From Candidatus Magasanikiibacteriota bacterium (GTDB lineage: Bacteria; Patescibacteriota; Patescibacteriia; Magasanikbacterales; UBA922): a stretch of 64,000 nt of DNA. The notes below the pieces were generated by a model that had not been told where the DNA came from, made no database searches, and saw only the letters and a list, made by a program, of their open reading frames with translations. Positions 1 to 64,000 of this stretch are shown piece by piece. Both the position numbers and the translations under genes were made by a program. The stretch spans positions 210,635 through 274,634 of the forward strand of contig DMXO01000002.1 in assembly GCA_003482855.1 (NCBI GenBank), given 5' to 3'. Each line of letters starts with the position of its first letter. Position 1 is the stretch's first letter.

Positions 1-114
1 ATGATACATTAATGGACTACCTCACAGCAAGCTGACGGAATATGAATAAGTAATTTCGAAGCAATCTTTGAGGAATTAAACCCTCTCGTCCCGGCTATCG
101 TCGGAGATTAAGTT

Positions 115-295
115 ATGTTATATGTGTTATATGTCATAAATTTGTATATAAGTATATACTATTATATACAATAATATATATAAGTATAGATTAATATATA
201 CTTATAAAATAGTTATATATTATGAAGCCTTATTTGTATATATTATTATATACAAAAATACCATAATTTTATAAAATAAAATTAATACTGAAAAA
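115..295. repeat. TA-rich low-complexity/(TATA)n-like tract
   Basis: Direct reading: long run of tatata/atatat-rich degenerate repeats upstream of first ORF. Confidence 0.5.
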
Positions 296-317
296 GAATA
301 CTCTTTCCAACATCCTA

Positions 318-346
318 TTGACAAAAATAGGTATTTTTGTTAATAT
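318..346 (+). promoter_or_regulatory. sigma70-like promoter (TTGACA-17-TAATAT)
   Basis: ttgaca at 318-323, 17-nt spacer, taatat at 341-346, about 25 nt upstream of ORF start 371. Confidence 0.4.
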
Positions 347-370
347 TACTCTATACAAATATACCTATCT

Positions 371-685
371 ATGCCTGATCAAAATACACAAATAACAGGA
401 CAGAAACAAAAAGAAATCGTTCGTGTCTCTATATCAGAGGCAGCACGCTTATTTGGTGTCAACCCACAGACAATACGCAGAGCTATCAAAAGCAAAGAAA
501 TAACCTACGTAGTGGTGGCAGGTAGATACAAAATAAACTTCGAAAGCCTGGTCAAATGGTCTCAGGAAAAAACAACTGTAAAAAACAAAACAGAGAAATT
601 TGGTATAGGTCAGTATGTGGATAAATGGAAAATAAAAAACACCCTCTACTCCCCAAGTGTGAAGAGTATAAAAAATAAAGAATAA
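371..685 (+). CDS. excisionase-family/MerR-like helix-turn-helix DNA-binding protein
   Basis: Motif VSISEAARLFGVNPQTIRRAIKSKEI matches excisionase-family HTH pattern; small basic protein. Confidence 0.5.
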   Translation: MPDQNTQITGQKQKEIVRVSISEAARLFGVNPQTIRRAIKSKEITYVVVAGRYKINFESLVKWSQEKTTVKNKTEKFGIGQYVDKWKIKNTLYSPSVKSIKNKE

Positions 686-771
686 GAATGAGATATTGAG
701 ATATTAAAGATATTTTGGATATTAAACAATAAATAATCCGGATACGCCTGCAATAGGCGTTTTATTATAAG

Positions 772-2721
772 TTGGCACATCATCTCCAAAATATCCTAAT
801 ATCAATATCTTTAATATTCAATATCAAAATAATATCTAGCAAATCTAAACGTTCTTGTGTATACTATACACATATGCAATTTGTCGAAAAACACCTAACA
901 AAACACCATCTATTCCATGCCCCTCACAAATGGTTTTTTGCATTTCTTTCATCCCCTATTCACTTTGCCGAATTACATTATAAAAAGAAATACCATCTCA
1001 AATTTGTCCACGCAAAAAAATTATTTGTATTTGACATGCTCTTGCTTCTATCTACAGTAGCTATTTTTATAAGCGCTATATTTTGGTGGGCATACGACCC
1101 AACACTCACTGATCTTATTTATATTACTATTGAACCCACCAAATCTCGTATCATCAGCGGTGAGCAGGTCGGATATCGTATTGTATACAAAAATGAAAGT
1201 GACGTAGGACTTTTTGGTACCACGCTTACGCTTGCCACTCCAGAAGGTTTTGTAGAGACTCAGGTAGTACCTTTTTCATCATATTATGCTACTGCAAAGA
1301 CATTTTCTATCAATGAGCTCAAACCACAAGAGTGGGGTGAAATATATATAGAAGGAATGTTATATGGAACTCCACACAAAGAAACACCTTTGCAAGCAAT
1401 ACTTGAATACACCCAAGAAGGTAGACAAAAGAAAGAACGCAAGATTAGCCCTCATGTAACCATTGTACGTGGTTCACTACTCAAGACAACTATTGATGCA
1501 TCTACGTCTGCACTCAATGACTCAACTACCCCACTTCATATTACACTTACCAACACAGGAGAAGTTGATTTTCCTCTTGTGTCTGTACCCATTCCTTTAC
1601 CACAAGGACTTACTCTAAAAAATCCTCGCGTTGATTTTGGTAAAATAAAAGAAAATCTATGGGACATCGGCACATTAGTGCCTGGCCAAACAGCCACGCT
1701 TGATGCAATGATAGATATACACAATCCTCAAACTCAAGAAATTATTCTCGAAATCACTCCCCAAATATCATTGACTCCTGGACAAAGCATCCTTCAAGAA
1801 ACTCAGAAACATACGCTAACTATCGTATACCCGCACTTATCTGTCTCATCCTCATGGAGCGACAATAGACAATCGTCTAGGCCAGGAGAGACTCCTCAGC
1901 TTATCTACACATTATATAATGACAGTAATACCACACTATCAGATATCGAACTGCACGTGCCTCTCACCGCAGGAGTCGTACATACGAATCAGTTTGGTAC
2001 ACTCAATAAATCGCTTGTGACAAATGGCACAGGTATACTCACAAAAAATAACATACCAGAATTATCATTGCTTATCCCTGGTCAACGCGTGACTGTCCCT
2101 CTATATGTACCCATAGTACAAACACCACAGAATGGCACAGACATCATTCTCAACCTCACGCCAGAAATATATGCCCATGTATCAGGAGTAGAACATGCTA
2201 CATACACCACACAGACACAATCTCCCAAGCTTGCTATTGGTACACAAATACTACTGAACTCTCAATTACGATACTATACCAACGAAGGAGACCAGCTCGG
2301 TCGTGGTCCATTGCCCCCACAAGTAGGCAAAGAAACAAAATACTGGGCCATGATACAAATGACCAATACCACAAGCCGTATAGAAAACCTCATGTTCAAA
2401 GCACAGCTTCCTTCATATGCCACATGGACTGGCAAGACAAGCGTCACACACGGCAGCGATGTTTCATACAATCCACAGACACGACAGATTTCGTGGTCTC
2501 TTTCTAATTTAGGAGCGCATACAACTGCGGGTATTTATTTCGAGTTAGCATTCACACCAATAGAATCCCAGCAAAACACTTCGCCTGTCTTACTACAAAA
2601 CATAAGTTTAAATGCACAAGACGGCTATATCCAAGTGCCCATATACAAGACTTCAAACAATCTAGATATCTCTATCCCAGCTGATACTATTGGGAAAGAA
2701 AAAGGTACAGTAGTAGAATAA
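772..2721 (+). CDS. DUF11 ('conserved repeat domain') cell-surface protein with N-terminal TM anchor; likely true start at ATG 1036 (MLLLLSTVAIF...)
   Basis: Repeated DUF11-like units (ITIEPTKSRIISGEQVGYRIVYKNESDVG..., HITLTNTGEVDFPLVSVPIPLPQGLTL). TM helix right after Met-89. 5' part of listed ORF overlaps AT-rich repeat motifs. Confidence 0.5.
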   Translation: MAHHLQNILISISLIFNIKIISSKSKRSCVYYTHMQFVEKHLTKHHLFHAPHKWFFAFLSSPIHFAELHYKKKYHLKFVHAKKLFVFDMLLLLSTVAIFISAIFWWAYDPTLTDLIYITIEPTKSRIISGEQVGYRIVYKNESDVGLFGTTLTLATPEGFVETQVVPFSSYYATAKTFSINELKPQEWGEIYIEGMLYGTPHKETPLQAILEYTQEGRQKKERKISPHVTIVRGSLLKTTIDASTSALNDSTTPLHITLTNTGEVDFPLVSVPIPLPQGLTLKNPRVDFGKIKENLWDIGTLVPGQTATLDAMIDIHNPQTQEIILEITPQISLTPGQSILQETQKHTLTIVYPHLSVSSSWSDNRQSSRPGETPQLIYTLYNDSNTTLSDIELHVPLTAGVVHTNQFGTLNKSLVTNGTGILTKNNIPELSLLIPGQRVTVPLYVPIVQTPQNGTDIILNLTPEIYAHVSGVEHATYTTQTQSPKLAIGTQILLNSQLRYYTNEGDQLGRGPLPPQVGKETKYWAMIQMTNTTSRIENLMFKAQLPSYATWTGKTSVTHGSDVSYNPQTRQISWSLSNLGAHTTAGIYFELAFTPIESQQNTSPVLLQNISLNAQDGYIQVPIYKTSNNLDISIPADTIGKEKGTVVE

Positions 2722-2890
2722 ATAATACATCACACATAACTCAGAAAACATAACATTTTTGTAATAGTTAAAATATACAAACAATGAGTTATGTTATCTG
2801 GGTGGTAAGTCATGAAAAAGTGCTAAAATTAGCTCTTTTTTATATTGTGGATAACTTTATTTCTCGTACTACAAAAATTGCCTGCAAACC

Positions 2891-2919
2891 TTGACAAAAT
2901 AGCTAAATTATGCTATAAT
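2891..2919 (+). promoter_or_regulatory. consensus sigma70 promoter TTGACA-17-TATAAT
   Basis: ttgaca 2891-2896, 17-nt spacer, tataat 2914-2919; about 45 nt upstream of GT4 gene. Confidence 0.6.
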
Positions 2920-2963
2920 TGTCTGTTATTTTAAGATACCTTACATAGGTACGAATATCACAT

Positions 2964-4145
2964 ATGCGTATAGCATTCATTGGACAAAAAGGAATACCAG
3001 CAACCTACGGTGGCGTAGAACAACACGTACATGATCTTGCAATATCTCTTGCTCAAAAAGGCCACGACGTAACTGCATACAGCCGTGCCTGGTACACCAA
3101 ATCAAAAGCACCTACACACAAAGGTGTGTCTCTTGTGTATACTCCTTCTATCCATACCAAACATTTGGATGCTATTTCACATACATTCACATCTACTCTA
3201 CATGCAATATTCAAAAAATATGATGTGATCCATTATCACGGTGTTGGGCCATCACTTCTCTCATGGATCCCACGCCTACTTTCTCCACGTACAAAAGTAA
3301 TAACCACATTCCACTCTATTGATAGATACCACAAAAAATGGAATAGCATTGCAAAATTCTTTTTGCGTATTGGTGAATATACCGCATGTACATTTGCACA
3401 CAAGACTATTACTGTGTCACAAGGACTCAGGAATTATTGTATCAATGAATTCAATAAACATACTGCGTATATACCAAACGGTGTACATACAGAATATGAT
3501 ACAAGTACGGGTGATCTCATTTCACCATTTGGACTCACAAGAAAAAACTATATTGTCATGGTGTCTCGACTTGTTCCGCACAAAGGAGCACACCTCTTGA
3601 TTGAAGCATTCCACAATCTCAAAGCACGACATGCAGACGATCCATACATCACAAATCTAAAACTTGCGATAGTCGGTGGATCTGCATACACTGATGATTA
3701 TGTCCGTCATCTGCATATACAAGCAAGCAATGTCAACGACATCATATTTACCGACTTCCAATCTGGTGATACACTGCGTGAGCTCTATCGCCATGCTCTA
3801 GCGCTCGTACACCCATCACTCAATGAAGGATTGCCTATCACGGTGCTCCAAGCAATGAGCCACAATACACCCGTACTCGTATCTACTATTCCTGAACACA
3901 TGGAAATTATCAGCGACCCTCGTGCGCTATTTAGAGAGAATGACGTTGACTCTATTGTGCAGTGTATATATGACTTCATTAATTTGCCTCGGGAAGAAAA
4001 AGAAAAGATGATAAAAGAAAACATGCAGACACTGCACGAACGATATAGCTGGGATATCGTAGTACCTCAAATTGAAAAAGTGTATAAACAAAAAACCAAA
4101 CGACAACAAAAGTATACGCAGAGTTTGAGTGAACTACCAGCGTAA
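2964..4145 (+). CDS. glycosyltransferase family 4 (GT4)
   Basis: N-term MRIAFIGQKGIPATYGGVEQHVHDLAISLAQKGHDV typical of GT4 retaining glycosyltransferases; about 390 aa. Confidence 0.85.
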   Translation: MRIAFIGQKGIPATYGGVEQHVHDLAISLAQKGHDVTAYSRAWYTKSKAPTHKGVSLVYTPSIHTKHLDAISHTFTSTLHAIFKKYDVIHYHGVGPSLLSWIPRLLSPRTKVITTFHSIDRYHKKWNSIAKFFLRIGEYTACTFAHKTITVSQGLRNYCINEFNKHTAYIPNGVHTEYDTSTGDLISPFGLTRKNYIVMVSRLVPHKGAHLLIEAFHNLKARHADDPYITNLKLAIVGGSAYTDDYVRHLHIQASNVNDIIFTDFQSGDTLRELYRHALALVHPSLNEGLPITVLQAMSHNTPVLVSTIPEHMEIISDPRALFRENDVDSIVQCIYDFINLPREEKEKMIKENMQTLHERYSWDIVVPQIEKVYKQKTKRQQKYTQSLSELPA

Positions 4146-4164
4146 AAAATCTAAAAACATAAAA

Positions 4165-4200
4165 ACCATCCTTATAAAAGGGTGGTTTTTGTTTTGTTTA
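4165..4200 (+). terminator. rho-independent terminator-like hairpin plus T-run
   Basis: aaaaccatccttataaaagggtggtttttgttttg: stem (with one G.U pair) followed by T-run after GT4 stop. Confidence 0.5.
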
Positions 4201-4396
4201 CTATAACACAGAGTAATATCATTGGGGGTTCGGGGTGGCTACTGTTTGAGCGTCACTGCAAATAAGATGGTATATAATTCTTTGGTATAGCGAGTTTAGC
4301 CACCCCGACACTTTTTGTTACTTTTTGGTGACAAAAAGTAAGCAAGAGGGTGATCACATAAAATACCAATATCCTAATATCCAATATCTTAATATT

Positions 4397-6394
4397 TTAA
4401 AAAGCTCCTTCACTCATCCCTATAATATCATCCTTTCCATCAAAATCCACGTCCACTGCCCTCACATCTATTCCTGGATTACCAAAACTGCTATATGCAG
4501 TAAATGCACTATATTTTTCTTTGCCAGACGCATCAAATATCTTGATAATCGGCGCGCCACCTTTGCCTTTGCCAATAATAACTTCATCTACCCCATCTCC
4601 GTCTACATCTCCTGCCGCGATATGCACGCCACCATAAAATGTAGATTCAAATGCGTTGAAATGATGTTGTTGTTCAAAACTATAATTATATATAGATACA
4701 GACGATCCACCGCTCAGGGCTCCGACAAACAAATAATTGCGTCGCGATATACCTCCATTGTCTATATCCCCCACTGCCAAACTATAACCCCCGTTATATT
4801 GTTCACCAAATGGATAAAAATCATGGCGTACTTTGCGTCCATGACGTGAATATACGCGAATCGGCTCTTTGTATCCTTCGCTTGGTGCTACATACAATTC
4901 AAGATTTTGATCACCATCCAGATCCCCGAGAGCTACATGAAGTGATCCTTCATATTGCGCACCGTACGGATATACATTCATATAGAGCTGTCCATCATCA
5001 CGCCATACTTGTATGCGGTTATGCTTGACAACAATCAATTCACGCTTACCATTGGCATCGAGATCTGTATGCGCGACCTGATAGCCACCTTTTTGTCCAT
5101 CTTCAAATACAAAAAAACCGTTACGCACACGAGAGCTGTCTGGTCTAAAAAATCGTAAAAATGATCCATTGGTAAATAGTACATCGCTCAATGTCTCAAA
5201 TGTTTTGAGCAGTATAAGTCCATCTTTGCCGGGTACCATAACTTCAGACACAATTGACCCGTCATTTATACCTTCATCTTGAGTGCCATGAATTTTTTCA
5301 TATTCACCACCAAGATCCAAAACTTTTGCCTGATTTGTGCTGTTGACAATAGACACGCCATGTTCAAAATTGCGTTTCCATACATCTTCTTTGTATGTCG
5401 TATATGATTGCTGCGATGTGGCAGGAGCTATTGGTTCACCCAAATCTACATCATATTCATCATACCACCATGTCTGGCCATGATCTGTGTCACCATGGTC
5501 GAAGGAAAAATAAATATTATTTTCAAGCAAACTACTTGTAATGCCAAAGCGCATTTTTTTGTAATCATCATTATTTCCATTATTATTGGTATTACTATTG
5601 AAAATGATAATCTGCGGTTTTTTATTATCTTTTTTGATGCGTACTACATTATTCATAATGGTAGACCATGAGCCATCCCCTTCCCATGGTGTAGGAAATG
5701 TCTCAAACATGCGACCATTCACATACTGCTGAAAATCTGTGTGAGAACTACCATTCATAATAATATAATCAGTGTTCAAGTGGTCCTGCGCATATTTGAG
5801 TAAATATTGTGTACGTTCACGCCAGAGAGGGTCTGCCTCAGATGGAATATCCTTTTGCCCGTCATTATTGAGATCTATATTCCCCCCATTTGCCCATGAA
5901 ATATTTTCTGATATCATATCAAAAAATATCCCGTCTACATGCGACAAAGACATAATATAGGTATTGCAAAATTCAACAAGATATTTACTCCACGCATGAT
6001 CCATATTTATGTTATAAATACCATCCCACGTAGACACTTGTCTACCAGACGAATCACGAAGCCACCACGTATTGTCCACATTCATATGTCTAAATACGTT
6101 ATCTGAAGACCAATACGTATAGTTATAACTTTGTGAAGGAATATATGCCAATATAATAATATCTGGATTTTGTTTCTTGATAGAATCTATGGTAGATTGT
6201 CGCGCTGCTATTTGAGCAGGCGTGAGTATGAGCACATCATAACGAGCAAAATCGGCTGCGTTACCATCAGAAATCGCATTGAGATAATAATTGGCAATAT
6301 AAGGAGCATCCTGTGTATATACAAAACTACCAGCAAAGAAGCTAGCCATGATAATTATCGCAATAATAGTTTTTGCACTACACAAAATTTTCAT
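4397..6394 (-). CDS. secreted protein: N-terminal TIM-barrel glycoside-hydrolase-like domain plus C-terminal FG-GAP/VCBS repeats (likely start MKILCSAKTIIAIIIMASFFAG at 6394)
   Basis: Signal-peptide-like N-term; C-terminal repeated DGDG/DxDxDG motifs (DGDGVDEVIIGKGKGG, DLDGDQNLELYV, DIDNGGISRRNYLFVGALSGG) typical of FG-GAP. GH-like assignment tentative. Confidence 0.6.
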   Translation of the reverse strand: MKILCSAKTIIAIIIMASFFAGSFVYTQDAPYIANYYLNAISDGNAADFARYDVLILTPAQIAARQSTIDSIKKQNPDIIILAYIPSQSYNYTYWSSDNVFRHMNVDNTWWLRDSSGRQVSTWDGIYNINMDHAWSKYLVEFCNTYIMSLSHVDGIFFDMISENISWANGGNIDLNNDGQKDIPSEADPLWRERTQYLLKYAQDHLNTDYIIMNGSSHTDFQQYVNGRMFETFPTPWEGDGSWSTIMNNVVRIKKDNKKPQIIIFNSNTNNNGNNDDYKKMRFGITSSLLENNIYFSFDHGDTDHGQTWWYDEYDVDLGEPIAPATSQQSYTTYKEDVWKRNFEHGVSIVNSTNQAKVLDLGGEYEKIHGTQDEGINDGSIVSEVMVPGKDGLILLKTFETLSDVLFTNGSFLRFFRPDSSRVRNGFFVFEDGQKGGYQVAHTDLDANGKRELIVVKHNRIQVWRDDGQLYMNVYPYGAQYEGSLHVALGDLDGDQNLELYVAPSEGYKEPIRVYSRHGRKVRHDFYPFGEQYNGGYSLAVGDIDNGGISRRNYLFVGALSGGSSVSIYNYSFEQQHHFNAFESTFYGGVHIAAGDVDGDGVDEVIIGKGKGGAPIIKIFDASGKEKYSAFTAYSSFGNPGIDVRAVDVDFDGKDDIIGMSEGAF

Positions 6395-7559
6395 AGATAG
6401 ATACCAATTGTGTATAATATGCCTCTCCATTATTTTGTTCTTGCACTTGTGTCTGAAGATCTCTGCCAACTTTCACAAGTTCACGATCATCTGCGTTGTA
6501 CCACATCTCAATAGTCTGAGAAAATTCGTCTACATTTGCGGGATCACATAGCATATGTTGTGGTAACATTTCTACCACTCCTCCAATTCGTGAAGCAACC
6601 ACTGGCTTGCCATACGCTTTTGCTTCGAGAATGCTCAGGGGATAATTTTCATACCACTGCGAAGGCACGACAACCACACGCGCATTACACATAATTGTAT
6701 CCAATTCTTTGCCTGATGTATATCCAACATATACTATATTGGGGATAGCCAAATCTTCTAGTTGTTTTTTCAAAGGGCCATCTCCCACGACCGTGTATGT
6801 GATATGTGGTGTCTTTTTTGCGATTTCGGGAAGCAAAAGTACACCTTTCTCTTGACCCAATCTGCCAATATATAGCACCCCACGTCCTGGTACTACGCCG
6901 ACTTCTTGTGGATTAAAATCAAATGGATTATGTATAACATGTATGTCGCGTTCAAACCCGCATGATACAAATTTTTCTTTCAAAAAATTACTCGGACTAA
7001 TATATGTATCTATCGCACGTGCCCACTTCTTCCATGCCCTCACACAAGCTTCACCTGTGGCAATAATACTTTCACCACCATGTTCCATACAATTATTGAG
7101 CAAACATCGATAATAATGTGACCCACAACAACTTTCATCGATTTTACCGTGATGAAACAAATTATAATTAGGACTTATCATCTTGTAATCATGCAATGTC
7201 ATAACGCATGGGATACCTTTTTCTTGTACAACGTCGAGCAAAGAAAAAGAAAGCTGATGATATATATTATGAATATGTATAACCTCAGGTCCAAAATCTT
7301 CAACCAATTTCCTAAACTTATTTTTTGCGTCTACATTATATATAGATTTCAATGCATCTCGCACCCTACCAAGGCCTCTCACCTGTGAGTAATCTATGAA
7401 GTCAATAAAATAATCATTCTCAATAGTATTTTCAGGATGTTTCATGCCAAAAATTTGAACCTCATGGCCATGTTCCTCAAGCAATTTCTTTGTAGCAAAA
7501 ACAACGCGCTCTGCCCCGCCACGGATGTACCAATATTTGTTGACGAGTAAAACCTTCAT
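6378..7559 (-). CDS. glycosyltransferase family 4 (GT4)
   Basis: MKVLLVNKYWYIRGGAERVVFATKKLLEEHGHEVQIFG; C-terminal GT4 sugar-donor binding region. Confidence 0.85.
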   Translation of the reverse strand: MKVLLVNKYWYIRGGAERVVFATKKLLEEHGHEVQIFGMKHPENTIENDYFIDFIDYSQVRGLGRVRDALKSIYNVDAKNKFRKLVEDFGPEVIHIHNIYHQLSFSLLDVVQEKGIPCVMTLHDYKMISPNYNLFHHGKIDESCCGSHYYRCLLNNCMEHGGESIIATGEACVRAWKKWARAIDTYISPSNFLKEKFVSCGFERDIHVIHNPFDFNPQEVGVVPGRGVLYIGRLGQEKGVLLLPEIAKKTPHITYTVVGDGPLKKQLEDLAIPNIVYVGYTSGKELDTIMCNARVVVVPSQWYENYPLSILEAKAYGKPVVASRIGGVVEMLPQHMLCDPANVDEFSQTIEMWYNADDRELVKVGRDLQTQVQEQNNGEAYYTQLVSIYENFV

Positions 7560-8560
7560 AAATCCCTCATCCCCCCAACCTTATTTTTCACTATCCAACA
7601 TGCAACTTTGTGTGGATTTTTCTTGATTGCCGTACGCGCGGTACATATCATCCATGCAGGCCGTCCAATCGTACGCACTTTCTCTCGTGCATCATCTGCA
7701 CGCGGTCCATACCACAGATCATCCCACGTACCATAATTTTGAATATTTCCCATGGGGTAATTGTGCACCACAGACGGATACACAACACCACGCGGATCAA
7801 GATAAAAAAACTTAGTCCCCGGGTCATTATTCAAAACTTGTTTTTTCTCTATGCTAAATTTGTATAGTCCGTGCGAAAAAAATGCCCGCACCCATTTTTT
7901 GGGATGCCATGACGAAAGCTCGCTATTGATGATATGCAAATATTGTTTTTTGAGTTCATTCAGATCTGGTTTATTATCATCATTATTTGCTCCACCAAAA
8001 TAATGTTCAGAGGTCTGAGCAAATGCATGAGTAAATTGAATTCCCCTCTTTTGTGTTTCATCATAGACACGACCAAAATCTTGTATGTTTTGCGGTAGTA
8101 TGGTGAATGCCATACGCAAATTTTTCATACCCAATTTTTGCAATCGTTCTATAGTCTCTGTCACTTTGTCCCAAGCTTGAGGGATGCGTCGTATCTTTTC
8201 GTGCATATCCCCATATCCATCTACTGACACCGCCACACCGATATCTGGCTTCACTTTCAAAACATCTTTCATCTGCTTTTCGATAAACGCGGGCATGAAG
8301 CCGTTGGTAGAGATAACCATACGCGCTTTGGGAGCAGCCTTTTGTGCTGTCGCAATAATATCTGCAATATCTTTGCGCAAAAATGGCTCGCCACCAGAAA
8401 TGTTGATATCACGTAATGTGGGTGGAAGCTTTTTGTATTCTTCGACTGGTAACTCAGGAAATTCTTTAATTTTCCAAATATCACACATCACACAGCGAGC
8501 ATTACAGTTGTACGTGATGCCGAGGACGCAGTCGATGGGGAGTTGAACTTTGGACGACAT
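7556..8560 (-). CDS. radical SAM enzyme (CX3CX2C)
   Basis: GITYNCNARCVMCDIWK contains the canonical CxxxCxxC 4Fe-4S/SAM motif; ATGA overlap with downstream GT4. Confidence 0.75.
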   Translation of the reverse strand: MSSKVQLPIDCVLGITYNCNARCVMCDIWKIKEFPELPVEEYKKLPPTLRDINISGGEPFLRKDIADIIATAQKAAPKARMVISTNGFMPAFIEKQMKDVLKVKPDIGVAVSVDGYGDMHEKIRRIPQAWDKVTETIERLQKLGMKNLRMAFTILPQNIQDFGRVYDETQKRGIQFTHAFAQTSEHYFGGANNDDNKPDLNELKKQYLHIINSELSSWHPKKWVRAFFSHGLYKFSIEKKQVLNNDPGTKFFYLDPRGVVYPSVVHNYPMGNIQNYGTWDDLWYGPRADDAREKVRTIGRPAWMICTARTAIKKNPHKVACWIVKNKVGGMRDL

Positions 8561-8562
8561 AA

Positions 8563-8625
8563 CAAATATTAAGATATTAAGATATTAAGATATTGTGTAA
8601 CATAATATCTTAATATCACAATTTC
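8563..8625. repeat. TTAAGATA tandem repeat (x3) plus inverted copy AATATCTTAATAT
   Basis: atattaagatattaagatattaagatatt ... aatatcttaatat, directly upstream of radical SAM start. Confidence 0.6.
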
Positions 8626-8633
8626 TCAGTTTC

Positions 8634-10127
8634 CTATTCCCCTTCCAATATATTCCCCTTATGCTTTTCTCTATACCAACAAAGTGCGACGATCCCTACA
8701 ATTGTCCAATAATAAAACATAAGTGTACGGAATTCAAAATACGGGCCAAAAAAACCAATACACATTACCCCTGCAGTCAGACCAACAAGCCCTTCGGCAA
8801 TGACATGTTCAAACACGTCGTGTACACTCTTGCGAACTACACAGGCCATGCGCATGATAGTAACAAATATACCAAACCACACGATGAGTCCTATCGTACC
8901 AAACTCTCCCCATATGCTCATCCAATTATTATCAATCTGTCCATATAGATTCTGAATGCCAAACGGCATATGCAGACGGTCATACATATCGGTATGCAGT
9001 AGTGCAGCTGCGACACCTCCGCCGTACTGTCCTGGTCCCACGCCAAATAATGGATACTGTGATACGACCAAACGAGGCGTATTGATAATAAAAAATATGC
9101 GCCCATATCCATCATAGCTATCACGCCACGCTTGAAAACTAAAAGCTTCAAACACACGCTCGCCAAATGATTGTGTCGGTTTCTCAGTCACTGATGTGAC
9201 ATTGGTCTTCACTAATGCAAACCCGACCAAATATATGAGTACGATACTTACAAAAATTCCAAGCCCGACTGCCACGCGTCTATCGCGTCGTAATGCAAGT
9301 CCTATGACTGCGATACCTACAAAAGCCGCAATCCAACTCGCGCGTGATGATGTGAGGAAGAGTACCACAAGCCCGGCAAACCCCGCCACCATATACCAAA
9401 TTTTACGAGTAGATTTATCTCGGGTAAAAATCCACGGGAAAAACATCACAAGGCCAAGCGCGACAAAACTCCCGAGTTGATCATATCTTCCCATGGTTGC
9501 AAATACACGGCTTCCTGTTGTCCAAAACTGTTCAAGTCCACCAAGAAGTGCTGCATTGCCTACCATGACCGTACGTGTAGAAAACAAATACTGATCCAGA
9601 TAACCACCTGACACATATTGAATAAGGCCAAATACAATTTCAACCACCATCATGGTACCACCAATCATTACCATGTTTTTCAATATTTCTTTGTCATATT
9701 GGATCCACAGTATGACAAAGAGCATCAATACAAAACGCAGTATCTGTCGCAATCCAAATGCCCATATCCATGGGCTATACCAATTCACAATGAGTGACAA
9801 ACACGCGACAAGGACAAAGCCAATAAACCATGCATTGAGTGGCTGTCGCGGTAATAATTTCTTCTTTCTACGGACAAACGATATCAGACTTCCACCAACC
9901 AAACCATACATGATAACTTCAGGGATATACTTCACATACGCGAAATAATCTATAGGTGTATACATGAGTACTAGACTTTCCAAAGGAAACCAAACAAGGA
10001 GACCATAAATGATCCACTCACTTTTCCTTATGGTAAATGTAAACAAAAAGCCCAAAACAAATATACAACATAACAAAAAAAGACCAATAAAATTGTTCGG
10101 TAAATAAGCTAACATCGTATCAATCAT
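8634..10127 (-). CDS. O-antigen ligase/polymerase (Wzy-like) polytopic membrane protein
   Basis: About 12 TM helices; TSSRASWIAAFVGIAVIGLAL segment resembles Wzy_C/O-antigen ligase signature region. Confidence 0.7.
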   Translation of the reverse strand: MIDTMLAYLPNNFIGLFLLCCIFVLGFLFTFTIRKSEWIIYGLLVWFPLESLVLMYTPIDYFAYVKYIPEVIMYGLVGGSLISFVRRKKKLLPRQPLNAWFIGFVLVACLSLIVNWYSPWIWAFGLRQILRFVLMLFVILWIQYDKEILKNMVMIGGTMMVVEIVFGLIQYVSGGYLDQYLFSTRTVMVGNAALLGGLEQFWTTGSRVFATMGRYDQLGSFVALGLVMFFPWIFTRDKSTRKIWYMVAGFAGLVVLFLTSSRASWIAAFVGIAVIGLALRRDRRVAVGLGIFVSIVLIYLVGFALVKTNVTSVTEKPTQSFGERVFEAFSFQAWRDSYDGYGRIFFIINTPRLVVSQYPLFGVGPGQYGGGVAAALLHTDMYDRLHMPFGIQNLYGQIDNNWMSIWGEFGTIGLIVWFGIFVTIMRMACVVRKSVHDVFEHVIAEGLVGLTAGVMCIGFFGPYFEFRTLMFYYWTIVGIVALCWYREKHKGNILEGE

Positions 10128-10231
10128 AGTACCTATATATTATCATATAGTAAGCATTTTTCAAAGATCAAATCTAGACCAGGCACGAGACACTTATTAA
10201 AACAAAAAACTCCATTTTATAGGAGCCATTT

Positions 10232-10345
10232 TAAATTCACCTAACTGTCCAATTCCCAATTCACCTAATAAAATTCAAATGTATAAATTGAAAATTATAT
10301 TATTGGACATTTTATTAGGTAATTGGAAATTAGGTGAATTAGAAA
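10232..10345. repeat. imperfect inverted repeat (aattcacctaa...ttaggtgaatt arms) at left edge of high-GC island
   Basis: aattcacctaactgtccaattcccaattcacctaataaaat ... attttattaggtaattggaaattaggtgaatt. Confidence 0.5.
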
Positions 10346-10581
10346 TTTTTATAGTAACCCTCAACACCTTCATAAACTTTTATAAAAGTGTAGTTGGGTT
10401 GGGATTCGGCGCGCAGTCGAATCCCTTCCCTCCTTTCCGCCTCCCGAGGGAGACGATGCGCCTGGACAGTGCCGCCAGGCTCGGCGTGGTTCACTCCCCG
10501 TGATCAGCTCTGCGCGAGCCGCGGATCATCATGAACGTGAATGTTTTCGACGCGGCGGCGGAGATAGAGGGTCGAGACGAC

Positions 10582-12573
10582 CTAGTTCTCCGGGGCGCAG
10601 TACACGCCCTCGTCGTTCCAACCGGTGCAGCCCACGGGGCCGGCGGGGTCGGCCACGCACCAGGGCGCCGTGTAGCAGCAGGAGGTGGCCGCCGTCGGGT
10701 CCGTGGTCGGCGTACCGCCGATCCACATCTCCTTCACGGGCGAGGCCATGCACGCCGCGAACAGCGGGTAGGTCGGCGCGGGCGTCGGCGTGTACACGCA
10801 GGTCATGTTGACGCAGGTGTCGATCGTGGCGCCGTTGCCGTCGTCGCAGTTCGCGTCGATCAGGCACTGGACGCAGGTCGCGTCGCCGCCACCGAGGTCC
10901 TGGCAGACGCCGGTCGTGCAGAGCGGCCCGCTGCTGCAGACGCCGGCCGTGCAGGTGTCGGCCGTGCAGGCATCGCCGTCGTCGCACTCGCCGTCGGCGG
11001 TGCAGTCCGGCACGCAGGCCGGGTCCGCCACGCAGTCGGGGTCGAGGCAGTCGGCGAGGCCGTCGGCGTCGTTGTCGAACGTGTCGGAGCAGGCGGCCTC
11101 GGTGTCGCAGTAGCCCGGGGCGCACATGGTGCAGCCCTGGACGTCGCGGCACTCCATGACGGCTCCGAGCGGACCGCACTCCTCCTCGTCAGCCCACAGG
11201 CCGACCTGCGTGCCCGGGATGAGCGTGCAGATGCGGTGCGTGAGGATGGCGGGGCCGGTGGTCTGCTCGACCTCGACGCAGAGCCCCTTGACCGTGACGC
11301 CGGCCTCGATCTCCTGCGCGGTGAACGTGCAGAAGTCGAGCGTGCAGATCGCGTCCGCGGTGCACACGCCGTTGCCGTCGGGCAGCTCGCAGAGCGAGCC
11401 CGTGGCCATCGGGTCGTGGCTGACGGCGCCGTTGGCCGAGTCGCACGCGTCGAGCGTGCAGGGGTTATCGTCGTCGGTGTCGACGTCGATGCCGACGCAG
11501 AGGCCGGCGACCGAGCAGGCGTCCTGCAGGGTGCAGGCGTCGCCGTCGTCGCAGATCAGGCTCGGCTGCGGAACGTGGGTGACGACACCCTCGATGTCGC
11601 ACGCGTCGAGCGTGCAGTCGTTGAGGTCGTCGATGTCCGACTTGGGCTCCGCCTCGCAGAGGCCGACGATGCACATGTCGTTCATGGTGCAGGCGTCGCC
11701 GTCGTCGCAGGCGAGCCCGTCCATGGCCTCGGTGTCGAAGTCGCAGCCCGTGACCGAGTCGCACGTGTCGACCGTGCAGTCGTTCTCGTCGTCGCAGACG
11801 AGCGACTCGGACTCGCACCAGCCCGTGACGAGGTTGCACGTGTTCACCGTGCAGGCGTCCGCGTCGGTGCAGTCCGTGTTCGACTCGCACTCGACGAGCT
11901 CGCGGCAGTAGCCGACCGCGGCCGGGGTGAGCGCCTCGGGGTTGATGGCGCACTCCTGCTCGTGCCCGTTGGGGCTCACGGGACAGGGGTCCACGATCGG
12001 GACGAGGTGGCAGTTGCCATCCACGTCCAGGTGGGTCACCACGGAGAAGCGGCCGACGTACACCTCGAGCTCGCCCGTGGCCGGGTTGTACCAGAGGTCG
12101 CCGTCCTCGGCCGTGTCGCACGACACGAGGTAGCGGGGGCCGATCGGGCCGTAGCAGTCGGAGCCCGTGATGCCCGGCTGGAACGTGAGCGCCGACCGCG
12201 TGGTCATGGTGCCGTCGCCGTTGTCGATGATGCCGAACTCCTCGTTGAGGTTGATCTGCGCCGTGTTGTAGCGCTCCACGATCGCCTCGTACGAGAGGGG
12301 CTCGACGTTGACGCTGGCGGGGTAGGCCGAGCAGCCCGTGTTGCGGTCGACCATCGGGTTCTCCGAGATCGGGCCGCAGTAGGTGTAGCCCTGGGGCGAC
12401 ACCGCGAACACGTGCTGCACGCTGACCTCGTCGGTCACGCTGGCGTACCACCAGGTCGAGTCGACCTGGAGCTGGTTGGTGGGCGCCTCCTTGTCGCCCA
12501 GGTTCGGGTTGTTGGCCTCGCAGCCGATGATGCCGATGACGCCGAGCACGAACAGAACCGTCGCCTTGCGCAT
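10582..12573 (-). CDS. lipoprotein with Cys/Asp-rich tandem repeats (Myxococcus-type cysteine-rich-repeat-like)
   Basis: Lipoprotein signal MRKATVLFVLGVIGIIGC. Repeated units CDDGDACTxxDxC and DxNDCTxDxCD. SD GGGAGG 7 nt upstream of ATG. Confidence 0.65.
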   Translation of the reverse strand: MRKATVLFVLGVIGIIGCEANNPNLGDKEAPTNQLQVDSTWWYASVTDEVSVQHVFAVSPQGYTYCGPISENPMVDRNTGCSAYPASVNVEPLSYEAIVERYNTAQINLNEEFGIIDNGDGTMTTRSALTFQPGITGSDCYGPIGPRYLVSCDTAEDGDLWYNPATGELEVYVGRFSVVTHLDVDGNCHLVPIVDPCPVSPNGHEQECAINPEALTPAAVGYCRELVECESNTDCTDADACTVNTCNLVTGWCESESLVCDDENDCTVDTCDSVTGCDFDTEAMDGLACDDGDACTMNDMCIVGLCEAEPKSDIDDLNDCTLDACDIEGVVTHVPQPSLICDDGDACTLQDACSVAGLCVGIDVDTDDDNPCTLDACDSANGAVSHDPMATGSLCELPDGNGVCTADAICTLDFCTFTAQEIEAGVTVKGLCVEVEQTTGPAILTHRICTLIPGTQVGLWADEEECGPLGAVMECRDVQGCTMCAPGYCDTEAACSDTFDNDADGLADCLDPDCVADPACVPDCTADGECDDGDACTADTCTAGVCSSGPLCTTGVCQDLGGGDATCVQCLIDANCDDGNGATIDTCVNMTCVYTPTPAPTYPLFAACMASPVKEMWIGGTPTTDPTAATSCCYTAPWCVADPAGPVGCTGWNDEGVYCAPEN

Positions 12574-12872
12574 GGGTTAACCTCCCGTGTTGCGCCGTTG
12601 CACGACCTCTCCCTCCCCAGACCTGGGGACAATGCCCTGGCTAAGGGGCGGGAGATAGAAAGCACTAGCCACTGACCTGAACAACTTTGTTATTCACTCA
12701 GTGGCTAGCACTTTCAAAAATACACTATATTGGATTGAAAGGTACTTCACCACCAAACTTATACAGTTTGATGATGACGATGCCTTTCCCCTCGTCCCCA
12801 TTCAGACACGCGCTTGGTAGCGACGCGTCCGAACAGCGGGGACGAGGGAAGGCGGAAGGACATGCGGCTCGA

Positions 12873-14147
12873 TCAGCCGCCGATGACGTCGGACCAGCCG
12901 AACCAGGTGGTGCCGCCGTTCTGCGAGCAGCCGTGGGCCGGATCGGCCTGGCACTCCGTGGCACCCACCGAGGTGGAGCCGCAGGTGACGACCTCGACCC
13001 ACATGCCGCTGGTGCAGCGGGCGAGCGAGGTGTTGCCCGTGGCCACGAAGTCGTAGCAGACCACGGCACCCTCGGTGCACTCGCTGGCCGTGACGGCCGG
13101 GGCGCAGTGCGCGAGGAGGCCCTGGTAGGGCTGGCACACGGTGCCCTCACCGCAGGGGTCGATCTCGACGCACGTGCCGTTGACCATGGTGGCCACGGTG
13201 CAGACGTTGCCGTCGGACTCGACGCACTGCGGGTCGCCCTCGATCACCTCGATGTGGTGGCAGCCGGAGGCCGCGTCGCACGTGTCGAAGGTGTCGTCGT
13301 TGGCGTCGTCGCAGGAGAGCGACGTGTTGGCGCAGTGGCCGTTGACCAGGCACTGGTCGAGCGTGCAGGCGTTGCTGTCGAAGCAGTCCTGGTTGCTCGT
13401 GCAGAGCTGGCGGCAGATGCCGACGTCGCACCACTGCGACTCGGGGTCACAGAGAGGCGCGAACTCGCACTCCTCGGTCTCCCAGTTGCACGTCGGGACG
13501 ACGCACGGGTCGGCCGACTCGCACGAGTTCAGGCACGCCGGCGGGAGCGACATGTGGCCGCAGTGGCCGGTGGCCTCGTCGCAGGAGTCCTGCGTGTTCG
13601 ACATGCCGTCGTCGCAGAACCCCACGTACACGGGGTTCCCGTTGACGTCGCAGAGGTCGGTCGTGCAGAGGCTGCCGTCGTTGGCGTCGCACACGCCGAC
13701 GTACTCCTCGACGCACACGCGCTCGCCGTTGTCGTCCGCCTTGCAGACGGACCGATAGAGCGGGTCGCTCGGGATGGGGCACGTGTAGGCGTAGCGCTTG
13801 ACGTTCCCCGTCATGTTGTCGCACACGTCGACCGTGCAGGGGTTGCCGTCATCGACGTTGGAGCACTCATGCTCCTTGATGACGCAGGCACCGAGCCAGC
13901 ACGCGAACGGCTCACCGCACTGCACCTCGTCGGTCGCGATGCACTCGCCGTTGGCGCACGTGCGGGTCTCGCAGGTGTCGGGATTCTCGGCGTAGCAGTC
14001 GGCCGACGTGAAGCACGTCAGCCCGACGTCGTCGGGGGTCGGCTCGCGCTGGACGGGCGGGGTCGTGGAGTTGTCGTCCTGGTTGAGGTACGGGTTGCCG
14101 TTGCAGGCCGCGAGGAACGCGAACACGAACAGGATGCTCTTCTTCAT
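12873..14147 (-). CDS. lipoprotein with Cys-rich repeats (paralogous architecture to 10582..12573)
   Basis: Lipobox MKKSILFVFAFLAAC. NPCTVDVCD / SLCTTDLCD / NACTLDQC repeats. SD GGAGAG upstream. Confidence 0.65.
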   Translation of the reverse strand: MKKSILFVFAFLAACNGNPYLNQDDNSTTPPVQREPTPDDVGLTCFTSADCYAENPDTCETRTCANGECIATDEVQCGEPFACWLGACVIKEHECSNVDDGNPCTVDVCDNMTGNVKRYAYTCPIPSDPLYRSVCKADDNGERVCVEEYVGVCDANDGSLCTTDLCDVNGNPVYVGFCDDGMSNTQDSCDEATGHCGHMSLPPACLNSCESADPCVVPTCNWETEECEFAPLCDPESQWCDVGICRQLCTSNQDCFDSNACTLDQCLVNGHCANTSLSCDDANDDTFDTCDAASGCHHIEVIEGDPQCVESDGNVCTVATMVNGTCVEIDPCGEGTVCQPYQGLLAHCAPAVTASECTEGAVVCYDFVATGNTSLARCTSGMWVEVVTCGSTSVGATECQADPAHGCSQNGGTTWFGWSDVIGG

Positions 14148-14224
14148 CTGGATCTCTCCGTCGGTTGGCCCGCACTCCGTGAGTCGGGCTCTGGTTCTTG
14201 TTCTCGATCTTCTTGCTTGAAGGA

Positions 14225-14833
14225 TCAGTACGCCCAGTACACTCCGGCGCCGGCTTCCTGGCGGTAGAGCGGGTCATCCCCGCCACCGAACCAGCCCGGC
14301 CCGAAAGTGTAGCGCGCCTCGAACCCGAAGTGTTCCCACGGTTGCCATCGCATGGCTACCGAGGCCACGAACGAGTTCACGACGTCGCTGTTCTGGGTCG
14401 TCGACATGCGGTCGTAGCCGATACCGGCGAGGCACTGGATCTTGTCCAGATGCGTCCGGTACGCGGCCTGGATCAGGCCCGTCATGAAGAGGGTGTCGAC
14501 GCCCTGCTCCATACCACCGGTCTCCACGCGCATGTAGCCGAAGTTCCCGAGGAACTCGAGACCGAAGTGCTGGGTCAGGGAGACCCAGCCCATGATCTGG
14601 AGCTTCGGGACTCCGGTCTGCACCTCGCCCGCGCCGCTGAAGTAACCCAGGAGGGCCACCTTGAAGCGGAACGAGTCGAGCTCGTGCGACATGGCGACCG
14701 ACTCGATCGCCGCGCGCGGGATGCGCGGGTCCGGGACCTGATACACGGTCGGCGCGGGCTGGGCCCGCACCGAGTTGGGGTTGAGGAACAGGACGAGGAA
14801 CAGGACGCTCAGGAACAGGTTCGCGCAACGCAT
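14225..14833 (-). CDS. outer-membrane beta-barrel protein (OmpA-like/OMP_b-brl), start at MRCANLFLSV...
   Basis: Signal peptide MRCANLFLSVLFLVLFLNPNSVRAQ, alternating hydrophobic beta-strand pattern, C-terminal aromatic (…GVYWAY), SD GGAGGGAG upstream. Confidence 0.55.
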   Translation of the reverse strand: MRCANLFLSVLFLVLFLNPNSVRAQPAPTVYQVPDPRIPRAAIESVAMSHELDSFRFKVALLGYFSGAGEVQTGVPKLQIMGWVSLTQHFGLEFLGNFGYMRVETGGMEQGVDTLFMTGLIQAAYRTHLDKIQCLAGIGYDRMSTTQNSDVVNSFVASVAMRWQPWEHFGFEARYTFGPGWFGGGDDPLYRQEAGAGVYWAY

Positions 14834-15059
14834 CGGACTCCCTCCGTCTGGGTGTGTTCGCAACTCGCGACTCTCGAAACGAAAGACTATAAATGTCCTT
14901 CCGCACTCCGACCCACAAGGCCGGAGATTGGAAATGTGTCTCCTAAGCACTCATACATATACAAAAAATACATTGTATATGCATACGTACTTAGGAAAAC
15001 ATTTGTAAAGAACAAAGGAATTCTTACCCTGTACCTTTATGGTACTAGGGTTATTCCCA

Positions 15060-15125
15060 TTTTCTGACAACATCTGATACAGATATTGTCACAAAGCGGG
15101 TGGGGTGGGGTATCGTCGTAAACAG
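15060..15125 (-). terminator. GC-rich hairpin (gcgggtggggtat/ataccccacccgc) downstream of 15201..16691 gene
   Basis: 13-bp stem, about 25-nt loop, followed on minus strand by TTTGTG; sits in AT-rich spacer inside island. Confidence 0.4.
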
Positions 15126-15200
15126 TCTCAAACTCATACCCCACCCGCAGATGTCCGTGGATCCTCCCGGTTCCTCGGACGTCGTGTCAAAATGCCCTGG

Positions 15201-16691
15201 TCACGGGCAGGTGGCGAGCACCCAGTTGCGGGCGTCGGCGCAGCGGCGGGGGTCGCCGTTGACCTGGCACACCATCTGGGTGTACTCGCTCTTGCCGCAC
15301 ACGATCGTGGCGGCGCCGGTCACGTCGCCCGCGAAGCACTCGACCGCCTTCGAGTCCTTCTCGATGTAGGTGCCCGAGCAGGTGCCCGAAGCGGTCGGGG
15401 CGGCGGCGCCACCAGTGGGGGCGGTCGGGGCGACGGGGGCGGTCTCGTGCACGATGCGGGTCGTGTGGCTGGTGCGGGTCACCGTGTTGTGCACGTTGAT
15501 CTCGCCCTCGGCCGTCACGTCGCCCGCCTTGACCTCACCGGCGCGCACGATGCCCGCCTTGACCTCACCGGCCTCGACCGTCTCGATCGTGACCGGGAAG
15601 GTGCGGGGCGCGGCCTCGGCGGCGAGGCGGGCGGCCTCGGCGGCGGCGGCGACCTTCTGGGAGAAAGCCGCGTCGTCACGGGCCGACTTCACGTCGTCGT
15701 TGCTCGGGTTGAGGGCCCAGAGCAGGAAGAACGTGAGGAGCGCCGCGCTCCCGATGATGCCGGCCATGATCCACCACGGCCGGCTCGCCTTCTCCGCGCG
15801 CTTGGCGTCGTCGTCGCGGACGATCGACGGGTTCAGAGCGAGGAGCTCCTTCACCGTCAGGTCGCCGACGATGGCGTTGCCGCCCGAGCGCCCACCGTTG
15901 GTGATGTTGTCGCGGAGGGCGACGAACACGGTGCGCTCCTTGGGCTCGGCGGAGACGACGGGGGCGACGACGGTCTGCGAGGGGCAGAGCTCCTTCATGA
16001 GCCGGAGGCTCGTGAGGAGGTCGTCCTTGCCCGCGGTGCGCGCGCGCTCGAGGTCCTCGGCGCTGATGGCCGGGACCGTCGTCGTGGTGTGCGCGTCGTC
16101 GTGGCCGTGGCCGTGGTGGCCGCCGTCGTTGGTCTCGCGCTGGGCGAGGACGTCGGCGACGCGCCGCTCGATCCCCTTGCGGGTGAGCGTGGTCATCGGC
16201 TTGCCGGTGCCACCGATCAGCACGAGCTGCTCGGGGTCCGACTCGTCGATGCCGAGCACGTGACCGGTGTTGATCGCGTGCTGCTCGGCGCGGGGGTTGA
16301 GCTCCGCCTGCTGGACCTGCGGACCGCCGAAGACCACGTTGGTCGTGCGGTTGCTGGCCAGGAAGGCGAGGAGGTCGCTGAGGCCGGGCTCGCTGGTGCG
16401 GGCCGAGGCCGGGCGGCGGGGCTCGTCGGTGGACGGCTGGCGGCGGGGCTCGGGCTCGCGGCGGGTGTCGGTGCGGGCCGAGGCCGGGCGGCGGGTGTCG
16501 GCGTTGCTGCCGCGGGTCCGCTCGTCCTTGCGCTTCTTGTTGCACCGCTCCTCGGTGTGCCCGGGCTTGCCGCAGTACGCGCAGGTGACCTGCTCGCGCT
16601 CGGTGGCGGGGGCCGCGTCGTCGGTGTGGGCGGCGGCGGTGTCGGTGGTGATCTCGGGGGCCTGGGTGCTGGGGTCGGTCGCGGTCGTCAT
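15201..16691 (-). CDS. membrane protein with N-terminal CCHC zinc knuckle, Arg/Pro-rich linker, single TM and repeat-containing Cys-bearing C-terminal domain
   Basis: CAYCGKPGHTEERC = CX2CX4HX4C. RRPASART duplicated. TM WWIMAGIIGSAALLTFFLLWAL. AGEVKAG x3 tandem. SD GGGAGAGAG upstream. Confidence 0.55.
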   Translation of the reverse strand: MTTATDPSTQAPEITTDTAAAHTDDAAPATEREQVTCAYCGKPGHTEERCNKKRKDERTRGSNADTRRPASARTDTRREPEPRRQPSTDEPRRPASARTSEPGLSDLLAFLASNRTTNVVFGGPQVQQAELNPRAEQHAINTGHVLGIDESDPEQLVLIGGTGKPMTTLTRKGIERRVADVLAQRETNDGGHHGHGHDDAHTTTTVPAISAEDLERARTAGKDDLLTSLRLMKELCPSQTVVAPVVSAEPKERTVFVALRDNITNGGRSGGNAIVGDLTVKELLALNPSIVRDDDAKRAEKASRPWWIMAGIIGSAALLTFFLLWALNPSNDDVKSARDDAAFSQKVAAAAEAARLAAEAAPRTFPVTIETVEAGEVKAGIVRAGEVKAGDVTAEGEINVHNTVTRTSHTTRIVHETAPVAPTAPTGGAAAPTASGTCSGTYIEKDSKAVECFAGDVTGAATIVCGKSEYTQMVCQVNGDPRRCADARNWVLATCP

Positions 16692-17063
16692 GGTACTCTC
16701 TCCCTAGTCCTGCCCCTGGTGGGGGCGCAGTGAAAGCGCGCCCCACGTTGGGGCTTTGGTAACCTACCGTAGGCCTCGCGACACACGTCGCGTGACCATA
16801 TCCGGATACTGTATATGATCATAGAGATCATAGCCTGTACCCGGATATGGTATTTTATTTTTTTGTAGCTATTTTGACACGAATTCTTGTAAAGAGCGAC
16901 ACTCACCCTATTTTAGGATGAACAGAAGATTATATCATATATTGTGTAGTTTGTCAAGAGATAAAGGCTCTATATTTTCCCTCGGGAGAACAGATATTTT
17001 TTGCTTAATATAGAGAAAAAAATGAAAAACAAAAAAGGCTTTATTGAGCCAATTTTGCTATCA

Positions 17064-17145
17064 CTCGAACACTTGAACACCTAAGCACTGGAGCACCAGG
17101 TCACTGAAGCATTTAAGCACTAGGACATTTAATTACTTAAACACC
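17064..17145. repeat. array of degenerate TAAGCAC/GAGCACC/TGAACACC ~9-bp units (intergenic motif family, copy A)
   Basis: cgaacacttgaacacctaagcactggagcaccaggtcactgaagcatttaagcactaggaca... Confidence 0.55.
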
Positions 17146-17202
17146 TATCATAATATGCTTCGGACTACAAAAACCATACAAATTATTTTTTTCTTCTGCA
17201 CT

Positions 17203-17265
17203 GCAACTCACCCCCGTCCCCTCTCTTAGTAAGAGAGGGGTGCCCCGAGTACTCGGGGTGGGGTG
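17203..17265. repeat. nested palindromic GC hairpins (aactcacccc…ggggtgagtt enclosing cccctctctt/aagagagggg and ccccgagtactcgggg)
   Basis: Direct reading; perfect 16-bp palindrome ccccgagtactcgggg inside larger inverted repeat. Confidence 0.5.
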
Positions 17266-17284
17266 AGTTACATAAAAAAAATAT

Positions 17285-17322
17285 AACAAAAAGCTCCCCG
17301 ATGATGAGAGCTTTTTTGTACT
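17285..17322 (-). terminator. rho-independent terminator of giant ORF
   Basis: Minus strand: aaaagctctcatcatcggggagctttttgtt immediately after stop. Confidence 0.5.
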
Positions 17323-17329
17323 AACCTGT

Positions 17330-20300
17330 TTATCTATTTCCACCACGTGGTCCACCACCCCGAGGACCGCCGCCTCCACCACCTTTTTTACGCCCGCCTT
17401 GTCCTTGTTGTCCTCTGGCATTATCAGGTCTATTGTCAGGACGCTGACCACGATCCTGTTGTCCAGATCTATTGTCACTACCTTGTTGACCCTGACGTCT
17501 ATCATTCCCTTTCTTTTCTCTTTGTCCCCTATCTCGATTACTTTCATCTGAGCCACCACTCCTATCATTGTTTCTATCTCTACCGCCATTGCGTCGATCT
17601 CTGCCATTTGGTCGTCCACTGTCTCTATTGTTTGATCTGTTTGCAGACCCTTCGCCAGCACCAAGACCGAGATCATCACGAACCTGTTCATCGAGCAACG
17701 AAGCTACATCTATAGACATACGCGTCTGCATATCACGCGCAATATCTCGAGCTTGTGTACGAATAGCATCTGTTGCTTTGCGTAATGATCTATCACCACT
17801 CTCTTGTCCTAATCTTCGCACCAGTTCAAGTGCGGCAAGTTGTTTAGTAGCTTGTTCAAAATCTACCTTGTTTGTCTCTCCACCACGCGCTACATCTGGC
17901 ATCTCAGTACTACCAAACAATAACTCACGCGCCTGATCTCCGTTCAAAGACATCTTACTTACATCAAAAGATAGAGACCCTTTATCTTTTTTCACCCCAA
18001 TAGATCCATACGAACCAAGATTGAAATACGTAGTATCTGGATTTGCTTCAGATGTATCTGAGCCGGTGCCTTCAGCACTACCTTGTGCATGTGCCGTGTC
18101 ATCATCCATTGCTTCTACATCATCTGTCTGCTCTGCTTCATCTTGTGTTTGTGCAGGTGGTTGTGTCTCTACTACAGGAGCAGGAGTAGTACCTGCATCC
18201 ACTCTCGACGTAGAAGTTGAAGTAGTATCTCCCTCTCCAGCGGTAGGAACTTGTTCTCCTTGTCTTGCGCCCTTACGTTCGTACGCAGGACGAGGAGCAT
18301 CCTTCATACCACGAGACACATCTTCGAGTACAGGTCGTTCTCGTGTGGCAAAATATAGAGCTCCTGCTGCGAGCGCACCTCCACCAGCCACAGCATTGAG
18401 CATGGCAAGTCTACCATATGAAACATCAAACGATCGTCCATCTTCCATACCAAGTCTGACACCCTTGCCATCTGGTGTAGGCTCTGCATCTGTAGCACCA
18501 TCTACATGTATATTTGCTTCTTCGCCAGTATTGGTATTACGTACGGGTATATCTGCGCCACTACCAGTCACACGTGGATCTGCCACTGGCTCTACACGCG
18601 GTTCACGCGCGCGAGCTGCTGCCAATTCTTCAAGACGTTGCTGCGCATCTTCAGCCTGTGCTATCTGTGCCAAAGCAAGAGATTTACGATCAAGATCTCC
18701 GGTAGTAGGAGCATACTCATCAGCATCTCCTGTAGTACGCATACCACTGGCAATAAATCTATCTGGACTGCCACCGGTGCTTGTCTCGTTCATACCCATA
18801 TAGACAATTGGTCTACCTGGTTCTGCACGAAGTGGTGTCCTGCCACCTGGTTGATTATCAAACAATTTTACATTATCTGCTAAATAATCATCTCTGTTGG
18901 CATCATGCTGAAGTGCAGAACCGAGGCGTCGGATGAGATCACCACTACGACCACCTGCTGGCTGGTCAATAACCTGCGCTTTGTATTCTGCAAGGAAATC
19001 TGCAAGCGCCTTGTCTGTATCCTGCGGTATACCATCGGGAAATAATTTACCCAAAGATACACGATTGAATCCTTGACTCTGCAAAAATCTCAGTGCCTCG
19101 TCTGTATGCCCTGTCTTCATCATTTCTCCGACCATAGTGAGATCACGTTCGCGTTCAAAATGTAAAATCCATTGTGGATCACGAAACTTTGCCTCGGGGA
19201 ATAATGTATCTTCGCTACCTGTACCATGATCTGTGGCAGACTCAAGTACTGATCGCATAGCATCGGCATTGCCAAGACTCGGGTACGCGGTAACCCACGC
19301 ATCCATTTCTTTTGCTGCCGCAGGTGATAAATGAAATTCTTTTATGATATCGAGACGATCTATATCCCAACGAGCTGACTCGGGCACTGGCGGTACTTCT
19401 ATTGTCTCTGCTCGCGGAGTGGGCTCTCCTGATGGTGGTGCATCTACATCTCTGCCTCCATGTGCACCCACATCTGGTGATGTGTCGTGTGCATGATCTG
19501 CTACTTGAGCGCCTGTACCCGCTGCTGTTCCTGTTTCTTCTGGGATTCTTATGCCTAATTTTTCAAATGCCCATGCTCCAATGTCTTTGCTAAAATAGCC
19601 AAGACCAGCACCAATTACGCCACCGACAACCATACCTTTGAGAGCTCCTGCATGGCGTTTGATGAAGCCACCCTTATCTTTTAATTTATCAATAGTCTGT
19701 TGGCGTTCTGATTTGAGCAAGCTCACATCTGTATCAAGCTCTGCTAAAAGTGCTTCTGCTCCTGCATGTCTCAGGCGTTTGTCGTATGTCTCATATTCAA
19801 TACTGCGCAATACGTTACGTGCGCGCACTCGCAATAGTTCGCTATTGTTCAATAGACCAAGAGACATGGCAACACGAATATCTTTTGCGAGTTTCTGAAG
19901 ACCGGTATCACTTAGGCTTTCAGTCTTCTTGCTATCTATGCCAAGCGTAGACAATGCAAGCTCTGCTTCATCTATACGTCTCTCTACCTCTGTACGCATC
20001 TCTTCTTCACGTGCTCTAATATCTTTCATATTGCCCAGATGCGTTCCCAAATATGCACCCGCAAGTCCAAGCACTGCAGCGCGTACTTCTGGTGCAAAAC
20101 TTGATGCGACACCTATGGCTCCACCAGCAATAGCGCCCATTACTTTTTTGGCTAATTCATTTTGATCAAGTACCTCGCCATCGGCTTTGAATAATGATTG
20201 TACATCGCCACGCTTCAAAGCCATAGCTTTTTGTAATACGCGCATCATGCCAGGATTCTCACGAATGATATCTGCGACTGCGTCTACTGTCTGGCCACTA

Positions 20301-23300
20301 TACAACTCTGAAACCAAATGATCGAGACGAGCGTCCTGAGCTTCTTCGCGGGATATCTCTCCACGCGCAGCTCGAGTACGTGCATCGAGCGCTATTTCAC
20401 GACGCCCAGCTTGCAAAAGCAATATTGCCTGCGCGCGTATAGTATCATCATCCACTACTTCTGCACCAAGTCGAGCCTCATCGCGAGTAACTGCAGAAGA
20501 TGCATCTGTGCGACTCACACGATATGAAGCAGTGATGAGACCATCACTCATAAATACCGCAAGACGATCTATAAGTGTCTTGTCTCCACCTTGTGGAGTT
20601 CCATCAGCCCCTTTTGCCAGACCAAATCTTTGCATAAGTCTCTGACGAAATTCTGGCGTATTTCTAAATGTTTGTAATATTTCATCTTCTTTTTGTTTAA
20701 TTTTTTCTTCCACGTCTTGAGTACGATTGAGTGTGCGTTCACGTCCCGCTTTGGTGCTTCGCTCTGCTGCATACCAACCACCAATAGCTCCAGCTATGCC
20801 ACGCACTACCATCGCAGGAGCTTTGGCAACCGTGCCTGCAAGAGACGCGAGTCCGACTACAACAGCAGCAGGACCTACCGTGACTAAAGCATTTTTGGCT
20901 TTCTCCCACACTTTGGTCATGCCACCATGATAAAACTTTTTCATGTCTTGAAGTACATTGGTTTCTTCGCTCGCGACAAACAAACGGATACCATACATAG
21001 TCTCACGGTATCCTTGTTGCTTTTCCCAAAAACCAAGAAAATCTTCTGCATCTGTATACCCAGCACGACGAGCCTCTTCGCGGAGACGGCGTTCATCCAC
21101 ACCTTCTTGTCTAAATATATGTGTAATGTATTCTTCTACATCGCCTGCTGCAGTAGGATCTGTCATGAGATGCAATAATTTCGTGTATCTCTCACGGCCA
21201 ATTATTTCAATCAACACATGTGGGCGTATGTCTACTATGCCATGCTCAAACTCTTCGACAGTCCCCTCTGGCATATTGTTCAATCTGCGATGCAAATCTT
21301 CGGCTGCATTGTATTTGTCTGCAGCACTACTCCATACCGTACCGTCAGGAGTAACTTCAAACGTTTCTCCGTGGGATATATGCGCACGCATCACCTGTTG
21401 TCTATCTATGACTGAGTCAGTATAGAGCGGTTTGAGACCGCGCGCCTGCAGTTGATCCGGGCTTTCGATGCAAAAACGTTTGATACCAAACAGATGCTCA
21501 TCTGGCGATATAATGACGCACATACCTTGGTTACGCGCTTCTGCACATAGGGCGGATAACCTTCCAACGACTGTGGTGTCCAATGGTGCATCTGCGCTAC
21601 CAAAATTGCCCACGTCAAACCCAAACACGGAAGATAATACAGATGCACCTACACCTGGAGGCATACCATATTCACGCGCTAGGCGTGCCATCGTAGCTTC
21701 TGGCGTTTCAACAGCTGTCTCTGCCGAAGCACTATCTGACACTGCAGTACTTTCTCCTGTTGTCTCTTCAATATCAGGAAGTTCTATTCTCGGATGTGGT
21801 TTGCCTACTTCAGAAGATTTGGAAACCAAACCTCTCAAACGCTGGCCTATAGATTTTTTGCGTACAGCAAAATTGTATGGATCATCTGATACGAATTCAT
21901 ATCCTTTCGCAGGATAATACGTATTGTTACCATCTTCATCACGTGCCGCGTATACTCTTCCTGTATCCAATGCATATGAAAGATCAACAAAAGGAATATC
22001 TTCTTCTTCAGCACGTTTTATTGAATCTATTTGTTCTGAATTCAACAAATTTTGCATCATATCTTCAAACCACCAATCAGGATCTTCTGCTCCATCCAAT
22101 GATGATACATGGATCCTCGAAACATCCGGATGTTGTTCACGAGTATGTCTAAACTGCGCCAATAATCTGCGCATTTCTTCACGGCGCTCTGATGGTATAT
22201 ATGGCCTTCCATGCCAATCACGCCCTTCGTCATCCATGAGACTCACACACGCAAACATAGCATCAGCAAGACGTCCGAGTTCTTGCGCAGGATTCTCCTG
22301 CTCATGTGCTTCTACGTCAGCACCCTGCTCTGCTGGTGATTGTTCACTAGCCTGCACCACATCACGCACAGCAATTCTTCTATCGGACAAGACTACTACC
22401 TCTTTGCCTTGTGACCTCATTATATCTATATACTGCTGTACAACTTCGGCAGAAAACTCTGCAGGGATATCATTGATTTCAAATCCCAAAGTGCGCAATT
22501 CTTCTGGAGACATACTTTCCAAAGGGATATCTACATCGTAAACTCTTGAAGAATCCGCGGATGCAGAATCTGCAGAAGCGTCAGCATGACTTGCTTCATC
22601 CTCACGAGCTGTATCACCCTCTCCCTCACCATGCAGAGCTGGAAAATTATCACCGGATAATGCTTCATCACCTGTTCGTCGCGCAGGAAGATTATCCCTG
22701 CCATCAGGGATAGCTGGCAGATGATCTGACGGCAAAACATCCTCTGGAGCTTCGGCACTAGACTGTGTAGCTTTCACAGCAGAGGGACCAAATACTGATT
22801 CGGGATTACCACCAAGCACACGAACTAATTCGCGACTCGAGTCTTTGATAGTAGGATCAATATATAATGCAGTACCCCTCATTTCATGTTGTCCATTTGG
22901 TGATATATGTATTTCAGTAATATATCTATCATGTTCACCAATAGAACGATGTATAATACCTAGTAACCTCTGCGCATACTCAGGGCTCAACATGCCTTTT
23001 GGTTTGGTAAATTCACCCCAAGACTCCCTCAACCTGCCCCAATTTTTTGCAAATGTGTTTATTCTAAAACGAGGATCTATTTTCTGAAGTTCTTTTTCTG
23101 CAGGACCCAAAATATCCAACAATGCTTTTTCTACACCTACTGGTTCTTCGGGATTGGTAGATCGACCTGCGTTCGGGTCTGCCTGTTCTCCACCCGGAAC
23201 TGAAGCCTTTTCTTTTCTGCGTCTTTTTATTTTTTCTGATTCACCTTTTTTGGTTGCATCTGATGACTCAGTAATTTTTACTACTTCTATAGATAAATTA

Positions 23301-24931
23301 TCTGCAGAACCTGCTTTCCATTTTTTCTTTTTCATGAATTGTCCTGGTGCATACTCAATATCAAATGGACCGTCAGCATTGCCACGCGCAAATGTCTCTT
23401 TCCATAAACGTTCTTGGACTTTACGCGCATCACCACCCTCTTCTGCTGTCCATTTCTCTACTTCATATTCAGATACAATGTCCCACAAACCATCTGACCC
23501 GAGCACTATAATATCTCCATCTTGACCTTGAAATTCAATTTGTTCTGGACCTTGCTCATGTATATCTGCTGTACCATGTCCGAGTGAACGAGAAATAATG
23601 TGATCAATAGGACTATTGAATATCTGCCCTGTTTCGTATCCTTCACGTATGGTTTCAAAAAAAGCGCGTAATTCCTCGTCATCTCCCACTGCTCTTCTAT
23701 GTCCCATATAAAATATGCGGGCCCAATGATCCTGCGTATCTTCTTTACTCAAATCAAGAAGATCCGGATTTTCGCGCATCTGGGCCACGACTTCTACCGC
23801 AAAATTATGCATCTTTGTCGTGCCCTCTTCTAACTTTTTGCCACCACGCACCGTCATTGCTTTTGAATCTCCTATATATGCAAGTTGAACTTTCCTATCT
23901 CTATCTATGCGAGCGATAACTGCTGCGGTGTTGCCATTTGATAATTCATTCTCAATCCTCGCATGACCATCAATCATTGCCTCCCTCAAATCTGTCTCTC
24001 CAGCTCTTATCATACCTACCACTGCCTCATTGACAAGACGACTTGCCTGGCGTCCGTTGCCCATACCACCCGCACCATCGATAACACCTGTCACGAGAGC
24101 GCCATCAGGTCCGACCACGGTGAGTATGCTATCTTCATTTTTTGTTTCAATAAAATTTTCAGGAGTCCGTATTTTCTTGTTTGCAGCATCTCTATTATAC
24201 TCTGTATATTTGGAAAATGGTCCTCCATAATGTGAACGCCCGTCTACAACCGCCTGCTCAGTGACGATATGTATGTCTGTCTTATTTTCTTTATTATCTG
24301 GATCTGTTACAAATCTATCTTCAAACATAATTTGACGTGATTCTCCAGGTTTGAGCAACTCACGTGATTCTATGCGTACTTTTTCAGGAGTTAATTCACC
24401 CAAAGGCAAGTAATTGATTTCTGTGGAACCTAATATCCCCAAGGATAATAATCCCTTCTCTGTATCTGGTATTTCTTTTACTATATATTTCCTCACACTA
24501 CCATCAGAATCTGTATACTCAATTACATCCCCCACACTCAGACTTCCAGCAGGTGTTTCTATTTTTCCTTCACCGATTCCAATACCCCGGACCAAAGCCT
24601 CTGCAACATCCCCAATTTCACCATCTGTTAAAGTTGGTTTCTGTAATAATACTGCCAATTTCTCTTCAGCCGCGTGCAATTTTCGACTAAACTGATCAAG
24701 ATGTATTTGTAATTCGTCTGCATGACTCATTCTTTGTGGTATTTCACCCAAAGACTGCACGAGTTCATCTCTCTCTTGCTGTAAATCCTCAATCTGGTGA
24801 CCGAGTGCCTGTATCCGTGCTTCAAAATCACGATGGGCTTCGTGAGCTTCTTCTCGGTTACCAAAGGATTTTCTCATTTCTTTTCTTTTGACTCCATCTG
24901 GTGCTTGCTTTGGTGATGTTTCTTCTGGCAT
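17330..24931 (-). CDS. giant (2533 aa) multidomain protein: N-terminal coiled coil, PP2C-family Ser/Thr phosphatase domain, acidic linkers, several Gly-zipper hydrophobic segments, C-terminal RGG/RD-rich low-complexity tail
   Basis: PP2C motifs VIDGAGGMGNG and IIVLGSDGLWDIVSE. Tail ...GGRKKGGGGGGPRGGGPRGGNR. Uninterrupted 7.6-kb ORF. Confidence 0.8.
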   Translation of the reverse strand: MPEETSPKQAPDGVKRKEMRKSFGNREEAHEAHRDFEARIQALGHQIEDLQQERDELVQSLGEIPQRMSHADELQIHLDQFSRKLHAAEEKLAVLLQKPTLTDGEIGDVAEALVRGIGIGEGKIETPAGSLSVGDVIEYTDSDGSVRKYIVKEIPDTEKGLLSLGILGSTEINYLPLGELTPEKVRIESRELLKPGESRQIMFEDRFVTDPDNKENKTDIHIVTEQAVVDGRSHYGGPFSKYTEYNRDAANKKIRTPENFIETKNEDSILTVVGPDGALVTGVIDGAGGMGNGRQASRLVNEAVVGMIRAGETDLREAMIDGHARIENELSNGNTAAVIARIDRDRKVQLAYIGDSKAMTVRGGKKLEEGTTKMHNFAVEVVAQMRENPDLLDLSKEDTQDHWARIFYMGHRRAVGDDEELRAFFETIREGYETGQIFNSPIDHIISRSLGHGTADIHEQGPEQIEFQGQDGDIIVLGSDGLWDIVSEYEVEKWTAEEGGDARKVQERLWKETFARGNADGPFDIEYAPGQFMKKKKWKAGSADNLSIEVVKITESSDATKKGESEKIKRRRKEKASVPGGEQADPNAGRSTNPEEPVGVEKALLDILGPAEKELQKIDPRFRINTFAKNWGRLRESWGEFTKPKGMLSPEYAQRLLGIIHRSIGEHDRYITEIHISPNGQHEMRGTALYIDPTIKDSSRELVRVLGGNPESVFGPSAVKATQSSAEAPEDVLPSDHLPAIPDGRDNLPARRTGDEALSGDNFPALHGEGEGDTAREDEASHADASADSASADSSRVYDVDIPLESMSPEELRTLGFEINDIPAEFSAEVVQQYIDIMRSQGKEVVVLSDRRIAVRDVVQASEQSPAEQGADVEAHEQENPAQELGRLADAMFACVSLMDDEGRDWHGRPYIPSERREEMRRLLAQFRHTREQHPDVSRIHVSSLDGAEDPDWWFEDMMQNLLNSEQIDSIKRAEEEDIPFVDLSYALDTGRVYAARDEDGNNTYYPAKGYEFVSDDPYNFAVRKKSIGQRLRGLVSKSSEVGKPHPRIELPDIEETTGESTAVSDSASAETAVETPEATMARLAREYGMPPGVGASVLSSVFGFDVGNFGSADAPLDTTVVGRLSALCAEARNQGMCVIISPDEHLFGIKRFCIESPDQLQARGLKPLYTDSVIDRQQVMRAHISHGETFEVTPDGTVWSSAADKYNAAEDLHRRLNNMPEGTVEEFEHGIVDIRPHVLIEIIGRERYTKLLHLMTDPTAAGDVEEYITHIFRQEGVDERRLREEARRAGYTDAEDFLGFWEKQQGYRETMYGIRLFVASEETNVLQDMKKFYHGGMTKVWEKAKNALVTVGPAAVVVGLASLAGTVAKAPAMVVRGIAGAIGGWYAAERSTKAGRERTLNRTQDVEEKIKQKEDEILQTFRNTPEFRQRLMQRFGLAKGADGTPQGGDKTLIDRLAVFMSDGLITASYRVSRTDASSAVTRDEARLGAEVVDDDTIRAQAILLLQAGRREIALDARTRAARGEISREEAQDARLDHLVSELYSGQTVDAVADIIRENPGMMRVLQKAMALKRGDVQSLFKADGEVLDQNELAKKVMGAIAGGAIGVASSFAPEVRAAVLGLAGAYLGTHLGNMKDIRAREEEMRTEVERRIDEAELALSTLGIDSKKTESLSDTGLQKLAKDIRVAMSLGLLNNSELLRVRARNVLRSIEYETYDKRLRHAGAEALLAELDTDVSLLKSERQQTIDKLKDKGGFIKRHAGALKGMVVGGVIGAGLGYFSKDIGAWAFEKLGIRIPEETGTAAGTGAQVADHAHDTSPDVGAHGGRDVDAPPSGEPTPRAETIEVPPVPESARWDIDRLDIIKEFHLSPAAAKEMDAWVTAYPSLGNADAMRSVLESATDHGTGSEDTLFPEAKFRDPQWILHFERERDLTMVGEMMKTGHTDEALRFLQSQGFNRVSLGKLFPDGIPQDTDKALADFLAEYKAQVIDQPAGGRSGDLIRRLGSALQHDANRDDYLADNVKLFDNQPGGRTPLRAEPGRPIVYMGMNETSTGGSPDRFIASGMRTTGDADEYAPTTGDLDRKSLALAQIAQAEDAQQRLEELAAARAREPRVEPVADPRVTGSGADIPVRNTNTGEEANIHVDGATDAEPTPDGKGVRLGMEDGRSFDVSYGRLAMLNAVAGGGALAAGALYFATRERPVLEDVSRGMKDAPRPAYERKGARQGEQVPTAGEGDTTSTSTSRVDAGTTPAPVVETQPPAQTQDEAEQTDDVEAMDDDTAHAQGSAEGTGSDTSEANPDTTYFNLGSYGSIGVKKDKGSLSFDVSKMSLNGDQARELLFGSTEMPDVARGGETNKVDFEQATKQLAALELVRRLGQESGDRSLRKATDAIRTQARDIARDMQTRMSIDVASLLDEQVRDDLGLGAGEGSANRSNNRDSGRPNGRDRRNGGRDRNNDRSGGSDESNRDRGQREKKGNDRRQGQQGSDNRSGQQDRGQRPDNRPDNARGQQGQGGRKKGGGGGGPRGGGPRGGNR

Positions 24932-24942
24932 ATTAAGGAATA

Positions 24943-25149
24943 TTAGTGGTGAGGTAAATCAATGATATTTTGTAAAACGTCAGAAATTTTGTGCTGATCA
25001 AGCGCACCCAAAATACGGACTTTCAACATACGTCCCTCTTGTTGTAACGCGCGGACATCCTTTTCCAATTCACTGCATAGATAGACCAAATCATTCTCTG
25101 ATGCTGACGTAATCTCGTGTTGTCCAGATTGTATAGGACTGACAGGCAT
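24943..25149 (-). CDS. hypothetical small protein (68 aa), immediately upstream of giant ORF
   Basis: ORF only; same strand, 12-nt gap to giant gene. Confidence 0.35.
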   Translation of the reverse strand: MPVSPIQSGQHEITSASENDLVYLCSELEKDVRALQQEGRMLKVRILGALDQHKISDVLQNIIDLPHH

Positions 25150-25157
25150 ATATACGA

Positions 25158-25493
25158 TTAGGCTGTCTTGGATAAAATTGCACTTACCTTTTCTCCAAAC
25201 GCAATAATTATTTTTTTCAAATCTTCTTCAAATGTAGGAATAGAAGCATACCAAAAATCACGCCACTGCTCTCCTGTGGTATTTTCACTTTCTGCAAATT
25301 TGGCAAATTGCGTGAGTTGTGGCTTGGATAATTTTGGTAACATTTCAAGCCCAATACGTTCTTCGAGACGAGCAAGTACCTGGGGCACGTAAATACGTCG
25401 TTGTTCATCAGTCAATGTACTCAGCCCATTTTCATATAATAATTTTTCGACATACGCTGACAAGAAATCAAATTGGTGTGTGTCTTGAGTCAT
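25158..25493 (-). CDS. hypothetical protein (111 aa)
   Basis: ORF with plausible composition; co-directional array. Confidence 0.45.
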   Translation of the reverse strand: MTQDTHQFDFLSAYVEKLLYENGLSTLTDEQRRIYVPQVLARLEERIGLEMLPKLSKPQLTQFAKFAESENTTGEQWRDFWYASIPTFEEDLKKIIIAFGEKVSAILSKTA

Positions 25494-25508
25494 ATAAATA
25501 ATATTATA

Positions 25509-26111
25509 TTAATTCTTTTTTAAAATCATAAGACCAGAAAGCAACACTCCCACAATAAATCCAAGCACTGCATTTAAAACTACATTTGGTCGCACGGGAA
25601 ATCGCGTAACGATTGGTTCATTCACCACCTTGATGGTGACATCACCACCAACATATTCCCAACCTTTGGACGAAAGTGCATTTACTGCAGCTCCCGCAAG
25701 CATCTTGGCCTGTTCTGCATCAGGATGATATGCACTCACATTCAATACTCCAGTCCCATACACCACAGAAGGATTCATGGATTTTTGCCATAATTTTCTT
25801 TTCTCACGTTCATTTTTATTGTCAAAATATGACCAATCAATGGCAAACTCGGGTTGTGCTTTCACTTTGTTATAAAAGTCATTGGTCCTCATGACCTGGG
25901 CTATATTTTCACCCACGCGTTCGGCAGAACGTACAACCGTATACGGATCTACGCCGTATCGAGACTGAGAAATAATGAGCACCTGAGCATCAGCACGATA
26001 ACTCAATGGGAACAGCGCGGTGGCAATACCTGACAACGCGCCACATATAATAGCTATAACAAGGATGACTTTCCAACGCTTCTGAAGAAGATGGAGGGGA
26101 GAGGTGAACAT
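25509..26111 (-). CDS. Wzz/chain-length-determinant-like bitopic membrane protein
   Basis: N- and C-terminal TM helices flanking about 150-aa periplasmic region, as in Wzz/YveK-family proteins. Confidence 0.45.
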   Translation of the reverse strand: MFTSPLHLLQKRWKVILVIAIICGALSGIATALFPLSYRADAQVLIISQSRYGVDPYTVVRSAERVGENIAQVMRTNDFYNKVKAQPEFAIDWSYFDNKNEREKRKLWQKSMNPSVVYGTGVLNVSAYHPDAEQAKMLAGAAVNALSSKGWEYVGGDVTIKVVNEPIVTRFPVRPNVVLNAVLGFIVGVLLSGLMILKKN

Positions 26112-26273
26112 AGTAAAATGTTTAATTTAAAATTTTAAATTTAAAAATTTTGAATTGTCCTAGACCCAGACCTAAAGGGTTCTCAAATTCGAAATTTTAA
26201 ATTCAAAATTAACAAATGAATATACCACAAAATCCCTCTTTTGTCAATCTATACAGCAAAAAAATTAGTTCTT

Positions 26274-27359
26274 TTACTTGTGCATTAGTATATCAGATTC
26301 TTTGCCTTTACGCCACACAGTCACGCCAAATTCATCGGGAGCAGTGTATAATTGCCGGTGCAAAGTCTCGGGAGCCACCGTATCATTTTGCACACGAATA
26401 ATTATATCTCCTGGCATGAGACCTCGTGGCAAAGCACCCACGCTTGAAATATAAAAACCTGAAGCCGGCACATCATCGTCCCCTTCTTCACTACTACGAT
26501 ATACAAAATATCCATTCCATGTAATAGCAAAATCATCGAGTGCATCATTTCCCAATACAAAAGGCAATTGATATTCTATACTCCATCCTGTATGCAATTC
26601 ATCATTGTCATCAACAAAACCAACAAATTGACCTTGACCAGTCATTGCTATCCCCTGCTTTGAAACAGTAGGATCTACATAAAAGCGCGTATACGCATCG
26701 AGCGCATTGTATGCACCACTAGATACTGCGTTGCGAGCACCCAATATGCGGTGATGCCATGAACCGCCATGATCTGACCATACATCGAGACCTGTATCAA
26801 CATCAGTCCAATTCACAAAAGGCAATACATGAAATTCATTTCCTATACATTTGATATATACATACCCCGAGCGTGCGTCTACAAGAACCTTTTCTATTGC
26901 ATAAGAAATACCTCTATAATCTACTGCTTCAAGTTTGGGTATAAGTGATTGATTGAAATCGGGCATATACGATACTCCCCACCCATTCGAGCTCAACATC
27001 ACTGCTTGCCCCACACGCGCATTATCTGCATAAAAATCTCCTGACAATTTTTGCGTCTTGTCAAATAATCTCATCGTACCCATCTGATACCGTTGTATCA
27101 CAAGTACATCGGGTCGCTCGGTAGAGCCATACAATTGTGATGAACGATTAACAAAATATAATCCCGCTGAATCAGAATAAAATGTAGGATTGATCCATGC
27201 GGTCACGACAAGCGCCCCTGTAATCCCCGCGAATACTGACAGCACAACCAAAATAACAATGGCAGATATACGAATCCATAATTCACGCGCATTACGAGAA
27301 CATGTTTTGTTTGGAAGATGAGGAGGGAGCATATAATAAATTTCAAATTTTAAATCCAC
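26274..27359 (-). CDS. membrane-anchored secreted protein with C-terminal PDZ-like segment
   Basis: N-terminal TM. C-term GLMPGDIIIRVQNDTV resembles PDZ GD(I/V)I motif; otherwise uncharacterised. Confidence 0.4.
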   Translation of the reverse strand: MDLKFEIYYMLPPHLPNKTCSRNARELWIRISAIVILVVLSVFAGITGALVVTAWINPTFYSDSAGLYFVNRSSQLYGSTERPDVLVIQRYQMGTMRLFDKTQKLSGDFYADNARVGQAVMLSSNGWGVSYMPDFNQSLIPKLEAVDYRGISYAIEKVLVDARSGYVYIKCIGNEFHVLPFVNWTDVDTGLDVWSDHGGSWHHRILGARNAVSSGAYNALDAYTRFYVDPTVSKQGIAMTGQGQFVGFVDDNDELHTGWSIEYQLPFVLGNDALDDFAITWNGYFVYRSSEEGDDDVPASGFYISSVGALPRGLMPGDIIIRVQNDTVAPETLHRQLYTAPDEFGVTVWRKGKESDILMHK

Positions 27360-28114
27360 TTAATGACATACAGTACGACAAAGAACAAGAAAGCATTTAC
27401 TCCCAAAAACCACTTTTGTCGTTTCCACAAAATACCAGTAAGGCTCAAATGAAAACGGACAAATAACTGTACAATATACCACAACCACACGAGCAAAAAA
27501 GCAGAAGCAAAATAACCAAAGGGCAGTAGTTTCATCACCCACATGATCTCTACGATGCTCAATAAAACAAGTATACACCACACGACAAGCTGTTCAAATG
27601 TAAACTTGAAATACAAACTCCAAATCATATAGGCGCCGGTAGCAGCATATACACCTCCGATGATACTCAGTAAAGCAAATGAAAGCTGATTAAAATATAT
27701 ATGCACCGCAAACAAAGCTACAAACAATGCATACACATTGAACACATAGAGCATCATCATCATGCGACGAAGAGGCTTCTCTTTGATATGGATGGCATGC
27801 TCTATACGTGGTTCAGACCAATACGCAATAAAGAAAAAAATAAACACAGATGCGCCGACGAGAAACCATCTCATATACAGAGATTCAATAAGCAATAATA
27901 ATATAATAAAAGAAACTGCGGTCATACTATTGAGAGCAGTCTGGTGTTTCTCGACATGGTACTTCACATGCAATAACACAAAAAAAGAAAACCACACAAC
28001 ACATGATATGATAAATACGTATGTATGGGGAAATACATGGATCGCCAATAATACACTCGGTGCTACCAGTGTTGAGACAATACGTATCCACCATGGACGT
28101 TGTTCATCTGCCAT
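27350..28114 (-). CDS. polytopic (about 8 TM) membrane protein, unknown function
   Basis: Hydrophobicity pattern only. Confidence 0.45.
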   Translation of the reverse strand: MADEQRPWWIRIVSTLVAPSVLLAIHVFPHTYVFIISCVVWFSFFVLLHVKYHVEKHQTALNSMTAVSFIILLLLIESLYMRWFLVGASVFIFFFIAYWSEPRIEHAIHIKEKPLRRMMMMLYVFNVYALFVALFAVHIYFNQLSFALLSIIGGVYAATGAYMIWSLYFKFTFEQLVVWCILVLLSIVEIMWVMKLLPFGYFASAFLLVWLWYIVQLFVRFHLSLTGILWKRQKWFLGVNAFLFFVVLYVIKWI

Positions 28115-28116
28115 AT

Positions 28117-28593
28117 CTAATTGGCTATAAGTGATTGTATAAGTGATACAACAGAATCTCGCATCTCAGCAGGAGACTGTTGCGTCTGTGCGCGCAATCG
28201 CGTCACACTCAAAACTACATTGAGATGTTTCTCTTGCATATCTTTTGGCACACGCACAGCAAGCAATGTATCCTCTACTGATGCAAGGATATTATCAATT
28301 GATTGTGAACTCTGCGTAGTATCTGAGACAATACGCGATATGCTTTCTCTATACTGTGTAACAAGTTCTTCGGACGTTGCTTGGGTATTTTGATTATCCT
28401 CGGCTTGAATATCTTGGCCAATATCGACAGATGGTGCTTGACTATCCGGTGCCACGTCTCTTTGTCTATCATGAGAAAAGAGCATCGTCACCAATATACC
28501 CACTGAAATAATAATACCAAGAGCAACAGCACCAAATACAAAAAATAACAAAAATGAAGACTGTTTTTTGTGTATAAACATATAATAATGCAA
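28117..28593 (-). CDS. membrane-anchored hypothetical protein
   Basis: Single N-terminal TM (FLLFFVFGAVALGIIISVGILV) then polar domain. Confidence 0.4.
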   Translation of the reverse strand: MHYYMFIHKKQSSFLLFFVFGAVALGIIISVGILVTMLFSHDRQRDVAPDSQAPSVDIGQDIQAEDNQNTQATSEELVTQYRESISRIVSDTTQSSQSIDNILASVEDTLLAVRVPKDMQEKHLNVVLSVTRLRAQTQQSPAEMRDSVVSLIQSLIAN

Positions 28594-28664
28594 TTATGTC
28601 ATAATAATAAACTAAGTATACAATATTTGCCTAAACCTTGCAAAATAAGAAAAAAACGCTATAC

Positions 28665-28765
28665 TAAGAACGCCTTAGCACTACAGCACCTAAGCACCTG
28701 CCTGCGCAGGCAGGCTCAAGCACTTTTTCTAAGATAAACTTTTTTGGTGCAACGTGCTTAAGTGT
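28665..28765. repeat. TAAGCAC-family motif array (copy B) with embedded perfect 18-bp palindrome cctgcctgcgcaggcagg (28697-28714)
   Basis: ctaagaacgccttagcactacagcacctaagcacctgcctgcgcaggcaggctcaagcac ... gtgcttaagtg, in divergent promoter region between minus-strand array and smpB. Confidence 0.55.
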
Positions 28766-28777
28766 TTACATTAATAT

Positions 28778-29224
28778 ATGCCCTCATACGCAAAAAATAA
28801 AAAAGCACTTTTTGACTATGAACTCCTCGAGACACTCGAGGCTGGGTTAGTATTATCTGGACATGAAGTGAAGTCGGTGCGAAGTAAACATATACGACTT
28901 GCAGGAAGCTTTATAAGCATACACGACAATGCAGCATTTCTCACCAACGCACATATAGCTATGTATAGATATGCAAATGTGAAAAACTATGACCCTACAC
29001 AGCCAAGAAAATTGTTGCTTACCAAAAAACAAATCTGTTATTTAACAGGAAAAACTCATGAAAAAGGCTTGACAATTGTGCCTCTCTCTGTCTATACTAA
29101 GGGTCGTCTACTCAAAATGGAAATAGGTATCGTTCGAGGAAAAAAGAAATACGATAAGCGAAGAATTATAAAAGAACGAGAACAGAAAAGAGAAATAGGA
29201 AGAGCAATGAAAGAAATAAATTGA
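28778..29224 (+). CDS. smpB: SsrA-binding protein SmpB
   Basis: KALFDYELLETLEAGLVLSGHEVKS... canonical SmpB; adjacent to tmRNA. Confidence 0.9.
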   Translation: MPSYAKNKKALFDYELLETLEAGLVLSGHEVKSVRSKHIRLAGSFISIHDNAAFLTNAHIAMYRYANVKNYDPTQPRKLLLTKKQICYLTGKTHEKGLTIVPLSVYTKGRLLKMEIGIVRGKKKYDKRRIIKEREQKREIGRAMKEIN

Positions 29225-29404
29225 TGATGTAACTCATCCTCAACGAAAAGTGGTACCACGAGGTGGCGCCATTGATAAATATTCTGCAACACAAAATAAA
29301 GGTATACCGCGTAGTGGCGATATTTATAGTTAATTGAGTGCCGCGTAAAACCCTAACGGGTCACGCGGCGCTCAAGTGGCTCCATAAAATTCGCCACTTT
29401 ACGC

Positions 29405-29795
29405 GGGGATGACAGGGTTCGATAGGTGGACCTATGTTATCTACTATATGCATGTCGAGGTGGTATACGATCCTCGTAAAACCCGTATACAATTCTCAAG
29501 TGCAAACTTGGTAAGTCGAGTGAAAAACGCAGTAGCGCAAGCTTTCCGCGTCCCAACATTCGCATCTGTAGTGGCCTAATAGGCCTGCTACCATCATTCC
29601 CATGATACTCGGTAATGGATGAATGGTGTCAACCTATCGAGTGTAGGATATATGTGCTTTCTGTCGCATATACTCGAAATAAATACAGGATCAGTTGATT
29701 GCTATTTTGCTGATTTCTAAGCAATCAATAAAACACCAAACCAGCTATACATGTAGATTGTGGTGGTAACCCATCTAGACCCGGGTTCAATTCCC
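29405..29795 (+). ncRNA. ssrA: tmRNA (ssrA)
   Basis: 5' GGGGATGACAGGGTTCGATAGG. 3' T-arm ccggg-ttcaatt-cccgg then acceptor catctcc pairing with 5' ggggatg incl. G3.U wobble. Internal ORF ending in stop inside ggcctaataggcc hairpin. CCA not encoded (..tccaCGA). Confidence 0.7.
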
Positions 29796-29934
29796 GGCAT
29801 CTCCACGAAAAGCGGTGCAACCGCTTTGAGTGACGCGTGATGAGCGAAGCGAATTTTACGCGTCACAACCAATAACTGCTTTTTCAACGGCACCGCCTCG
29901 TGGCGATGCCATAGTAAAATTAGCAAGGAGGATT

Positions 29935-30198
29935 ATGTATTACGTTGTTTATTTTTTAGAATCTACAAAATATCCACAACGTCATTATATAGGTTACACG
30001 ACAAATTTAAAGAATAGGATTCAATACCACAATAAAGGATTAGTTACATCGACAAAAAATTTCAAACCATGGAAAATAATATATGCTGAGATGTATCTGA
30101 ATAAAAAAGATGCAATGGGAAGAGAGAAATTTTTGAAAAGTGGATCCGGATGGAAATTTCTAAAAAAACAATTGACACATTATTTTCAAAATAAATAA
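29935..30198 (+). CDS. GIY-YIG nuclease-family protein (small, about 87 aa)
   Basis: YYVVYFLES...YIGYTTNLKNRIQYHNKG GIY-YIG motif; perfect SD aaggagg 5 nt upstream of ATG 29935 (listed ORF start 29830 is upstream extension). Confidence 0.7.
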   Translation: MYYVVYFLESTKYPQRHYIGYTTNLKNRIQYHNKGLVTSTKNFKPWKIIYAEMYLNKKDAMGREKFLKSGSGWKFLKKQLTHYFQNK

Positions 30199-30203
30199 TA
30201 TCT

Positions 30204-30752
30204 ATGAGAATATCCCGTAAAAAACGACCAGACAAACCGCTCATTCCGCATTACAAAAAAAATGCGGAGATTGCTGCTGCAGAATTACTCTTGCTTGATG
30301 AGGATGGACAACGCATTGGCGTGATGACAAGACAAGAGGCGATTGATCTCGCATTCGAAAAAGAATTTGACCTCGTAGAAATCAATCCAAAATCTGATCC
30401 TCCTGTAGCAAAACTTGTCGACTTTTCTGAATTCAAATACCAACGAGAAAAAGAGGCCCGCAAACAAAAAGCTCACTCACGAACGAGCGACACCAAAGGA
30501 GTGCGTCTCTCCATACGTATCAGTGACCATGACAAAGAAACAAAACAAAAACAGGCTGAAAAATTCCTTGACCGCGGTGACAAGGTAAAAATAGAACTCA
30601 TGCTCAGAGGAAGAGAAAATGCTCGCCCAGATCTTGCTGAAGCACTAATACGCAATTTCATTGGTAATATACAAAAGACAGTCGAGGTACGAACAGAGCA
30701 AGATATAGTTAGACAAGGAAAAACAGTAACTGCCATTATCGTAAAAAAATAG
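30204..30752 (+). CDS. infC: translation initiation factor IF-3
   Basis: Canonical IF-3 N- and C-domain sequence; followed by rpmI-rplT. Confidence 0.9.
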   Translation: MRISRKKRPDKPLIPHYKKNAEIAAAELLLLDEDGQRIGVMTRQEAIDLAFEKEFDLVEINPKSDPPVAKLVDFSEFKYQREKEARKQKAHSRTSDTKGVRLSIRISDHDKETKQKQAEKFLDRGDKVKIELMLRGRENARPDLAEALIRNFIGNIQKTVEVRTEQDIVRQGKTVTAIIVKK

Positions 30753-30879
30753 ACACCCTCAAATATGACATTCCTCCCCTACTCGGGGAGGTTTTCTATA
30801 CACAAGGAAACACCTTGACGAACGAGCCTACATACGGTATACTCATCCCGCCCTAAGGTACACATAATTTGTTTATACT

Positions 30880-31089
30880 ATGCCAAAAATGAAGACACAC
30901 AAAGCTACTGCAAAGCGATTTCGTGTGAAAAAATCATCAAAAGGTACAAAAGTCTTGAAACGCACTGACGGACAAGACCATTTTAATTCACGTGAAAGTG
31001 GCAACACAAGACGCAACAAACGGTCAGATAATACTGCTTCTGCCCCTCTTGCAAAGACTGTTTTGAAAGCATTGCCATATCAAAACTAA
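30880..31089 (+). CDS. rpmI: 50S ribosomal protein L35
   Basis: MPKMKTHKATAKRFRVKKSSKGTKVLKR. Confidence 0.9.
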   Translation: MPKMKTHKATAKRFRVKKSSKGTKVLKRTDGQDHFNSRESGNTRRNKRSDNTASAPLAKTVLKALPYQN

Positions 31090-31108
31090 TTTTTGAATTT
31101 TAAACTGT

Positions 31109-31453
31109 ATGCCACGAGTAAAACGAGGATTACACCATGTAAAACGCCGCAAAGGAATCATGAAGCGCGTAAAAGGGTTTGAGGCAGGACGCAAAAACCT
31201 CATCAAGCTCGCACAGACAGCGCAAACAAAAGCTGGAGCACACGCATATCGTGATCGCAGAGTGAAAAAACGTCTCACTCGCCAACTATGGCAAGTGAAG
31301 ATAAATGCTGCAGTTCGCGCACTTGGTATGAGCTATAGCGTATTCACCGGAGCTCTCAAAAAACACAATATCATGATTGACCGAAAAGTACTTTCTCAAA
31401 TTGCAGAAAAACACCCAGCAGTGTTTACCAAAATTGTAGAGGAAGTAAAATAA
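31109..31453 (+). CDS. rplT: 50S ribosomal protein L20
   Basis: MPRVKRGLHHVKRRKGIMKRVKGFEAGRKNLIKLAQ. Confidence 0.9.
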   Translation: MPRVKRGLHHVKRRKGIMKRVKGFEAGRKNLIKLAQTAQTKAGAHAYRDRRVKKRLTRQLWQVKINAAVRALGMSYSVFTGALKKHNIMIDRKVLSQIAEKHPAVFTKIVEEVK

Positions 31454-31486
31454 AAATGATACAATACATAACGTAGATAAAATTAA

Positions 31487-31520
31487 AACCACCCCAAATA
31501 CTCGGGTGGTTTATTTTTGC
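31487..31520 (+). terminator. rho-independent terminator after rplT
   Basis: aaccaccccaaatactcgggtggtt + tatttttg. Confidence 0.6.
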
Positions 31521-31582
31521 CTATATTTTAGTGTATAAAAAATTAATTACGAAATAAGTATATCACAAAAAATAACAAACAA

Positions 31583-31625
31583 AAAAAGCACTCCGCATTA
31601 CCGGAGCGCTTTGATAAGTACTATT
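31583..31625 (-). terminator. rho-independent terminator after rplL
   Basis: agcactccgcattaccggagcgct hairpin followed (minus strand) by TTTTTTTGTTTG. Confidence 0.5.
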
Positions 31626-31631
31626 GAAGTA

Positions 31632-32033
31632 TTATTTCAATGTTACTTTTCCACCTGCTTCTTCAATCTTTTTCTTCATCGCTTCTGCTTCTTCTTTCTT
31701 TACATTTTCTTTGACATTCTTTGGAGCGCCATCTACAAGTCCTTTTGCATCAGCAAGTCCAAGACCAGTGATTTCTTTTACTACTTTGATAACACCGATC
31801 TTGTTGTCACCAACTGCAGTAAGTTCAACATTAAATTCTGTTTTTTCTTCGGCAGCAGGAGCAGCAGCAGCAGGACCAGCCATCATCATGGCAGGAGCAG
31901 CAGCTGATACGCCAAATTTTTCTTCAAAAACTTTTACAAGTTCTGCGAGATCGAGTACAGACATCTTTTCAACTTCACTGACGAGTGATTGAAATTTTGC
32001 TGGTACTTCGACAACTTTTTTTTCGTCTGACAT
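31632..32033 (-). CDS. rplL: 50S ribosomal protein L7/L12
   Basis: [42 protein letters not shown]... Confidence 0.9.
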
Positions 32034-32132
32034 AGTATGTATGTTATAAATGTTTTAATTGTTGTAGATGTTGTAATTGATATTCATTTCCAACAAACGA
32101 AGTGATACAACATCTTAACAGCTTTAACTTTC

Positions 32133-32654
32133 TTACGCTTTCGCGTCTTTGATATTGTTTAATACACTTACAAGCCCGCGCAAATTGCCGGCAAGTACAT
32201 TTACAAAGCCAGATATTGGCGCATTGAGAGAGCCAACCATCTTTGCGAGGAGTTCGTCTTTGCTTGGTAGTTTGGATAACTCGGTGACTTTGGTTGAATC
32301 AATCGCCTGTCCTTCGAGCATACCACCAAACATATGTACAATCTCATGACTTTTTGCAAACTTTGCAACGATTTGTGCAGGGGCTACTTCATCTTGTAAA
32401 CCAAGTACGACAGCAGGACTGCCCTCGAATACTTTGGTATCAACATCAAATCCGATTTCCTTGAGAGCACGCTTGAGAAGCGTCTTCTTGGTCGCGACAT
32501 ATGTCACGTTTTGTGCGCGACACATATTGCGAAGCTCTTCAGACTCTTTGACCTTGAGACCCTGAAAATTTGCAAAAACCGCTGACTTTGCTGTTTTCAA
32601 GCCTTCAGCTAATTCTTGTATAGCTTGTTCTTTTGTTTGTCTTGTCTTAGCCAT
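32133..32654 (-). CDS. rplJ: 50S ribosomal protein L10
   Basis: Canonical L10 sequence, upstream of rplL. Confidence 0.9.
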   Translation of the reverse strand: MAKTRQTKEQAIQELAEGLKTAKSAVFANFQGLKVKESEELRNMCRAQNVTYVATKKTLLKRALKEIGFDVDTKVFEGSPAVVLGLQDEVAPAQIVAKFAKSHEIVHMFGGMLEGQAIDSTKVTELSKLPSKDELLAKMVGSLNAPISGFVNVLAGNLRGLVSVLNNIKDAKA

Positions 32655-32845
32655 AATATCTAAGTCTTCTAAGCTCTCTAAGCTTTCTCAGTTCTTCTGA
32701 GATTAGCATAGTGCTTAGTATAAAAAAACTGTGGTTGTAAACCACAGACACTCTGTAACCCTCGACCTTTTTGTCTAGCTAAAATAATTTAGAAAACCTA
32801 GATAGCTTAGACGACTTAGAGGTTACCTCGGCAGGAAATTGAGTC
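32655..32845 (-). promoter_or_regulatory. putative rplJ 5' leader (L10-leader-like) containing 9-mer tandem repeats and GNRA-type hairpin
   Basis: tctaagtcttctaagctctctaagctttctcag tandem units; perfect hairpin ctgtggtt-gtaa-accacag; position upstream of rplJ. Confidence 0.35.
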
Positions 32846-33101
32846 TTGCGACACCTGCTGTCTATGGTAGAACGAGTATACATCAAGCCTGTATTTCTGT
32901 CAAGTAACCGAATGTATCACCTCAATCATATAAATAAATTATACAAAAATCCAGCACATTTTCGTACTGGATTTCATGTGTCCAATACTTCTCGGTATTC
33001 CAGAAAATATATTGTATTACATTCTCTGGGTCACGACCGAGAAGCGGGCGGACCAAATCTTTATTCTTTGGTCTCCTCTTAAGATCAAGCCGACGAGTCT
33101 T

Positions 33102-33392
33102 CTAGTTCGGCTGCCGGCGATTTGGGTGTCGATAGTCGCGGTAGATCCAGATGACGAAGACCACGACACCGATTGAGAGGACGGAGACCCACCAGTACTC
33201 CATGGCGAACTCCGCGACACGGTTGTCCGCGACCTGATATTTCCAGGCCTTGACCTTGTCGATCTGAGCCATCTCGATCAGGCCGATGAGCACCCTGATC
33301 GGCATGACGACGTAGAGTCCTACCAGGGCCGTGGCGATAATGCCGTAGGCCATCGATAGAACGAGTCGGCCGAACTCTTCGATGATGAACAT
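33102..33392 (-). CDS. small two-TM membrane protein encoded in an orphan ~57% GC patch
   Basis: MFIIEEFGRLVLSMAYGIIATALVGLYVVMPIRVLIGLI... ; local GC clearly above flanks; longer ORF start 33461 also possible. Confidence 0.4.
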   Translation of the reverse strand: MFIIEEFGRLVLSMAYGIIATALVGLYVVMPIRVLIGLIEMAQIDKVKAWKYQVADNRVAEFAMEYWWVSVLSIGVVVFVIWIYRDYRHPNRRQPN

Positions 33393-33496
33393 CTGAGGAG
33401 CCCTCCAGTAGCCCGAGGTAGAATCGATCCGCGTCCAGATTTGGACCAAAAAATATAACACAAAAAAAAGCTTTTGTCAAGCTTTACTTATGTGTG

Positions 33497-33517
33497 ATTG
33501 TGGTAGCGCCACGGGGA
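33497..33517. repeat. partial direct duplicate of tRNA-Glu 3' end (…gatttccccgtggcgctaCCA), att-site-like
   Basis: Plus strand tggtagcgccacggggaaatc vs tRNA 3' end tgtagcgccacggggaatcgaacc at 33677-33700. Confidence 0.6.
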
Positions 33518-33647
33518 AATCTCACTCGTCGCTTCGCTCCTCCTGGGAAAACCTTCGGGTTTTCCCAACCTTTCCTCAGAAAGAGAAAACTCCCGTTTTC
33601 TCCCTTTCCCGTTCGATTCCCCTCATCGAACCCCAACAAAAACAAAA

Positions 33648-33676
33648 AACGAGCTTACGGCTCGGTTTTTGTTTTT
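33648..33676. terminator. bidirectional hairpin terminator (cgagc-ttacg-gctcg flanked by A/T runs)
   Basis: aaaaaacgagcttacggctcggtttttgtttttg. Confidence 0.5.
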
Positions 33677-33677
33677 G

Positions 33678-33749
33678 TAGCGCCACGGGGAATCGAACCC
33701 CGATTACCAGGATGAAAACCTGATGTCCTAACCATTAGACGATGACGCC
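33678..33749 (-). tRNA. tRNA-Glu (anticodon TTC)
   Basis: Manual fold: acceptor ggcgtca/tggcgct, D-arm gtct-aatggtta-ggac, anticodon stem tcagg/cctgg with loop ttTTCat, T-arm cgggg-ttcgatt-ccccg, discriminator A. Confidence 0.8.
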
Positions 33750-33877
33750 ATAACAAACGCAAATAGTATATATAAAAACAAAAAAAATGTCAATGAACAA
33801 CCAGAGGATAATATTGCTTTTTCTCAACATATGACCTATAGTAACAATACAAGTTATTACTAACACATATATTATAT

Positions 33878-34804
33878 ATGAATACAACTACCAAAATACT
33901 CATAAGTCTCGTAGCTATTACAGGCATATTGGGTTTAACTATAGTAATTTTGAGATTTTCTTCGCCCGAAGATACGTGGATATGTAGTGACCAAGGCTGG
34001 ATAAAACATGGCAATCCAAGCAATGCGATGCCTACCTCAGGATGTGACAATGACAATAAAAATCCAATAACATCAACTAATAATCAATATGCCAATGATA
34101 TAGTTGTTGATATACCCCACACAAACCAAGAAATATCGAGTCCGTTCACTATTACAGGCAAAGCACGCGGAACATGGTATTTCGAAGGATCATTCCCTAT
34201 ACAACTTTTTGATAATCAAGGAAATAAACTTGCGGATAGCTATGCAATGTCTCAGGGTGAATGGATGACTACTGAATTTGTACCATTCACTTCGACGCTT
34301 ACCTTTGATATAGGTGAAGCGACTTCAGGAATACTTGTAATAAAAAATGATAACCCCTCTGATAATCGAACACTTGATAAAGAAATACGTATTCCCCTAC
34401 TATTCAAACAAGAAACTACACAAGTTTTGGTATTTTTTAATAATATAGAAAGAGATCCTGGACTCGTGGATTGCTCTGTAGTGTATGGCGTGTCGCGGAC
34501 AATCAAAAAAACACAAGCAATAGGTCGTGCCACTCTTGAGCAACTATTCAAAGGCATTTCCAAAGAGGAAGAATCAGAAGGCTTTGTAGATAATATACCC
34601 GCTGGAGTGACAATACAAAAACTAACCATAGAAAATGGGGTTGCAAAAGTTGATCTTAGCAAAGAACTAGAACAAGGAGTTGGTGGGTCATGCCGTGTGA
34701 CCGCTATCCGAGCCCAAATCACTGAAACGCTCAAACAATTCCCTACAGTAAGTGAGGTAATTATCTCAATAGACGGCCGAACTGAGGATATTTTACAACC
34801 ATAA
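33878..34804 (+). CDS. GerM-like lipoprotein (Gmad2 Ig-like + GerMN domains)
   Basis: N-terminal TM/signal. PFTITGKARGTWYFEGSFPIQLFD (Gmad2-like). VLVFFNN...DCSVVYGVSRTI (GerMN-like). Confidence 0.55.
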   Translation: MNTTTKILISLVAITGILGLTIVILRFSSPEDTWICSDQGWIKHGNPSNAMPTSGCDNDNKNPITSTNNQYANDIVVDIPHTNQEISSPFTITGKARGTWYFEGSFPIQLFDNQGNKLADSYAMSQGEWMTTEFVPFTSTLTFDIGEATSGILVIKNDNPSDNRTLDKEIRIPLLFKQETTQVLVFFNNIERDPGLVDCSVVYGVSRTIKKTQAIGRATLEQLFKGISKEEESEGFVDNIPAGVTIQKLTIENGVAKVDLSKELEQGVGGSCRVTAIRAQITETLKQFPTVSEVIISIDGRTEDILQP

Positions 34805-35102
34805 GTCACACTTGAATAAACCATATAAAACAGGTACTATAAGGTGGCTATAATAGCCACCTTTATCATATGAATACATCAAAAACAAAACAGAATTATC
34901 CGTCGGTTATTTTACAAAGTATGGTGATGGCGGCGTTGATCTACTTCCGATTGAAGACGGTAAGGATCTCGAGGAATTTGAAGAACGTGATGTAGAAACA
35001 GATGATAAAACATGCGGGACATAAATTAAAAATGTCTAAAATTTGTAGTCTGTCATCCACTCTCCGCTTAGGGCGGATCGGTCGGAATGGCAATAAGAAA
35101 AT

Positions 35103-36464
35103 ATGAAAAAAGCCCTCTTTATCGGCCGCTTCCAACCATTTCATCAGGGGCACTTGGATGCTCTAAAACAAATCTCTGAATCCGAGGTTATTATTGGCAT
35201 TGGCAGTTCACAATACAGTGAAACTGACGACAATCCGTTGAGTTTTGAGGAGCGCAAAAAAATAATTGAAGAAAAACTTAAAAATTTAAATCTAAACTAC
35301 AAAATCATTGGCATCCCTGATATCCACGAAGAAACAGAATGGGTTGATCATGTAAAAAAAATAGTTGGAAATTTTGATATGGTTTATACCGGCAATGAAT
35401 TGGTACAGACATTGTTTGAACAAAAAGGATATGTGGTCCATGGAATCAAAAAAAATATTGACATCAGTGCCACAGAAATACGCACAGAAGCCAAACGACT
35501 TTTCGAAAAATTAGGAAAAACCAAACGCACTTTTAGTTATTGTCTGGGCATAGCGCCTATTACTCTTGAAATAAACCGACTCAAAAAAAAACAAAACGCA
35601 ATCATCCTCGCCCACTCGTACCAAACAACCGACATTATGTACGGTGTTGCAGACTTTATTGGTGACTCATACGGGCTCGCAAAGATTGCATCACAACATG
35701 ATGCACAAAAAATAATTTTCTGTTCTGTTCATTTCATGGGTGAAACTGCAAAAATTCTTAATCCTGAAAAAGAAGTCTTCGTTCCTGCGGTTGCAGGATG
35801 TTCTTTGGCAGAAAGCATTACTGCCGAAGATGTACGAAACTTAAAAACAAGATATCCGGGAATACCCGTGGTTACCTATGTAAATACAAGCGCTGAAGTA
35901 AAAGCAGAGAGCGACATCTGTTGTACTTCGTCTAACGCGCTAAAGATTATTGAATCATTGCCGGATGAAACTATCATCTTCATTCCAGACATTCTCATGG
36001 GTCAAAATTTACAAAAACAAACAAAGAAAAAACTAATCTTATGGAATGGTACCTGTATTGTTCACGAACAATTTGATCGTCAGGCAGTAGACAATATCCG
36101 TGCACAATTCCCCGGTACCAAAATTCTCGCACATTACGAATGTACATCTTCTGTTGCGGATGCAGTAGATATGGTTGGTAGCACAGGAGATATGCTCAAA
36201 TATGTAAAAGAAAATCCAGCAGAACACTATATGCTCATCACAGAATGTGGAATTACTGACAGAGTTCAAACAGAATTTCCAGACAAACACATTGTAGGTA
36301 GTTGTCAGCTGTGTCCATATATGAAACAGATCAAGTTGGAGGATGTGTTGAATGCACTTAAAAGTCCTAAGAAAGAACAGATTATTGAATTGGATAAAGA
36401 AATTTTAGAAAAAGCGAAGAAAAGTTTGGACAGAATGATGGAAATAAGTACCAAAGCAAAATAA
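35103..36464 (+). CDS. nadA: bifunctional fusion: NMN adenylyltransferase (archaeal-type NadM, N-term) + quinolinate synthase NadA (C-term)
   Basis: N-term GRFQPFHQGHLDAL cytidylyltransferase motif. C-term ILAHSYQ..HFMGETAKIL..CIVHEQF NadA signatures. Single uninterrupted 453-aa ORF. Confidence 0.75.
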   Translation: MKKALFIGRFQPFHQGHLDALKQISESEVIIGIGSSQYSETDDNPLSFEERKKIIEEKLKNLNLNYKIIGIPDIHEETEWVDHVKKIVGNFDMVYTGNELVQTLFEQKGYVVHGIKKNIDISATEIRTEAKRLFEKLGKTKRTFSYCLGIAPITLEINRLKKKQNAIILAHSYQTTDIMYGVADFIGDSYGLAKIASQHDAQKIIFCSVHFMGETAKILNPEKEVFVPAVAGCSLAESITAEDVRNLKTRYPGIPVVTYVNTSAEVKAESDICCTSSNALKIIESLPDETIIFIPDILMGQNLQKQTKKKLILWNGTCIVHEQFDRQAVDNIRAQFPGTKILAHYECTSSVADAVDMVGSTGDMLKYVKENPAEHYMLITECGITDRVQTEFPDKHIVGSCQLCPYMKQIKLEDVLNALKSPKKEQIIELDKEILEKAKKSLDRMMEISTKAK

Positions 36465-36553
36465 GCAGAATAAGGATTGGAACAAAAATTGCTTAATCTG
36501 CTTACTGACTTAATCTACTTGATTAATAAACAAAAAAAACGGGACAATAGTAT

Positions 36554-37429
36554 ATGACCAAACGCCAAAAACTCACAAAACACTTCAATCAATACGAAAA
36601 GCTCACGCTCAAAAATCCAAAATACCTCCGCCAAGTCAAACGTCTGACAGAGGATTTTTTGGCTGAAGATTTGGATACCCGGGGTGATATTACGAGTGAC
36701 ACAGTAATAAAAGGAAACCCAAAAGTCACAGCTATAGTAAAGGCAAAAGAAAACGGCATTGTCGCTGGATTAGAAGAAACAAAATGGTTTCTTACAAGCT
36801 ACAAGCTACAAGCTACGAGTTACAAAAAAGATGGAAATAAAGTAGGAAAGGGAGAAAAAATATTTCAACTTAAAGGTGGTATAAAAGATGTTCTAAAAAT
36901 TGAACGGACAATTCTCAATCTACTTCAAAGAATGTCAGGTATCGCAACACAGACTACCAAACTTGTTAAACTTACCCACGGTAAAGTCCTTATCTGCCCT
37001 ACCCGTAAAACACAATGGGGCCTACTTGATAAAAAAGCCGTTGTTCTCGGTGGCGGAGGAACACATCGGCTTGGACTTTACGATTGGATTTTGGTAAAAG
37101 ATAATCACATCACTCACTCTAAAACCTATAACCTAAAACCTATAACCTCTTTCTGGGAGATTGAAGCAAAAACAAAAAAACAAGTTTTAGAATTTGCCAA
37201 ATTAAATCCAGATGCTATCATGTTTGATAATTTTAAACCAAAAAATATCAAAGGGATATTAGAAGATACTGAGATATTGAGATATTCAAAAGATATCATT
37301 TTTGAAGTGTCGGGTGGAATTACGGAAAAAAATATTACCGAGTATGCAAAAACTGGAGTGGATATTATTTCGCTCGGTTCACTCACCCACTCTACAAAGG
37401 CTTTAGATATTAGTTTAGACATTATTTAA
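36554..37429 (+). CDS. nadC: nicotinate-nucleotide (quinolinate) pyrophosphorylase
   Basis: LQRMSGIATQT...LGGGGTHRLGLYDWILVKDNHI; carries in-frame heptamer repeat insertions. Confidence 0.85.
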   Translation: MTKRQKLTKHFNQYEKLTLKNPKYLRQVKRLTEDFLAEDLDTRGDITSDTVIKGNPKVTAIVKAKENGIVAGLEETKWFLTSYKLQATSYKKDGNKVGKGEKIFQLKGGIKDVLKIERTILNLLQRMSGIATQTTKLVKLTHGKVLICPTRKTQWGLLDKKAVVLGGGGTHRLGLYDWILVKDNHITHSKTYNLKPITSFWEIEAKTKKQVLEFAKLNPDAIMFDNFKPKNIKGILEDTEILRYSKDIIFEVSGGITEKNITEYAKTGVDIISLGSLTHSTKALDISLDII

Positions 37430-37472
37430 AACTACTTACTATTTACTGCTTACTATTTACTAAAACTATTCT

Positions 37473-39005
37473 ATGGGCAAAAAAAATGATACGATCAAAG
37501 CCGATTTTTTAGTAATAGGATCAGGCATTGCTGGCCTGAATTTTGCGTTGGAAGCAAGCAAATATGGCACTGTCGCGATTGTAACCAAAAAAGAACTCAT
37601 GGAAAGTAACTCAAATTATGCTCAAGGTGGCATTGCTGCAGTTTTGGATACAATGGACAGCTTTGAAAAACATATTGAAGATACTATGAAAGCTGGGTGC
37701 TACTTGAATGACAAAAAAGCTGTAGAAATAATGGTGAGAGAAGCTCCCAAACAAATACAAAAACTCATAGATATTGGTGTCGGATTTAGCAAAGAAAACA
37801 ATAAATTGTCTCTTACCAAAGAAGGCGGACATTCTATGCGGCGTATCGCGCATGTGCATGATACGACAGGTAAAGAAATTGAACGGGCGTTGATTCACCA
37901 AGTACGGCATAATGAAAACATCTCTATCTTTGAATCGTACGTAGCATTTAGACTACTAACACCCGAGCACAAAAGCACAAAAGCACAAAAGCACTGTGTC
38001 GGCGCTTTGGTTCTCAATACTGAAAAAAATGAAGTGACTACATTTATTGTCAAGGCAACGATACTCGCGACAGGCGGAACAGGACAAGTATACAAACGAA
38101 ATTCAAATCCAAAAATTGCAACAGGTGATGGCGTGGCACTTGCACATGAAGCAGGGGCAGAAATTTGTGACATGGAATTTATACAATTTCATCCCACAGC
38201 TCTTGCAAAAAAAGGCAAACCAGCACTGCTTATTTCTGAGACTGTACGTGGCGAGGGCGGTATCCTTGTTCACAAAGATGGCAAACGATTTATGCCAAAC
38301 TACCATAAACTCGCCGAGCTCGCACCACGTGATATTGTCTCGCGCGCGATGTTTGAGGAATTAAAAAAAGGTCCAGTTTACCTCGACATCCGACATAAGG
38401 GAAGTACCTATATAAAACAACGATTCCCCTATCTCTATAATGAACTCTGGTGGTACGGAGTAAAGATGGATAAAGATCTTATTCCTGTCGCACCAGCCGC
38501 ACACTTCACCTGCGGTGGAGTTCATACAAATCTAAATGGCGAAACAAATATTCCCGGACTTTTTGCGTTTGGTGAAGTCGCGCATACCGGCGTTCATGGA
38601 GCGAATCGGTTGGCATCGAATTCGCTCTTAGAGTGTATGGTATTTAGTAGTAGGGCAGTAAATTCAACTAAAAAATATATCAGAAAAATGCAAAATGCAA
38701 AATGCAAAATGCAAAAAATCCCTATAACCTATAACCTAAAACCTAAAACCTTGAATGAAATTAGAAAGATGACATCTTCGATTCAAAAACTTATGTGGAG
38801 CAATGTTGGTATCGTCCGTGAAGAAAAAAAGATGAAAAAAACATTAAAAATATTAGATAGATATGAAACAAATATTAAACAGGTACTAAAGACTGGAATA
38901 AACAGAGACATTCTTGAATTAAAAAATATCTGTAATGTTGCCAAACTTATTACACAGGCGGCGCTTGAAAGAAAAGAAAGCGTAGGAGCTCACTTTATAG
39001 TATGA
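37473..39005 (+). CDS. nadB: L-aspartate oxidase
   Basis: DFLVIGSGIAGL FAD motif, YAQGGIAA, RLASNSLLE; carries in-frame repeat insertions. Confidence 0.85.
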   Translation: MGKKNDTIKADFLVIGSGIAGLNFALEASKYGTVAIVTKKELMESNSNYAQGGIAAVLDTMDSFEKHIEDTMKAGCYLNDKKAVEIMVREAPKQIQKLIDIGVGFSKENNKLSLTKEGGHSMRRIAHVHDTTGKEIERALIHQVRHNENISIFESYVAFRLLTPEHKSTKAQKHCVGALVLNTEKNEVTTFIVKATILATGGTGQVYKRNSNPKIATGDGVALAHEAGAEICDMEFIQFHPTALAKKGKPALLISETVRGEGGILVHKDGKRFMPNYHKLAELAPRDIVSRAMFEELKKGPVYLDIRHKGSTYIKQRFPYLYNELWWYGVKMDKDLIPVAPAAHFTCGGVHTNLNGETNIPGLFAFGEVAHTGVHGANRLASNSLLECMVFSSRAVNSTKKYIRKMQNAKCKMQKIPITYNLKPKTLNEIRKMTSSIQKLMWSNVGIVREEKKMKKTLKILDRYETNIKQVLKTGINRDILELKNICNVAKLITQAALERKESVGAHFIV

Positions 39006-39673
39006 GTAAAAAACAAATATTCTACATATTCATTATCCCCGGACTATGTATTCAGTTCGTCGGGTCATTTTTTTATTTTGTCATACTCAATGGTACGGGG
39101 ATTTCAAATATCATTTACACGCTGACAAAAATTCTGGTTATTGTCTGGCCATTATATTGGATATTTAAACGAGACAAAGACAAACAAATACCTCATAGAA
39201 AAAAATCCGTTATGTACGGTCTCATATTCGGACTTGGGGTAAGCGCCCTTATACTCATTATTTTCAACGCATTTTTTGATTACTTTTCACAATTTGCGAC
39301 GAACATGAAAGATGCAGCGGAAAATCTCGGCATACTGAACTACTACATCCTATTCTCACTTTTCTTAAGTATTGCCCACTCTGGAATTGAGGAATACTAC
39401 TGGCGCTGGTTCATATTCAAAGGACTTCAAATAAAATTTAAACCTCTCATCGCCGCGTCTATCTCGAGTCTCGCCTTTTCCCTGCATCACTTCATTGTAC
39501 TGTCTCAATTTTTTAATATTTGGATAACTATGCTCTTCGGGATAGCGGTCGGGGTTGGTGGCCTGATTTGGTGTCTTATATATTACAAAACACGATCAAT
39601 ACTTGGCAGTTGGATCGGTCACCTATTCGTAGATCTCGCTGTGATGACTGTAGGTTATATATTGATTTTCTAA
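39002..39673 (+). CDS. CPBP-family intramembrane metalloprotease (CAAX protease-like)
   Basis: EEYYWRWF...HHF motifs typical of CPBP/Abi family; polytopic. Confidence 0.7.
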   Translation: MSKKQIFYIFIIPGLCIQFVGSFFYFVILNGTGISNIIYTLTKILVIVWPLYWIFKRDKDKQIPHRKKSVMYGLIFGLGVSALILIIFNAFFDYFSQFATNMKDAAENLGILNYYILFSLFLSIAHSGIEEYYWRWFIFKGLQIKFKPLIAASISSLAFSLHHFIVLSQFFNIWITMLFGIAVGVGGLIWCLIYYKTRSILGSWIGHLFVDLAVMTVGYILIF

Positions 39674-39699
39674 CTTTCTCATGGTTTAATAAAACCACT

Positions 39700-40839
39700 A
39701 TGAAAATCCTTGGCATTGAATCCTCATGTGACGATACATCTGTCGCGTTACTCGATATAACAGATGAAAAAATAGAAATCTTGGCTGAAAAAACAGCAAG
39801 CCAAATTGATGTACACAAAAAATATGGTGGTGTGGTACCAGAAATTGCCGGACGAAAACATGCTGAAAAAATTATTCCTCTTGTTGATCATATTCTCGAG
39901 GAAGCCCATATTACAAAACCCGATGTTATTGCGGTAACTTCAGGACCAGGTCTTATTACTGGTCTTGTAGTGGGAGTTGAAACAGCAAAAGCGCTTTCAT
40001 ATTTGTGGAATGTACCAATCGTTGCAGTAAACCACATTGAAGGGCATATACACTCCGTATTGATTGGACTTCAGCAATCAGACTTCAGCAATCAGAATAA
40101 AAAGAAATCTGAAGTCCGAAGTCCGAAGTCAAAAATAGATTATCCAGCTTTATGTATTATAGCTTCTGGCGGACATACAGAATTGATCTTTGTGTCAGAC
40201 GTAAATAAATATGAACGAATTGGCGGGACAGTAGATGACGCGGCGGGAGAATGTTTTGATAAAGTAGCAAAATTGCTCGGATTTGATTATCCAGGAGGAC
40301 CGAAAATTTCAAAATTTGCAGAGGAAGGAAACCCACGTGCAATTGAATTTCCACGACCTATGATTAATAGTAAAGATTTTAATTTTAGCTTTGCGGGTCT
40401 CAAAACTTCAGCACTGTATTGGCTCCGAGATAATCAACTGTCTGCGATGAATATAATTCCGTATAAGCTACCCACAGGAATCTATGGACAGACGCAAGAA
40501 CCTCCCACAATCAACGATTTCTGCGCAAGCTTTGAACAAGCAATAATTGATGTTCTTGTCACAAAAACCCTTAAAGCAGCGAAGCAATACAAACCAAAAA
40601 CTATTATTCTTGGCGGTGGAGTTTCTGCAAACAAAAAATTAAGAGAAACTCTTGAAATGACAATCAAACAAGAAACTCCGAACTCCGAACTCCGAACTCC
40701 GAACTTGAAGTATGCCATGGACAACGCCACCATGATCGCGGTTGCCGCGTACCATCATGCAAAAAATAAAGAGTTTACCTCATGGGACAAGTTGGAAGCG
40801 AATCCTAATTGGAAAATAACAGATTTCACAAATTTCTAA
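39700..40839 (+). CDS. tsaD: tRNA N6-adenosine threonylcarbamoyltransferase TsaD (start MKILGIESSCDDTSVAL)
   Basis: Kae1/TsaD N-terminus and HIEGH motif; two repeat-encoded in-frame insertions; listed ORF 39520 start overlaps previous gene. Confidence 0.85.
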   Translation: MKILGIESSCDDTSVALLDITDEKIEILAEKTASQIDVHKKYGGVVPEIAGRKHAEKIIPLVDHILEEAHITKPDVIAVTSGPGLITGLVVGVETAKALSYLWNVPIVAVNHIEGHIHSVLIGLQQSDFSNQNKKKSEVRSPKSKIDYPALCIIASGGHTELIFVSDVNKYERIGGTVDDAAGECFDKVAKLLGFDYPGGPKISKFAEEGNPRAIEFPRPMINSKDFNFSFAGLKTSALYWLRDNQLSAMNIIPYKLPTGIYGQTQEPPTINDFCASFEQAIIDVLVTKTLKAAKQYKPKTIILGGGVSANKKLRETLEMTIKQETPNSELRTPNLKYAMDNATMIAVAAYHHAKNKEFTSWDKLEANPNWKITDFTNF

Positions 40840-40878
40840 CAAATTATACAAATTACGAATTACTAGTTACTAATTACC

Positions 40879-41820
40879 ATGTCTCTCAAAATTATCAGTG
40901 GAAGCAGTCATAGACAATTTACTGAAAAAGTTTGTCAATTTTTAGGTATTGAAGAGACCAAAATGACGATCAAAGTTTTTAGCAATGAAAATAGATTTAT
41001 AAAAATAGAAGAACCAGTTCGAGGCGATGATGTATTTGTGATACAAACTCAAGCATCACCCGTTGACGCACACATCATTGAATTACTCATGATCATACGC
41101 ACCCTTCGCGATGCCTCGGCAAAACGAATCACCGCCGTCCTTCCCTATCTGCCCTATATCCGCTCTGATAAAAAAGATCAACCTCGCGTTTGTCTTGCCG
41201 CGCGCCTCATGGCAGACATGATTGAGATAGCGGGAGCAAACCGCGTACTTATCATGGAGATGCATTCCCCCCAAACACAAGGATTCTTTTCTATCCCAAC
41301 CGACCATATAATTGCCGCTCCAGATATTGTTGAACACCTCAAGGAACATTGGGATCTACATAATTATGTACTCGTTGCTGGAGATAGCGGAGCTGCAAAA
41401 CTACTTCAACCTTACGCAGACAGCCTCAACCTGCCTGTTGCCATGATGGACAAACGCCGTATCGGTAATGAAGAACGTGTCACTATCAAAGGAGTGGTTG
41501 GTGATGTTAGAGATAAAAAAGCATTAATCATTGATGACGAGACATCCAGTGGTGGAACATTGATTGAAGATGCAAAGTATTTATTGAACCAAGCCGGCGT
41601 ACAAAGTGTGGACGTATGTTTCATACATGCGGCACTGGGCAAAGGAACTGTGGAAAAATTAAATAGTTCCCCTATTGGACGTTTTGTTACAACCGATACT
41701 ATTCCTCTCTCTAGCGAACTCCGTAACGTAGAAGTTGTTTCAGTTACCAAACGTTTCGCAGAATTTATTGGAAGAATCCATGATGACAAAAGTGTGAAGT
41801 CGATAAACGACCTCACATAA
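40879..41820 (+). CDS. prs: ribose-phosphate pyrophosphokinase
   Basis: MSLKIISGSS...NRFIKIEEPVRGDDVFVIQ...DLHA-like PRPP synthetase core. Confidence 0.85.
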   Translation: MSLKIISGSSHRQFTEKVCQFLGIEETKMTIKVFSNENRFIKIEEPVRGDDVFVIQTQASPVDAHIIELLMIIRTLRDASAKRITAVLPYLPYIRSDKKDQPRVCLAARLMADMIEIAGANRVLIMEMHSPQTQGFFSIPTDHIIAAPDIVEHLKEHWDLHNYVLVAGDSGAAKLLQPYADSLNLPVAMMDKRRIGNEERVTIKGVVGDVRDKKALIIDDETSSGGTLIEDAKYLLNQAGVQSVDVCFIHAALGKGTVEKLNSSPIGRFVTTDTIPLSSELRNVEVVSVTKRFAEFIGRIHDDKSVKSINDLT

Positions 41821-41869
41821 TTTCGAATCTCAAAACAATTTAAAAATTACTTAATTAAAAATTTCGTCT

Positions 41870-42130
41870 ATGCCCTACATTTCCCAACCAGATCGTGACC
41901 GTCTAGATAACGCGATTGAAAATCTCGCTAAACTTATCAGTCCAAATCAACGCGCAGGTGATTTAAATTATTCTATCACCCGCCTTTTACTTTTGAGTCA
42001 GGGTGAGGGACGATACAAAGATTGGAATGAACTTATCGGCGTGCTTGAATGTGCAAAACAAGAATTTTATCGCAAAAAAATAGGTCCGTATGAAGACAAA
42101 AAAATAAAAGAAAATGGTGACGTATACTAG
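41870..42130 (+). CDS. hypothetical small protein
   Basis: ORF only. Confidence 0.35.
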   Translation: MPYISQPDRDRLDNAIENLAKLISPNQRAGDLNYSITRLLLLSQGEGRYKDWNELIGVLECAKQEFYRKKIGPYEDKKIKENGDVY

Positions 42131-42155
42131 TTAAAAAACTCCCACGCAAGGGAGT

Positions 42156-45100
42156 TTAATTATCATTGACTATCAATTTGTCTGCGCCCACACATTGTTC
42201 AAGCTTTATTCTCAACTCATCCCCCCACTCCACTTGCGACTGAGCACGAATAGTATTCAAACCAACTTTTACATACACGTCATACTCGCCCGGGTATTCC
42301 TCAAACAAATGCTTAAGATCATTTGTATATTTTTTAAGTTCTTCTTGAGTCAAACTAATAGTAATATATCTATTGTCCTTCAAGTTTCCCTTTGCGCTGT
42401 CTGAGCTCAACGAAAGGTATTTACTTACCTCAGCTACGTTTTCTTTTGTAAGCACGTACGCCTTTTCTACAAAAATCTTGTTATCTCCTTCTTCGCGTGG
42501 AGTTTTGCCCACAATACACACCACATTACCCTCTTGCCAAACATCCTTGGTTGTCTCATACGTCTTGGGAAATACAAGCATCTCTATACGTCCTGTTTGA
42601 TCTTGAATCGTGGCAAACATCATAGCTGATCCTTTTTTAGTAATTTTCTTTTTGAGTGTATCTACTACCCCGCCTACAACAACCCAAGAATCTCTAGGTC
42701 TGTTCTCTATATCAGCAACTTTGGTCACCTTCCCCTCTAAAAAAGTTTCATAGTATGAAAAAGGATGGGAAGAGACGTAAATACCAAGTAAATTTTTTTC
42801 CCATACAAGTTTCTGGTCAAGGGTCGCCACTTCTGCGTCATCTATCCTTACTTTGGTGTCGAGTGATATGTCAGTGCCTGCAAATAAAGAATTCTGACTA
42901 CTCGACCGTTTTTCTTTTATCTGATGCAAATACCCAAGTAAATTTTCACTATTTACCGACAATATGCCTCTATCAATTCCAAAACAATCAAGCGCGCCTG
43001 CCTGTATGAGGCTCTCGATAGATTTTTTATTTAGATCTTTATCATCGACACGCTCGAGAAAATCTTCAACACTTTTATATTGACCATGATCTTTCCTTTC
43101 ACGATATATAACTTCACAAATATGCTCTCCTACATTTTTTATAGCAGTCAATCCGAATCTAATACGTCCCGCTTCTCCAGGCTTTGAAACCATAGCAAAT
43201 GATCTGAAACTTTCGTTGACATCAGGAGGCAATACTTCAATACCAATTCGTCTACATTCGCCAACTATTTCAGCAACTTTGTCAGCATCGCTCGATTCTG
43301 CCTGCAATACTGCAGTCATATACTGCACAGGATAATGCGCCTTCATGTACGATGTCTGATAGGCAACGATACCATAACTTGCGGCATGCGCTTTGTTGAA
43401 CCCATACGCGGCAAATGGCTCTATAGCATGCCAAAGTTCATCAATAATTTCTTGTTTCAATTTGCCGTGATCACGACACCCTTGATAAAATTTAATTTTT
43501 TGTTTTGCCATTTCTTCAGGAATTTTTTTACCCATAGCCTTGCGAAATTTGTCTGCTTCCATCCAGTCATAACCTGCGAGATGAATAGCAGTCAACATCA
43601 CATCATCTTGATATACAAGAAGACCAAAAGACGCACTCAGATAATCCTTCATGCGTGAATCAAGATATACAACAGACTCAGAATTATGTTTGCGTCTAAT
43701 ATATTCAGGGATAGACTCCATAGGCCCCGGACGATAGAGCGCTACCATGGCCATAATATCATCGATAGTTGTAGGCCTCAGTTCCTTGAGCCAGCGTGTC
43801 ATACCACTGCCACCAAGCTGAAACGTGCCCATTGTTTCTCCGCGAGCCAACATATCAAATGTCTCTTTGTCATCAAGCGGCAAATGATAAATATCAATTT
43901 TGTCTCCTGTAGTTTTCTGTACAATTTCAACAGACTTCCCTAATATAGAAAGATTCCGTATTCCAAGAAAATCATTCTTGAGAACTCCTGCTGTCTCCAC
44001 TGCATGCATTTCATATTGAGTGGTAATACGTCCACCTCCAGTCTCGTGTTGGACAGGAGTAAAATCAGTAAGAGGCGCAGGAGATATCACCACACCGGCT
44101 GCGTGAATAGACGTATGACGGGCGCATCCTTCCACCTGTTGTGCGAGATCAATAAGACGTTTGACATCTCCATTGGTATCATACAATTTTTTCAAATCGG
44201 GTTCCTCTACGAGCGCACGTTCAATGGTCATAGGAAAACCTTGTGACCCTTGTGGAATCATTTTGGCAACTTGATCACAAAATCCGTATGAAAGACCAAG
44301 TGCCCTACCAACGTCACGTACACTTGCCCGAGCCGCCATAGTTCCAAATGTAATAATTTGAGCAACTTTATCAACTCCATACTTATTAGTCACATATTCT
44401 ATCATTTCCTCTCTACGATCATCTGCAAAGTCAGTATCGATATCTGGCGGACTTGGTCGAAACGGATTCAAGAAACGTTCAAAAGGCAACTTGAATCGCA
44501 TAGGATCAACTGTTGTAATACCCAAAACATATGAGACAAGCGACCCAGCTGCAGATCCACGAGTAGATTCGACAATACCATTGCGCTTGGCATAACCAAC
44601 GTAATCAGCAACACAAATAAAATAAGGAGAATATCCTTTGGTCTTTATAATATCAAGCTCATAATCAAGGCGCTTTTTTATTTCATCCGTGACAGAATCA
44701 TAAAATTTTGTTATTGCATCGTATGCACAATCAGACAGATACTCATCAACATTTTTGCCTGGAGGCAATCCAACAGGTGCAAAATGCCAGACATTTAAAG
44801 GTATCTCAACATGGATACGCTCTGCAATCTTTACCGTATTTTCAAGGGCATCGGGCACATGGCGAAAACGAGATATAATATCATCTCCGGTATTGAGAGA
44901 TCTGTCTACATGACGTTTATCTTCTCGTCCAAGTTGGTCTACTTTCCATCCCTGTGAAATACAACGCAATATATCTTGTGCTTCTGCCTCTTTGAAATCT
45001 AGATAATGAACATCCCGAGTCACAACAAGTGGTATATGAGTATCTTTTGATAATTGAATCAATTTTGTGTTCACGTCAATCTGCCCCTCTATGGCTGGAT

Positions 45101-45632
45101 GATCCTCCAGTTCAAGATAAAAATTTTCCTGCCCAAAAATGGCATTGTATTCTTCAGCAACAACTTGTGCCTCATCTATTTTCCCTTCTTTGAGCAATTG
45201 TGGTATCTCACCTTCTATAGGACCAGACAATGCAATAATACCATTATGAAATTGACGAAGTAATTCTTTGTCCAATCGCGGTTTATCATTAAAAAAACCT
45301 TCCAGATGACCATAGGATGACAGTCTCATCAAGTTTTGATAACCCCCGAAATCCTCTGCAAGTAAAATCAGATGATACAAACGTTTATCTTGTTCGGGAT
45401 CTTTGTCAAAACGAGAACGTGGGGCAATATATGCTTCAAATCCGATAATGGGCTTGATCCCTTCGGCAAGACACGTCTGATAAAACTCTATAGCCCCATA
45501 CATAGACCCATAATCAGTGAGCGCCAGAGCATCAAAACCCCGTTGTTTTGCAACACGAACAAGGGGTTTGATCTTGGTCAACCCATTGAGCAGAGAATAG
45601 TGCGAGTGAGTATGTAAATGGACAAACCCCAT
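42156..45632 (-). CDS. dnaE: DNA polymerase III alpha subunit
   Basis: PHP domain MGFVHLHTHSHYSLLNG..., polymerase core, 1158 aa. Confidence 0.9.
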   Translation of the reverse strand: MGFVHLHTHSHYSLLNGLTKIKPLVRVAKQRGFDALALTDYGSMYGAIEFYQTCLAEGIKPIIGFEAYIAPRSRFDKDPEQDKRLYHLILLAEDFGGYQNLMRLSSYGHLEGFFNDKPRLDKELLRQFHNGIIALSGPIEGEIPQLLKEGKIDEAQVVAEEYNAIFGQENFYLELEDHPAIEGQIDVNTKLIQLSKDTHIPLVVTRDVHYLDFKEAEAQDILRCISQGWKVDQLGREDKRHVDRSLNTGDDIISRFRHVPDALENTVKIAERIHVEIPLNVWHFAPVGLPPGKNVDEYLSDCAYDAITKFYDSVTDEIKKRLDYELDIIKTKGYSPYFICVADYVGYAKRNGIVESTRGSAAGSLVSYVLGITTVDPMRFKLPFERFLNPFRPSPPDIDTDFADDRREEMIEYVTNKYGVDKVAQIITFGTMAARASVRDVGRALGLSYGFCDQVAKMIPQGSQGFPMTIERALVEEPDLKKLYDTNGDVKRLIDLAQQVEGCARHTSIHAAGVVISPAPLTDFTPVQHETGGGRITTQYEMHAVETAGVLKNDFLGIRNLSILGKSVEIVQKTTGDKIDIYHLPLDDKETFDMLARGETMGTFQLGGSGMTRWLKELRPTTIDDIMAMVALYRPGPMESIPEYIRRKHNSESVVYLDSRMKDYLSASFGLLVYQDDVMLTAIHLAGYDWMEADKFRKAMGKKIPEEMAKQKIKFYQGCRDHGKLKQEIIDELWHAIEPFAAYGFNKAHAASYGIVAYQTSYMKAHYPVQYMTAVLQAESSDADKVAEIVGECRRIGIEVLPPDVNESFRSFAMVSKPGEAGRIRFGLTAIKNVGEHICEVIYRERKDHGQYKSVEDFLERVDDKDLNKKSIESLIQAGALDCFGIDRGILSVNSENLLGYLHQIKEKRSSSQNSLFAGTDISLDTKVRIDDAEVATLDQKLVWEKNLLGIYVSSHPFSYYETFLEGKVTKVADIENRPRDSWVVVGGVVDTLKKKITKKGSAMMFATIQDQTGRIEMLVFPKTYETTKDVWQEGNVVCIVGKTPREEGDNKIFVEKAYVLTKENVAEVSKYLSLSSDSAKGNLKDNRYITISLTQEELKKYTNDLKHLFEEYPGEYDVYVKVGLNTIRAQSQVEWGDELRIKLEQCVGADKLIVNDN

Positions 45633-45705
45633 AGCGTCCCTATTATTTGGTTAAATACTCAAGTTAGTTTATAATATATCCATTACAAAATCAAATCTCC
45701 TTTTT

Positions 45706-47187
45706 ATGAAAAAATATATACTTGAGTCAGCAGTTTTTATTAGCGGAGCAGTTGTAATGGTCTTCGAAATCGTAGGATCTCGCGTCCTTTCTCCCTATAT
45801 AGGGACATCTATCTTTGTGTGGACCAGCCTCATTGGTGTCATACTCGGAAGTCTTAGCATTGGCTATTGGCTTGGAGGCAAAATTGCTGACAAAAAAACA
45901 AACTATCAAAAATTTTCTTGGATCATTTTTATGTCTGCGCTACTTATTGGTGTAGTAACAATTATCAAAGACCCTATTTTGGTATTGTTCCAATCATCTA
46001 TTGAGAATTTTAAACTCCGGACAATAATAAGTACATTCACACTTTTTTCACTGCCAAGTGTACTGCTCGGGATGGTATCTCCATACGCAGTAAAACTCAA
46101 AATAAATTCTCTAGAAACTTCTGGCTCAACCGTAGGCAATCTGTACGCGATATCAACTATCGGAAGTATTGTTGGGACATTTGGAGCAGGGTTTTTTCTT
46201 ATTCCGACATTTGGTACTACAAAAATTCTATTCATATTATCCATCACACTTATACTTTCATCTATATCTCTTTTCACGCAAAAAGGAGTAATTATGAAAT
46301 TATATATTCTTGTTCTATTTATTTTATCCATCTTTATTGTAGATATAGTATATGCTCAGCAGGTCAAACATGGAATCATTGACACAAATACAACATATAG
46401 CCATATCATCATTCACGATGATGTCGATAAAGCGACAGGAAAAAATATAAAACGTATGAGGATAGACGGAAGCTCAAGCTCTGCCATGTTTGCTGAGGAT
46501 GATAATCTGGTATTTGAATATACAAAATATTACAACCTCGTAAAACATTTTAATCCTAATTTCAAAAAGGCTCTCCTACTCGGTGGAGCTGCATATTCGT
46601 ACCCAAAATACTATCTCATGACATACCCAGAGGCAACGTTGGATGTAGTGGAGATAGATCCAGGCGTAACAAAACTTGCACAAACATATTTTCGTCTCAA
46701 AGATAATCCACGACTACGTATTTTCCACGAAGATGGCAGAACATTTTTGAATTCAACACCTGAGACATATGATGTCATATTCGGCGATGCATTTGCGTCC
46801 TTTTATTCAATCCCTTATCAATTGACAACAAAAGAGGCAGTACAAAAAATGTACGATAAACTTACAGATAATGGCATCGCCTTAGTCAATATTATTTCAG
46901 CGATTGAAGGAGACAAAGGTTCATTCCTTCGTGCTGAATACGCCACATACAAGAGTATATTCCCACAAGTTTTCATCGCGCCAGTGGCAGACACAGAAGA
47001 TCCAACACGATTCCAAAATATAATGCTTATTGCTCTCAAACATACACAAGAAATATCTCTAGAAACAGAAGACCCTGAGCTAGCTTCTTTCCTCAGCCAT
47101 ATTTGGAAAAATGAAATCTTGAATGATATGCCTATATTGACTGACAATTATGCGCCAGTAGATTATTATATGTATCAACTTTTATAA
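45706..47187 (+). CDS. membrane-anchored polyamine aminopropyltransferase (spermidine synthase-like) fusion
   Basis: N-terminal multi-TM domain; C-terminal VVEIDPGVTKLAQ...DVIFGDAF spermidine synthase motifs. Confidence 0.7.
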   Translation: MKKYILESAVFISGAVVMVFEIVGSRVLSPYIGTSIFVWTSLIGVILGSLSIGYWLGGKIADKKTNYQKFSWIIFMSALLIGVVTIIKDPILVLFQSSIENFKLRTIISTFTLFSLPSVLLGMVSPYAVKLKINSLETSGSTVGNLYAISTIGSIVGTFGAGFFLIPTFGTTKILFILSITLILSSISLFTQKGVIMKLYILVLFILSIFIVDIVYAQQVKHGIIDTNTTYSHIIIHDDVDKATGKNIKRMRIDGSSSSAMFAEDDNLVFEYTKYYNLVKHFNPNFKKALLLGGAAYSYPKYYLMTYPEATLDVVEIDPGVTKLAQTYFRLKDNPRLRIFHEDGRTFLNSTPETYDVIFGDAFASFYSIPYQLTTKEAVQKMYDKLTDNGIALVNIISAIEGDKGSFLRAEYATYKSIFPQVFIAPVADTEDPTRFQNIMLIALKHTQEISLETEDPELASFLSHIWKNEILNDMPILTDNYAPVDYYMYQLL

Positions 47188-47373
47188 CACATAACAAAGA
47201 AATGAAATTGCGAGGAAGGTGTCACTTAAGTCGGCGATCTCTGTACCGCCAACAGCGACAGTACAATCCTACTTAGTTGCCGGAGGTTTTGCACCTTCTT
47301 TTCGCAAAAATAGCCAATAACAAAAATCGTCCCCAAATATTCAGGACGATTTTAAATTGATGTAAAATAAATG

Positions 47374-47706
47374 TTACTTCTTTTTGGGACGGTCTGTTTT
47401 CTTTTTTCGTTGCGATAATTTTTCTTCCAATTTATCAGACAATTTACCAATCACAAATTTATTGAGAAAACTTGATGCAACACCACTCACCGCACCCATA
47501 TGACTTGACATACTGTCTACTTTCTTGCGAATAAATTCCACTGCTTCAGTGATGAGCTCCAATTTTTGGGTTAGCGTCTCGACAATTTTATTTACATTGC
47601 GTAATGTGCGTGCTGCTTGGTACAACAACCAGCACACAAACACGGTGAACCAAACGAGTGAAAGAGACAGGACTACATATAGTAAGTCCTTACTTGTTTC
47701 AAACAT
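47374..47706 (-). CDS. small membrane protein (hypothetical)
   Basis: Single TM, Lys-rich C-terminus. Confidence 0.4.
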   Translation of the reverse strand: MFETSKDLLYVVLSLSLVWFTVFVCWLLYQAARTLRNVNKIVETLTQKLELITEAVEFIRKKVDSMSSHMGAVSGVASSFLNKFVIGKLSDKLEEKLSQRKKKTDRPKKK

Positions 47707-47771
47707 ATGACAGGCGAATTAAATAAAATAAAGTTAGATCTAGTATAACACATTTCAATTGTCATGCAAAA

Positions 47772-49226
47772 TTAACCAAGAAAACCACGCATGTGTGCCG
47801 CTACCAAAACCTGTTCACCTACATCACTCGCTGGATTTTCTTTGATACGGTTGGCTATATCATCAGTCAACTCTCTAGAGTCTTTGTTTGGTTCTACATC
47901 TCCAAACCTCCTATCAATATAAGCCTTCAATTCCAGAGGAACAAATGGAGAAAGAGGATTATAAAACGTAAGTGCGGAGCGCATATCGTATTCAAAATTG
48001 CCATAGCATTCTCCCAATGTCTTGATATCCTCATCTGACAACGCATTCAAACCCAATAGTTCAGGAGGAATACCAAGAGAATATAATGAAGCTGTAAACG
48101 TAATAGCGCGAGGTAATTTGGAGTCATCAAATGCGCGAGAATAACCAAAGAGCCCAACATGGAGCTTACGTTTACGACGTTTCGGCACATGCGATGCAAC
48201 CGCATTAATAACAGGGACAAGCGCCATGAGCTGACGCTGGTATTCGGCAGTGAAGCGATCAATAATATCAAGTATCTTTTCCTCATCTGCATGCACAGGT
48301 TCTTGCTGTTCATGTTGTTGTATGCGATTGATTGCTCTTTGAACTGTATCAGGTGCATTATCAAATTTAAATGAAGACTGAATGGTAAATGTCTGCACGC
48401 TTGGATAACCTTTGAGAATTTGGTCAACAGTCTCTGGACGAAAATTACCACGGAAAGGAGCAGAACCAACACCCAAAATAGGATATATAGAAATACCTAA
48501 TTCTTGTGAAAGCTTATGGAGTCTTTGCAACGCAATTTTATTGAGCAAAATTGCAGATAAATTTCCATAATTAACCGCAGGGTCAGAACGCGCCAAAAAC
48601 ACACGCTGGTATTCCACTTCTTTATCTTTCAAATAATCACGTACTATATCTGAACTCCTGAGTAAATGATCTTTATCTTCAAACAATGGAATTACATTAA
48701 TTTGTTCTGGCTTAAATTCCCCTATCCATTCTCTAATAGTTCCTCTATCACCAATAGTCTTATGCTGTTTGCCAACCACAAAATCTTTATAATAGTAATA
48801 CATCTTGTTGAGACTCTCGGCCGAAGTTGTCATGGGCAAAATAATTTCAAAAATGGGAGCTATATCACTACCATAAAATAATTTGGCTGCATCATATGAA
48901 CGCGGGATACTCTCAAGTGTTTCGAGCAACATTTTTGCTTCGGCTTTTTCTACTTCTGGATTAGGTACGCGCAACGTGAGCCTTACATCTTGTCCAAGTT
49001 TCTTTTCTCTAAAAAATGATTCATTTTTTGTAAGTAATTTTTTCACTACGAAATTGTCCACTTCTTTTCCTTCAAAATCCCACATTTGTTCATCACACCC
49101 GAGATGTGAGAATGCATAAAATGCTTCTTGTACCTCATCTTCACCACCCAAGAGTCCATTCTCAACAAAAAATGGCTGACGGACGTTGTCAGGATGTTGG
49201 GTGGACATTGTCTTTGGTATGTACAT
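47772..49226 (-). CDS. archaeal-type phosphoenolpyruvate carboxylase (PEPcase_2 family)
   Basis: N-terminal …PKTMSTQHPDN… signature and size (about 484 aa) match archaeal-type PEPC. Confidence 0.6.
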   Translation of the reverse strand: MYIPKTMSTQHPDNVRQPFFVENGLLGGEDEVQEAFYAFSHLGCDEQMWDFEGKEVDNFVVKKLLTKNESFFREKKLGQDVRLTLRVPNPEVEKAEAKMLLETLESIPRSYDAAKLFYGSDIAPIFEIILPMTTSAESLNKMYYYYKDFVVGKQHKTIGDRGTIREWIGEFKPEQINVIPLFEDKDHLLRSSDIVRDYLKDKEVEYQRVFLARSDPAVNYGNLSAILLNKIALQRLHKLSQELGISIYPILGVGSAPFRGNFRPETVDQILKGYPSVQTFTIQSSFKFDNAPDTVQRAINRIQQHEQQEPVHADEEKILDIIDRFTAEYQRQLMALVPVINAVASHVPKRRKRKLHVGLFGYSRAFDDSKLPRAITFTASLYSLGIPPELLGLNALSDEDIKTLGECYGNFEYDMRSALTFYNPLSPFVPLELKAYIDRRFGDVEPNKDSRELTDDIANRIKENPASDVGEQVLVAAHMRGFLG

Positions 49227-49275
49227 AGTACCTTTTTCATATAAAGACCAGTTTTGTTATGACTGGTCTTTGGTA

Positions 49276-51735
49276 TTATTTTCTCACTTCTGCTTTGAAT
49301 TTCTGTTCAAGCAGTTTGACCAGCTTGGCATGTATCTTGTCTACATCAGCAGTCTCAAGTGTCTTCTCTTTTGAGACATATGTAATATGATAGGCCAAGC
49401 TCTTTTTATTTTGACCGAGGTTCTCACCTTCGAAGACGTCAAATAATTCTACATTACCAATCAGTAAATCAACAGCTTTAATTTCTTTTACCACATCTGT
49501 ATGCAGGACAGTCTTGTGTACTACAAATGCAACATCACGCATTACTTCTGGATATTCTGAAAGTCTATGATATACACTCTTGAAAGAAATGAGTAGTAAT
49601 AGAGAATTCAAATCTATTTCGGAGAGAGCAACTTGAGATACTATACCAAATCGCGTCTGCTTCTCTGGATGAAGCTCTGCAATATATCCGATGCGGACAC
49701 CACCAACTTCCACATGAGCAAAACGACTCGGATGAAACCATGACGCCATATGGTCAGTCGATGATTCTAATGTACATTCAAGCCCCAGCCTCTGTAATAT
49801 TGTAGTCACGACATGCGACACTTCAAAAAATGGCTTTTTGTCTCCTTTTGCTGAATATGCCACTCCCCACATAGTATCCTGTTTCGGAAGCAAATAATCA
49901 CTTCCTTTCCACTCTCGCTCCCCTACCTCTTCTTTCCAAAAAACTTTACCAATTTCAAACAAACGAACTTCATCAAATGAATGTATATTCTTTTCAATAT
50001 TTTCCAAAAGATTTGGTATAAGACTTCTACGCAAATAAGGACGATCTTTTGCAATCGGATTATCAAGCTCAATATGTTCTTCGAGATTCAAGTCCAATAA
50101 CTTCAATATATGTGGTGAAACAAACGAATAATTATAACTTTCTGCAAAATGGTGTTCAAGCGAAACTAAATCTTTTATTTTTCGCTCAAGCGCACGTAGT
50201 TCATTTTTTTCTGGTGGCGTAATTGAAAAAATCGGTAATTGTGATTCAATATTACCAAATCCATATATACGTGCCACTTCTTCGACAATATCTTCGGCAA
50301 TAGAAATATCTTTTGTCGCGCGCCAAGTTGGAATTTTTATCTTCATTACATTCTTCTTTTCTTCAACAGAAAAGCCTAATCTGTACAAAATAGCAACAAC
50401 TTCTTTATGATCTATTTCCTTCCCAATCTTTTTGGTAAGAAAATTGAGGTCAAATTCAATTGGTCCTTGATACAAATGAAAATTTTTAATATCGGCGACA
50501 TTACTCACGACTTTTGCTTGAGGACACATCTCCAAAAGCAATTCTATAGCCCGCCTCATTGCCAATTCTACATTATGAGGATCCTGACCTTTCTCAAAAC
50601 GCATAGACGCATCAGAGCGTATGCCATACTTAGTTGAGGTTTTACGAATATTTGTTGCATCAAAATTTGCTGCTTCGAATACAACTATCTTTGTTTCATG
50701 TGTTATCTCACTATTCTTACCCCCCATTACACCACCAATATCTACTGCCTTTTCTTCATCTGCAACCAAAAGAACGTTATTATCAAATGTATATTCTTTA
50801 TCATCAAGTGTAGTAAATTTCTCTCCTTCTTGAGCTCGTCTAATAACAAAAGTTAATTTATCTTTCTTGACTGTCAATTTTGACGCATCAAACGCATGCA
50901 TGGGTTGACCTAAATCGCAGGTAATGTAATTAGTGATATCCACAATATTATTTATTGGACGCACACCCACTGACATCAAACTTTTTTGTAGCCAAATAGG
51001 TGAAGGACCGACAACAACTCCGTCCACTGCGACCGACATATAACGATAACACAAATCCTTTGTTTGGTTATCAATTTTAATGTTTATCCCTTTCCCAGGC
51101 TTAATTTCTGATGTCTTATATTCTTTCAAATCTTTTTTGAACAGTACACCAACTTCTCGCGCTATACCATAATGTCCCCATAAATCTGGACGATGGGAAA
51201 GAGATTTATTGTCGATTTCAAAAATAGCATCATCCAAATCAAGTGCTTTAGCAAGAGGCTGCCCAACCTTTTTTTCACCGACCACGGTCAAATCCAAAAT
51301 TTCTTTTTCATCTTTTAGAGGAAACATCTCGCCCAAACCGATTTCAGTTGATGCACAAATCATACCGTATGATTCGATATCACGAATCTTTACTTTTTTT
51401 AATTCAACCAATTCACCCTCTCCGTGCCAACGTACTTTTGCCCCCAAACCTGCCAAAGCAACGAGCATTCCCTCACGTACATTTGAACCCCCACAGACTA
51501 TTTGCACTGGGTATTTTTCACCAAATTCTACAGTACACACATTCAGTTTGTCAGCGTTGGGGTGTCTTTGTACACTTGCCACCTTGCCCACAACAATATT
51601 ATCAAGATATTTGCCTTGGTATTCAATTTTTTCTACTTCAACTGTACTTAATTTTAATTTGTCGGCAATATCTTGTACAGAAATTGAATTAGGGAGATCA
51701 ATATATTGTCTAAGCCAATTGTAACTAATCAACAT
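49276..51735 (-). CDS. pheT: phenylalanine--tRNA ligase beta subunit
   Basis: tRNA-binding N-domain, B3/4, B5, FDX-ACB; 819 aa. Confidence 0.9.
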   Translation of the reverse strand: MLISYNWLRQYIDLPNSISVQDIADKLKLSTVEVEKIEYQGKYLDNIVVGKVASVQRHPNADKLNVCTVEFGEKYPVQIVCGGSNVREGMLVALAGLGAKVRWHGEGELVELKKVKIRDIESYGMICASTEIGLGEMFPLKDEKEILDLTVVGEKKVGQPLAKALDLDDAIFEIDNKSLSHRPDLWGHYGIAREVGVLFKKDLKEYKTSEIKPGKGINIKIDNQTKDLCYRYMSVAVDGVVVGPSPIWLQKSLMSVGVRPINNIVDITNYITCDLGQPMHAFDASKLTVKKDKLTFVIRRAQEGEKFTTLDDKEYTFDNNVLLVADEEKAVDIGGVMGGKNSEITHETKIVVFEAANFDATNIRKTSTKYGIRSDASMRFEKGQDPHNVELAMRRAIELLLEMCPQAKVVSNVADIKNFHLYQGPIEFDLNFLTKKIGKEIDHKEVVAILYRLGFSVEEKKNVMKIKIPTWRATKDISIAEDIVEEVARIYGFGNIESQLPIFSITPPEKNELRALERKIKDLVSLEHHFAESYNYSFVSPHILKLLDLNLEEHIELDNPIAKDRPYLRRSLIPNLLENIEKNIHSFDEVRLFEIGKVFWKEEVGEREWKGSDYLLPKQDTMWGVAYSAKGDKKPFFEVSHVVTTILQRLGLECTLESSTDHMASWFHPSRFAHVEVGGVRIGYIAELHPEKQTRFGIVSQVALSEIDLNSLLLLISFKSVYHRLSEYPEVMRDVAFVVHKTVLHTDVVKEIKAVDLLIGNVELFDVFEGENLGQNKKSLAYHITYVSKEKTLETADVDKIHAKLVKLLEQKFKAEVRK

Positions 51736-51743
51736 ATTTTTAT

Positions 51744-52802
51744 TTAAAATTGATTGAGAAATTTGAGATCACCACTCTTCATCACGCGTATTTCATCAAT
51801 CCCATATTTAAGCATCACCAGACGATCCAAACCAAAGCCAAATGCAAAACCCTGATACTCTTTTGGATCCAAACCACACTCTTTGATAACGTTTGGATGA
51901 GTCATCCCTGCGCCAAAAATTTCAAGCCAGCCAGATTGCTTGCATACCCGGCATCCTGACCCTTTACATAGTGAACAGGTGACTTCTCCATTTACACCAG
52001 GCTCAACAAATGGATAATACTTCGGACGAAAACGCACCAGGGTTTCTTGCCCATACAAATGCTTGGCAACAACTTCCAATACTGCTTTCAGATGAGAAAA
52101 ATTAATATCTTTGTCGATGACCATGCCTTCTACTTGATACAAGGTGTGTTCATGCCGTGCATCAGTTGCTTCATTACGAAAACAGCGTCCTGGTACAATC
52201 ATACGGAGTGGCGCACCATATTTCTCCAACGCACGTGCCTGATTTGGTGATGTATGTGTGCGCATGACCCACGGTGATTGATCATTGGATACATCACCTT
52301 GGTTATGTCCTTTGATATAGAAGGTGTCTTGCATATCACGTGCTGGATGTGTAGCAGTAATATTTACTGCTTCAAAATTGTAATAATCACTCTCAAGTTC
52401 AGGCCCATCAAGCACCATGAAACCCATAGAAGTAAATAAATCCTCCAAATCATTTTGTACAAGTGTAATAGGATGCAAATGACCTTTTGGTTCTACGGAT
52501 AGTTTTGGTTGTGTTATATCAATACATTCTTTCTCCAGAATATTCCCCCATTCGTGCTGTTGCAACTCACCTTTTCTCTTCGTATATATTTCTTCAAGCT
52601 CACTTTTGACCTGATTCGCCAACTTGCCAAATTCTTTGCGCGCTTCACCAGATAATTCTTTTAAATTTTTCATGATTTCGCTCATTTCACCGGACTTGCG
52701 TGAAAAAAATCTTTGATAGAGTTCATCAAGCTTTAAAATATCATTGACTTCGCTAATCGATTTTTTGAATTCTTGTTCTAATTTTTCAAGTTGTTGTTTC
52801 AT
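51744..52802 (-). CDS. pheS: phenylalanine--tRNA ligase alpha subunit
   Basis: Class II aaRS motifs; adjacent to pheT. Confidence 0.9.
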   Translation of the reverse strand: MKQQLEKLEQEFKKSISEVNDILKLDELYQRFFSRKSGEMSEIMKNLKELSGEARKEFGKLANQVKSELEEIYTKRKGELQQHEWGNILEKECIDITQPKLSVEPKGHLHPITLVQNDLEDLFTSMGFMVLDGPELESDYYNFEAVNITATHPARDMQDTFYIKGHNQGDVSNDQSPWVMRTHTSPNQARALEKYGAPLRMIVPGRCFRNEATDARHEHTLYQVEGMVIDKDINFSHLKAVLEVVAKHLYGQETLVRFRPKYYPFVEPGVNGEVTCSLCKGSGCRVCKQSGWLEIFGAGMTHPNVIKECGLDPKEYQGFAFGFGLDRLVMLKYGIDEIRVMKSGDLKFLNQF

Positions 52803-52852
52803 AAAAACAAATTATTTTCTATTTCCATTTCTAGGACTACGAAAATCAGGCC

Positions 52853-53239
52853 TCAAAAGTTCCCACCTGTTTCAGTGCCTTCATCTGGTCTCTCGCCTCG
52901 TCTAGCTTCTGGATGCAAGACATCAGTCACTTCTTGACCCAATGTTCTTTCAAAAGCACGCAAACGTTCCAAAATACCATTATAATCCAATTGTGTATCG
53001 TGGGCTACTTCCATCTCATGGGCAAAAGACTCTGCTAATCTCTGAAGTAATAGACCTAATGCAATTTCTACATCTCTTAAAGGTATATTTTGTTGATCCA
53101 AAACAGCAAGCATGTCACACAAAAAAGCCTCGCTATCATCGCCAACACCAAAATCAGCAACCCGAGGAAATTGTTCTCTAAATCGTCTTTCCAAAATCTT
53201 TTTTATGCGGGCCCTTTGTAATTCATCGAGTGGATCCAT
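52853..53239 (-). CDS. hypothetical acidic protein
   Basis: ORF only. Confidence 0.4.
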   Translation of the reverse strand: MDPLDELQRARIKKILERRFREQFPRVADFGVGDDSEAFLCDMLAVLDQQNIPLRDVEIALGLLLQRLAESFAHEMEVAHDTQLDYNGILERLRAFERTLGQEVTDVLHPEARRGERPDEGTETGGNF

Positions 53240-53255
53240 AGTGCCTAATTACAAA

Positions 53256-54425
53256 CTAAAACAATTTCACCACATCTCTAAATGTCACCACAACCACAAG
53301 CCCCATCAATAATACAAAACCTATCGTATGTGCGAGCTGTTCATACTTCATAGGCACGGGACGTCTAATTATTTTGCCTATCAAAATAAATAATACACGA
53401 CCACCATCAAGCGCAGGTATAGGCAAAATATTGATTGCAGCAAGACTAAGCGACAGCATCGCAGTAACATTTAAGAGATAACTAAAACCTAACCTTGCAC
53501 TCTGCCCCACAATCGTAGCAATGCCCACAGGTCCTGCAACATCAAATAGAAGTCCTTGACCCAAAATCAAATTTTTCAATAAATAATAAAACGCGATAAA
53601 AATATTGATAAGCCCAAAAAATGCAGCAACAAATCCTTTGTATATCGCAATATACCACGGATAACGAATAACTCCTGCTTCAGCAATAGCAACCCCGATG
53701 TTGGGATCTTGTCCTCCCTCAATTATACGTGGTGTAACCATGACATTCAATTCCTCTTCTCCACGCATGATATGAACAACAATTTCTACGCCTTCGTGTG
53801 CGTCTATATATTCATTCATTTGTGCTGCGCTAGCTATTTTCACACCATCTAATCCAACCAATTTGTCGCCAAACTGTATCCCAGCTTCTGCTGCTGGAGT
53901 ATCAACTTGAACTTGTTGGATGACAACACTTGGTTCTTCGACAACTATAGCAGAGGCATCAACACCCGCTGACATGTCTGCTGGCAAACCAGCCATAAAT
54001 CCTATACCAAGTACCACGCCTGCCAAAATCACATTCATAGTGACCCCTGCAACAAGCACGACGACACGTTGCCATGCCTTCTTACTGCCAAAGCTGTCTG
54101 AATCCTGTGCTTCGTCTCCATTTTCTCCCTTGATACGCACAAATCCTCCTATAGGCAATAGGTTAATTGACCACAACATGCCAGGAAATTCATCCTGCTG
54201 TTCATCTCCAGAAATTGTCTTTTTGAGACTACTCTTCCCTTTACCCCAGACGATTTTTATTTTCTTTGTCTCAGGATCTCTATAAAAACTAAAAACTCGG
54301 GGTGGATACCCAAACCCAAACTCATATACTTTCATCCCGCTCATACGCGCAGTGACAAAATGTCCAAACTCATGCCCCAATACGAGAATACCAAGGATGA
54401 TAATAAAAATAAGTAATGTCATCAT
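53256..54425 (-). CDS. rseP: RIP site-2 metalloprotease (M50, RseP-like) with PDZ
   Basis: LGHEFGHFVTAR HExxH, PDZ segment, LDGG motif. Confidence 0.8.
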   Translation of the reverse strand: MMTLLIFIIILGILVLGHEFGHFVTARMSGMKVYEFGFGYPPRVFSFYRDPETKKIKIVWGKGKSSLKKTISGDEQQDEFPGMLWSINLLPIGGFVRIKGENGDEAQDSDSFGSKKAWQRVVVLVAGVTMNVILAGVVLGIGFMAGLPADMSAGVDASAIVVEEPSVVIQQVQVDTPAAEAGIQFGDKLVGLDGVKIASAAQMNEYIDAHEGVEIVVHIMRGEEELNVMVTPRIIEGGQDPNIGVAIAEAGVIRYPWYIAIYKGFVAAFFGLINIFIAFYYLLKNLILGQGLLFDVAGPVGIATIVGQSARLGFSYLLNVTAMLSLSLAAINILPIPALDGGRVLFILIGKIIRRPVPMKYEQLAHTIGFVLLMGLVVVVTFRDVVKLF

Positions 54426-54515
54426 AGATAAAAACAGCTAAACCATTGACTAAATACAACAAAATTATGTAAAATAACAGTACTATTATCTCATATAGTA
54501 GTAGGTAAATCAATA

Positions 54516-55112
54516 GTGGAACATTATCCACATAATACACTCGTATATATGACTTTAATTTATGTGATCTTGGCTGTCCTCGCTGTATTCATCCTCTGGA
54601 TGATTGGCGTATACAATGGCCTGATCCGTCTTCGCAATCGTACCAAGGAAAGCTGGAGTGACATCGATGTCCAATTGAAACGTCGCTATGACCTCATTCC
54701 AAATTTGGTATCAAGTGTCAAAGGTTATATGACACATGAACGAGGACTCCTCGAAAATGTAACCAAATTCCGTGCAGAAGCCATGAAAGCACAAGAAGCT
54801 GGCGACACTCAGGGTATTGTTCGTGCAGAAAATCAACTCGGTGGATTTATGCGCGACCTCAAAGTGGCAATGGAAGCATACCCAGATTTGAAAGCAAACC
54901 AACAGGTCGGGCAACTTATGGATGAACTCTCTGACACTGAAAACAAAATTATGGCATCTCGCCGTTTCTACAATGGAAATGTCCGCGACTTCAACACCAA
55001 GATGGAAGTATTCCCTACCAATATGATCGCTAGCATGCTTAAATTTACTAAGTTTGAATTTTTTGAGATTGAAGATGCGAAAGAGAGACAAAATGTTGAG
55101 GTAAAACTATAA
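54516..55112 (+). CDS. lemA: LemA-family protein
   Basis: N-terminal TM + LemA core (NGLIRLRN...SWSDIDVQLKRRYDLIPNLV). Confidence 0.8.
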   Translation: MEHYPHNTLVYMTLIYVILAVLAVFILWMIGVYNGLIRLRNRTKESWSDIDVQLKRRYDLIPNLVSSVKGYMTHERGLLENVTKFRAEAMKAQEAGDTQGIVRAENQLGGFMRDLKVAMEAYPDLKANQQVGQLMDELSDTENKIMASRRFYNGNVRDFNTKMEVFPTNMIASMLKFTKFEFFEIEDAKERQNVEVKL

Positions 55113-55197
55113 AAGCTCATAAGGCCGACGAGGCTTACAAAGCCCATGATGCTTTTGTAAGCCTTGCAAGCATTGTAAGCTTTATAAACCTTTTATT

Positions 55198-56085
55198 ATG
55201 TACAATCAAATCGATTCTAACAAACGAAAAACAAACCTCCTTATACTTATTTTTACCGTATTCATTATAGCTATTGGCTGGTTTCTCAATGTATATATGG
55301 GGTATGGCTATGGGAGTGTTGTACTTGCAGTCATTATTTCAGTTGTTATGACACTTCTAAGCTATTACAAAGGCGACGCCATAGCCTTGCGCTCGACAGG
55401 AGCAAAACAAATTCAGAAAGAAGAAAATCCTTACGTGTATCGCATGGTAGAAAATATGGCGATTACTGCAGGACTACCTATGCCAAAAGTGTATATAATA
55501 AACTCCCCAGCCCTCAATGCTTTTGCAACAGGGCGTGACCCGGAGCATGCATCTGTTGCCGTAACAACTGGTATAGTACAAGCACTTGAAAACGAAGAGC
55601 TTGAGGGTGTCATCGCGCATGAAATGTCACATATAAAAAACTATGACATCCGTGTCATGACTATTGTGGTCGTCCTCGTCGGCGCAATTTCTCTTTTGAG
55701 TAATTGGTTCTTCCGTGCACGCCTTCTAGGGGGTGACCGACGTGGTGGAAACAAAAGTGGTGGCCAGCTTGGCTCAATCATTATGATTGTAGGTCTTGTT
55801 CTTCTCATCCTCTCTCCTATTATTGCAGAACTTATCAAACTCGCCATTTCACGTAAACGAGAATATTTGGCTGATGCATCAGGATCTCTCCTCACTCGCT
55901 ACCCCGAAGGATTGGCTCGAGCACTTGAAAAAATATCCAAATCGACCGAACCATTACCAACGGCAAGTGCGGCTACTGCCCATCTTTTTATTTCAAATCC
56001 ATTCAAAAAACAAAACTTCACCAGCCTTTTTTCTACTCATCCACCAATTACTGACCGTATTGAAAAACTACGAAACATGGCTTAA
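55198..56085 (+). CDS. htpX: HtpX-like M48 zinc protease
   Basis: HEMSHIKNYD HExxH, four TM segments; lemA-htpX pair. Confidence 0.85.
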   Translation: MYNQIDSNKRKTNLLILIFTVFIIAIGWFLNVYMGYGYGSVVLAVIISVVMTLLSYYKGDAIALRSTGAKQIQKEENPYVYRMVENMAITAGLPMPKVYIINSPALNAFATGRDPEHASVAVTTGIVQALENEELEGVIAHEMSHIKNYDIRVMTIVVVLVGAISLLSNWFFRARLLGGDRRGGNKSGGQLGSIIMIVGLVLLILSPIIAELIKLAISRKREYLADASGSLLTRYPEGLARALEKISKSTEPLPTASAATAHLFISNPFKKQNFTSLFSTHPPITDRIEKLRNMA

Positions 56086-56187
56086 CAAACACAGGTCTAC
56101 ACGTCATAAACTGCCACCACCTGGAGGGCAGTTTTATTTATTGTTAGTCTTTCTTTTTGCTATTGAGAGTGGTACTATATAAACATT

Positions 56188-56850
56188 ATGAAGACATATA
56201 GACATCACATAATAACCAACTTCCCCCAAAACACATCCATTTTCAAAAAACTTTTTGCAAATATAATGTTTCTGGTTGGTGTCACCAAGATAACAACACG
56301 CCCCAATGGACTAACAAAAGATGATTATCACAAAGCACTTCATGTGGTGCGCAGAGGAGATGTTATATTGGTGGGAAGTTTGAGACGAGTAAGCAAATTT
56401 TTCATACGCGGGCCGGTGACTCACGCCGCACTCTACATTGGCAAAGGCAAAGTCATACACGCTATATCTGACGGGGTGCAAAAAGATATATTTAGAGAAT
56501 TTTTTTCTGAATATGACACACTCGCCATAATGAGGGCAAACATAGAAGCAGATAAAAAACAAATTATAAAAAAATCTATTTCATACGCCAAAAAACAAAT
56601 AGGTAAACCATTCAATTTTTTTCTCACACCAAGCCAACAAGAATTATTTTGTAGCCAACTTATAAATAATGCATTCCACCACGCCAACTTCAACACAGGA
56701 ATAACAAATTATAGCGAAGCAAAAGATATTATACGCAAAGAGATTGCAGCAACGAGAGCACTACACCCAAAAAACTTTGTTTATGCAAATTTTTCACTCA
56801 TCTTTGCATCTTCCTCACTCAAAAAATATATAGATGAAAAAATAATCTAA
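56188..56850 (+). CDS. YiiX-like permuted papain/NlpC-P60-like hypothetical protein
   Basis: Weak: conserved Cys/His arrangement (ELFCSQLI…HHANF); low confidence. Confidence 0.35.
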   Translation: MKTYRHHIITNFPQNTSIFKKLFANIMFLVGVTKITTRPNGLTKDDYHKALHVVRRGDVILVGSLRRVSKFFIRGPVTHAALYIGKGKVIHAISDGVQKDIFREFFSEYDTLAIMRANIEADKKQIIKKSISYAKKQIGKPFNFFLTPSQQELFCSQLINNAFHHANFNTGITNYSEAKDIIRKEIAATRALHPKNFVYANFSLIFASSSLKKYIDEKII

Positions 56851-56856
56851 ACCATT

Positions 56857-57549
56857 ATGACACCACATACCAATGAAGCTGTGTGCCCCATCTGTCATGT
56901 GACACTCTCATATAATCCACGCTACCCACAGTATGTGTGCAATGCATGCACGATGCGTGCTCAAGATAAAAATGGAAGAAGATTAGAATTTTTTAATACC
57001 GATATATCTGGCGGATATACAGCGCGATACGCTGACACACAGGAGGTATACACTAGCCACGAATGCTACATAGATGGTGTACCATGTGAAGCTCAAGAAG
57101 CTAAATTTGGCGGTATCGTCATTATCCCCATAGAAAAATCAAATACATCCATAAAAGTCAAGTTGAACAAAAAATTCACATACCTCATGTGGATACTTGG
57201 CATATGCAGTTTTGGTTTTATACCCCTTCTATACAAATTACTTGTACTCAAAAGATATCCACTTGTGGTAGATAACGTGGGCCTAACTATGCGAAATAAA
57301 AAAAAATATTTGTGGGGTGATATACAACGTATTGAACAAGCACATGTTTCAGTATATGGCGTGACCCAAATACCAGGGGCTATAGAGTTATACTTCAAAG
57401 AGAATGACAAAATTAAATATGTAGCTATACCATTAAAATTTATATATGAGGGAGAAAAAATAATGAAACTCATTACAGACATGTGTGAAACAAAACATAT
57501 ACCTATCACACACAAAACTTTGTCTCCTCACATTCCCAAAAAAATATGA
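56857..57549 (+). CDS. zinc-ribbon-containing membrane protein (hypothetical)
   Basis: CPICH…CNAC pairs; TM WILGICSFGFIPLLYKLLVL. Confidence 0.4.
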   Translation: MTPHTNEAVCPICHVTLSYNPRYPQYVCNACTMRAQDKNGRRLEFFNTDISGGYTARYADTQEVYTSHECYIDGVPCEAQEAKFGGIVIIPIEKSNTSIKVKLNKKFTYLMWILGICSFGFIPLLYKLLVLKRYPLVVDNVGLTMRNKKKYLWGDIQRIEQAHVSVYGVTQIPGAIELYFKENDKIKYVAIPLKFIYEGEKIMKLITDMCETKHIPITHKTLSPHIPKKI

Positions 57550-57971
57550 AACTTATAACCCACGACGAAAAAAGGAGTATCTACATACTCCGCCTCGACC
57601 GCGGTGATGAATTGAAAGAAACGCTTGCACAATTTTGTACAGAAAACAAAATTACTGCTGGATATTTTTCTGGCATTGGTTCAACTGACAACTGTGTACT
57701 GGCATACTATGATGCGCAACAAAAACAATATATAGACCATACATTTATAGGGCACTACGAGGTCATTTCTATACATGGTAATATAAGTTTGATTGACGAA
57801 AATCCACTTATTCATGCCCACGTAGTCATTTCGGGATCAGATATGACAGCAAAAGCCGGGCATGTACAAAGTTTGATGACATACATCACCAATGAAATCA
57901 TGCTACAAAAACTTGATGGCGCAATTACGCGCAAACATTCCCCTGAGGATAATTTATTTTTGATAAAATAA
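57546..57971 (+). CDS. PPC/DUF296 domain protein
   Basis: Composition and length consistent with DUF296 (PCC) domain; tentative. Confidence 0.5.
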   Translation: MKLITHDEKRSIYILRLDRGDELKETLAQFCTENKITAGYFSGIGSTDNCVLAYYDAQQKQYIDHTFIGHYEVISIHGNISLIDENPLIHAHVVISGSDMTAKAGHVQSLMTYITNEIMLQKLDGAITRKHSPEDNLFLIK

Positions 57972-57972
57972 T

Positions 57973-58623
57973 ATGATATTCAATGGTGACAAAAAGGTTG
58001 GACAATCTATTCTCCACATTCCAGAAAAAAAATTTGTCGATGCCTACACCCCCAAAATTCCCCGATTTATAGAAACATATCATCTCACGTATATGACCAT
58101 ACTCTGGTCTGGTCTCATTGTGCTATTTGGATATTTAGCACAGGAAAACTTCCAATGGCTTTGGGGAATGTCAGTGTGTATTTTCATGCAATGGTTAACC
58201 GATGCATTCGATGGAGCTGTCGGACGCCTACGCAATACAGGTCTCATCAAATGGGGATACTACATGGACCATTTTCTTGATTACATATTCCTATGCTCAA
58301 TCATCATCGCGTATTCATTTATCATCCCCAATGAATATAAGCATCTTGTGTTTTTCATATTCGCGATAGTTGGTGCATTCATTGTCAACTCGTATCTGTC
58401 TTTTGCAGCGACAAATGAATTTCGCGTCAGTTATCTGGGAGTTGGACCGACTGAAGCACGCATTGTGTTTATTATTATAAATACACTTCTCATCATTTTT
58501 GGAAAAACATATATGGCATGGTCAATACCTCTTATCACAATGGGCGGAATGATAGGACTCATCTTCGTAGTACACCAGACGCAGAAATATATTTGGAATA
58601 TAGATATGAAGAATAAAAAATAA
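57973..58623 (+). CDS. CDP-alcohol phosphatidyltransferase family protein
   Basis: DAFDGAVGR…G…DHFLD matches D-G-x2-A-R…D-x3-D motif; polytopic. Confidence 0.6.
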   Translation: MIFNGDKKVGQSILHIPEKKFVDAYTPKIPRFIETYHLTYMTILWSGLIVLFGYLAQENFQWLWGMSVCIFMQWLTDAFDGAVGRLRNTGLIKWGYYMDHFLDYIFLCSIIIAYSFIIPNEYKHLVFFIFAIVGAFIVNSYLSFAATNEFRVSYLGVGPTEARIVFIIINTLLIIFGKTYMAWSIPLITMGGMIGLIFVVHQTQKYIWNIDMKNKK

Positions 58624-58627
58624 GACT

Positions 58628-59269
58628 ATGGACAAAAAAACACTAAAAGAATTCTTTGATTTTTCCTTTCTAACCAACAAAATGAAATACATTGAACGAT
58701 TCAAAGGACATTATTTTTGGCGTGAATACCCACAGCCACCGCGCTATGATTCTAATGCTGACCACAGCTGGCATCTTGCTATGCTCGTACTTCTGTTTTC
58801 TGACAAACTTTCCAAACCTTTCAATGTCGAAAAGGGACTTAAAATTGCTCTCTTGCATGACTTGGTAGAAATATATGCTGGAGACACTGATCCTTTGGGT
58901 GCCGAAGGAACAGGCGCTGATACGCATGCATTCAATAAAACTGCAGAACAAGAAAAAACAAAAAAGGAAGAAGCATCCGCACAAAAAATCTTTGCCACAC
59001 TACCAGAAAATAAACGTAAAGAATTCTATGAACTATGGCAAGAATATGCAACAGGTTCAAGTTACGAAGCTATGGTGATCAAGGCGCTTGATAAAATAGA
59101 AGCGACCATGCAAATCATTGAGTGGCGCGATGGCAAAGTATTTCCCGAGCATTTACAATTTAGCATAAAATATTTACATAAATACGCGGATGTTGACCCC
59201 GCAATCTCAGAATTTGTAGAGCTTATCACGAAAGAGTTAAAAAAACGATATAAAGATTTTACTGTATAA
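58628..59269 (+). CDS. HD-domain phosphohydrolase (YfbR-like 5'-nucleotidase)
   Basis: HSWH…LHDLVEIYAGD HD motif. Confidence 0.65.
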   Translation: MDKKTLKEFFDFSFLTNKMKYIERFKGHYFWREYPQPPRYDSNADHSWHLAMLVLLFSDKLSKPFNVEKGLKIALLHDLVEIYAGDTDPLGAEGTGADTHAFNKTAEQEKTKKEEASAQKIFATLPENKRKEFYELWQEYATGSSYEAMVIKALDKIEATMQIIEWRDGKVFPEHLQFSIKYLHKYADVDPAISEFVELITKELKKRYKDFTV

Positions 59270-59378
59270 AAACTAGCATATTAAATAGTCTTGGGATATA
59301 TAAACTCAGGCAAGCATTTTGTATAAAAAATACTAAAACTCCCTCATACTAAGGGAGTTTTGATATATAACTGGGGCA

Positions 59379-61235
59379 TTATCCCAAGACTTCGAACCTT
59401 TCTCCACCTGAAGACATACCTTCTGCCAATACGACAAACTCTTCCAAAATTTTATGCACCAATTCATCTACTTCTTTTTTTACTTTAGCATACTCATCCC
59501 AACTTTTATCAACCCCTACTTCTCTACCCACTGCGGCATAAAATTTTATTTTGGGCTCAGTACCTGAAGGACGCACGACGACGCGTATTGTTTTTTCTGT
59601 GTTTAAATAAAACACCAATGCATTGTCTGAAAATCCTTCATACGTGCCCACGATCAAACCCGTGCGGGGATCTATAACTTTTTTGGTTAATTGGTCCAAG
59701 ACAGTTTCCACGCGCAAACCACAAAATTCTTTGGGTAAATTTTTCCTCAAAACATCCATTATCTTCAACATTTTATCCATGCCGTCCATGCCATAAAAAA
59801 ATACAGCCTGCAATAATTCACGATAATAACCATACTCTTTTTTGATATATTCCAATTGTTCAAAGAGTGTCCTCCCTTCTTGTTTGAGAAGCGCGGCATA
59901 TTCACAGATAAGCAGTGCAGCCACAGCACCATCCTTGTCACGCGCATAATCTCCATACAAATATCCATGGCTTTCCTCTGCTCCGAACAAAAATTCTTTA
60001 CCATTCAGACGAGTCTCTATAGCATCGGCAATATATTTGAAGCCAACAGGCAAATCTGTAATCGAATCAATGTCATTGTCAGCGGCTATCTTGACCAGGA
60101 GGTCTGTGGTTACAACTGTTTTTATCATCATTTTGCGAGATAAATCTTCATGTATATCTTTTAATCTCTTAGTTATATAATCAAAAATCAACACACCAAT
60201 CTGATTACCATTCAAAAAAATATAATTGTCACTATCTAGACGGTCTCTGCTGACAACACCAATTCTGTCTGCGTCAGGGTCAGCTGATAACACAATATCC
60301 GCCTTTTTCTTTCTTGCATAATCAGTGGCCAGTTCCAAAGATATAGGCACTTCAGGATTGGGGATCTGTTTGGCTACATGACTGAAGTCAGGGTCTATAG
60401 ACATCTGTTCCTCAACTTCAAAAATAGAACCGAAACCCACACGTTTCAAAACAGGCAAAAAAGAAGTCGTAGCACAGCCATGCAATGGCGTAAATACAAT
60501 ATCTATATCTCGATAATCACCAAGAGAAAGTTTGCCAACTGTTTCGTGATAAGATGTATCAACACTGTCATCAAGCATTTCAATAATCCCCTTTTCTTTT
60601 GCTTCCTCGAAATCCAACCGTTCTATGTGTCTGACCCTACTAACTTTTTCTATGATATTTGCATCATGAGGAGGAACCACTTGTCCACCAGTTTCCCAAA
60701 ATACTTTTATACCATTATCTGTTGGAGGATTATGACTTGCAGAAATCATGGCTCCGCCAACAGCATTCTTGTATCTGATAGAAAATGATAACTGTGGAGT
60801 AGAACGCACTCCTTCGTAAAAGTAAACCTTAATATTATTGGCAGCAAACACAGAGGCAGCTATCTTGGCAAATTTTTCTGAATTATGTCGTATGTCGTAG
60901 GTCACGACAACCCCCCGGATCTTTGCCTGATTTATCCCAAAATAGTCAATAAGGTAGTCTGAAAAACCTTGTGCTGATTCTGCAATGGTTCGCGCATTAA
61001 TACGATTTGTCCCAACACCCATTTTGCCTCTTCGCCCTCCAGTGCCAAATGGAATAACTTTATAAAAAGCATCATTTAACTCATCTATGTCTTCTTTTTC
61101 AATTAAATCCAAAATATCACTCTTAAATTCTACATACTCATCATCTTCAAGCCATTTTTGTATATTCAAAAAAGCATTTTCTACAAGCCCTTTCTCTCTC
61201 AAAGTTTGTAATCTAGATATAGTATCCATAATCAC
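59379..61235 (-). CDS. phosphoglucomutase/phosphomannomutase family protein
   Basis: Active-site loop SASHNPPTDNG; four-domain length. Confidence 0.85.
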   Translation of the reverse strand: MIMDTISRLQTLREKGLVENAFLNIQKWLEDDEYVEFKSDILDLIEKEDIDELNDAFYKVIPFGTGGRRGKMGVGTNRINARTIAESAQGFSDYLIDYFGINQAKIRGVVVTYDIRHNSEKFAKIAASVFAANNIKVYFYEGVRSTPQLSFSIRYKNAVGGAMISASHNPPTDNGIKVFWETGGQVVPPHDANIIEKVSRVRHIERLDFEEAKEKGIIEMLDDSVDTSYHETVGKLSLGDYRDIDIVFTPLHGCATTSFLPVLKRVGFGSIFEVEEQMSIDPDFSHVAKQIPNPEVPISLELATDYARKKKADIVLSADPDADRIGVVSRDRLDSDNYIFLNGNQIGVLIFDYITKRLKDIHEDLSRKMMIKTVVTTDLLVKIAADNDIDSITDLPVGFKYIADAIETRLNGKEFLFGAEESHGYLYGDYARDKDGAVAALLICEYAALLKQEGRTLFEQLEYIKKEYGYYRELLQAVFFYGMDGMDKMLKIMDVLRKNLPKEFCGLRVETVLDQLTKKVIDPRTGLIVGTYEGFSDNALVFYLNTEKTIRVVVRPSGTEPKIKFYAAVGREVGVDKSWDEYAKVKKEVDELVHKILEEFVVLAEGMSSGGERFEVLG

Positions 61236-61297
61236 CCAAATTTAATTGATAAATAAGGATTTTTATTATATAATAACTACAGTTCTAAAGCAACTTT

Positions 61298-61385
61298 TAT
61301 GCCTTAGCACTGAAGCACAAAAACACTCCCATCAAAAGTGTTGTGTTAATATAATGTGCCCAAGTGCTTTAGTGCTCATGTGACA
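61298..61385. repeat. TAAGCAC-family motif array (copy C) in divergent PGM/Clp promoter region
   Basis: gccttagcactgaagcacaaaaacac ... aagtgctttagtgctcatgtgac; 12-mer gccttagcact identical to copy B. Confidence 0.55.
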
Positions 61386-61392
61386 CAAAATT

Positions 61393-63924
61393 ATGGATGC
61401 CCAAAAACTTATAGACAATTTTTCTTCACACCTCAAAAATGTTATAGCGCGAGGTATTGCACTTGCTACTCAATTAAATCACGCCCAAGTGCAACCTATT
61501 CACCTACTCTATGCTTTATCAGAAGAACAAGGGTGTGTTGCCGCAGAGATTTTGAAAAAATGTGATATCACCTCTGACCTAATCAAAGACAATAGTCCCC
61601 TGCTACAACATATACAAAAGACAATAAGTAAACAAACAGGACTCCCCGAACTTAGTCCGTCTTCACGTAAAACCATAGAAAAAGGACTTATACTAGCTCA
61701 TGAAATGGGACATACCTACATTGGTACAGAACATCTCCTCCACGGACTTATAGAAATAAAAGATAGAGATGTTGATGATCTGTTGTCTACGATAGAAATA
61801 AAACATACACAAATTCAAGACCAACTCGGCACTGCATTTCACAATGTATCTCGATTTTCACACATGGGAGAAATGACCGACGTTTTAGAAAATATGGAAG
61901 ATATGTCATTACCAAATATAGGCCAAGAGGCACACGATATGATGATACCCCCCATGATGGGACGACCAAAAAAAATAAGCGCAATAGCACAATTCACTAC
62001 CAATCTAACTTCAAAAGAAAGCCAACAAAAAATTGACCCTGTCATTGGTCGTGAAGAAGAGATAGAACGTATTATCAATATCCTCGCACGCCGAACAAAA
62101 AATAACCCTATACTCGTGGGCGAACCGGGGGTTGGCAAGACAGCTATTGTAGAAGGGCTTGCTAAAAAGATAGCAGAGGGAGATGTGCCCGACATACTCA
62201 GACGCAAAAAGGTTATTTCGCTTGACCTCACTCTCCTTGTTGCAGGCACTATTTATCGTGGCGAATTTGAATCGCGACTCAAACAAATTGTGGATGAATG
62301 TGCCAAAAATCCCAACTATATTCTATTTATCGATGAATTACATAACATTATTGGTGCTGGATCAAATCAAGGAACTATGGACGCAGCAAATATCTTGAAG
62401 CCAGCGCTTGCCCGCGGACAATTGCGATGTATTGGCGCGACGACCTACGACGAATACAAAAAATATATTACGAGTGATCCTGCGCTAGAACGAAGATTCC
62501 AAATGATAGATGTCGAAGAGCCAGATCAAACACAAACACGCGCTATCCTTGAAGGAATAAAAAAATATTACGAAACATTCCATCACGTAGTCATTACAGA
62601 AAAAGCTCTAGATGAGGCTGTCAAACTCAGCACACGATATATCCACGACAACTACCAGCCAGACAAAGCAATAGATCTCATCGATGAAGCCGCGAGTTCA
62701 GTGAAGACTCACCAAAAGACGTCGACAGACGACAAAAAACTACACATACTTGAGAAAAAAAGAGAAAAATATGAAGAAGAAAAGGAACATGCTATACGCG
62801 AAGAACAATTGCAACGAGCTCTTGATATAAAAAACGACATTGCACAACTTGATAAAAAAATAGATAAAGCAAAACAAATTTTAAAACAAAAAACACAGCC
62901 AGCGCTACGGGTAACAGAAAAAGATATACGCACCGTACTGAGCAAAAAAATGCATATTGACGAGATAATCTTGTCACAAAACGAATGGGACAATATTCAA
63001 ACATTACATGCACGGCTTTCACAGCATATTATTGGACAAGATGCTGCCATAGACACCACGATACACGCTCTCAAACGTGGGCTCCTTGGCATACAACAAA
63101 AAGATAAGCCATTCTGTTCACTTCTGTTTGTAGGACCAAGTGGCGTAGGCAAGACAGAGCTTGCCAAATATCTTGCCAAAGAACTCTACCATGATGACAA
63201 AGCACTCATAAAACTTGACATGAGCGAATTTAGTGAAAGTCATAGCGTATCCAAGCTCCTTGGTTCACCAGCAGGATACATAGGATACAAAGATAGAAAT
63301 CCATTCATTGAAAAAGTAAAAAAACGACCGTATTCAGTAATTTTGTTTGATGAAATAGACAAAGCACACCCCGATGTTACCAAACTACTGCTCCAGATAT
63401 TGGACGAGGGTGTGCTTACTGATAGTAATGGAAGAAAAATTCATCTCAATCATGCTATTATTATTCTCACTACCAATCTCGGATCTGAATTATTCAAATC
63501 GCAAGGTATAGGATTTGGCAACACACACACCACCTCCGCCACCTCAGATTTCATGGATGCTACATTCAAAAAGCACATACAAGACAAAGTAACCGAAACA
63601 CTCGGGTCAGCTCTCGTAAGTAGAATTGATACCGTGTGTATCTTCAACGCACTCACGCAAACACATGTTGAACGCATTGTCGCTCAACACATAGAAAGTC
63701 TAAGCAAACATTTCATGCACACACAACATTTCGGCATTATACCTGATGCTTCTGCCCTATCCTCACTTGCACAATCATCACTACATCCTGATATGGGAGC
63801 GCGTAACGTAGAGAAAAAAATACAAGAACTAATATACGAATTGACACTTGCTACCATGCAAAACAAGACAAAGAAAAAACAATATAAGCTTGTGCACGAA
63901 AAAAATACCTATCACCTAAGTTAA
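61393..63924 (+). CDS. AAA+ Clp chaperone ATPase (ClpC/ClpB family)
   Basis: Clp_N repeats, two Walker A ([16 protein letters not shown]), coiled-coil M-domain. Confidence 0.9.
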
Positions 63925-64000
63925 ACGCACTCGTATGGCCAAACACAATACCCAAAGACAACAAGCCATAGCATTGCATAGAGCAAAGCAACGTGCGCGC

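Follow-up and report, generated by a model that had tools for sequence, protein, structure and literature searches.

The nadC and nadB genes of the genome analysed here, which is that of a groundwater CPR bacterium of the Magasanikbacteria, carry near-identical 28-nt blocks that are heptanucleotide simple sequence repeats. In our view, these blocks probably belong to a set of old heptanucleotide arrays lying in frame, which slippage keeps homogeneous together with ectopic gene conversion that preserves length and acts between partner arrays. Both blocks lie on the + strand of the 64,000-nt stretch of DNA under study (hereafter the window), within intact ORFs that hold three arrays each: nadC (quinolinate phosphoribosyltransferase, 36554..37429, + strand, 291 aa, PDB matches with E=5e-36) and nadB (L-aspartate oxidase, 37473..39005, + strand, 510 aa, match with E=3e-116), gene names that the initial annotation had given correctly. 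With TAAAACC denoted as A and TATAACC as B, the nadC block (37120..37147; TRF array 37119-37148, 4.3 copies) reads ABAB and the nadB block (38723..38750; TRF array 38721-38751, 4.4 copies) reads BBAA. As had been claimed from the sequence at the outset, the two are nearly the same: in register (7-nt unit, four units each) they agree at 26 of 28 positions, and they have in common a 20-nt exact core, AACCTATAACCTAAAACCTA (at 37123 and 38726; spacing 1,603 nt). Their unit order differs and their flanks are unrelated. An exact-run analysis agrees with TRF on head-to-tail 7-nt copies in both.

The contention that such a match is unlikely by chance holds up well, as the four-unit pattern occurs twice in the window versus 0.00 times expected (100 dinucleotide shuffles, 0/100 of which reach the observed count). 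Moreover, tandem dimers of the heptamer (6 in the window versus 0.12 expected) are confined to the two blocks, and the lone heptamer shows no enrichment, its 22 matches in the window (8 of which the blocks contribute) comparing with 18.4 +/- 4.2 expected. Taken together, the shuffle, heptamer and dimer counts rule out chance or base composition as the source of the match; the initial annotation would have abandoned its claim had the block turned out to be common, at the frequency that base composition predicts, and this is not what the counts reveal. An assembly artefact is likewise ruled out, as the region is 99.99-100% identical in six independent assemblies.

The nadC block is translated as KTYNLKPIT and occupies a position (the '+560' hotspot) with the KDNHI motif on one side and FWEIE on the other. 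The nadB block is translated as ITYNLKPKT (residues 418-426) within the linker that joins the FAD-binding domain to the helical C-terminal domain; in the AF2 model of NadB, residues 408-427 form a coil (pLDDT 56-70) flanked by the helices 380-407 and 428-446. Pure (TAAAACC)n and pure (TATAACC)n contain stop codons in all six frames, and the ABAB and BBAA blocks have exactly one open frame apiece. The phase-0 unit begins with TAT in the nadC and nadB of the window and in the nadB of a related locus (L007), and the TATAACC variant is present in both genes because a phase-0 TAAAACC would read TAA, a stop that TAT removes. The initial annotation missed that the reading frame forces this variant; the second TATAACC of each block is not required by the frame. 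We dropped the occurrence of the same peptide in both genes as a line of evidence, as a pure heptamer array gives one cyclic 7-aa peptide in any frame, and like peptides are uninformative because mixed blocks have just one open frame. In public genomes we identified at least 123 TAWAACC arrays of three or more units, distributed over many phyla (at least 120 stretches), in which the pure ones are non-coding; among the matches listed, the mixed ones are found within long ORFs, most of which belong to CPR bacteria, and read ..TYNLKP.., and the cyanobacterial ones are pure and non-coding.

The two blocks are members of a larger population, being two of the roughly twelve short-period arrays that this gene cluster holds, and 8 of the 11 arrays of the window are concentrated in 6.8% of its sequence (P=6e-8). 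In nadC, the '+240' hotspot carries TACAAGC x4.7 (36793..36825, + strand, peptide TSYKLQATSYK); in the nadB linker, a perfect AAAATGC x4.6 array (38685..38716, + strand, peptide KMQNAKCKMQK) is the first array of the hotspot and lies directly 5' of the nadB block. A third host gene, tsaD (t6A synthesis, 379 aa, 39700..40839, + strand, mapped from L001 coordinates 12228-13367), has three arrays as well: at its '+390' hotspot (40067..40130, + strand) the 14-mer GACTTCAGCAATCA x2.1 is followed by GAAGTCC x2.9, and at its '+975' hotspot (40674..40705, + strand) there is a perfect AACTCCG x4.6 array (peptide ETPNSELRTPN).

Across 198 kb of Magasanikbacteria loci we found 67 period-7 arrays, versus 37 in the 819 kb of NadB loci that served as controls, a density 7.5x that of the controls (distant NadB relatives, 46-50% identical, from a metagenome scan with a NadB alignment that had three close loci among the matches listed) and about 15x that of the AT-rich ones. 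The latter (6 arrays in 263 kb) rule out AT-richness as the cause. The census by period (67 period-7, 3 period-6, 17 period-8 and 16 period-9 arrays) is accompanied by a second mode of period-7 array length at 25-32 nt that is missing for periods 6, 8 and 9; typical arrays of the clade have ~4-5 units (~25-35 nt), and 45/67 period-7 arrays fall within ORFs that are 150 codons or more in length. The arrays are found at fixed offsets in 8-9 genomes (nadC +240, nadC +560, the nadB linker and tsaD), nadE being a further host gene, and the ORFs that bear them are intact in 12/12 genomes. At these hotspots the sequence of the outgroups is non-repetitive and as long or longer, which indicates no net insertion, and the enzymes are also intact in those clade members and outgroups that are devoid of arrays at these sites. 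The native segments replaced by arrays include one aligned to 'niqitwlysdaq' of the PDB QPRTase 3tqv, which is a putative structural strand. In comparisons of consensus assemblies, array indels were found neither among the six assemblies of the window organism nor between L007 and L008, two samples of one organism (14 substitutions apart), so that copy-number polymorphism, a feature of simple sequence repeats, was not observed at this level. Furthermore, the units are poor in G on the sense strand (5% versus 19%), with GGGTTAC of L217 as an exception; stop-codon avoidance is ruled out as the cause, since an enumeration of all heptamers predicts 19.5% G.

The same site can be occupied by different units in different species. 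At nadC +560 we found A[A/G]ATTTC arrays (L209, L210, L212 and L007), GGGTTAC (L217), CACTTCC (L218), TAAAACC CATAACC x2 (L011) and non-repeat sequence (L211, L129 and L130). In the nadB linker, the site of the first array holds CAATTAC (L007 and L218), TACAAGC (L210), ACTTATC (L212) or ACGGGTT (L217), and the site of the block holds ABAA in L007 (27/28 identical to the window, with TTG next in both) and, in L218, the same array with C->G in every unit. The nadC +240 site has TACAAGT in L007 (one substitution in every unit as compared to the window), CTACAAC/CTAAAAC in L011, AACCTAT in L218 and non-repeat sequence of equal length in L211 and L129; the tsaD +390 site has TTCAGCA and GAAGTCC arrays in L217, and the tsaD +975 site has ATTCCTT-class arrays in L210 and L007. 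Orthologous arrays, many of them perfect, often differ by one base per unit (CAAATTT x5 versus CAGATTT x5; TACAAGC versus TACAAGT; TAAAACC/TATAACC versus TAAAAGC/TATAAGC; TATAACC versus CATAACC in both B units). Since each block of the window has a same-site counterpart in another species (the nadB block in L007, the nadC block in L011), neither can be put down to a recent event confined to this genome. The distribution of units is incongruent with the protein phylogeny both at nadC +560 (TAWAACC in the window and L011, absent from the sisters L209 and L210) and in the nadB linker (TAAAACC in the window and L007, CACATAA in L209 and L212), and this incongruence requires extra events, namely lateral recombination, differential loss or convergence. 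The 27/28 identity of the nadB arrays of the window and L007 is unexpected for freely drifting sequence, as the NadB proteins are merely 64-72% identical.

Unit classes are shared between hotspots about four times more often within a genome than between genomes (15/395 versus 29/3091 pairs, permutation p=0.00015), and the excess persists without the two ascertained loci (13/334 versus 18/2012, p=0.00085); among random heptamers of matched composition, units are shared in 0.37% of cases. All within-genome comparisons span one ~20-kb syntenic locus, and therefore local and genome-wide copying are not separable in these numbers. In L217, which is the closest relative, GGGTTAC occupies nadC +560 as well as the nadB linker (24-nt exact match), so that one site pair reads TAWAACC/TAWAACC in the window versus GGGTTAC/GGGTTAC in L217. 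In a second site pair, the nadB and tsaD of L007 have 39 nt exactly in common (the variant unit TAATTAC included) and those of L218 carry pure CAATTAC arrays (28-nt exact match), the tsaD +390 CAATTAC arrays of L007 and L218 being identical to their own nadB linker arrays. Furthermore, ACCTATC is common to nadE and tsaD in L212 (29 nt), and TAWAACC is found at three hotspots of the 8-kb L011 locus (the window, with its 64 kb, has two copies). Partner sites that switch unit together were observed twice in these genomes, and derived variants common to both copies in one genome are missing from the orthologous pair of a relative (L007 versus L218; window versus L217). The arrays fit a concertedly evolving repeat family, since copies from one genome resemble each other more than copies from different genomes do. 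Concerted evolution by gene conversion is exemplified in bacteria by the rRNA operons and the tuf genes, and in the known cases the homologous stretches measure hundreds to thousands of bp. The arrays resemble them in being alike within a genome, diverged between species, and in carrying variants in both copies (TAATTAC in L007); unlike them, their tracts are ~30 nt long and are set in unrelated flanks.

On the reading that we favour, period-7 arrays of ~25-35 nt would have overwritten tolerant segments at fixed spots in nadE, nadC, nadB and tsaD throughout the clade, and would be old and inherited in place, similar arrays being present also in ORFs of other CPR bacteria. Slippage-type events would create and homogenise an individual array, register-shifted and length-preserving ectopic conversion (or template switching) would keep the partner arrays of neighbouring genes alike within a genome, and the unit sequence would drift or be replaced between species. 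The identity of the nadC and nadB blocks would represent one such partnership (with TAAAACC as the putative ancestral unit of both), and neither the footprint of a transposing element nor a recent paste. At the molecular level, we infer slippage plus conversion of a RecA type or by template switching, and the arrays would appear to be tolerated rather than functional. Of the copy/paste event originally put forward, gene conversion (in the broad sense) is supported by L217, L007 and the ~4x sharing; the mobile micro-element offered beside it is not, and the opposition of copying to slippage was a false one, slippage-type processes being still needed to make and homogenise the arrays. Several observations count against our explanation: the flanks of partner arrays lack homology (which bears on how conversion could bring a first copy into a site), a 7-nt array cannot grow in frame one unit at a time in an essential gene, the G-depletion of the units goes beyond stop avoidance, the units are distributed incongruently with the protein phylogeny, and the nadB arrays of the window and L007 are more alike than drift would lead one to expect. 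Tracts of ~30 nt are, moreover, near the lower limit of homologous recombination as known from work in E. coli.

The strongest competitor, which we nevertheless regard as unlikely, is a discrete mobile micro-element, that is, a heptamer cassette of ~28-30 nt inserted into, or replacing, resident DNA through a transposase-, integrase- or reverse-transcriptase-like activity. The unrelated units found at one hotspot in close genomes (four unit families at nadC +560 in 8 genomes) look like cassette replacement and are hard to obtain via homology-driven conversion; the array size is narrow (~30 nt, coding or not), and the window and L011 have the ABAB architecture with equal boundaries, yet belong to different sister pairs. 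These genomes also host a true in-frame mini-element, a ~75-nt hairpin (-28.7 kcal/mol, z=-7.8) in the nadC and nadB of L007. The flanks of the window blocks, in contrast, yielded no terminal inverted repeats, conserved ends or target-site duplications (the latter a check that the initial annotation had proposed), and there is no hairpin in the nadC block region (DNA fold -0.6 kcal/mol, z=+0.82), which argues against an element of the MITE or Rickettsia palindromic type. Furthermore, TAWAACC in at least 15 CPR ORFs shows variable phase, variable copy number (3-8) and unrelated flanks, the unit order differs between the two window blocks, no candidate enzyme gene was found linked to the locus, and the pattern of one substitution in every unit between orthologous sites indicates that they descended vertically and were homogenised. 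The common 20-mer has a single, intergenic match among 2.9 million viral contigs, which speaks against a phage-borne element. Tandem heptamers (STRR) are reportedly a lineage trait of cyanobacteria, as the arrays are of the present clade, TAWAACC being also present in many cyanobacteria. Small dispersed repeats (SDR) of 21-27 nt, said to occur in heptamer arrays and at many places including within genes, have reportedly been proposed to be mobile and copied around the genome, which would favour a micro-element; they are said to have defined ends and a conserved secondary structure backed by compensatory changes, and since our blocks have neither, they would not belong to this class.

Somewhat less probable than the micro-element, in our estimation, is that the arrays arose in situ by independent slippage and converged, the permitted heptamers being few (stop-free, A-rich, G-poor, with a benign peptide) and inter-gene copying being absent. 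The frame constraint does account for the A/T variant pattern, the presence of TAWAACC in many phyla points in the same direction, between-genome sharing (0.9-1.2%) already exceeds the random level, so that there is a favoured pool of units, and a stepwise path (CTACAAG -> CTACAAC -> CTAAAAC) can be followed at nadC +240. Against it stand the within-genome excess of sharing, the joint TAWAACC/GGGTTAC difference at one site pair, the L007 identity that extends to a variant unit, the second TATAACC that no frame forces, and the frameshift that stepwise 7-nt expansion would bring about inside an essential ORF. No more credible, and decidedly speculative, is the suggestion that CPR bacteria may own a process, dedicated or at least specific, for writing and rewriting heptamer cassettes of ~30 nt at defined hotspots in essential genes, beyond passive slippage plus occasional conversion; such a process may keep pairs identical (nadC +560/nadB linker, nadB linker/tsaD +390 and nadC +240/the tsaD pre-DFCASFEQ site), and may amount to a new templated non-homologous sequence replacement, or to direct repeats kept for programmed in-frame rearrangement. 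We give still less credence to arrays selected as functional repeats (as binding sites for proteins or nucleic acids, as peptide motifs, or as direct repeats for programmed in-frame deletion or fusion), for which one may cite the near-identity of the window and L007 nadB arrays despite deep divergence, the sense-strand G-depletion, the characteristic array size, and the in-frame NadC-NadB fusion ORF that recombination between the two window blocks would yield (as computed). The in-frame property of this fusion is automatic because each block has a single open frame; deletion variants are absent from the six assemblies, same-site units unrelated between species imply that no specific sequence or peptide is conserved, and array-free clade members and outgroups have intact enzymes. 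Phase-variable contingency loci, in which heptamer copy number would toggle nadC, nadB and tsaD on and off, are very improbable: in-ORF repeats with a unit not divisible by three are the classical substrate of such switching (PMC3315296, PMC4692102), but these are housekeeping genes (neither surface nor virulence), all ORFs are intact in the 12 genomes, no copy-number difference exists among the six assemblies or between the two L007-organism samples, and the arrays are short (4-5 units).

Repeats with a non-triplet unit in essential genes are normally purged or used as on/off switches, and yet in this CPR clade 7-nt arrays read in three frames are stably embedded in enzymes of NAD biosynthesis and tRNA modification. 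In bacterial genomes the heptamer class is over-represented, for which polymerase slippage has been offered as an explanation (PMC4692102, Rehm et al. 2015, citing Mrazek 2007). With the repeats described there, our arrays have in common the head-to-tail 7-nt units, the excess of period 7 over 6, 8 and 9, a proposed slippage origin, and the fact that one locus can vary strongly in sequence and length from one related species to another; those of Xanthomonas (GGGAATC) and Nostoc (GGGGAYT) are there described as mostly intergenic, G-rich and often long, unlike the present ones (two-thirds in intact housekeeping ORFs, G-poor on the sense strand, 4-5 units, at conserved hotspots and shared between genes). 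Rickettsia palindromic elements, ~150-bp palindromic selfish DNA inserted in frame in coding genes and adding a peptide (Ogata et al. 2000, reviewed in PMC10969869), are comparable in that short repeated DNA lies in frame in unrelated metabolic genes of a reduced-genome bacterium with proteins left intact; the L007 hairpin element is RPE-like, unlike the heptamer arrays, which are ~30 nt long, non-palindromic, tandem, and replace rather than lengthen the host segment. The in-ORF repeats of Borgs (PMC9879509, Schoelmerich et al. 2023), for which slippage and alternative dedicated mechanisms are both discussed, are similarly perfect, A-biased and tandem in undisrupted ORFs, and create new low-complexity or disordered segments, but their unit is always divisible by three, their copy number is polymorphic in populations and virtually all are unique within a genome, as opposed to a stable copy number, units common to several genes, and a 7-nt unit that rules out a Borg-type amino-acid tandem repeat. 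In-frame heptamer arrays in CPR/Patescibacteria did not turn up in our literature searches.

The arrays are a textbook case of concerted evolution, here on tracts of no more than ~30 nt, in which partner sites of different genes switch unit together, and they carry the long-noted and unexplained bacterial heptamer excess into coding DNA. If the preferred reading (slippage plus conversion between partner arrays) holds, these organisms, which are unculturable, would offer a natural system for very-short-tract gene conversion or template switching, and the arrays a source of fast, lineage-specific turnover of protein segments in reduced genomes. It would also call for caution in CPR protein annotation and phylogenetics, as array-encoded segments align without residue homology.

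Several further arrays were catalogued in the window, and a search of Rfam found no RNA families overlapping arrays. The nadC-nadB intergenic spacer holds ACTACTT/ACTATTT x4.6 (37431..37462, + strand) and the tsaD-prs spacer holds TACTAAT x4.4 (40847..40877, + strand). Within nadB, a perfect period-8 array, AGCACAAA x3.6 (37966..37994, + strand, peptide EHKSTKAQKH), is placed in a low-confidence surface loop of the AF2 model (pLDDT <50 at residues 168-170), and the corresponding site of L007 reads AACACAAA. Two further period-8 arrays, AGATATTG x2.9 in nadC (37264..37286, + strand) and the non-coding TGAGATAT x3.1 upstream of ORF 772 (689..714, + strand), are built on one unit and match exactly over 17 nt at a distance of 36 kb.

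The two blocks, each of four heptamer units (A, TAAAACC; B, TATAACC), lie on the forward strand within intact ORFs of a groundwater Candidatus Magasanikbacteria (CPR) genome, one (37120-37147, unit order ABAB) in nadC (36554-37429, quinolinate phosphoribosyltransferase; PDB matches) and the other (38723-38750, unit order BBAA) in nadB (37473-39005, L-aspartate oxidase; PDB matches). In register they are identical at 26 of 28 positions, their longest common exact string is the 20-mer AACCTATAACCTAAAACCTA, and they translate as KTYNLKPIT in NadC and ITYNLKPKT in NadB. As the four-unit pattern did not occur once in dinucleotide-preserving shuffles of the window, tandem dimers of the heptamer are confined to the two blocks, and the lone heptamer is not enriched (22 matches, 8 of them inside the blocks, vs. 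18.4 ± 4.2 expected), composition does not explain them, in agreement with the initial annotation. Nor are they assembly artefacts, since the region is 99.99-100% identical in six independent assemblies.

A 7-nt unit moves the phase by one position per copy, so that over any three units each of its cyclic trinucleotides is read once as a codon. Pure (TAAAACC)n and likewise pure (TATAACC)n carry stops in all six frames, and each actual block has exactly one open frame. In both genes, and in the nadB array of another species (L007) at the orthologous site, the unit at phase 0 is TATAACC (turning TAA into TAT); the reading frame dictates the A/T variant of these blocks, a constraint which the initial annotation overlooked together with the clade-wide context described below. 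When 185,579 species genomes were scanned for three consecutive TAWAACC units (a pattern admitting A or T only at the variant position, its scope thus being this one type of stop removal), at least 120 stretches were returned. Among the matches listed, pure arrays (cyanobacteria, Bacteroidota and others) were never situated in ORFs, and mixed arrays were found in long ORFs, mostly of CPR lineages (Magasanik-, Yanofsky-, Gottesman- and Saccharibacteria, Paceibacterota), and always translated as ..TYNLKP... As each block has one open frame, their in-register recombination (36554-37133 joined to 37473-39005) would yield an in-frame NadC(1-193)-NadB(424-510) fusion ORF; this variant is absent from the six assemblies.

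The blocks belong to a cluster of roughly twelve arrays (period 7, 8 or 14) that TRF detects within 36.8-40.9 kb of the window: three in nadC (TACAAGC, the block and AGATATTG), three in nadB (AGCACAAA, AAAATGC and the block), three in tsaD (a 14-mer, GAAGTCC and AACTCCG) and two in intergenic DNA. Of the exact arrays with 2.5 units or more, six had period 7, two period 8, one period 6 and none periods 9-15, and 8 of the window's 11 period-7 arrays were confined to 6.8% of its length (P=6e-8). The count of period-7 arrays was 67 in ten Magasanikbacteria loci (198 kb), as compared to 37 in 77 control loci (819 kb) encoding distant NadB relatives; AT-richness is not the cause of this density, since AT-rich control loci had only 6 in 263 kb. 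The 21.5-kb syntenic locus of the outgroup L211, itself a Magasanikbacterium (GCA_001783045.1, 49% GC), has no period-7 array, and the outgroups L129 and L130 (45% GC) have one or two; the trait is one of the clade, not of the whole phylum. Among the 67 arrays, 45 lie within ORFs of at least 150 codons, copy number (2.9-5.0, with one exception) is the same in coding and non-coding arrays, and array lengths peak a second time at 25-32 nt, a feature missing from periods 6, 8 and 9. The units are poor in sense-strand G (5% vs. 19% in the surrounding genes; GGGTTAC in L217 departs from this rule), which stop avoidance alone does not account for, as an enumeration of all heptamers predicts 19.5% G. 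A Candidatus Yanofskybacteria locus (L024, 2387-4588) reaches an extreme local density, with eight different heptamer arrays in 2.2 kb.

When NadC, NadB and TsaD of the twelve genomes with the syntenic locus were aligned, the arrays fell at common positions: nadC has them at +240 and, between KDNH and [FW]xEIE, at +560, nadB at two or three sites, one of them the linker preceding IQxLMW, and tsaD at three. At nadC +240 the three outgroups carry non-repetitive sequence as long as the array, and at nadC +560 a longer one; the window genome, L209 and L210 likewise have a longer non-repetitive segment at the tsaD site ahead of DFCASFEQ. The arrays are therefore no net insertions but stand in place of native sequence. 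In NadC, the +240 array aligns with the segment 'niqitwlysdaq' of the PDB quinolinate phosphoribosyltransferase 3tqv, and the +560 array takes the place of the segment following the KENHI motif. In an AlphaFold2 model of NadB, block residues 418-426 fall in a coil (408-427, pLDDT 56-70) flanked by helices 380-407 and 428-446.

The arrays evolve in concert: at a given site, those of different genomes differ by changes repeated from unit to unit. At nadC +560, L209 has a perfect (CAAATTT)5 and L210 a perfect (CAGATTT)5, the A form recurring in L007 and the G form in L212, and at nadC +240 the window's TACAAGC is matched by TACAAGT in L007. The nadB array of L218 (TAAAAGC TATAAGC TAAAAGC TGTAAGC) is the window unit with C replaced by G in every copy, and the nadC +560 array of L011 (TAAAACC CATAACC TAAAACC CATAACT) equals the window's in ABAB architecture and flanks, with T replaced by C in both B units. 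This pattern implies that homogenisation outpaces divergence. TAWAACC at nadC +560 is present in the window genome and L011 and absent from their sister genomes, the distribution of units is incongruent with the protein tree, and the nadB arrays of the window and L007 are identical at 27 of 28 positions. Over the short term the arrays are stable: two samples of the L007 organism differed by 14 substitutions, none of them in arrays, and by no indels.

Units are also shared between genes of one genome. The genome closest to the window's is L217, whose NadB is 78% identical; it has (GGGTTAC)4.1 at nadC +560 and (ACGGGTT)3.6 in the nadB linker, with a 24-nt exact match, so that the two sites holding a TAWAACC pair in the window hold an unrelated heptamer pair in L217. 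An exact 39-nt match (AAACAATTACCAATTACTAATTACCAATTACCAAAAATT), which covers a variant unit TAATTAC, is found in L007 between the nadB linker and tsaD +390; as both of these sites in L218 are pure CAATTAC arrays (28-nt exact match), the variant arose after the split and now occupies both L007 sites. Further sharing involves AAGTTAC (nadC +240 and tsaD, L007), ACCTATC (nadE and tsaD, 29 nt, L212), ACTTATC (two nadB sites, 25 nt, L212) and TAWAACC at three hotspots of L011 (nadC +240, nadC +560 and tsaD). A period-8 unit (TGAGATAT/AGATATTG) recurs 36 kb apart in the window, at 689-714 (non-coding) and 37264-37286 (nadC), with 17 nt exact, extending the sharing beyond heptamers and beyond adjacent genes. 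In a permutation test on 84 period-7 arrays from 12 genomes, a common unit class was found in 15 of 395 within-genome pairs vs. 29 of 3091 between-genome pairs (p=0.00015), 'within genome' here meaning 'within locus', as all data derive from one ~20-kb locus per genome. Excluding the window and L011, both ascertained for this feature, left 13/334 vs. 18/2012 (p=0.00085). Composition-matched random heptamers gave 0.37% sharing, and the test is conservative, since orthologous sites inflate the between-genome figure.

Taken together, the arrays have long resided at fixed sites, being homogenised within themselves and between partner arrays of one genome, and diverging between species. The initial annotation had proposed copying between genes by gene conversion or by a mobile micro-element. 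The former is supported by the comparative evidence (the site pairs of L217 and L007/L218 and the within-genome sharing). The transposing element is unsupported: no inverted termini or target-site duplications were found in the flanks of the two blocks, the block has no folding potential (z=+0.8), TAWAACC stretches in other CPR ORFs vary in phase, length and flanks, a collection of 2.9 million viral contigs gave one, intergenic, match to the shared 20-mer, and no Rfam family overlaps the arrays. Phase variation is likewise disfavoured by the housekeeping nature of the genes, the always intact ORFs and zero length polymorphism. We infer that the arrays originated by a slippage process favouring 7-nt units and that, inside essential ORFs, a change of ±1 unit would be lethal, so that homogenisation would have to preserve length. 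It could proceed by register-shifted gene conversion or template switching, with sister copies or partner arrays 1-3 kb apart serving as partners. There is no homology between the flanks of partner arrays. The array size of ~30 nt may represent the minimum tract still recombining, judging by the E. coli MEPS literature.

A slippage explanation for the preponderance of 7-nt units in bacterial genomes is reported in PMC4692102, citing Mrazek 2007, and the known excess of heptamer SSRs is described there mainly for intergenic, G-rich repeats, unlike the present arrays with their predominantly coding location and low G content. Like the blocks, Rickettsia palindromic elements (PMC10969869) keep to the reading frame of metabolic genes, but they are hairpin insertions of ~150 bp, whereas the blocks do not fold. 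Literature searches gave no account of heptamer arrays lying in frame at conserved hotspots of CPR genes.

Other repeats occur at related loci. In L007, a related Magasanikbacterium, a ~75-nt palindromic element (9683-9775 and 11470-11565; DNA fold -28.7 kcal/mol, z=-7.8) stands in frame in nadC and nadB with a compensatory stem change (CGGCC-TTT-GGCCG vs. CCGCC-AGA-GGCGG), and is an RPE-like in-frame mini-element; GC-rich peptide insertions of this kind, ACLPARQGISHACRQAG and TGTERLVPSEVEGSRS among them, occur in other NadB orthologues. A ~115-nt intergenic repeat of the same locus (2492-2608, 7405-7522 and 8877-8994; both orientations, copies 94-97% identical, ATAACGA heptamers inside) looks MITE-like. 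Small four-helix-bundle genes of the bAvd/23S_rRNA_IVP type, a family including accessory proteins of diversity-generating retroelements, adjoin the locus in L212 (14102-14482) and L210 (17431-17829).

Elsewhere in the window, a GC-rich island of ~6.5-7 kb (10000-17000; 62-66% GC in a genome otherwise of 36-42%) carries four tiled forward-strand ORFs without Pfam match (10531-12675, 12687-14267, 14198-15067 and 15105-16733), between an O-antigen-ligase-like gene and a giant reverse-strand ORF of 2533 aa (17330-24931); it is no chimera, as the context is repeated in at least 8 contigs of independent assemblies. A 453-aa ORF (35103-36464) fuses an N-terminal cytidylyltransferase-like (NMN adenylyltransferase-type) domain to nadA, an arrangement conserved across the Magasanikbacteria loci. 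Directly after the tmRNA gene (29405-29806, tag AVAQAFRVPTFASVVA) and upstream of infC, a small GIY-YIG/T5orf172 ORF (29830-30198) may be a homing-endonuclease-like gene.
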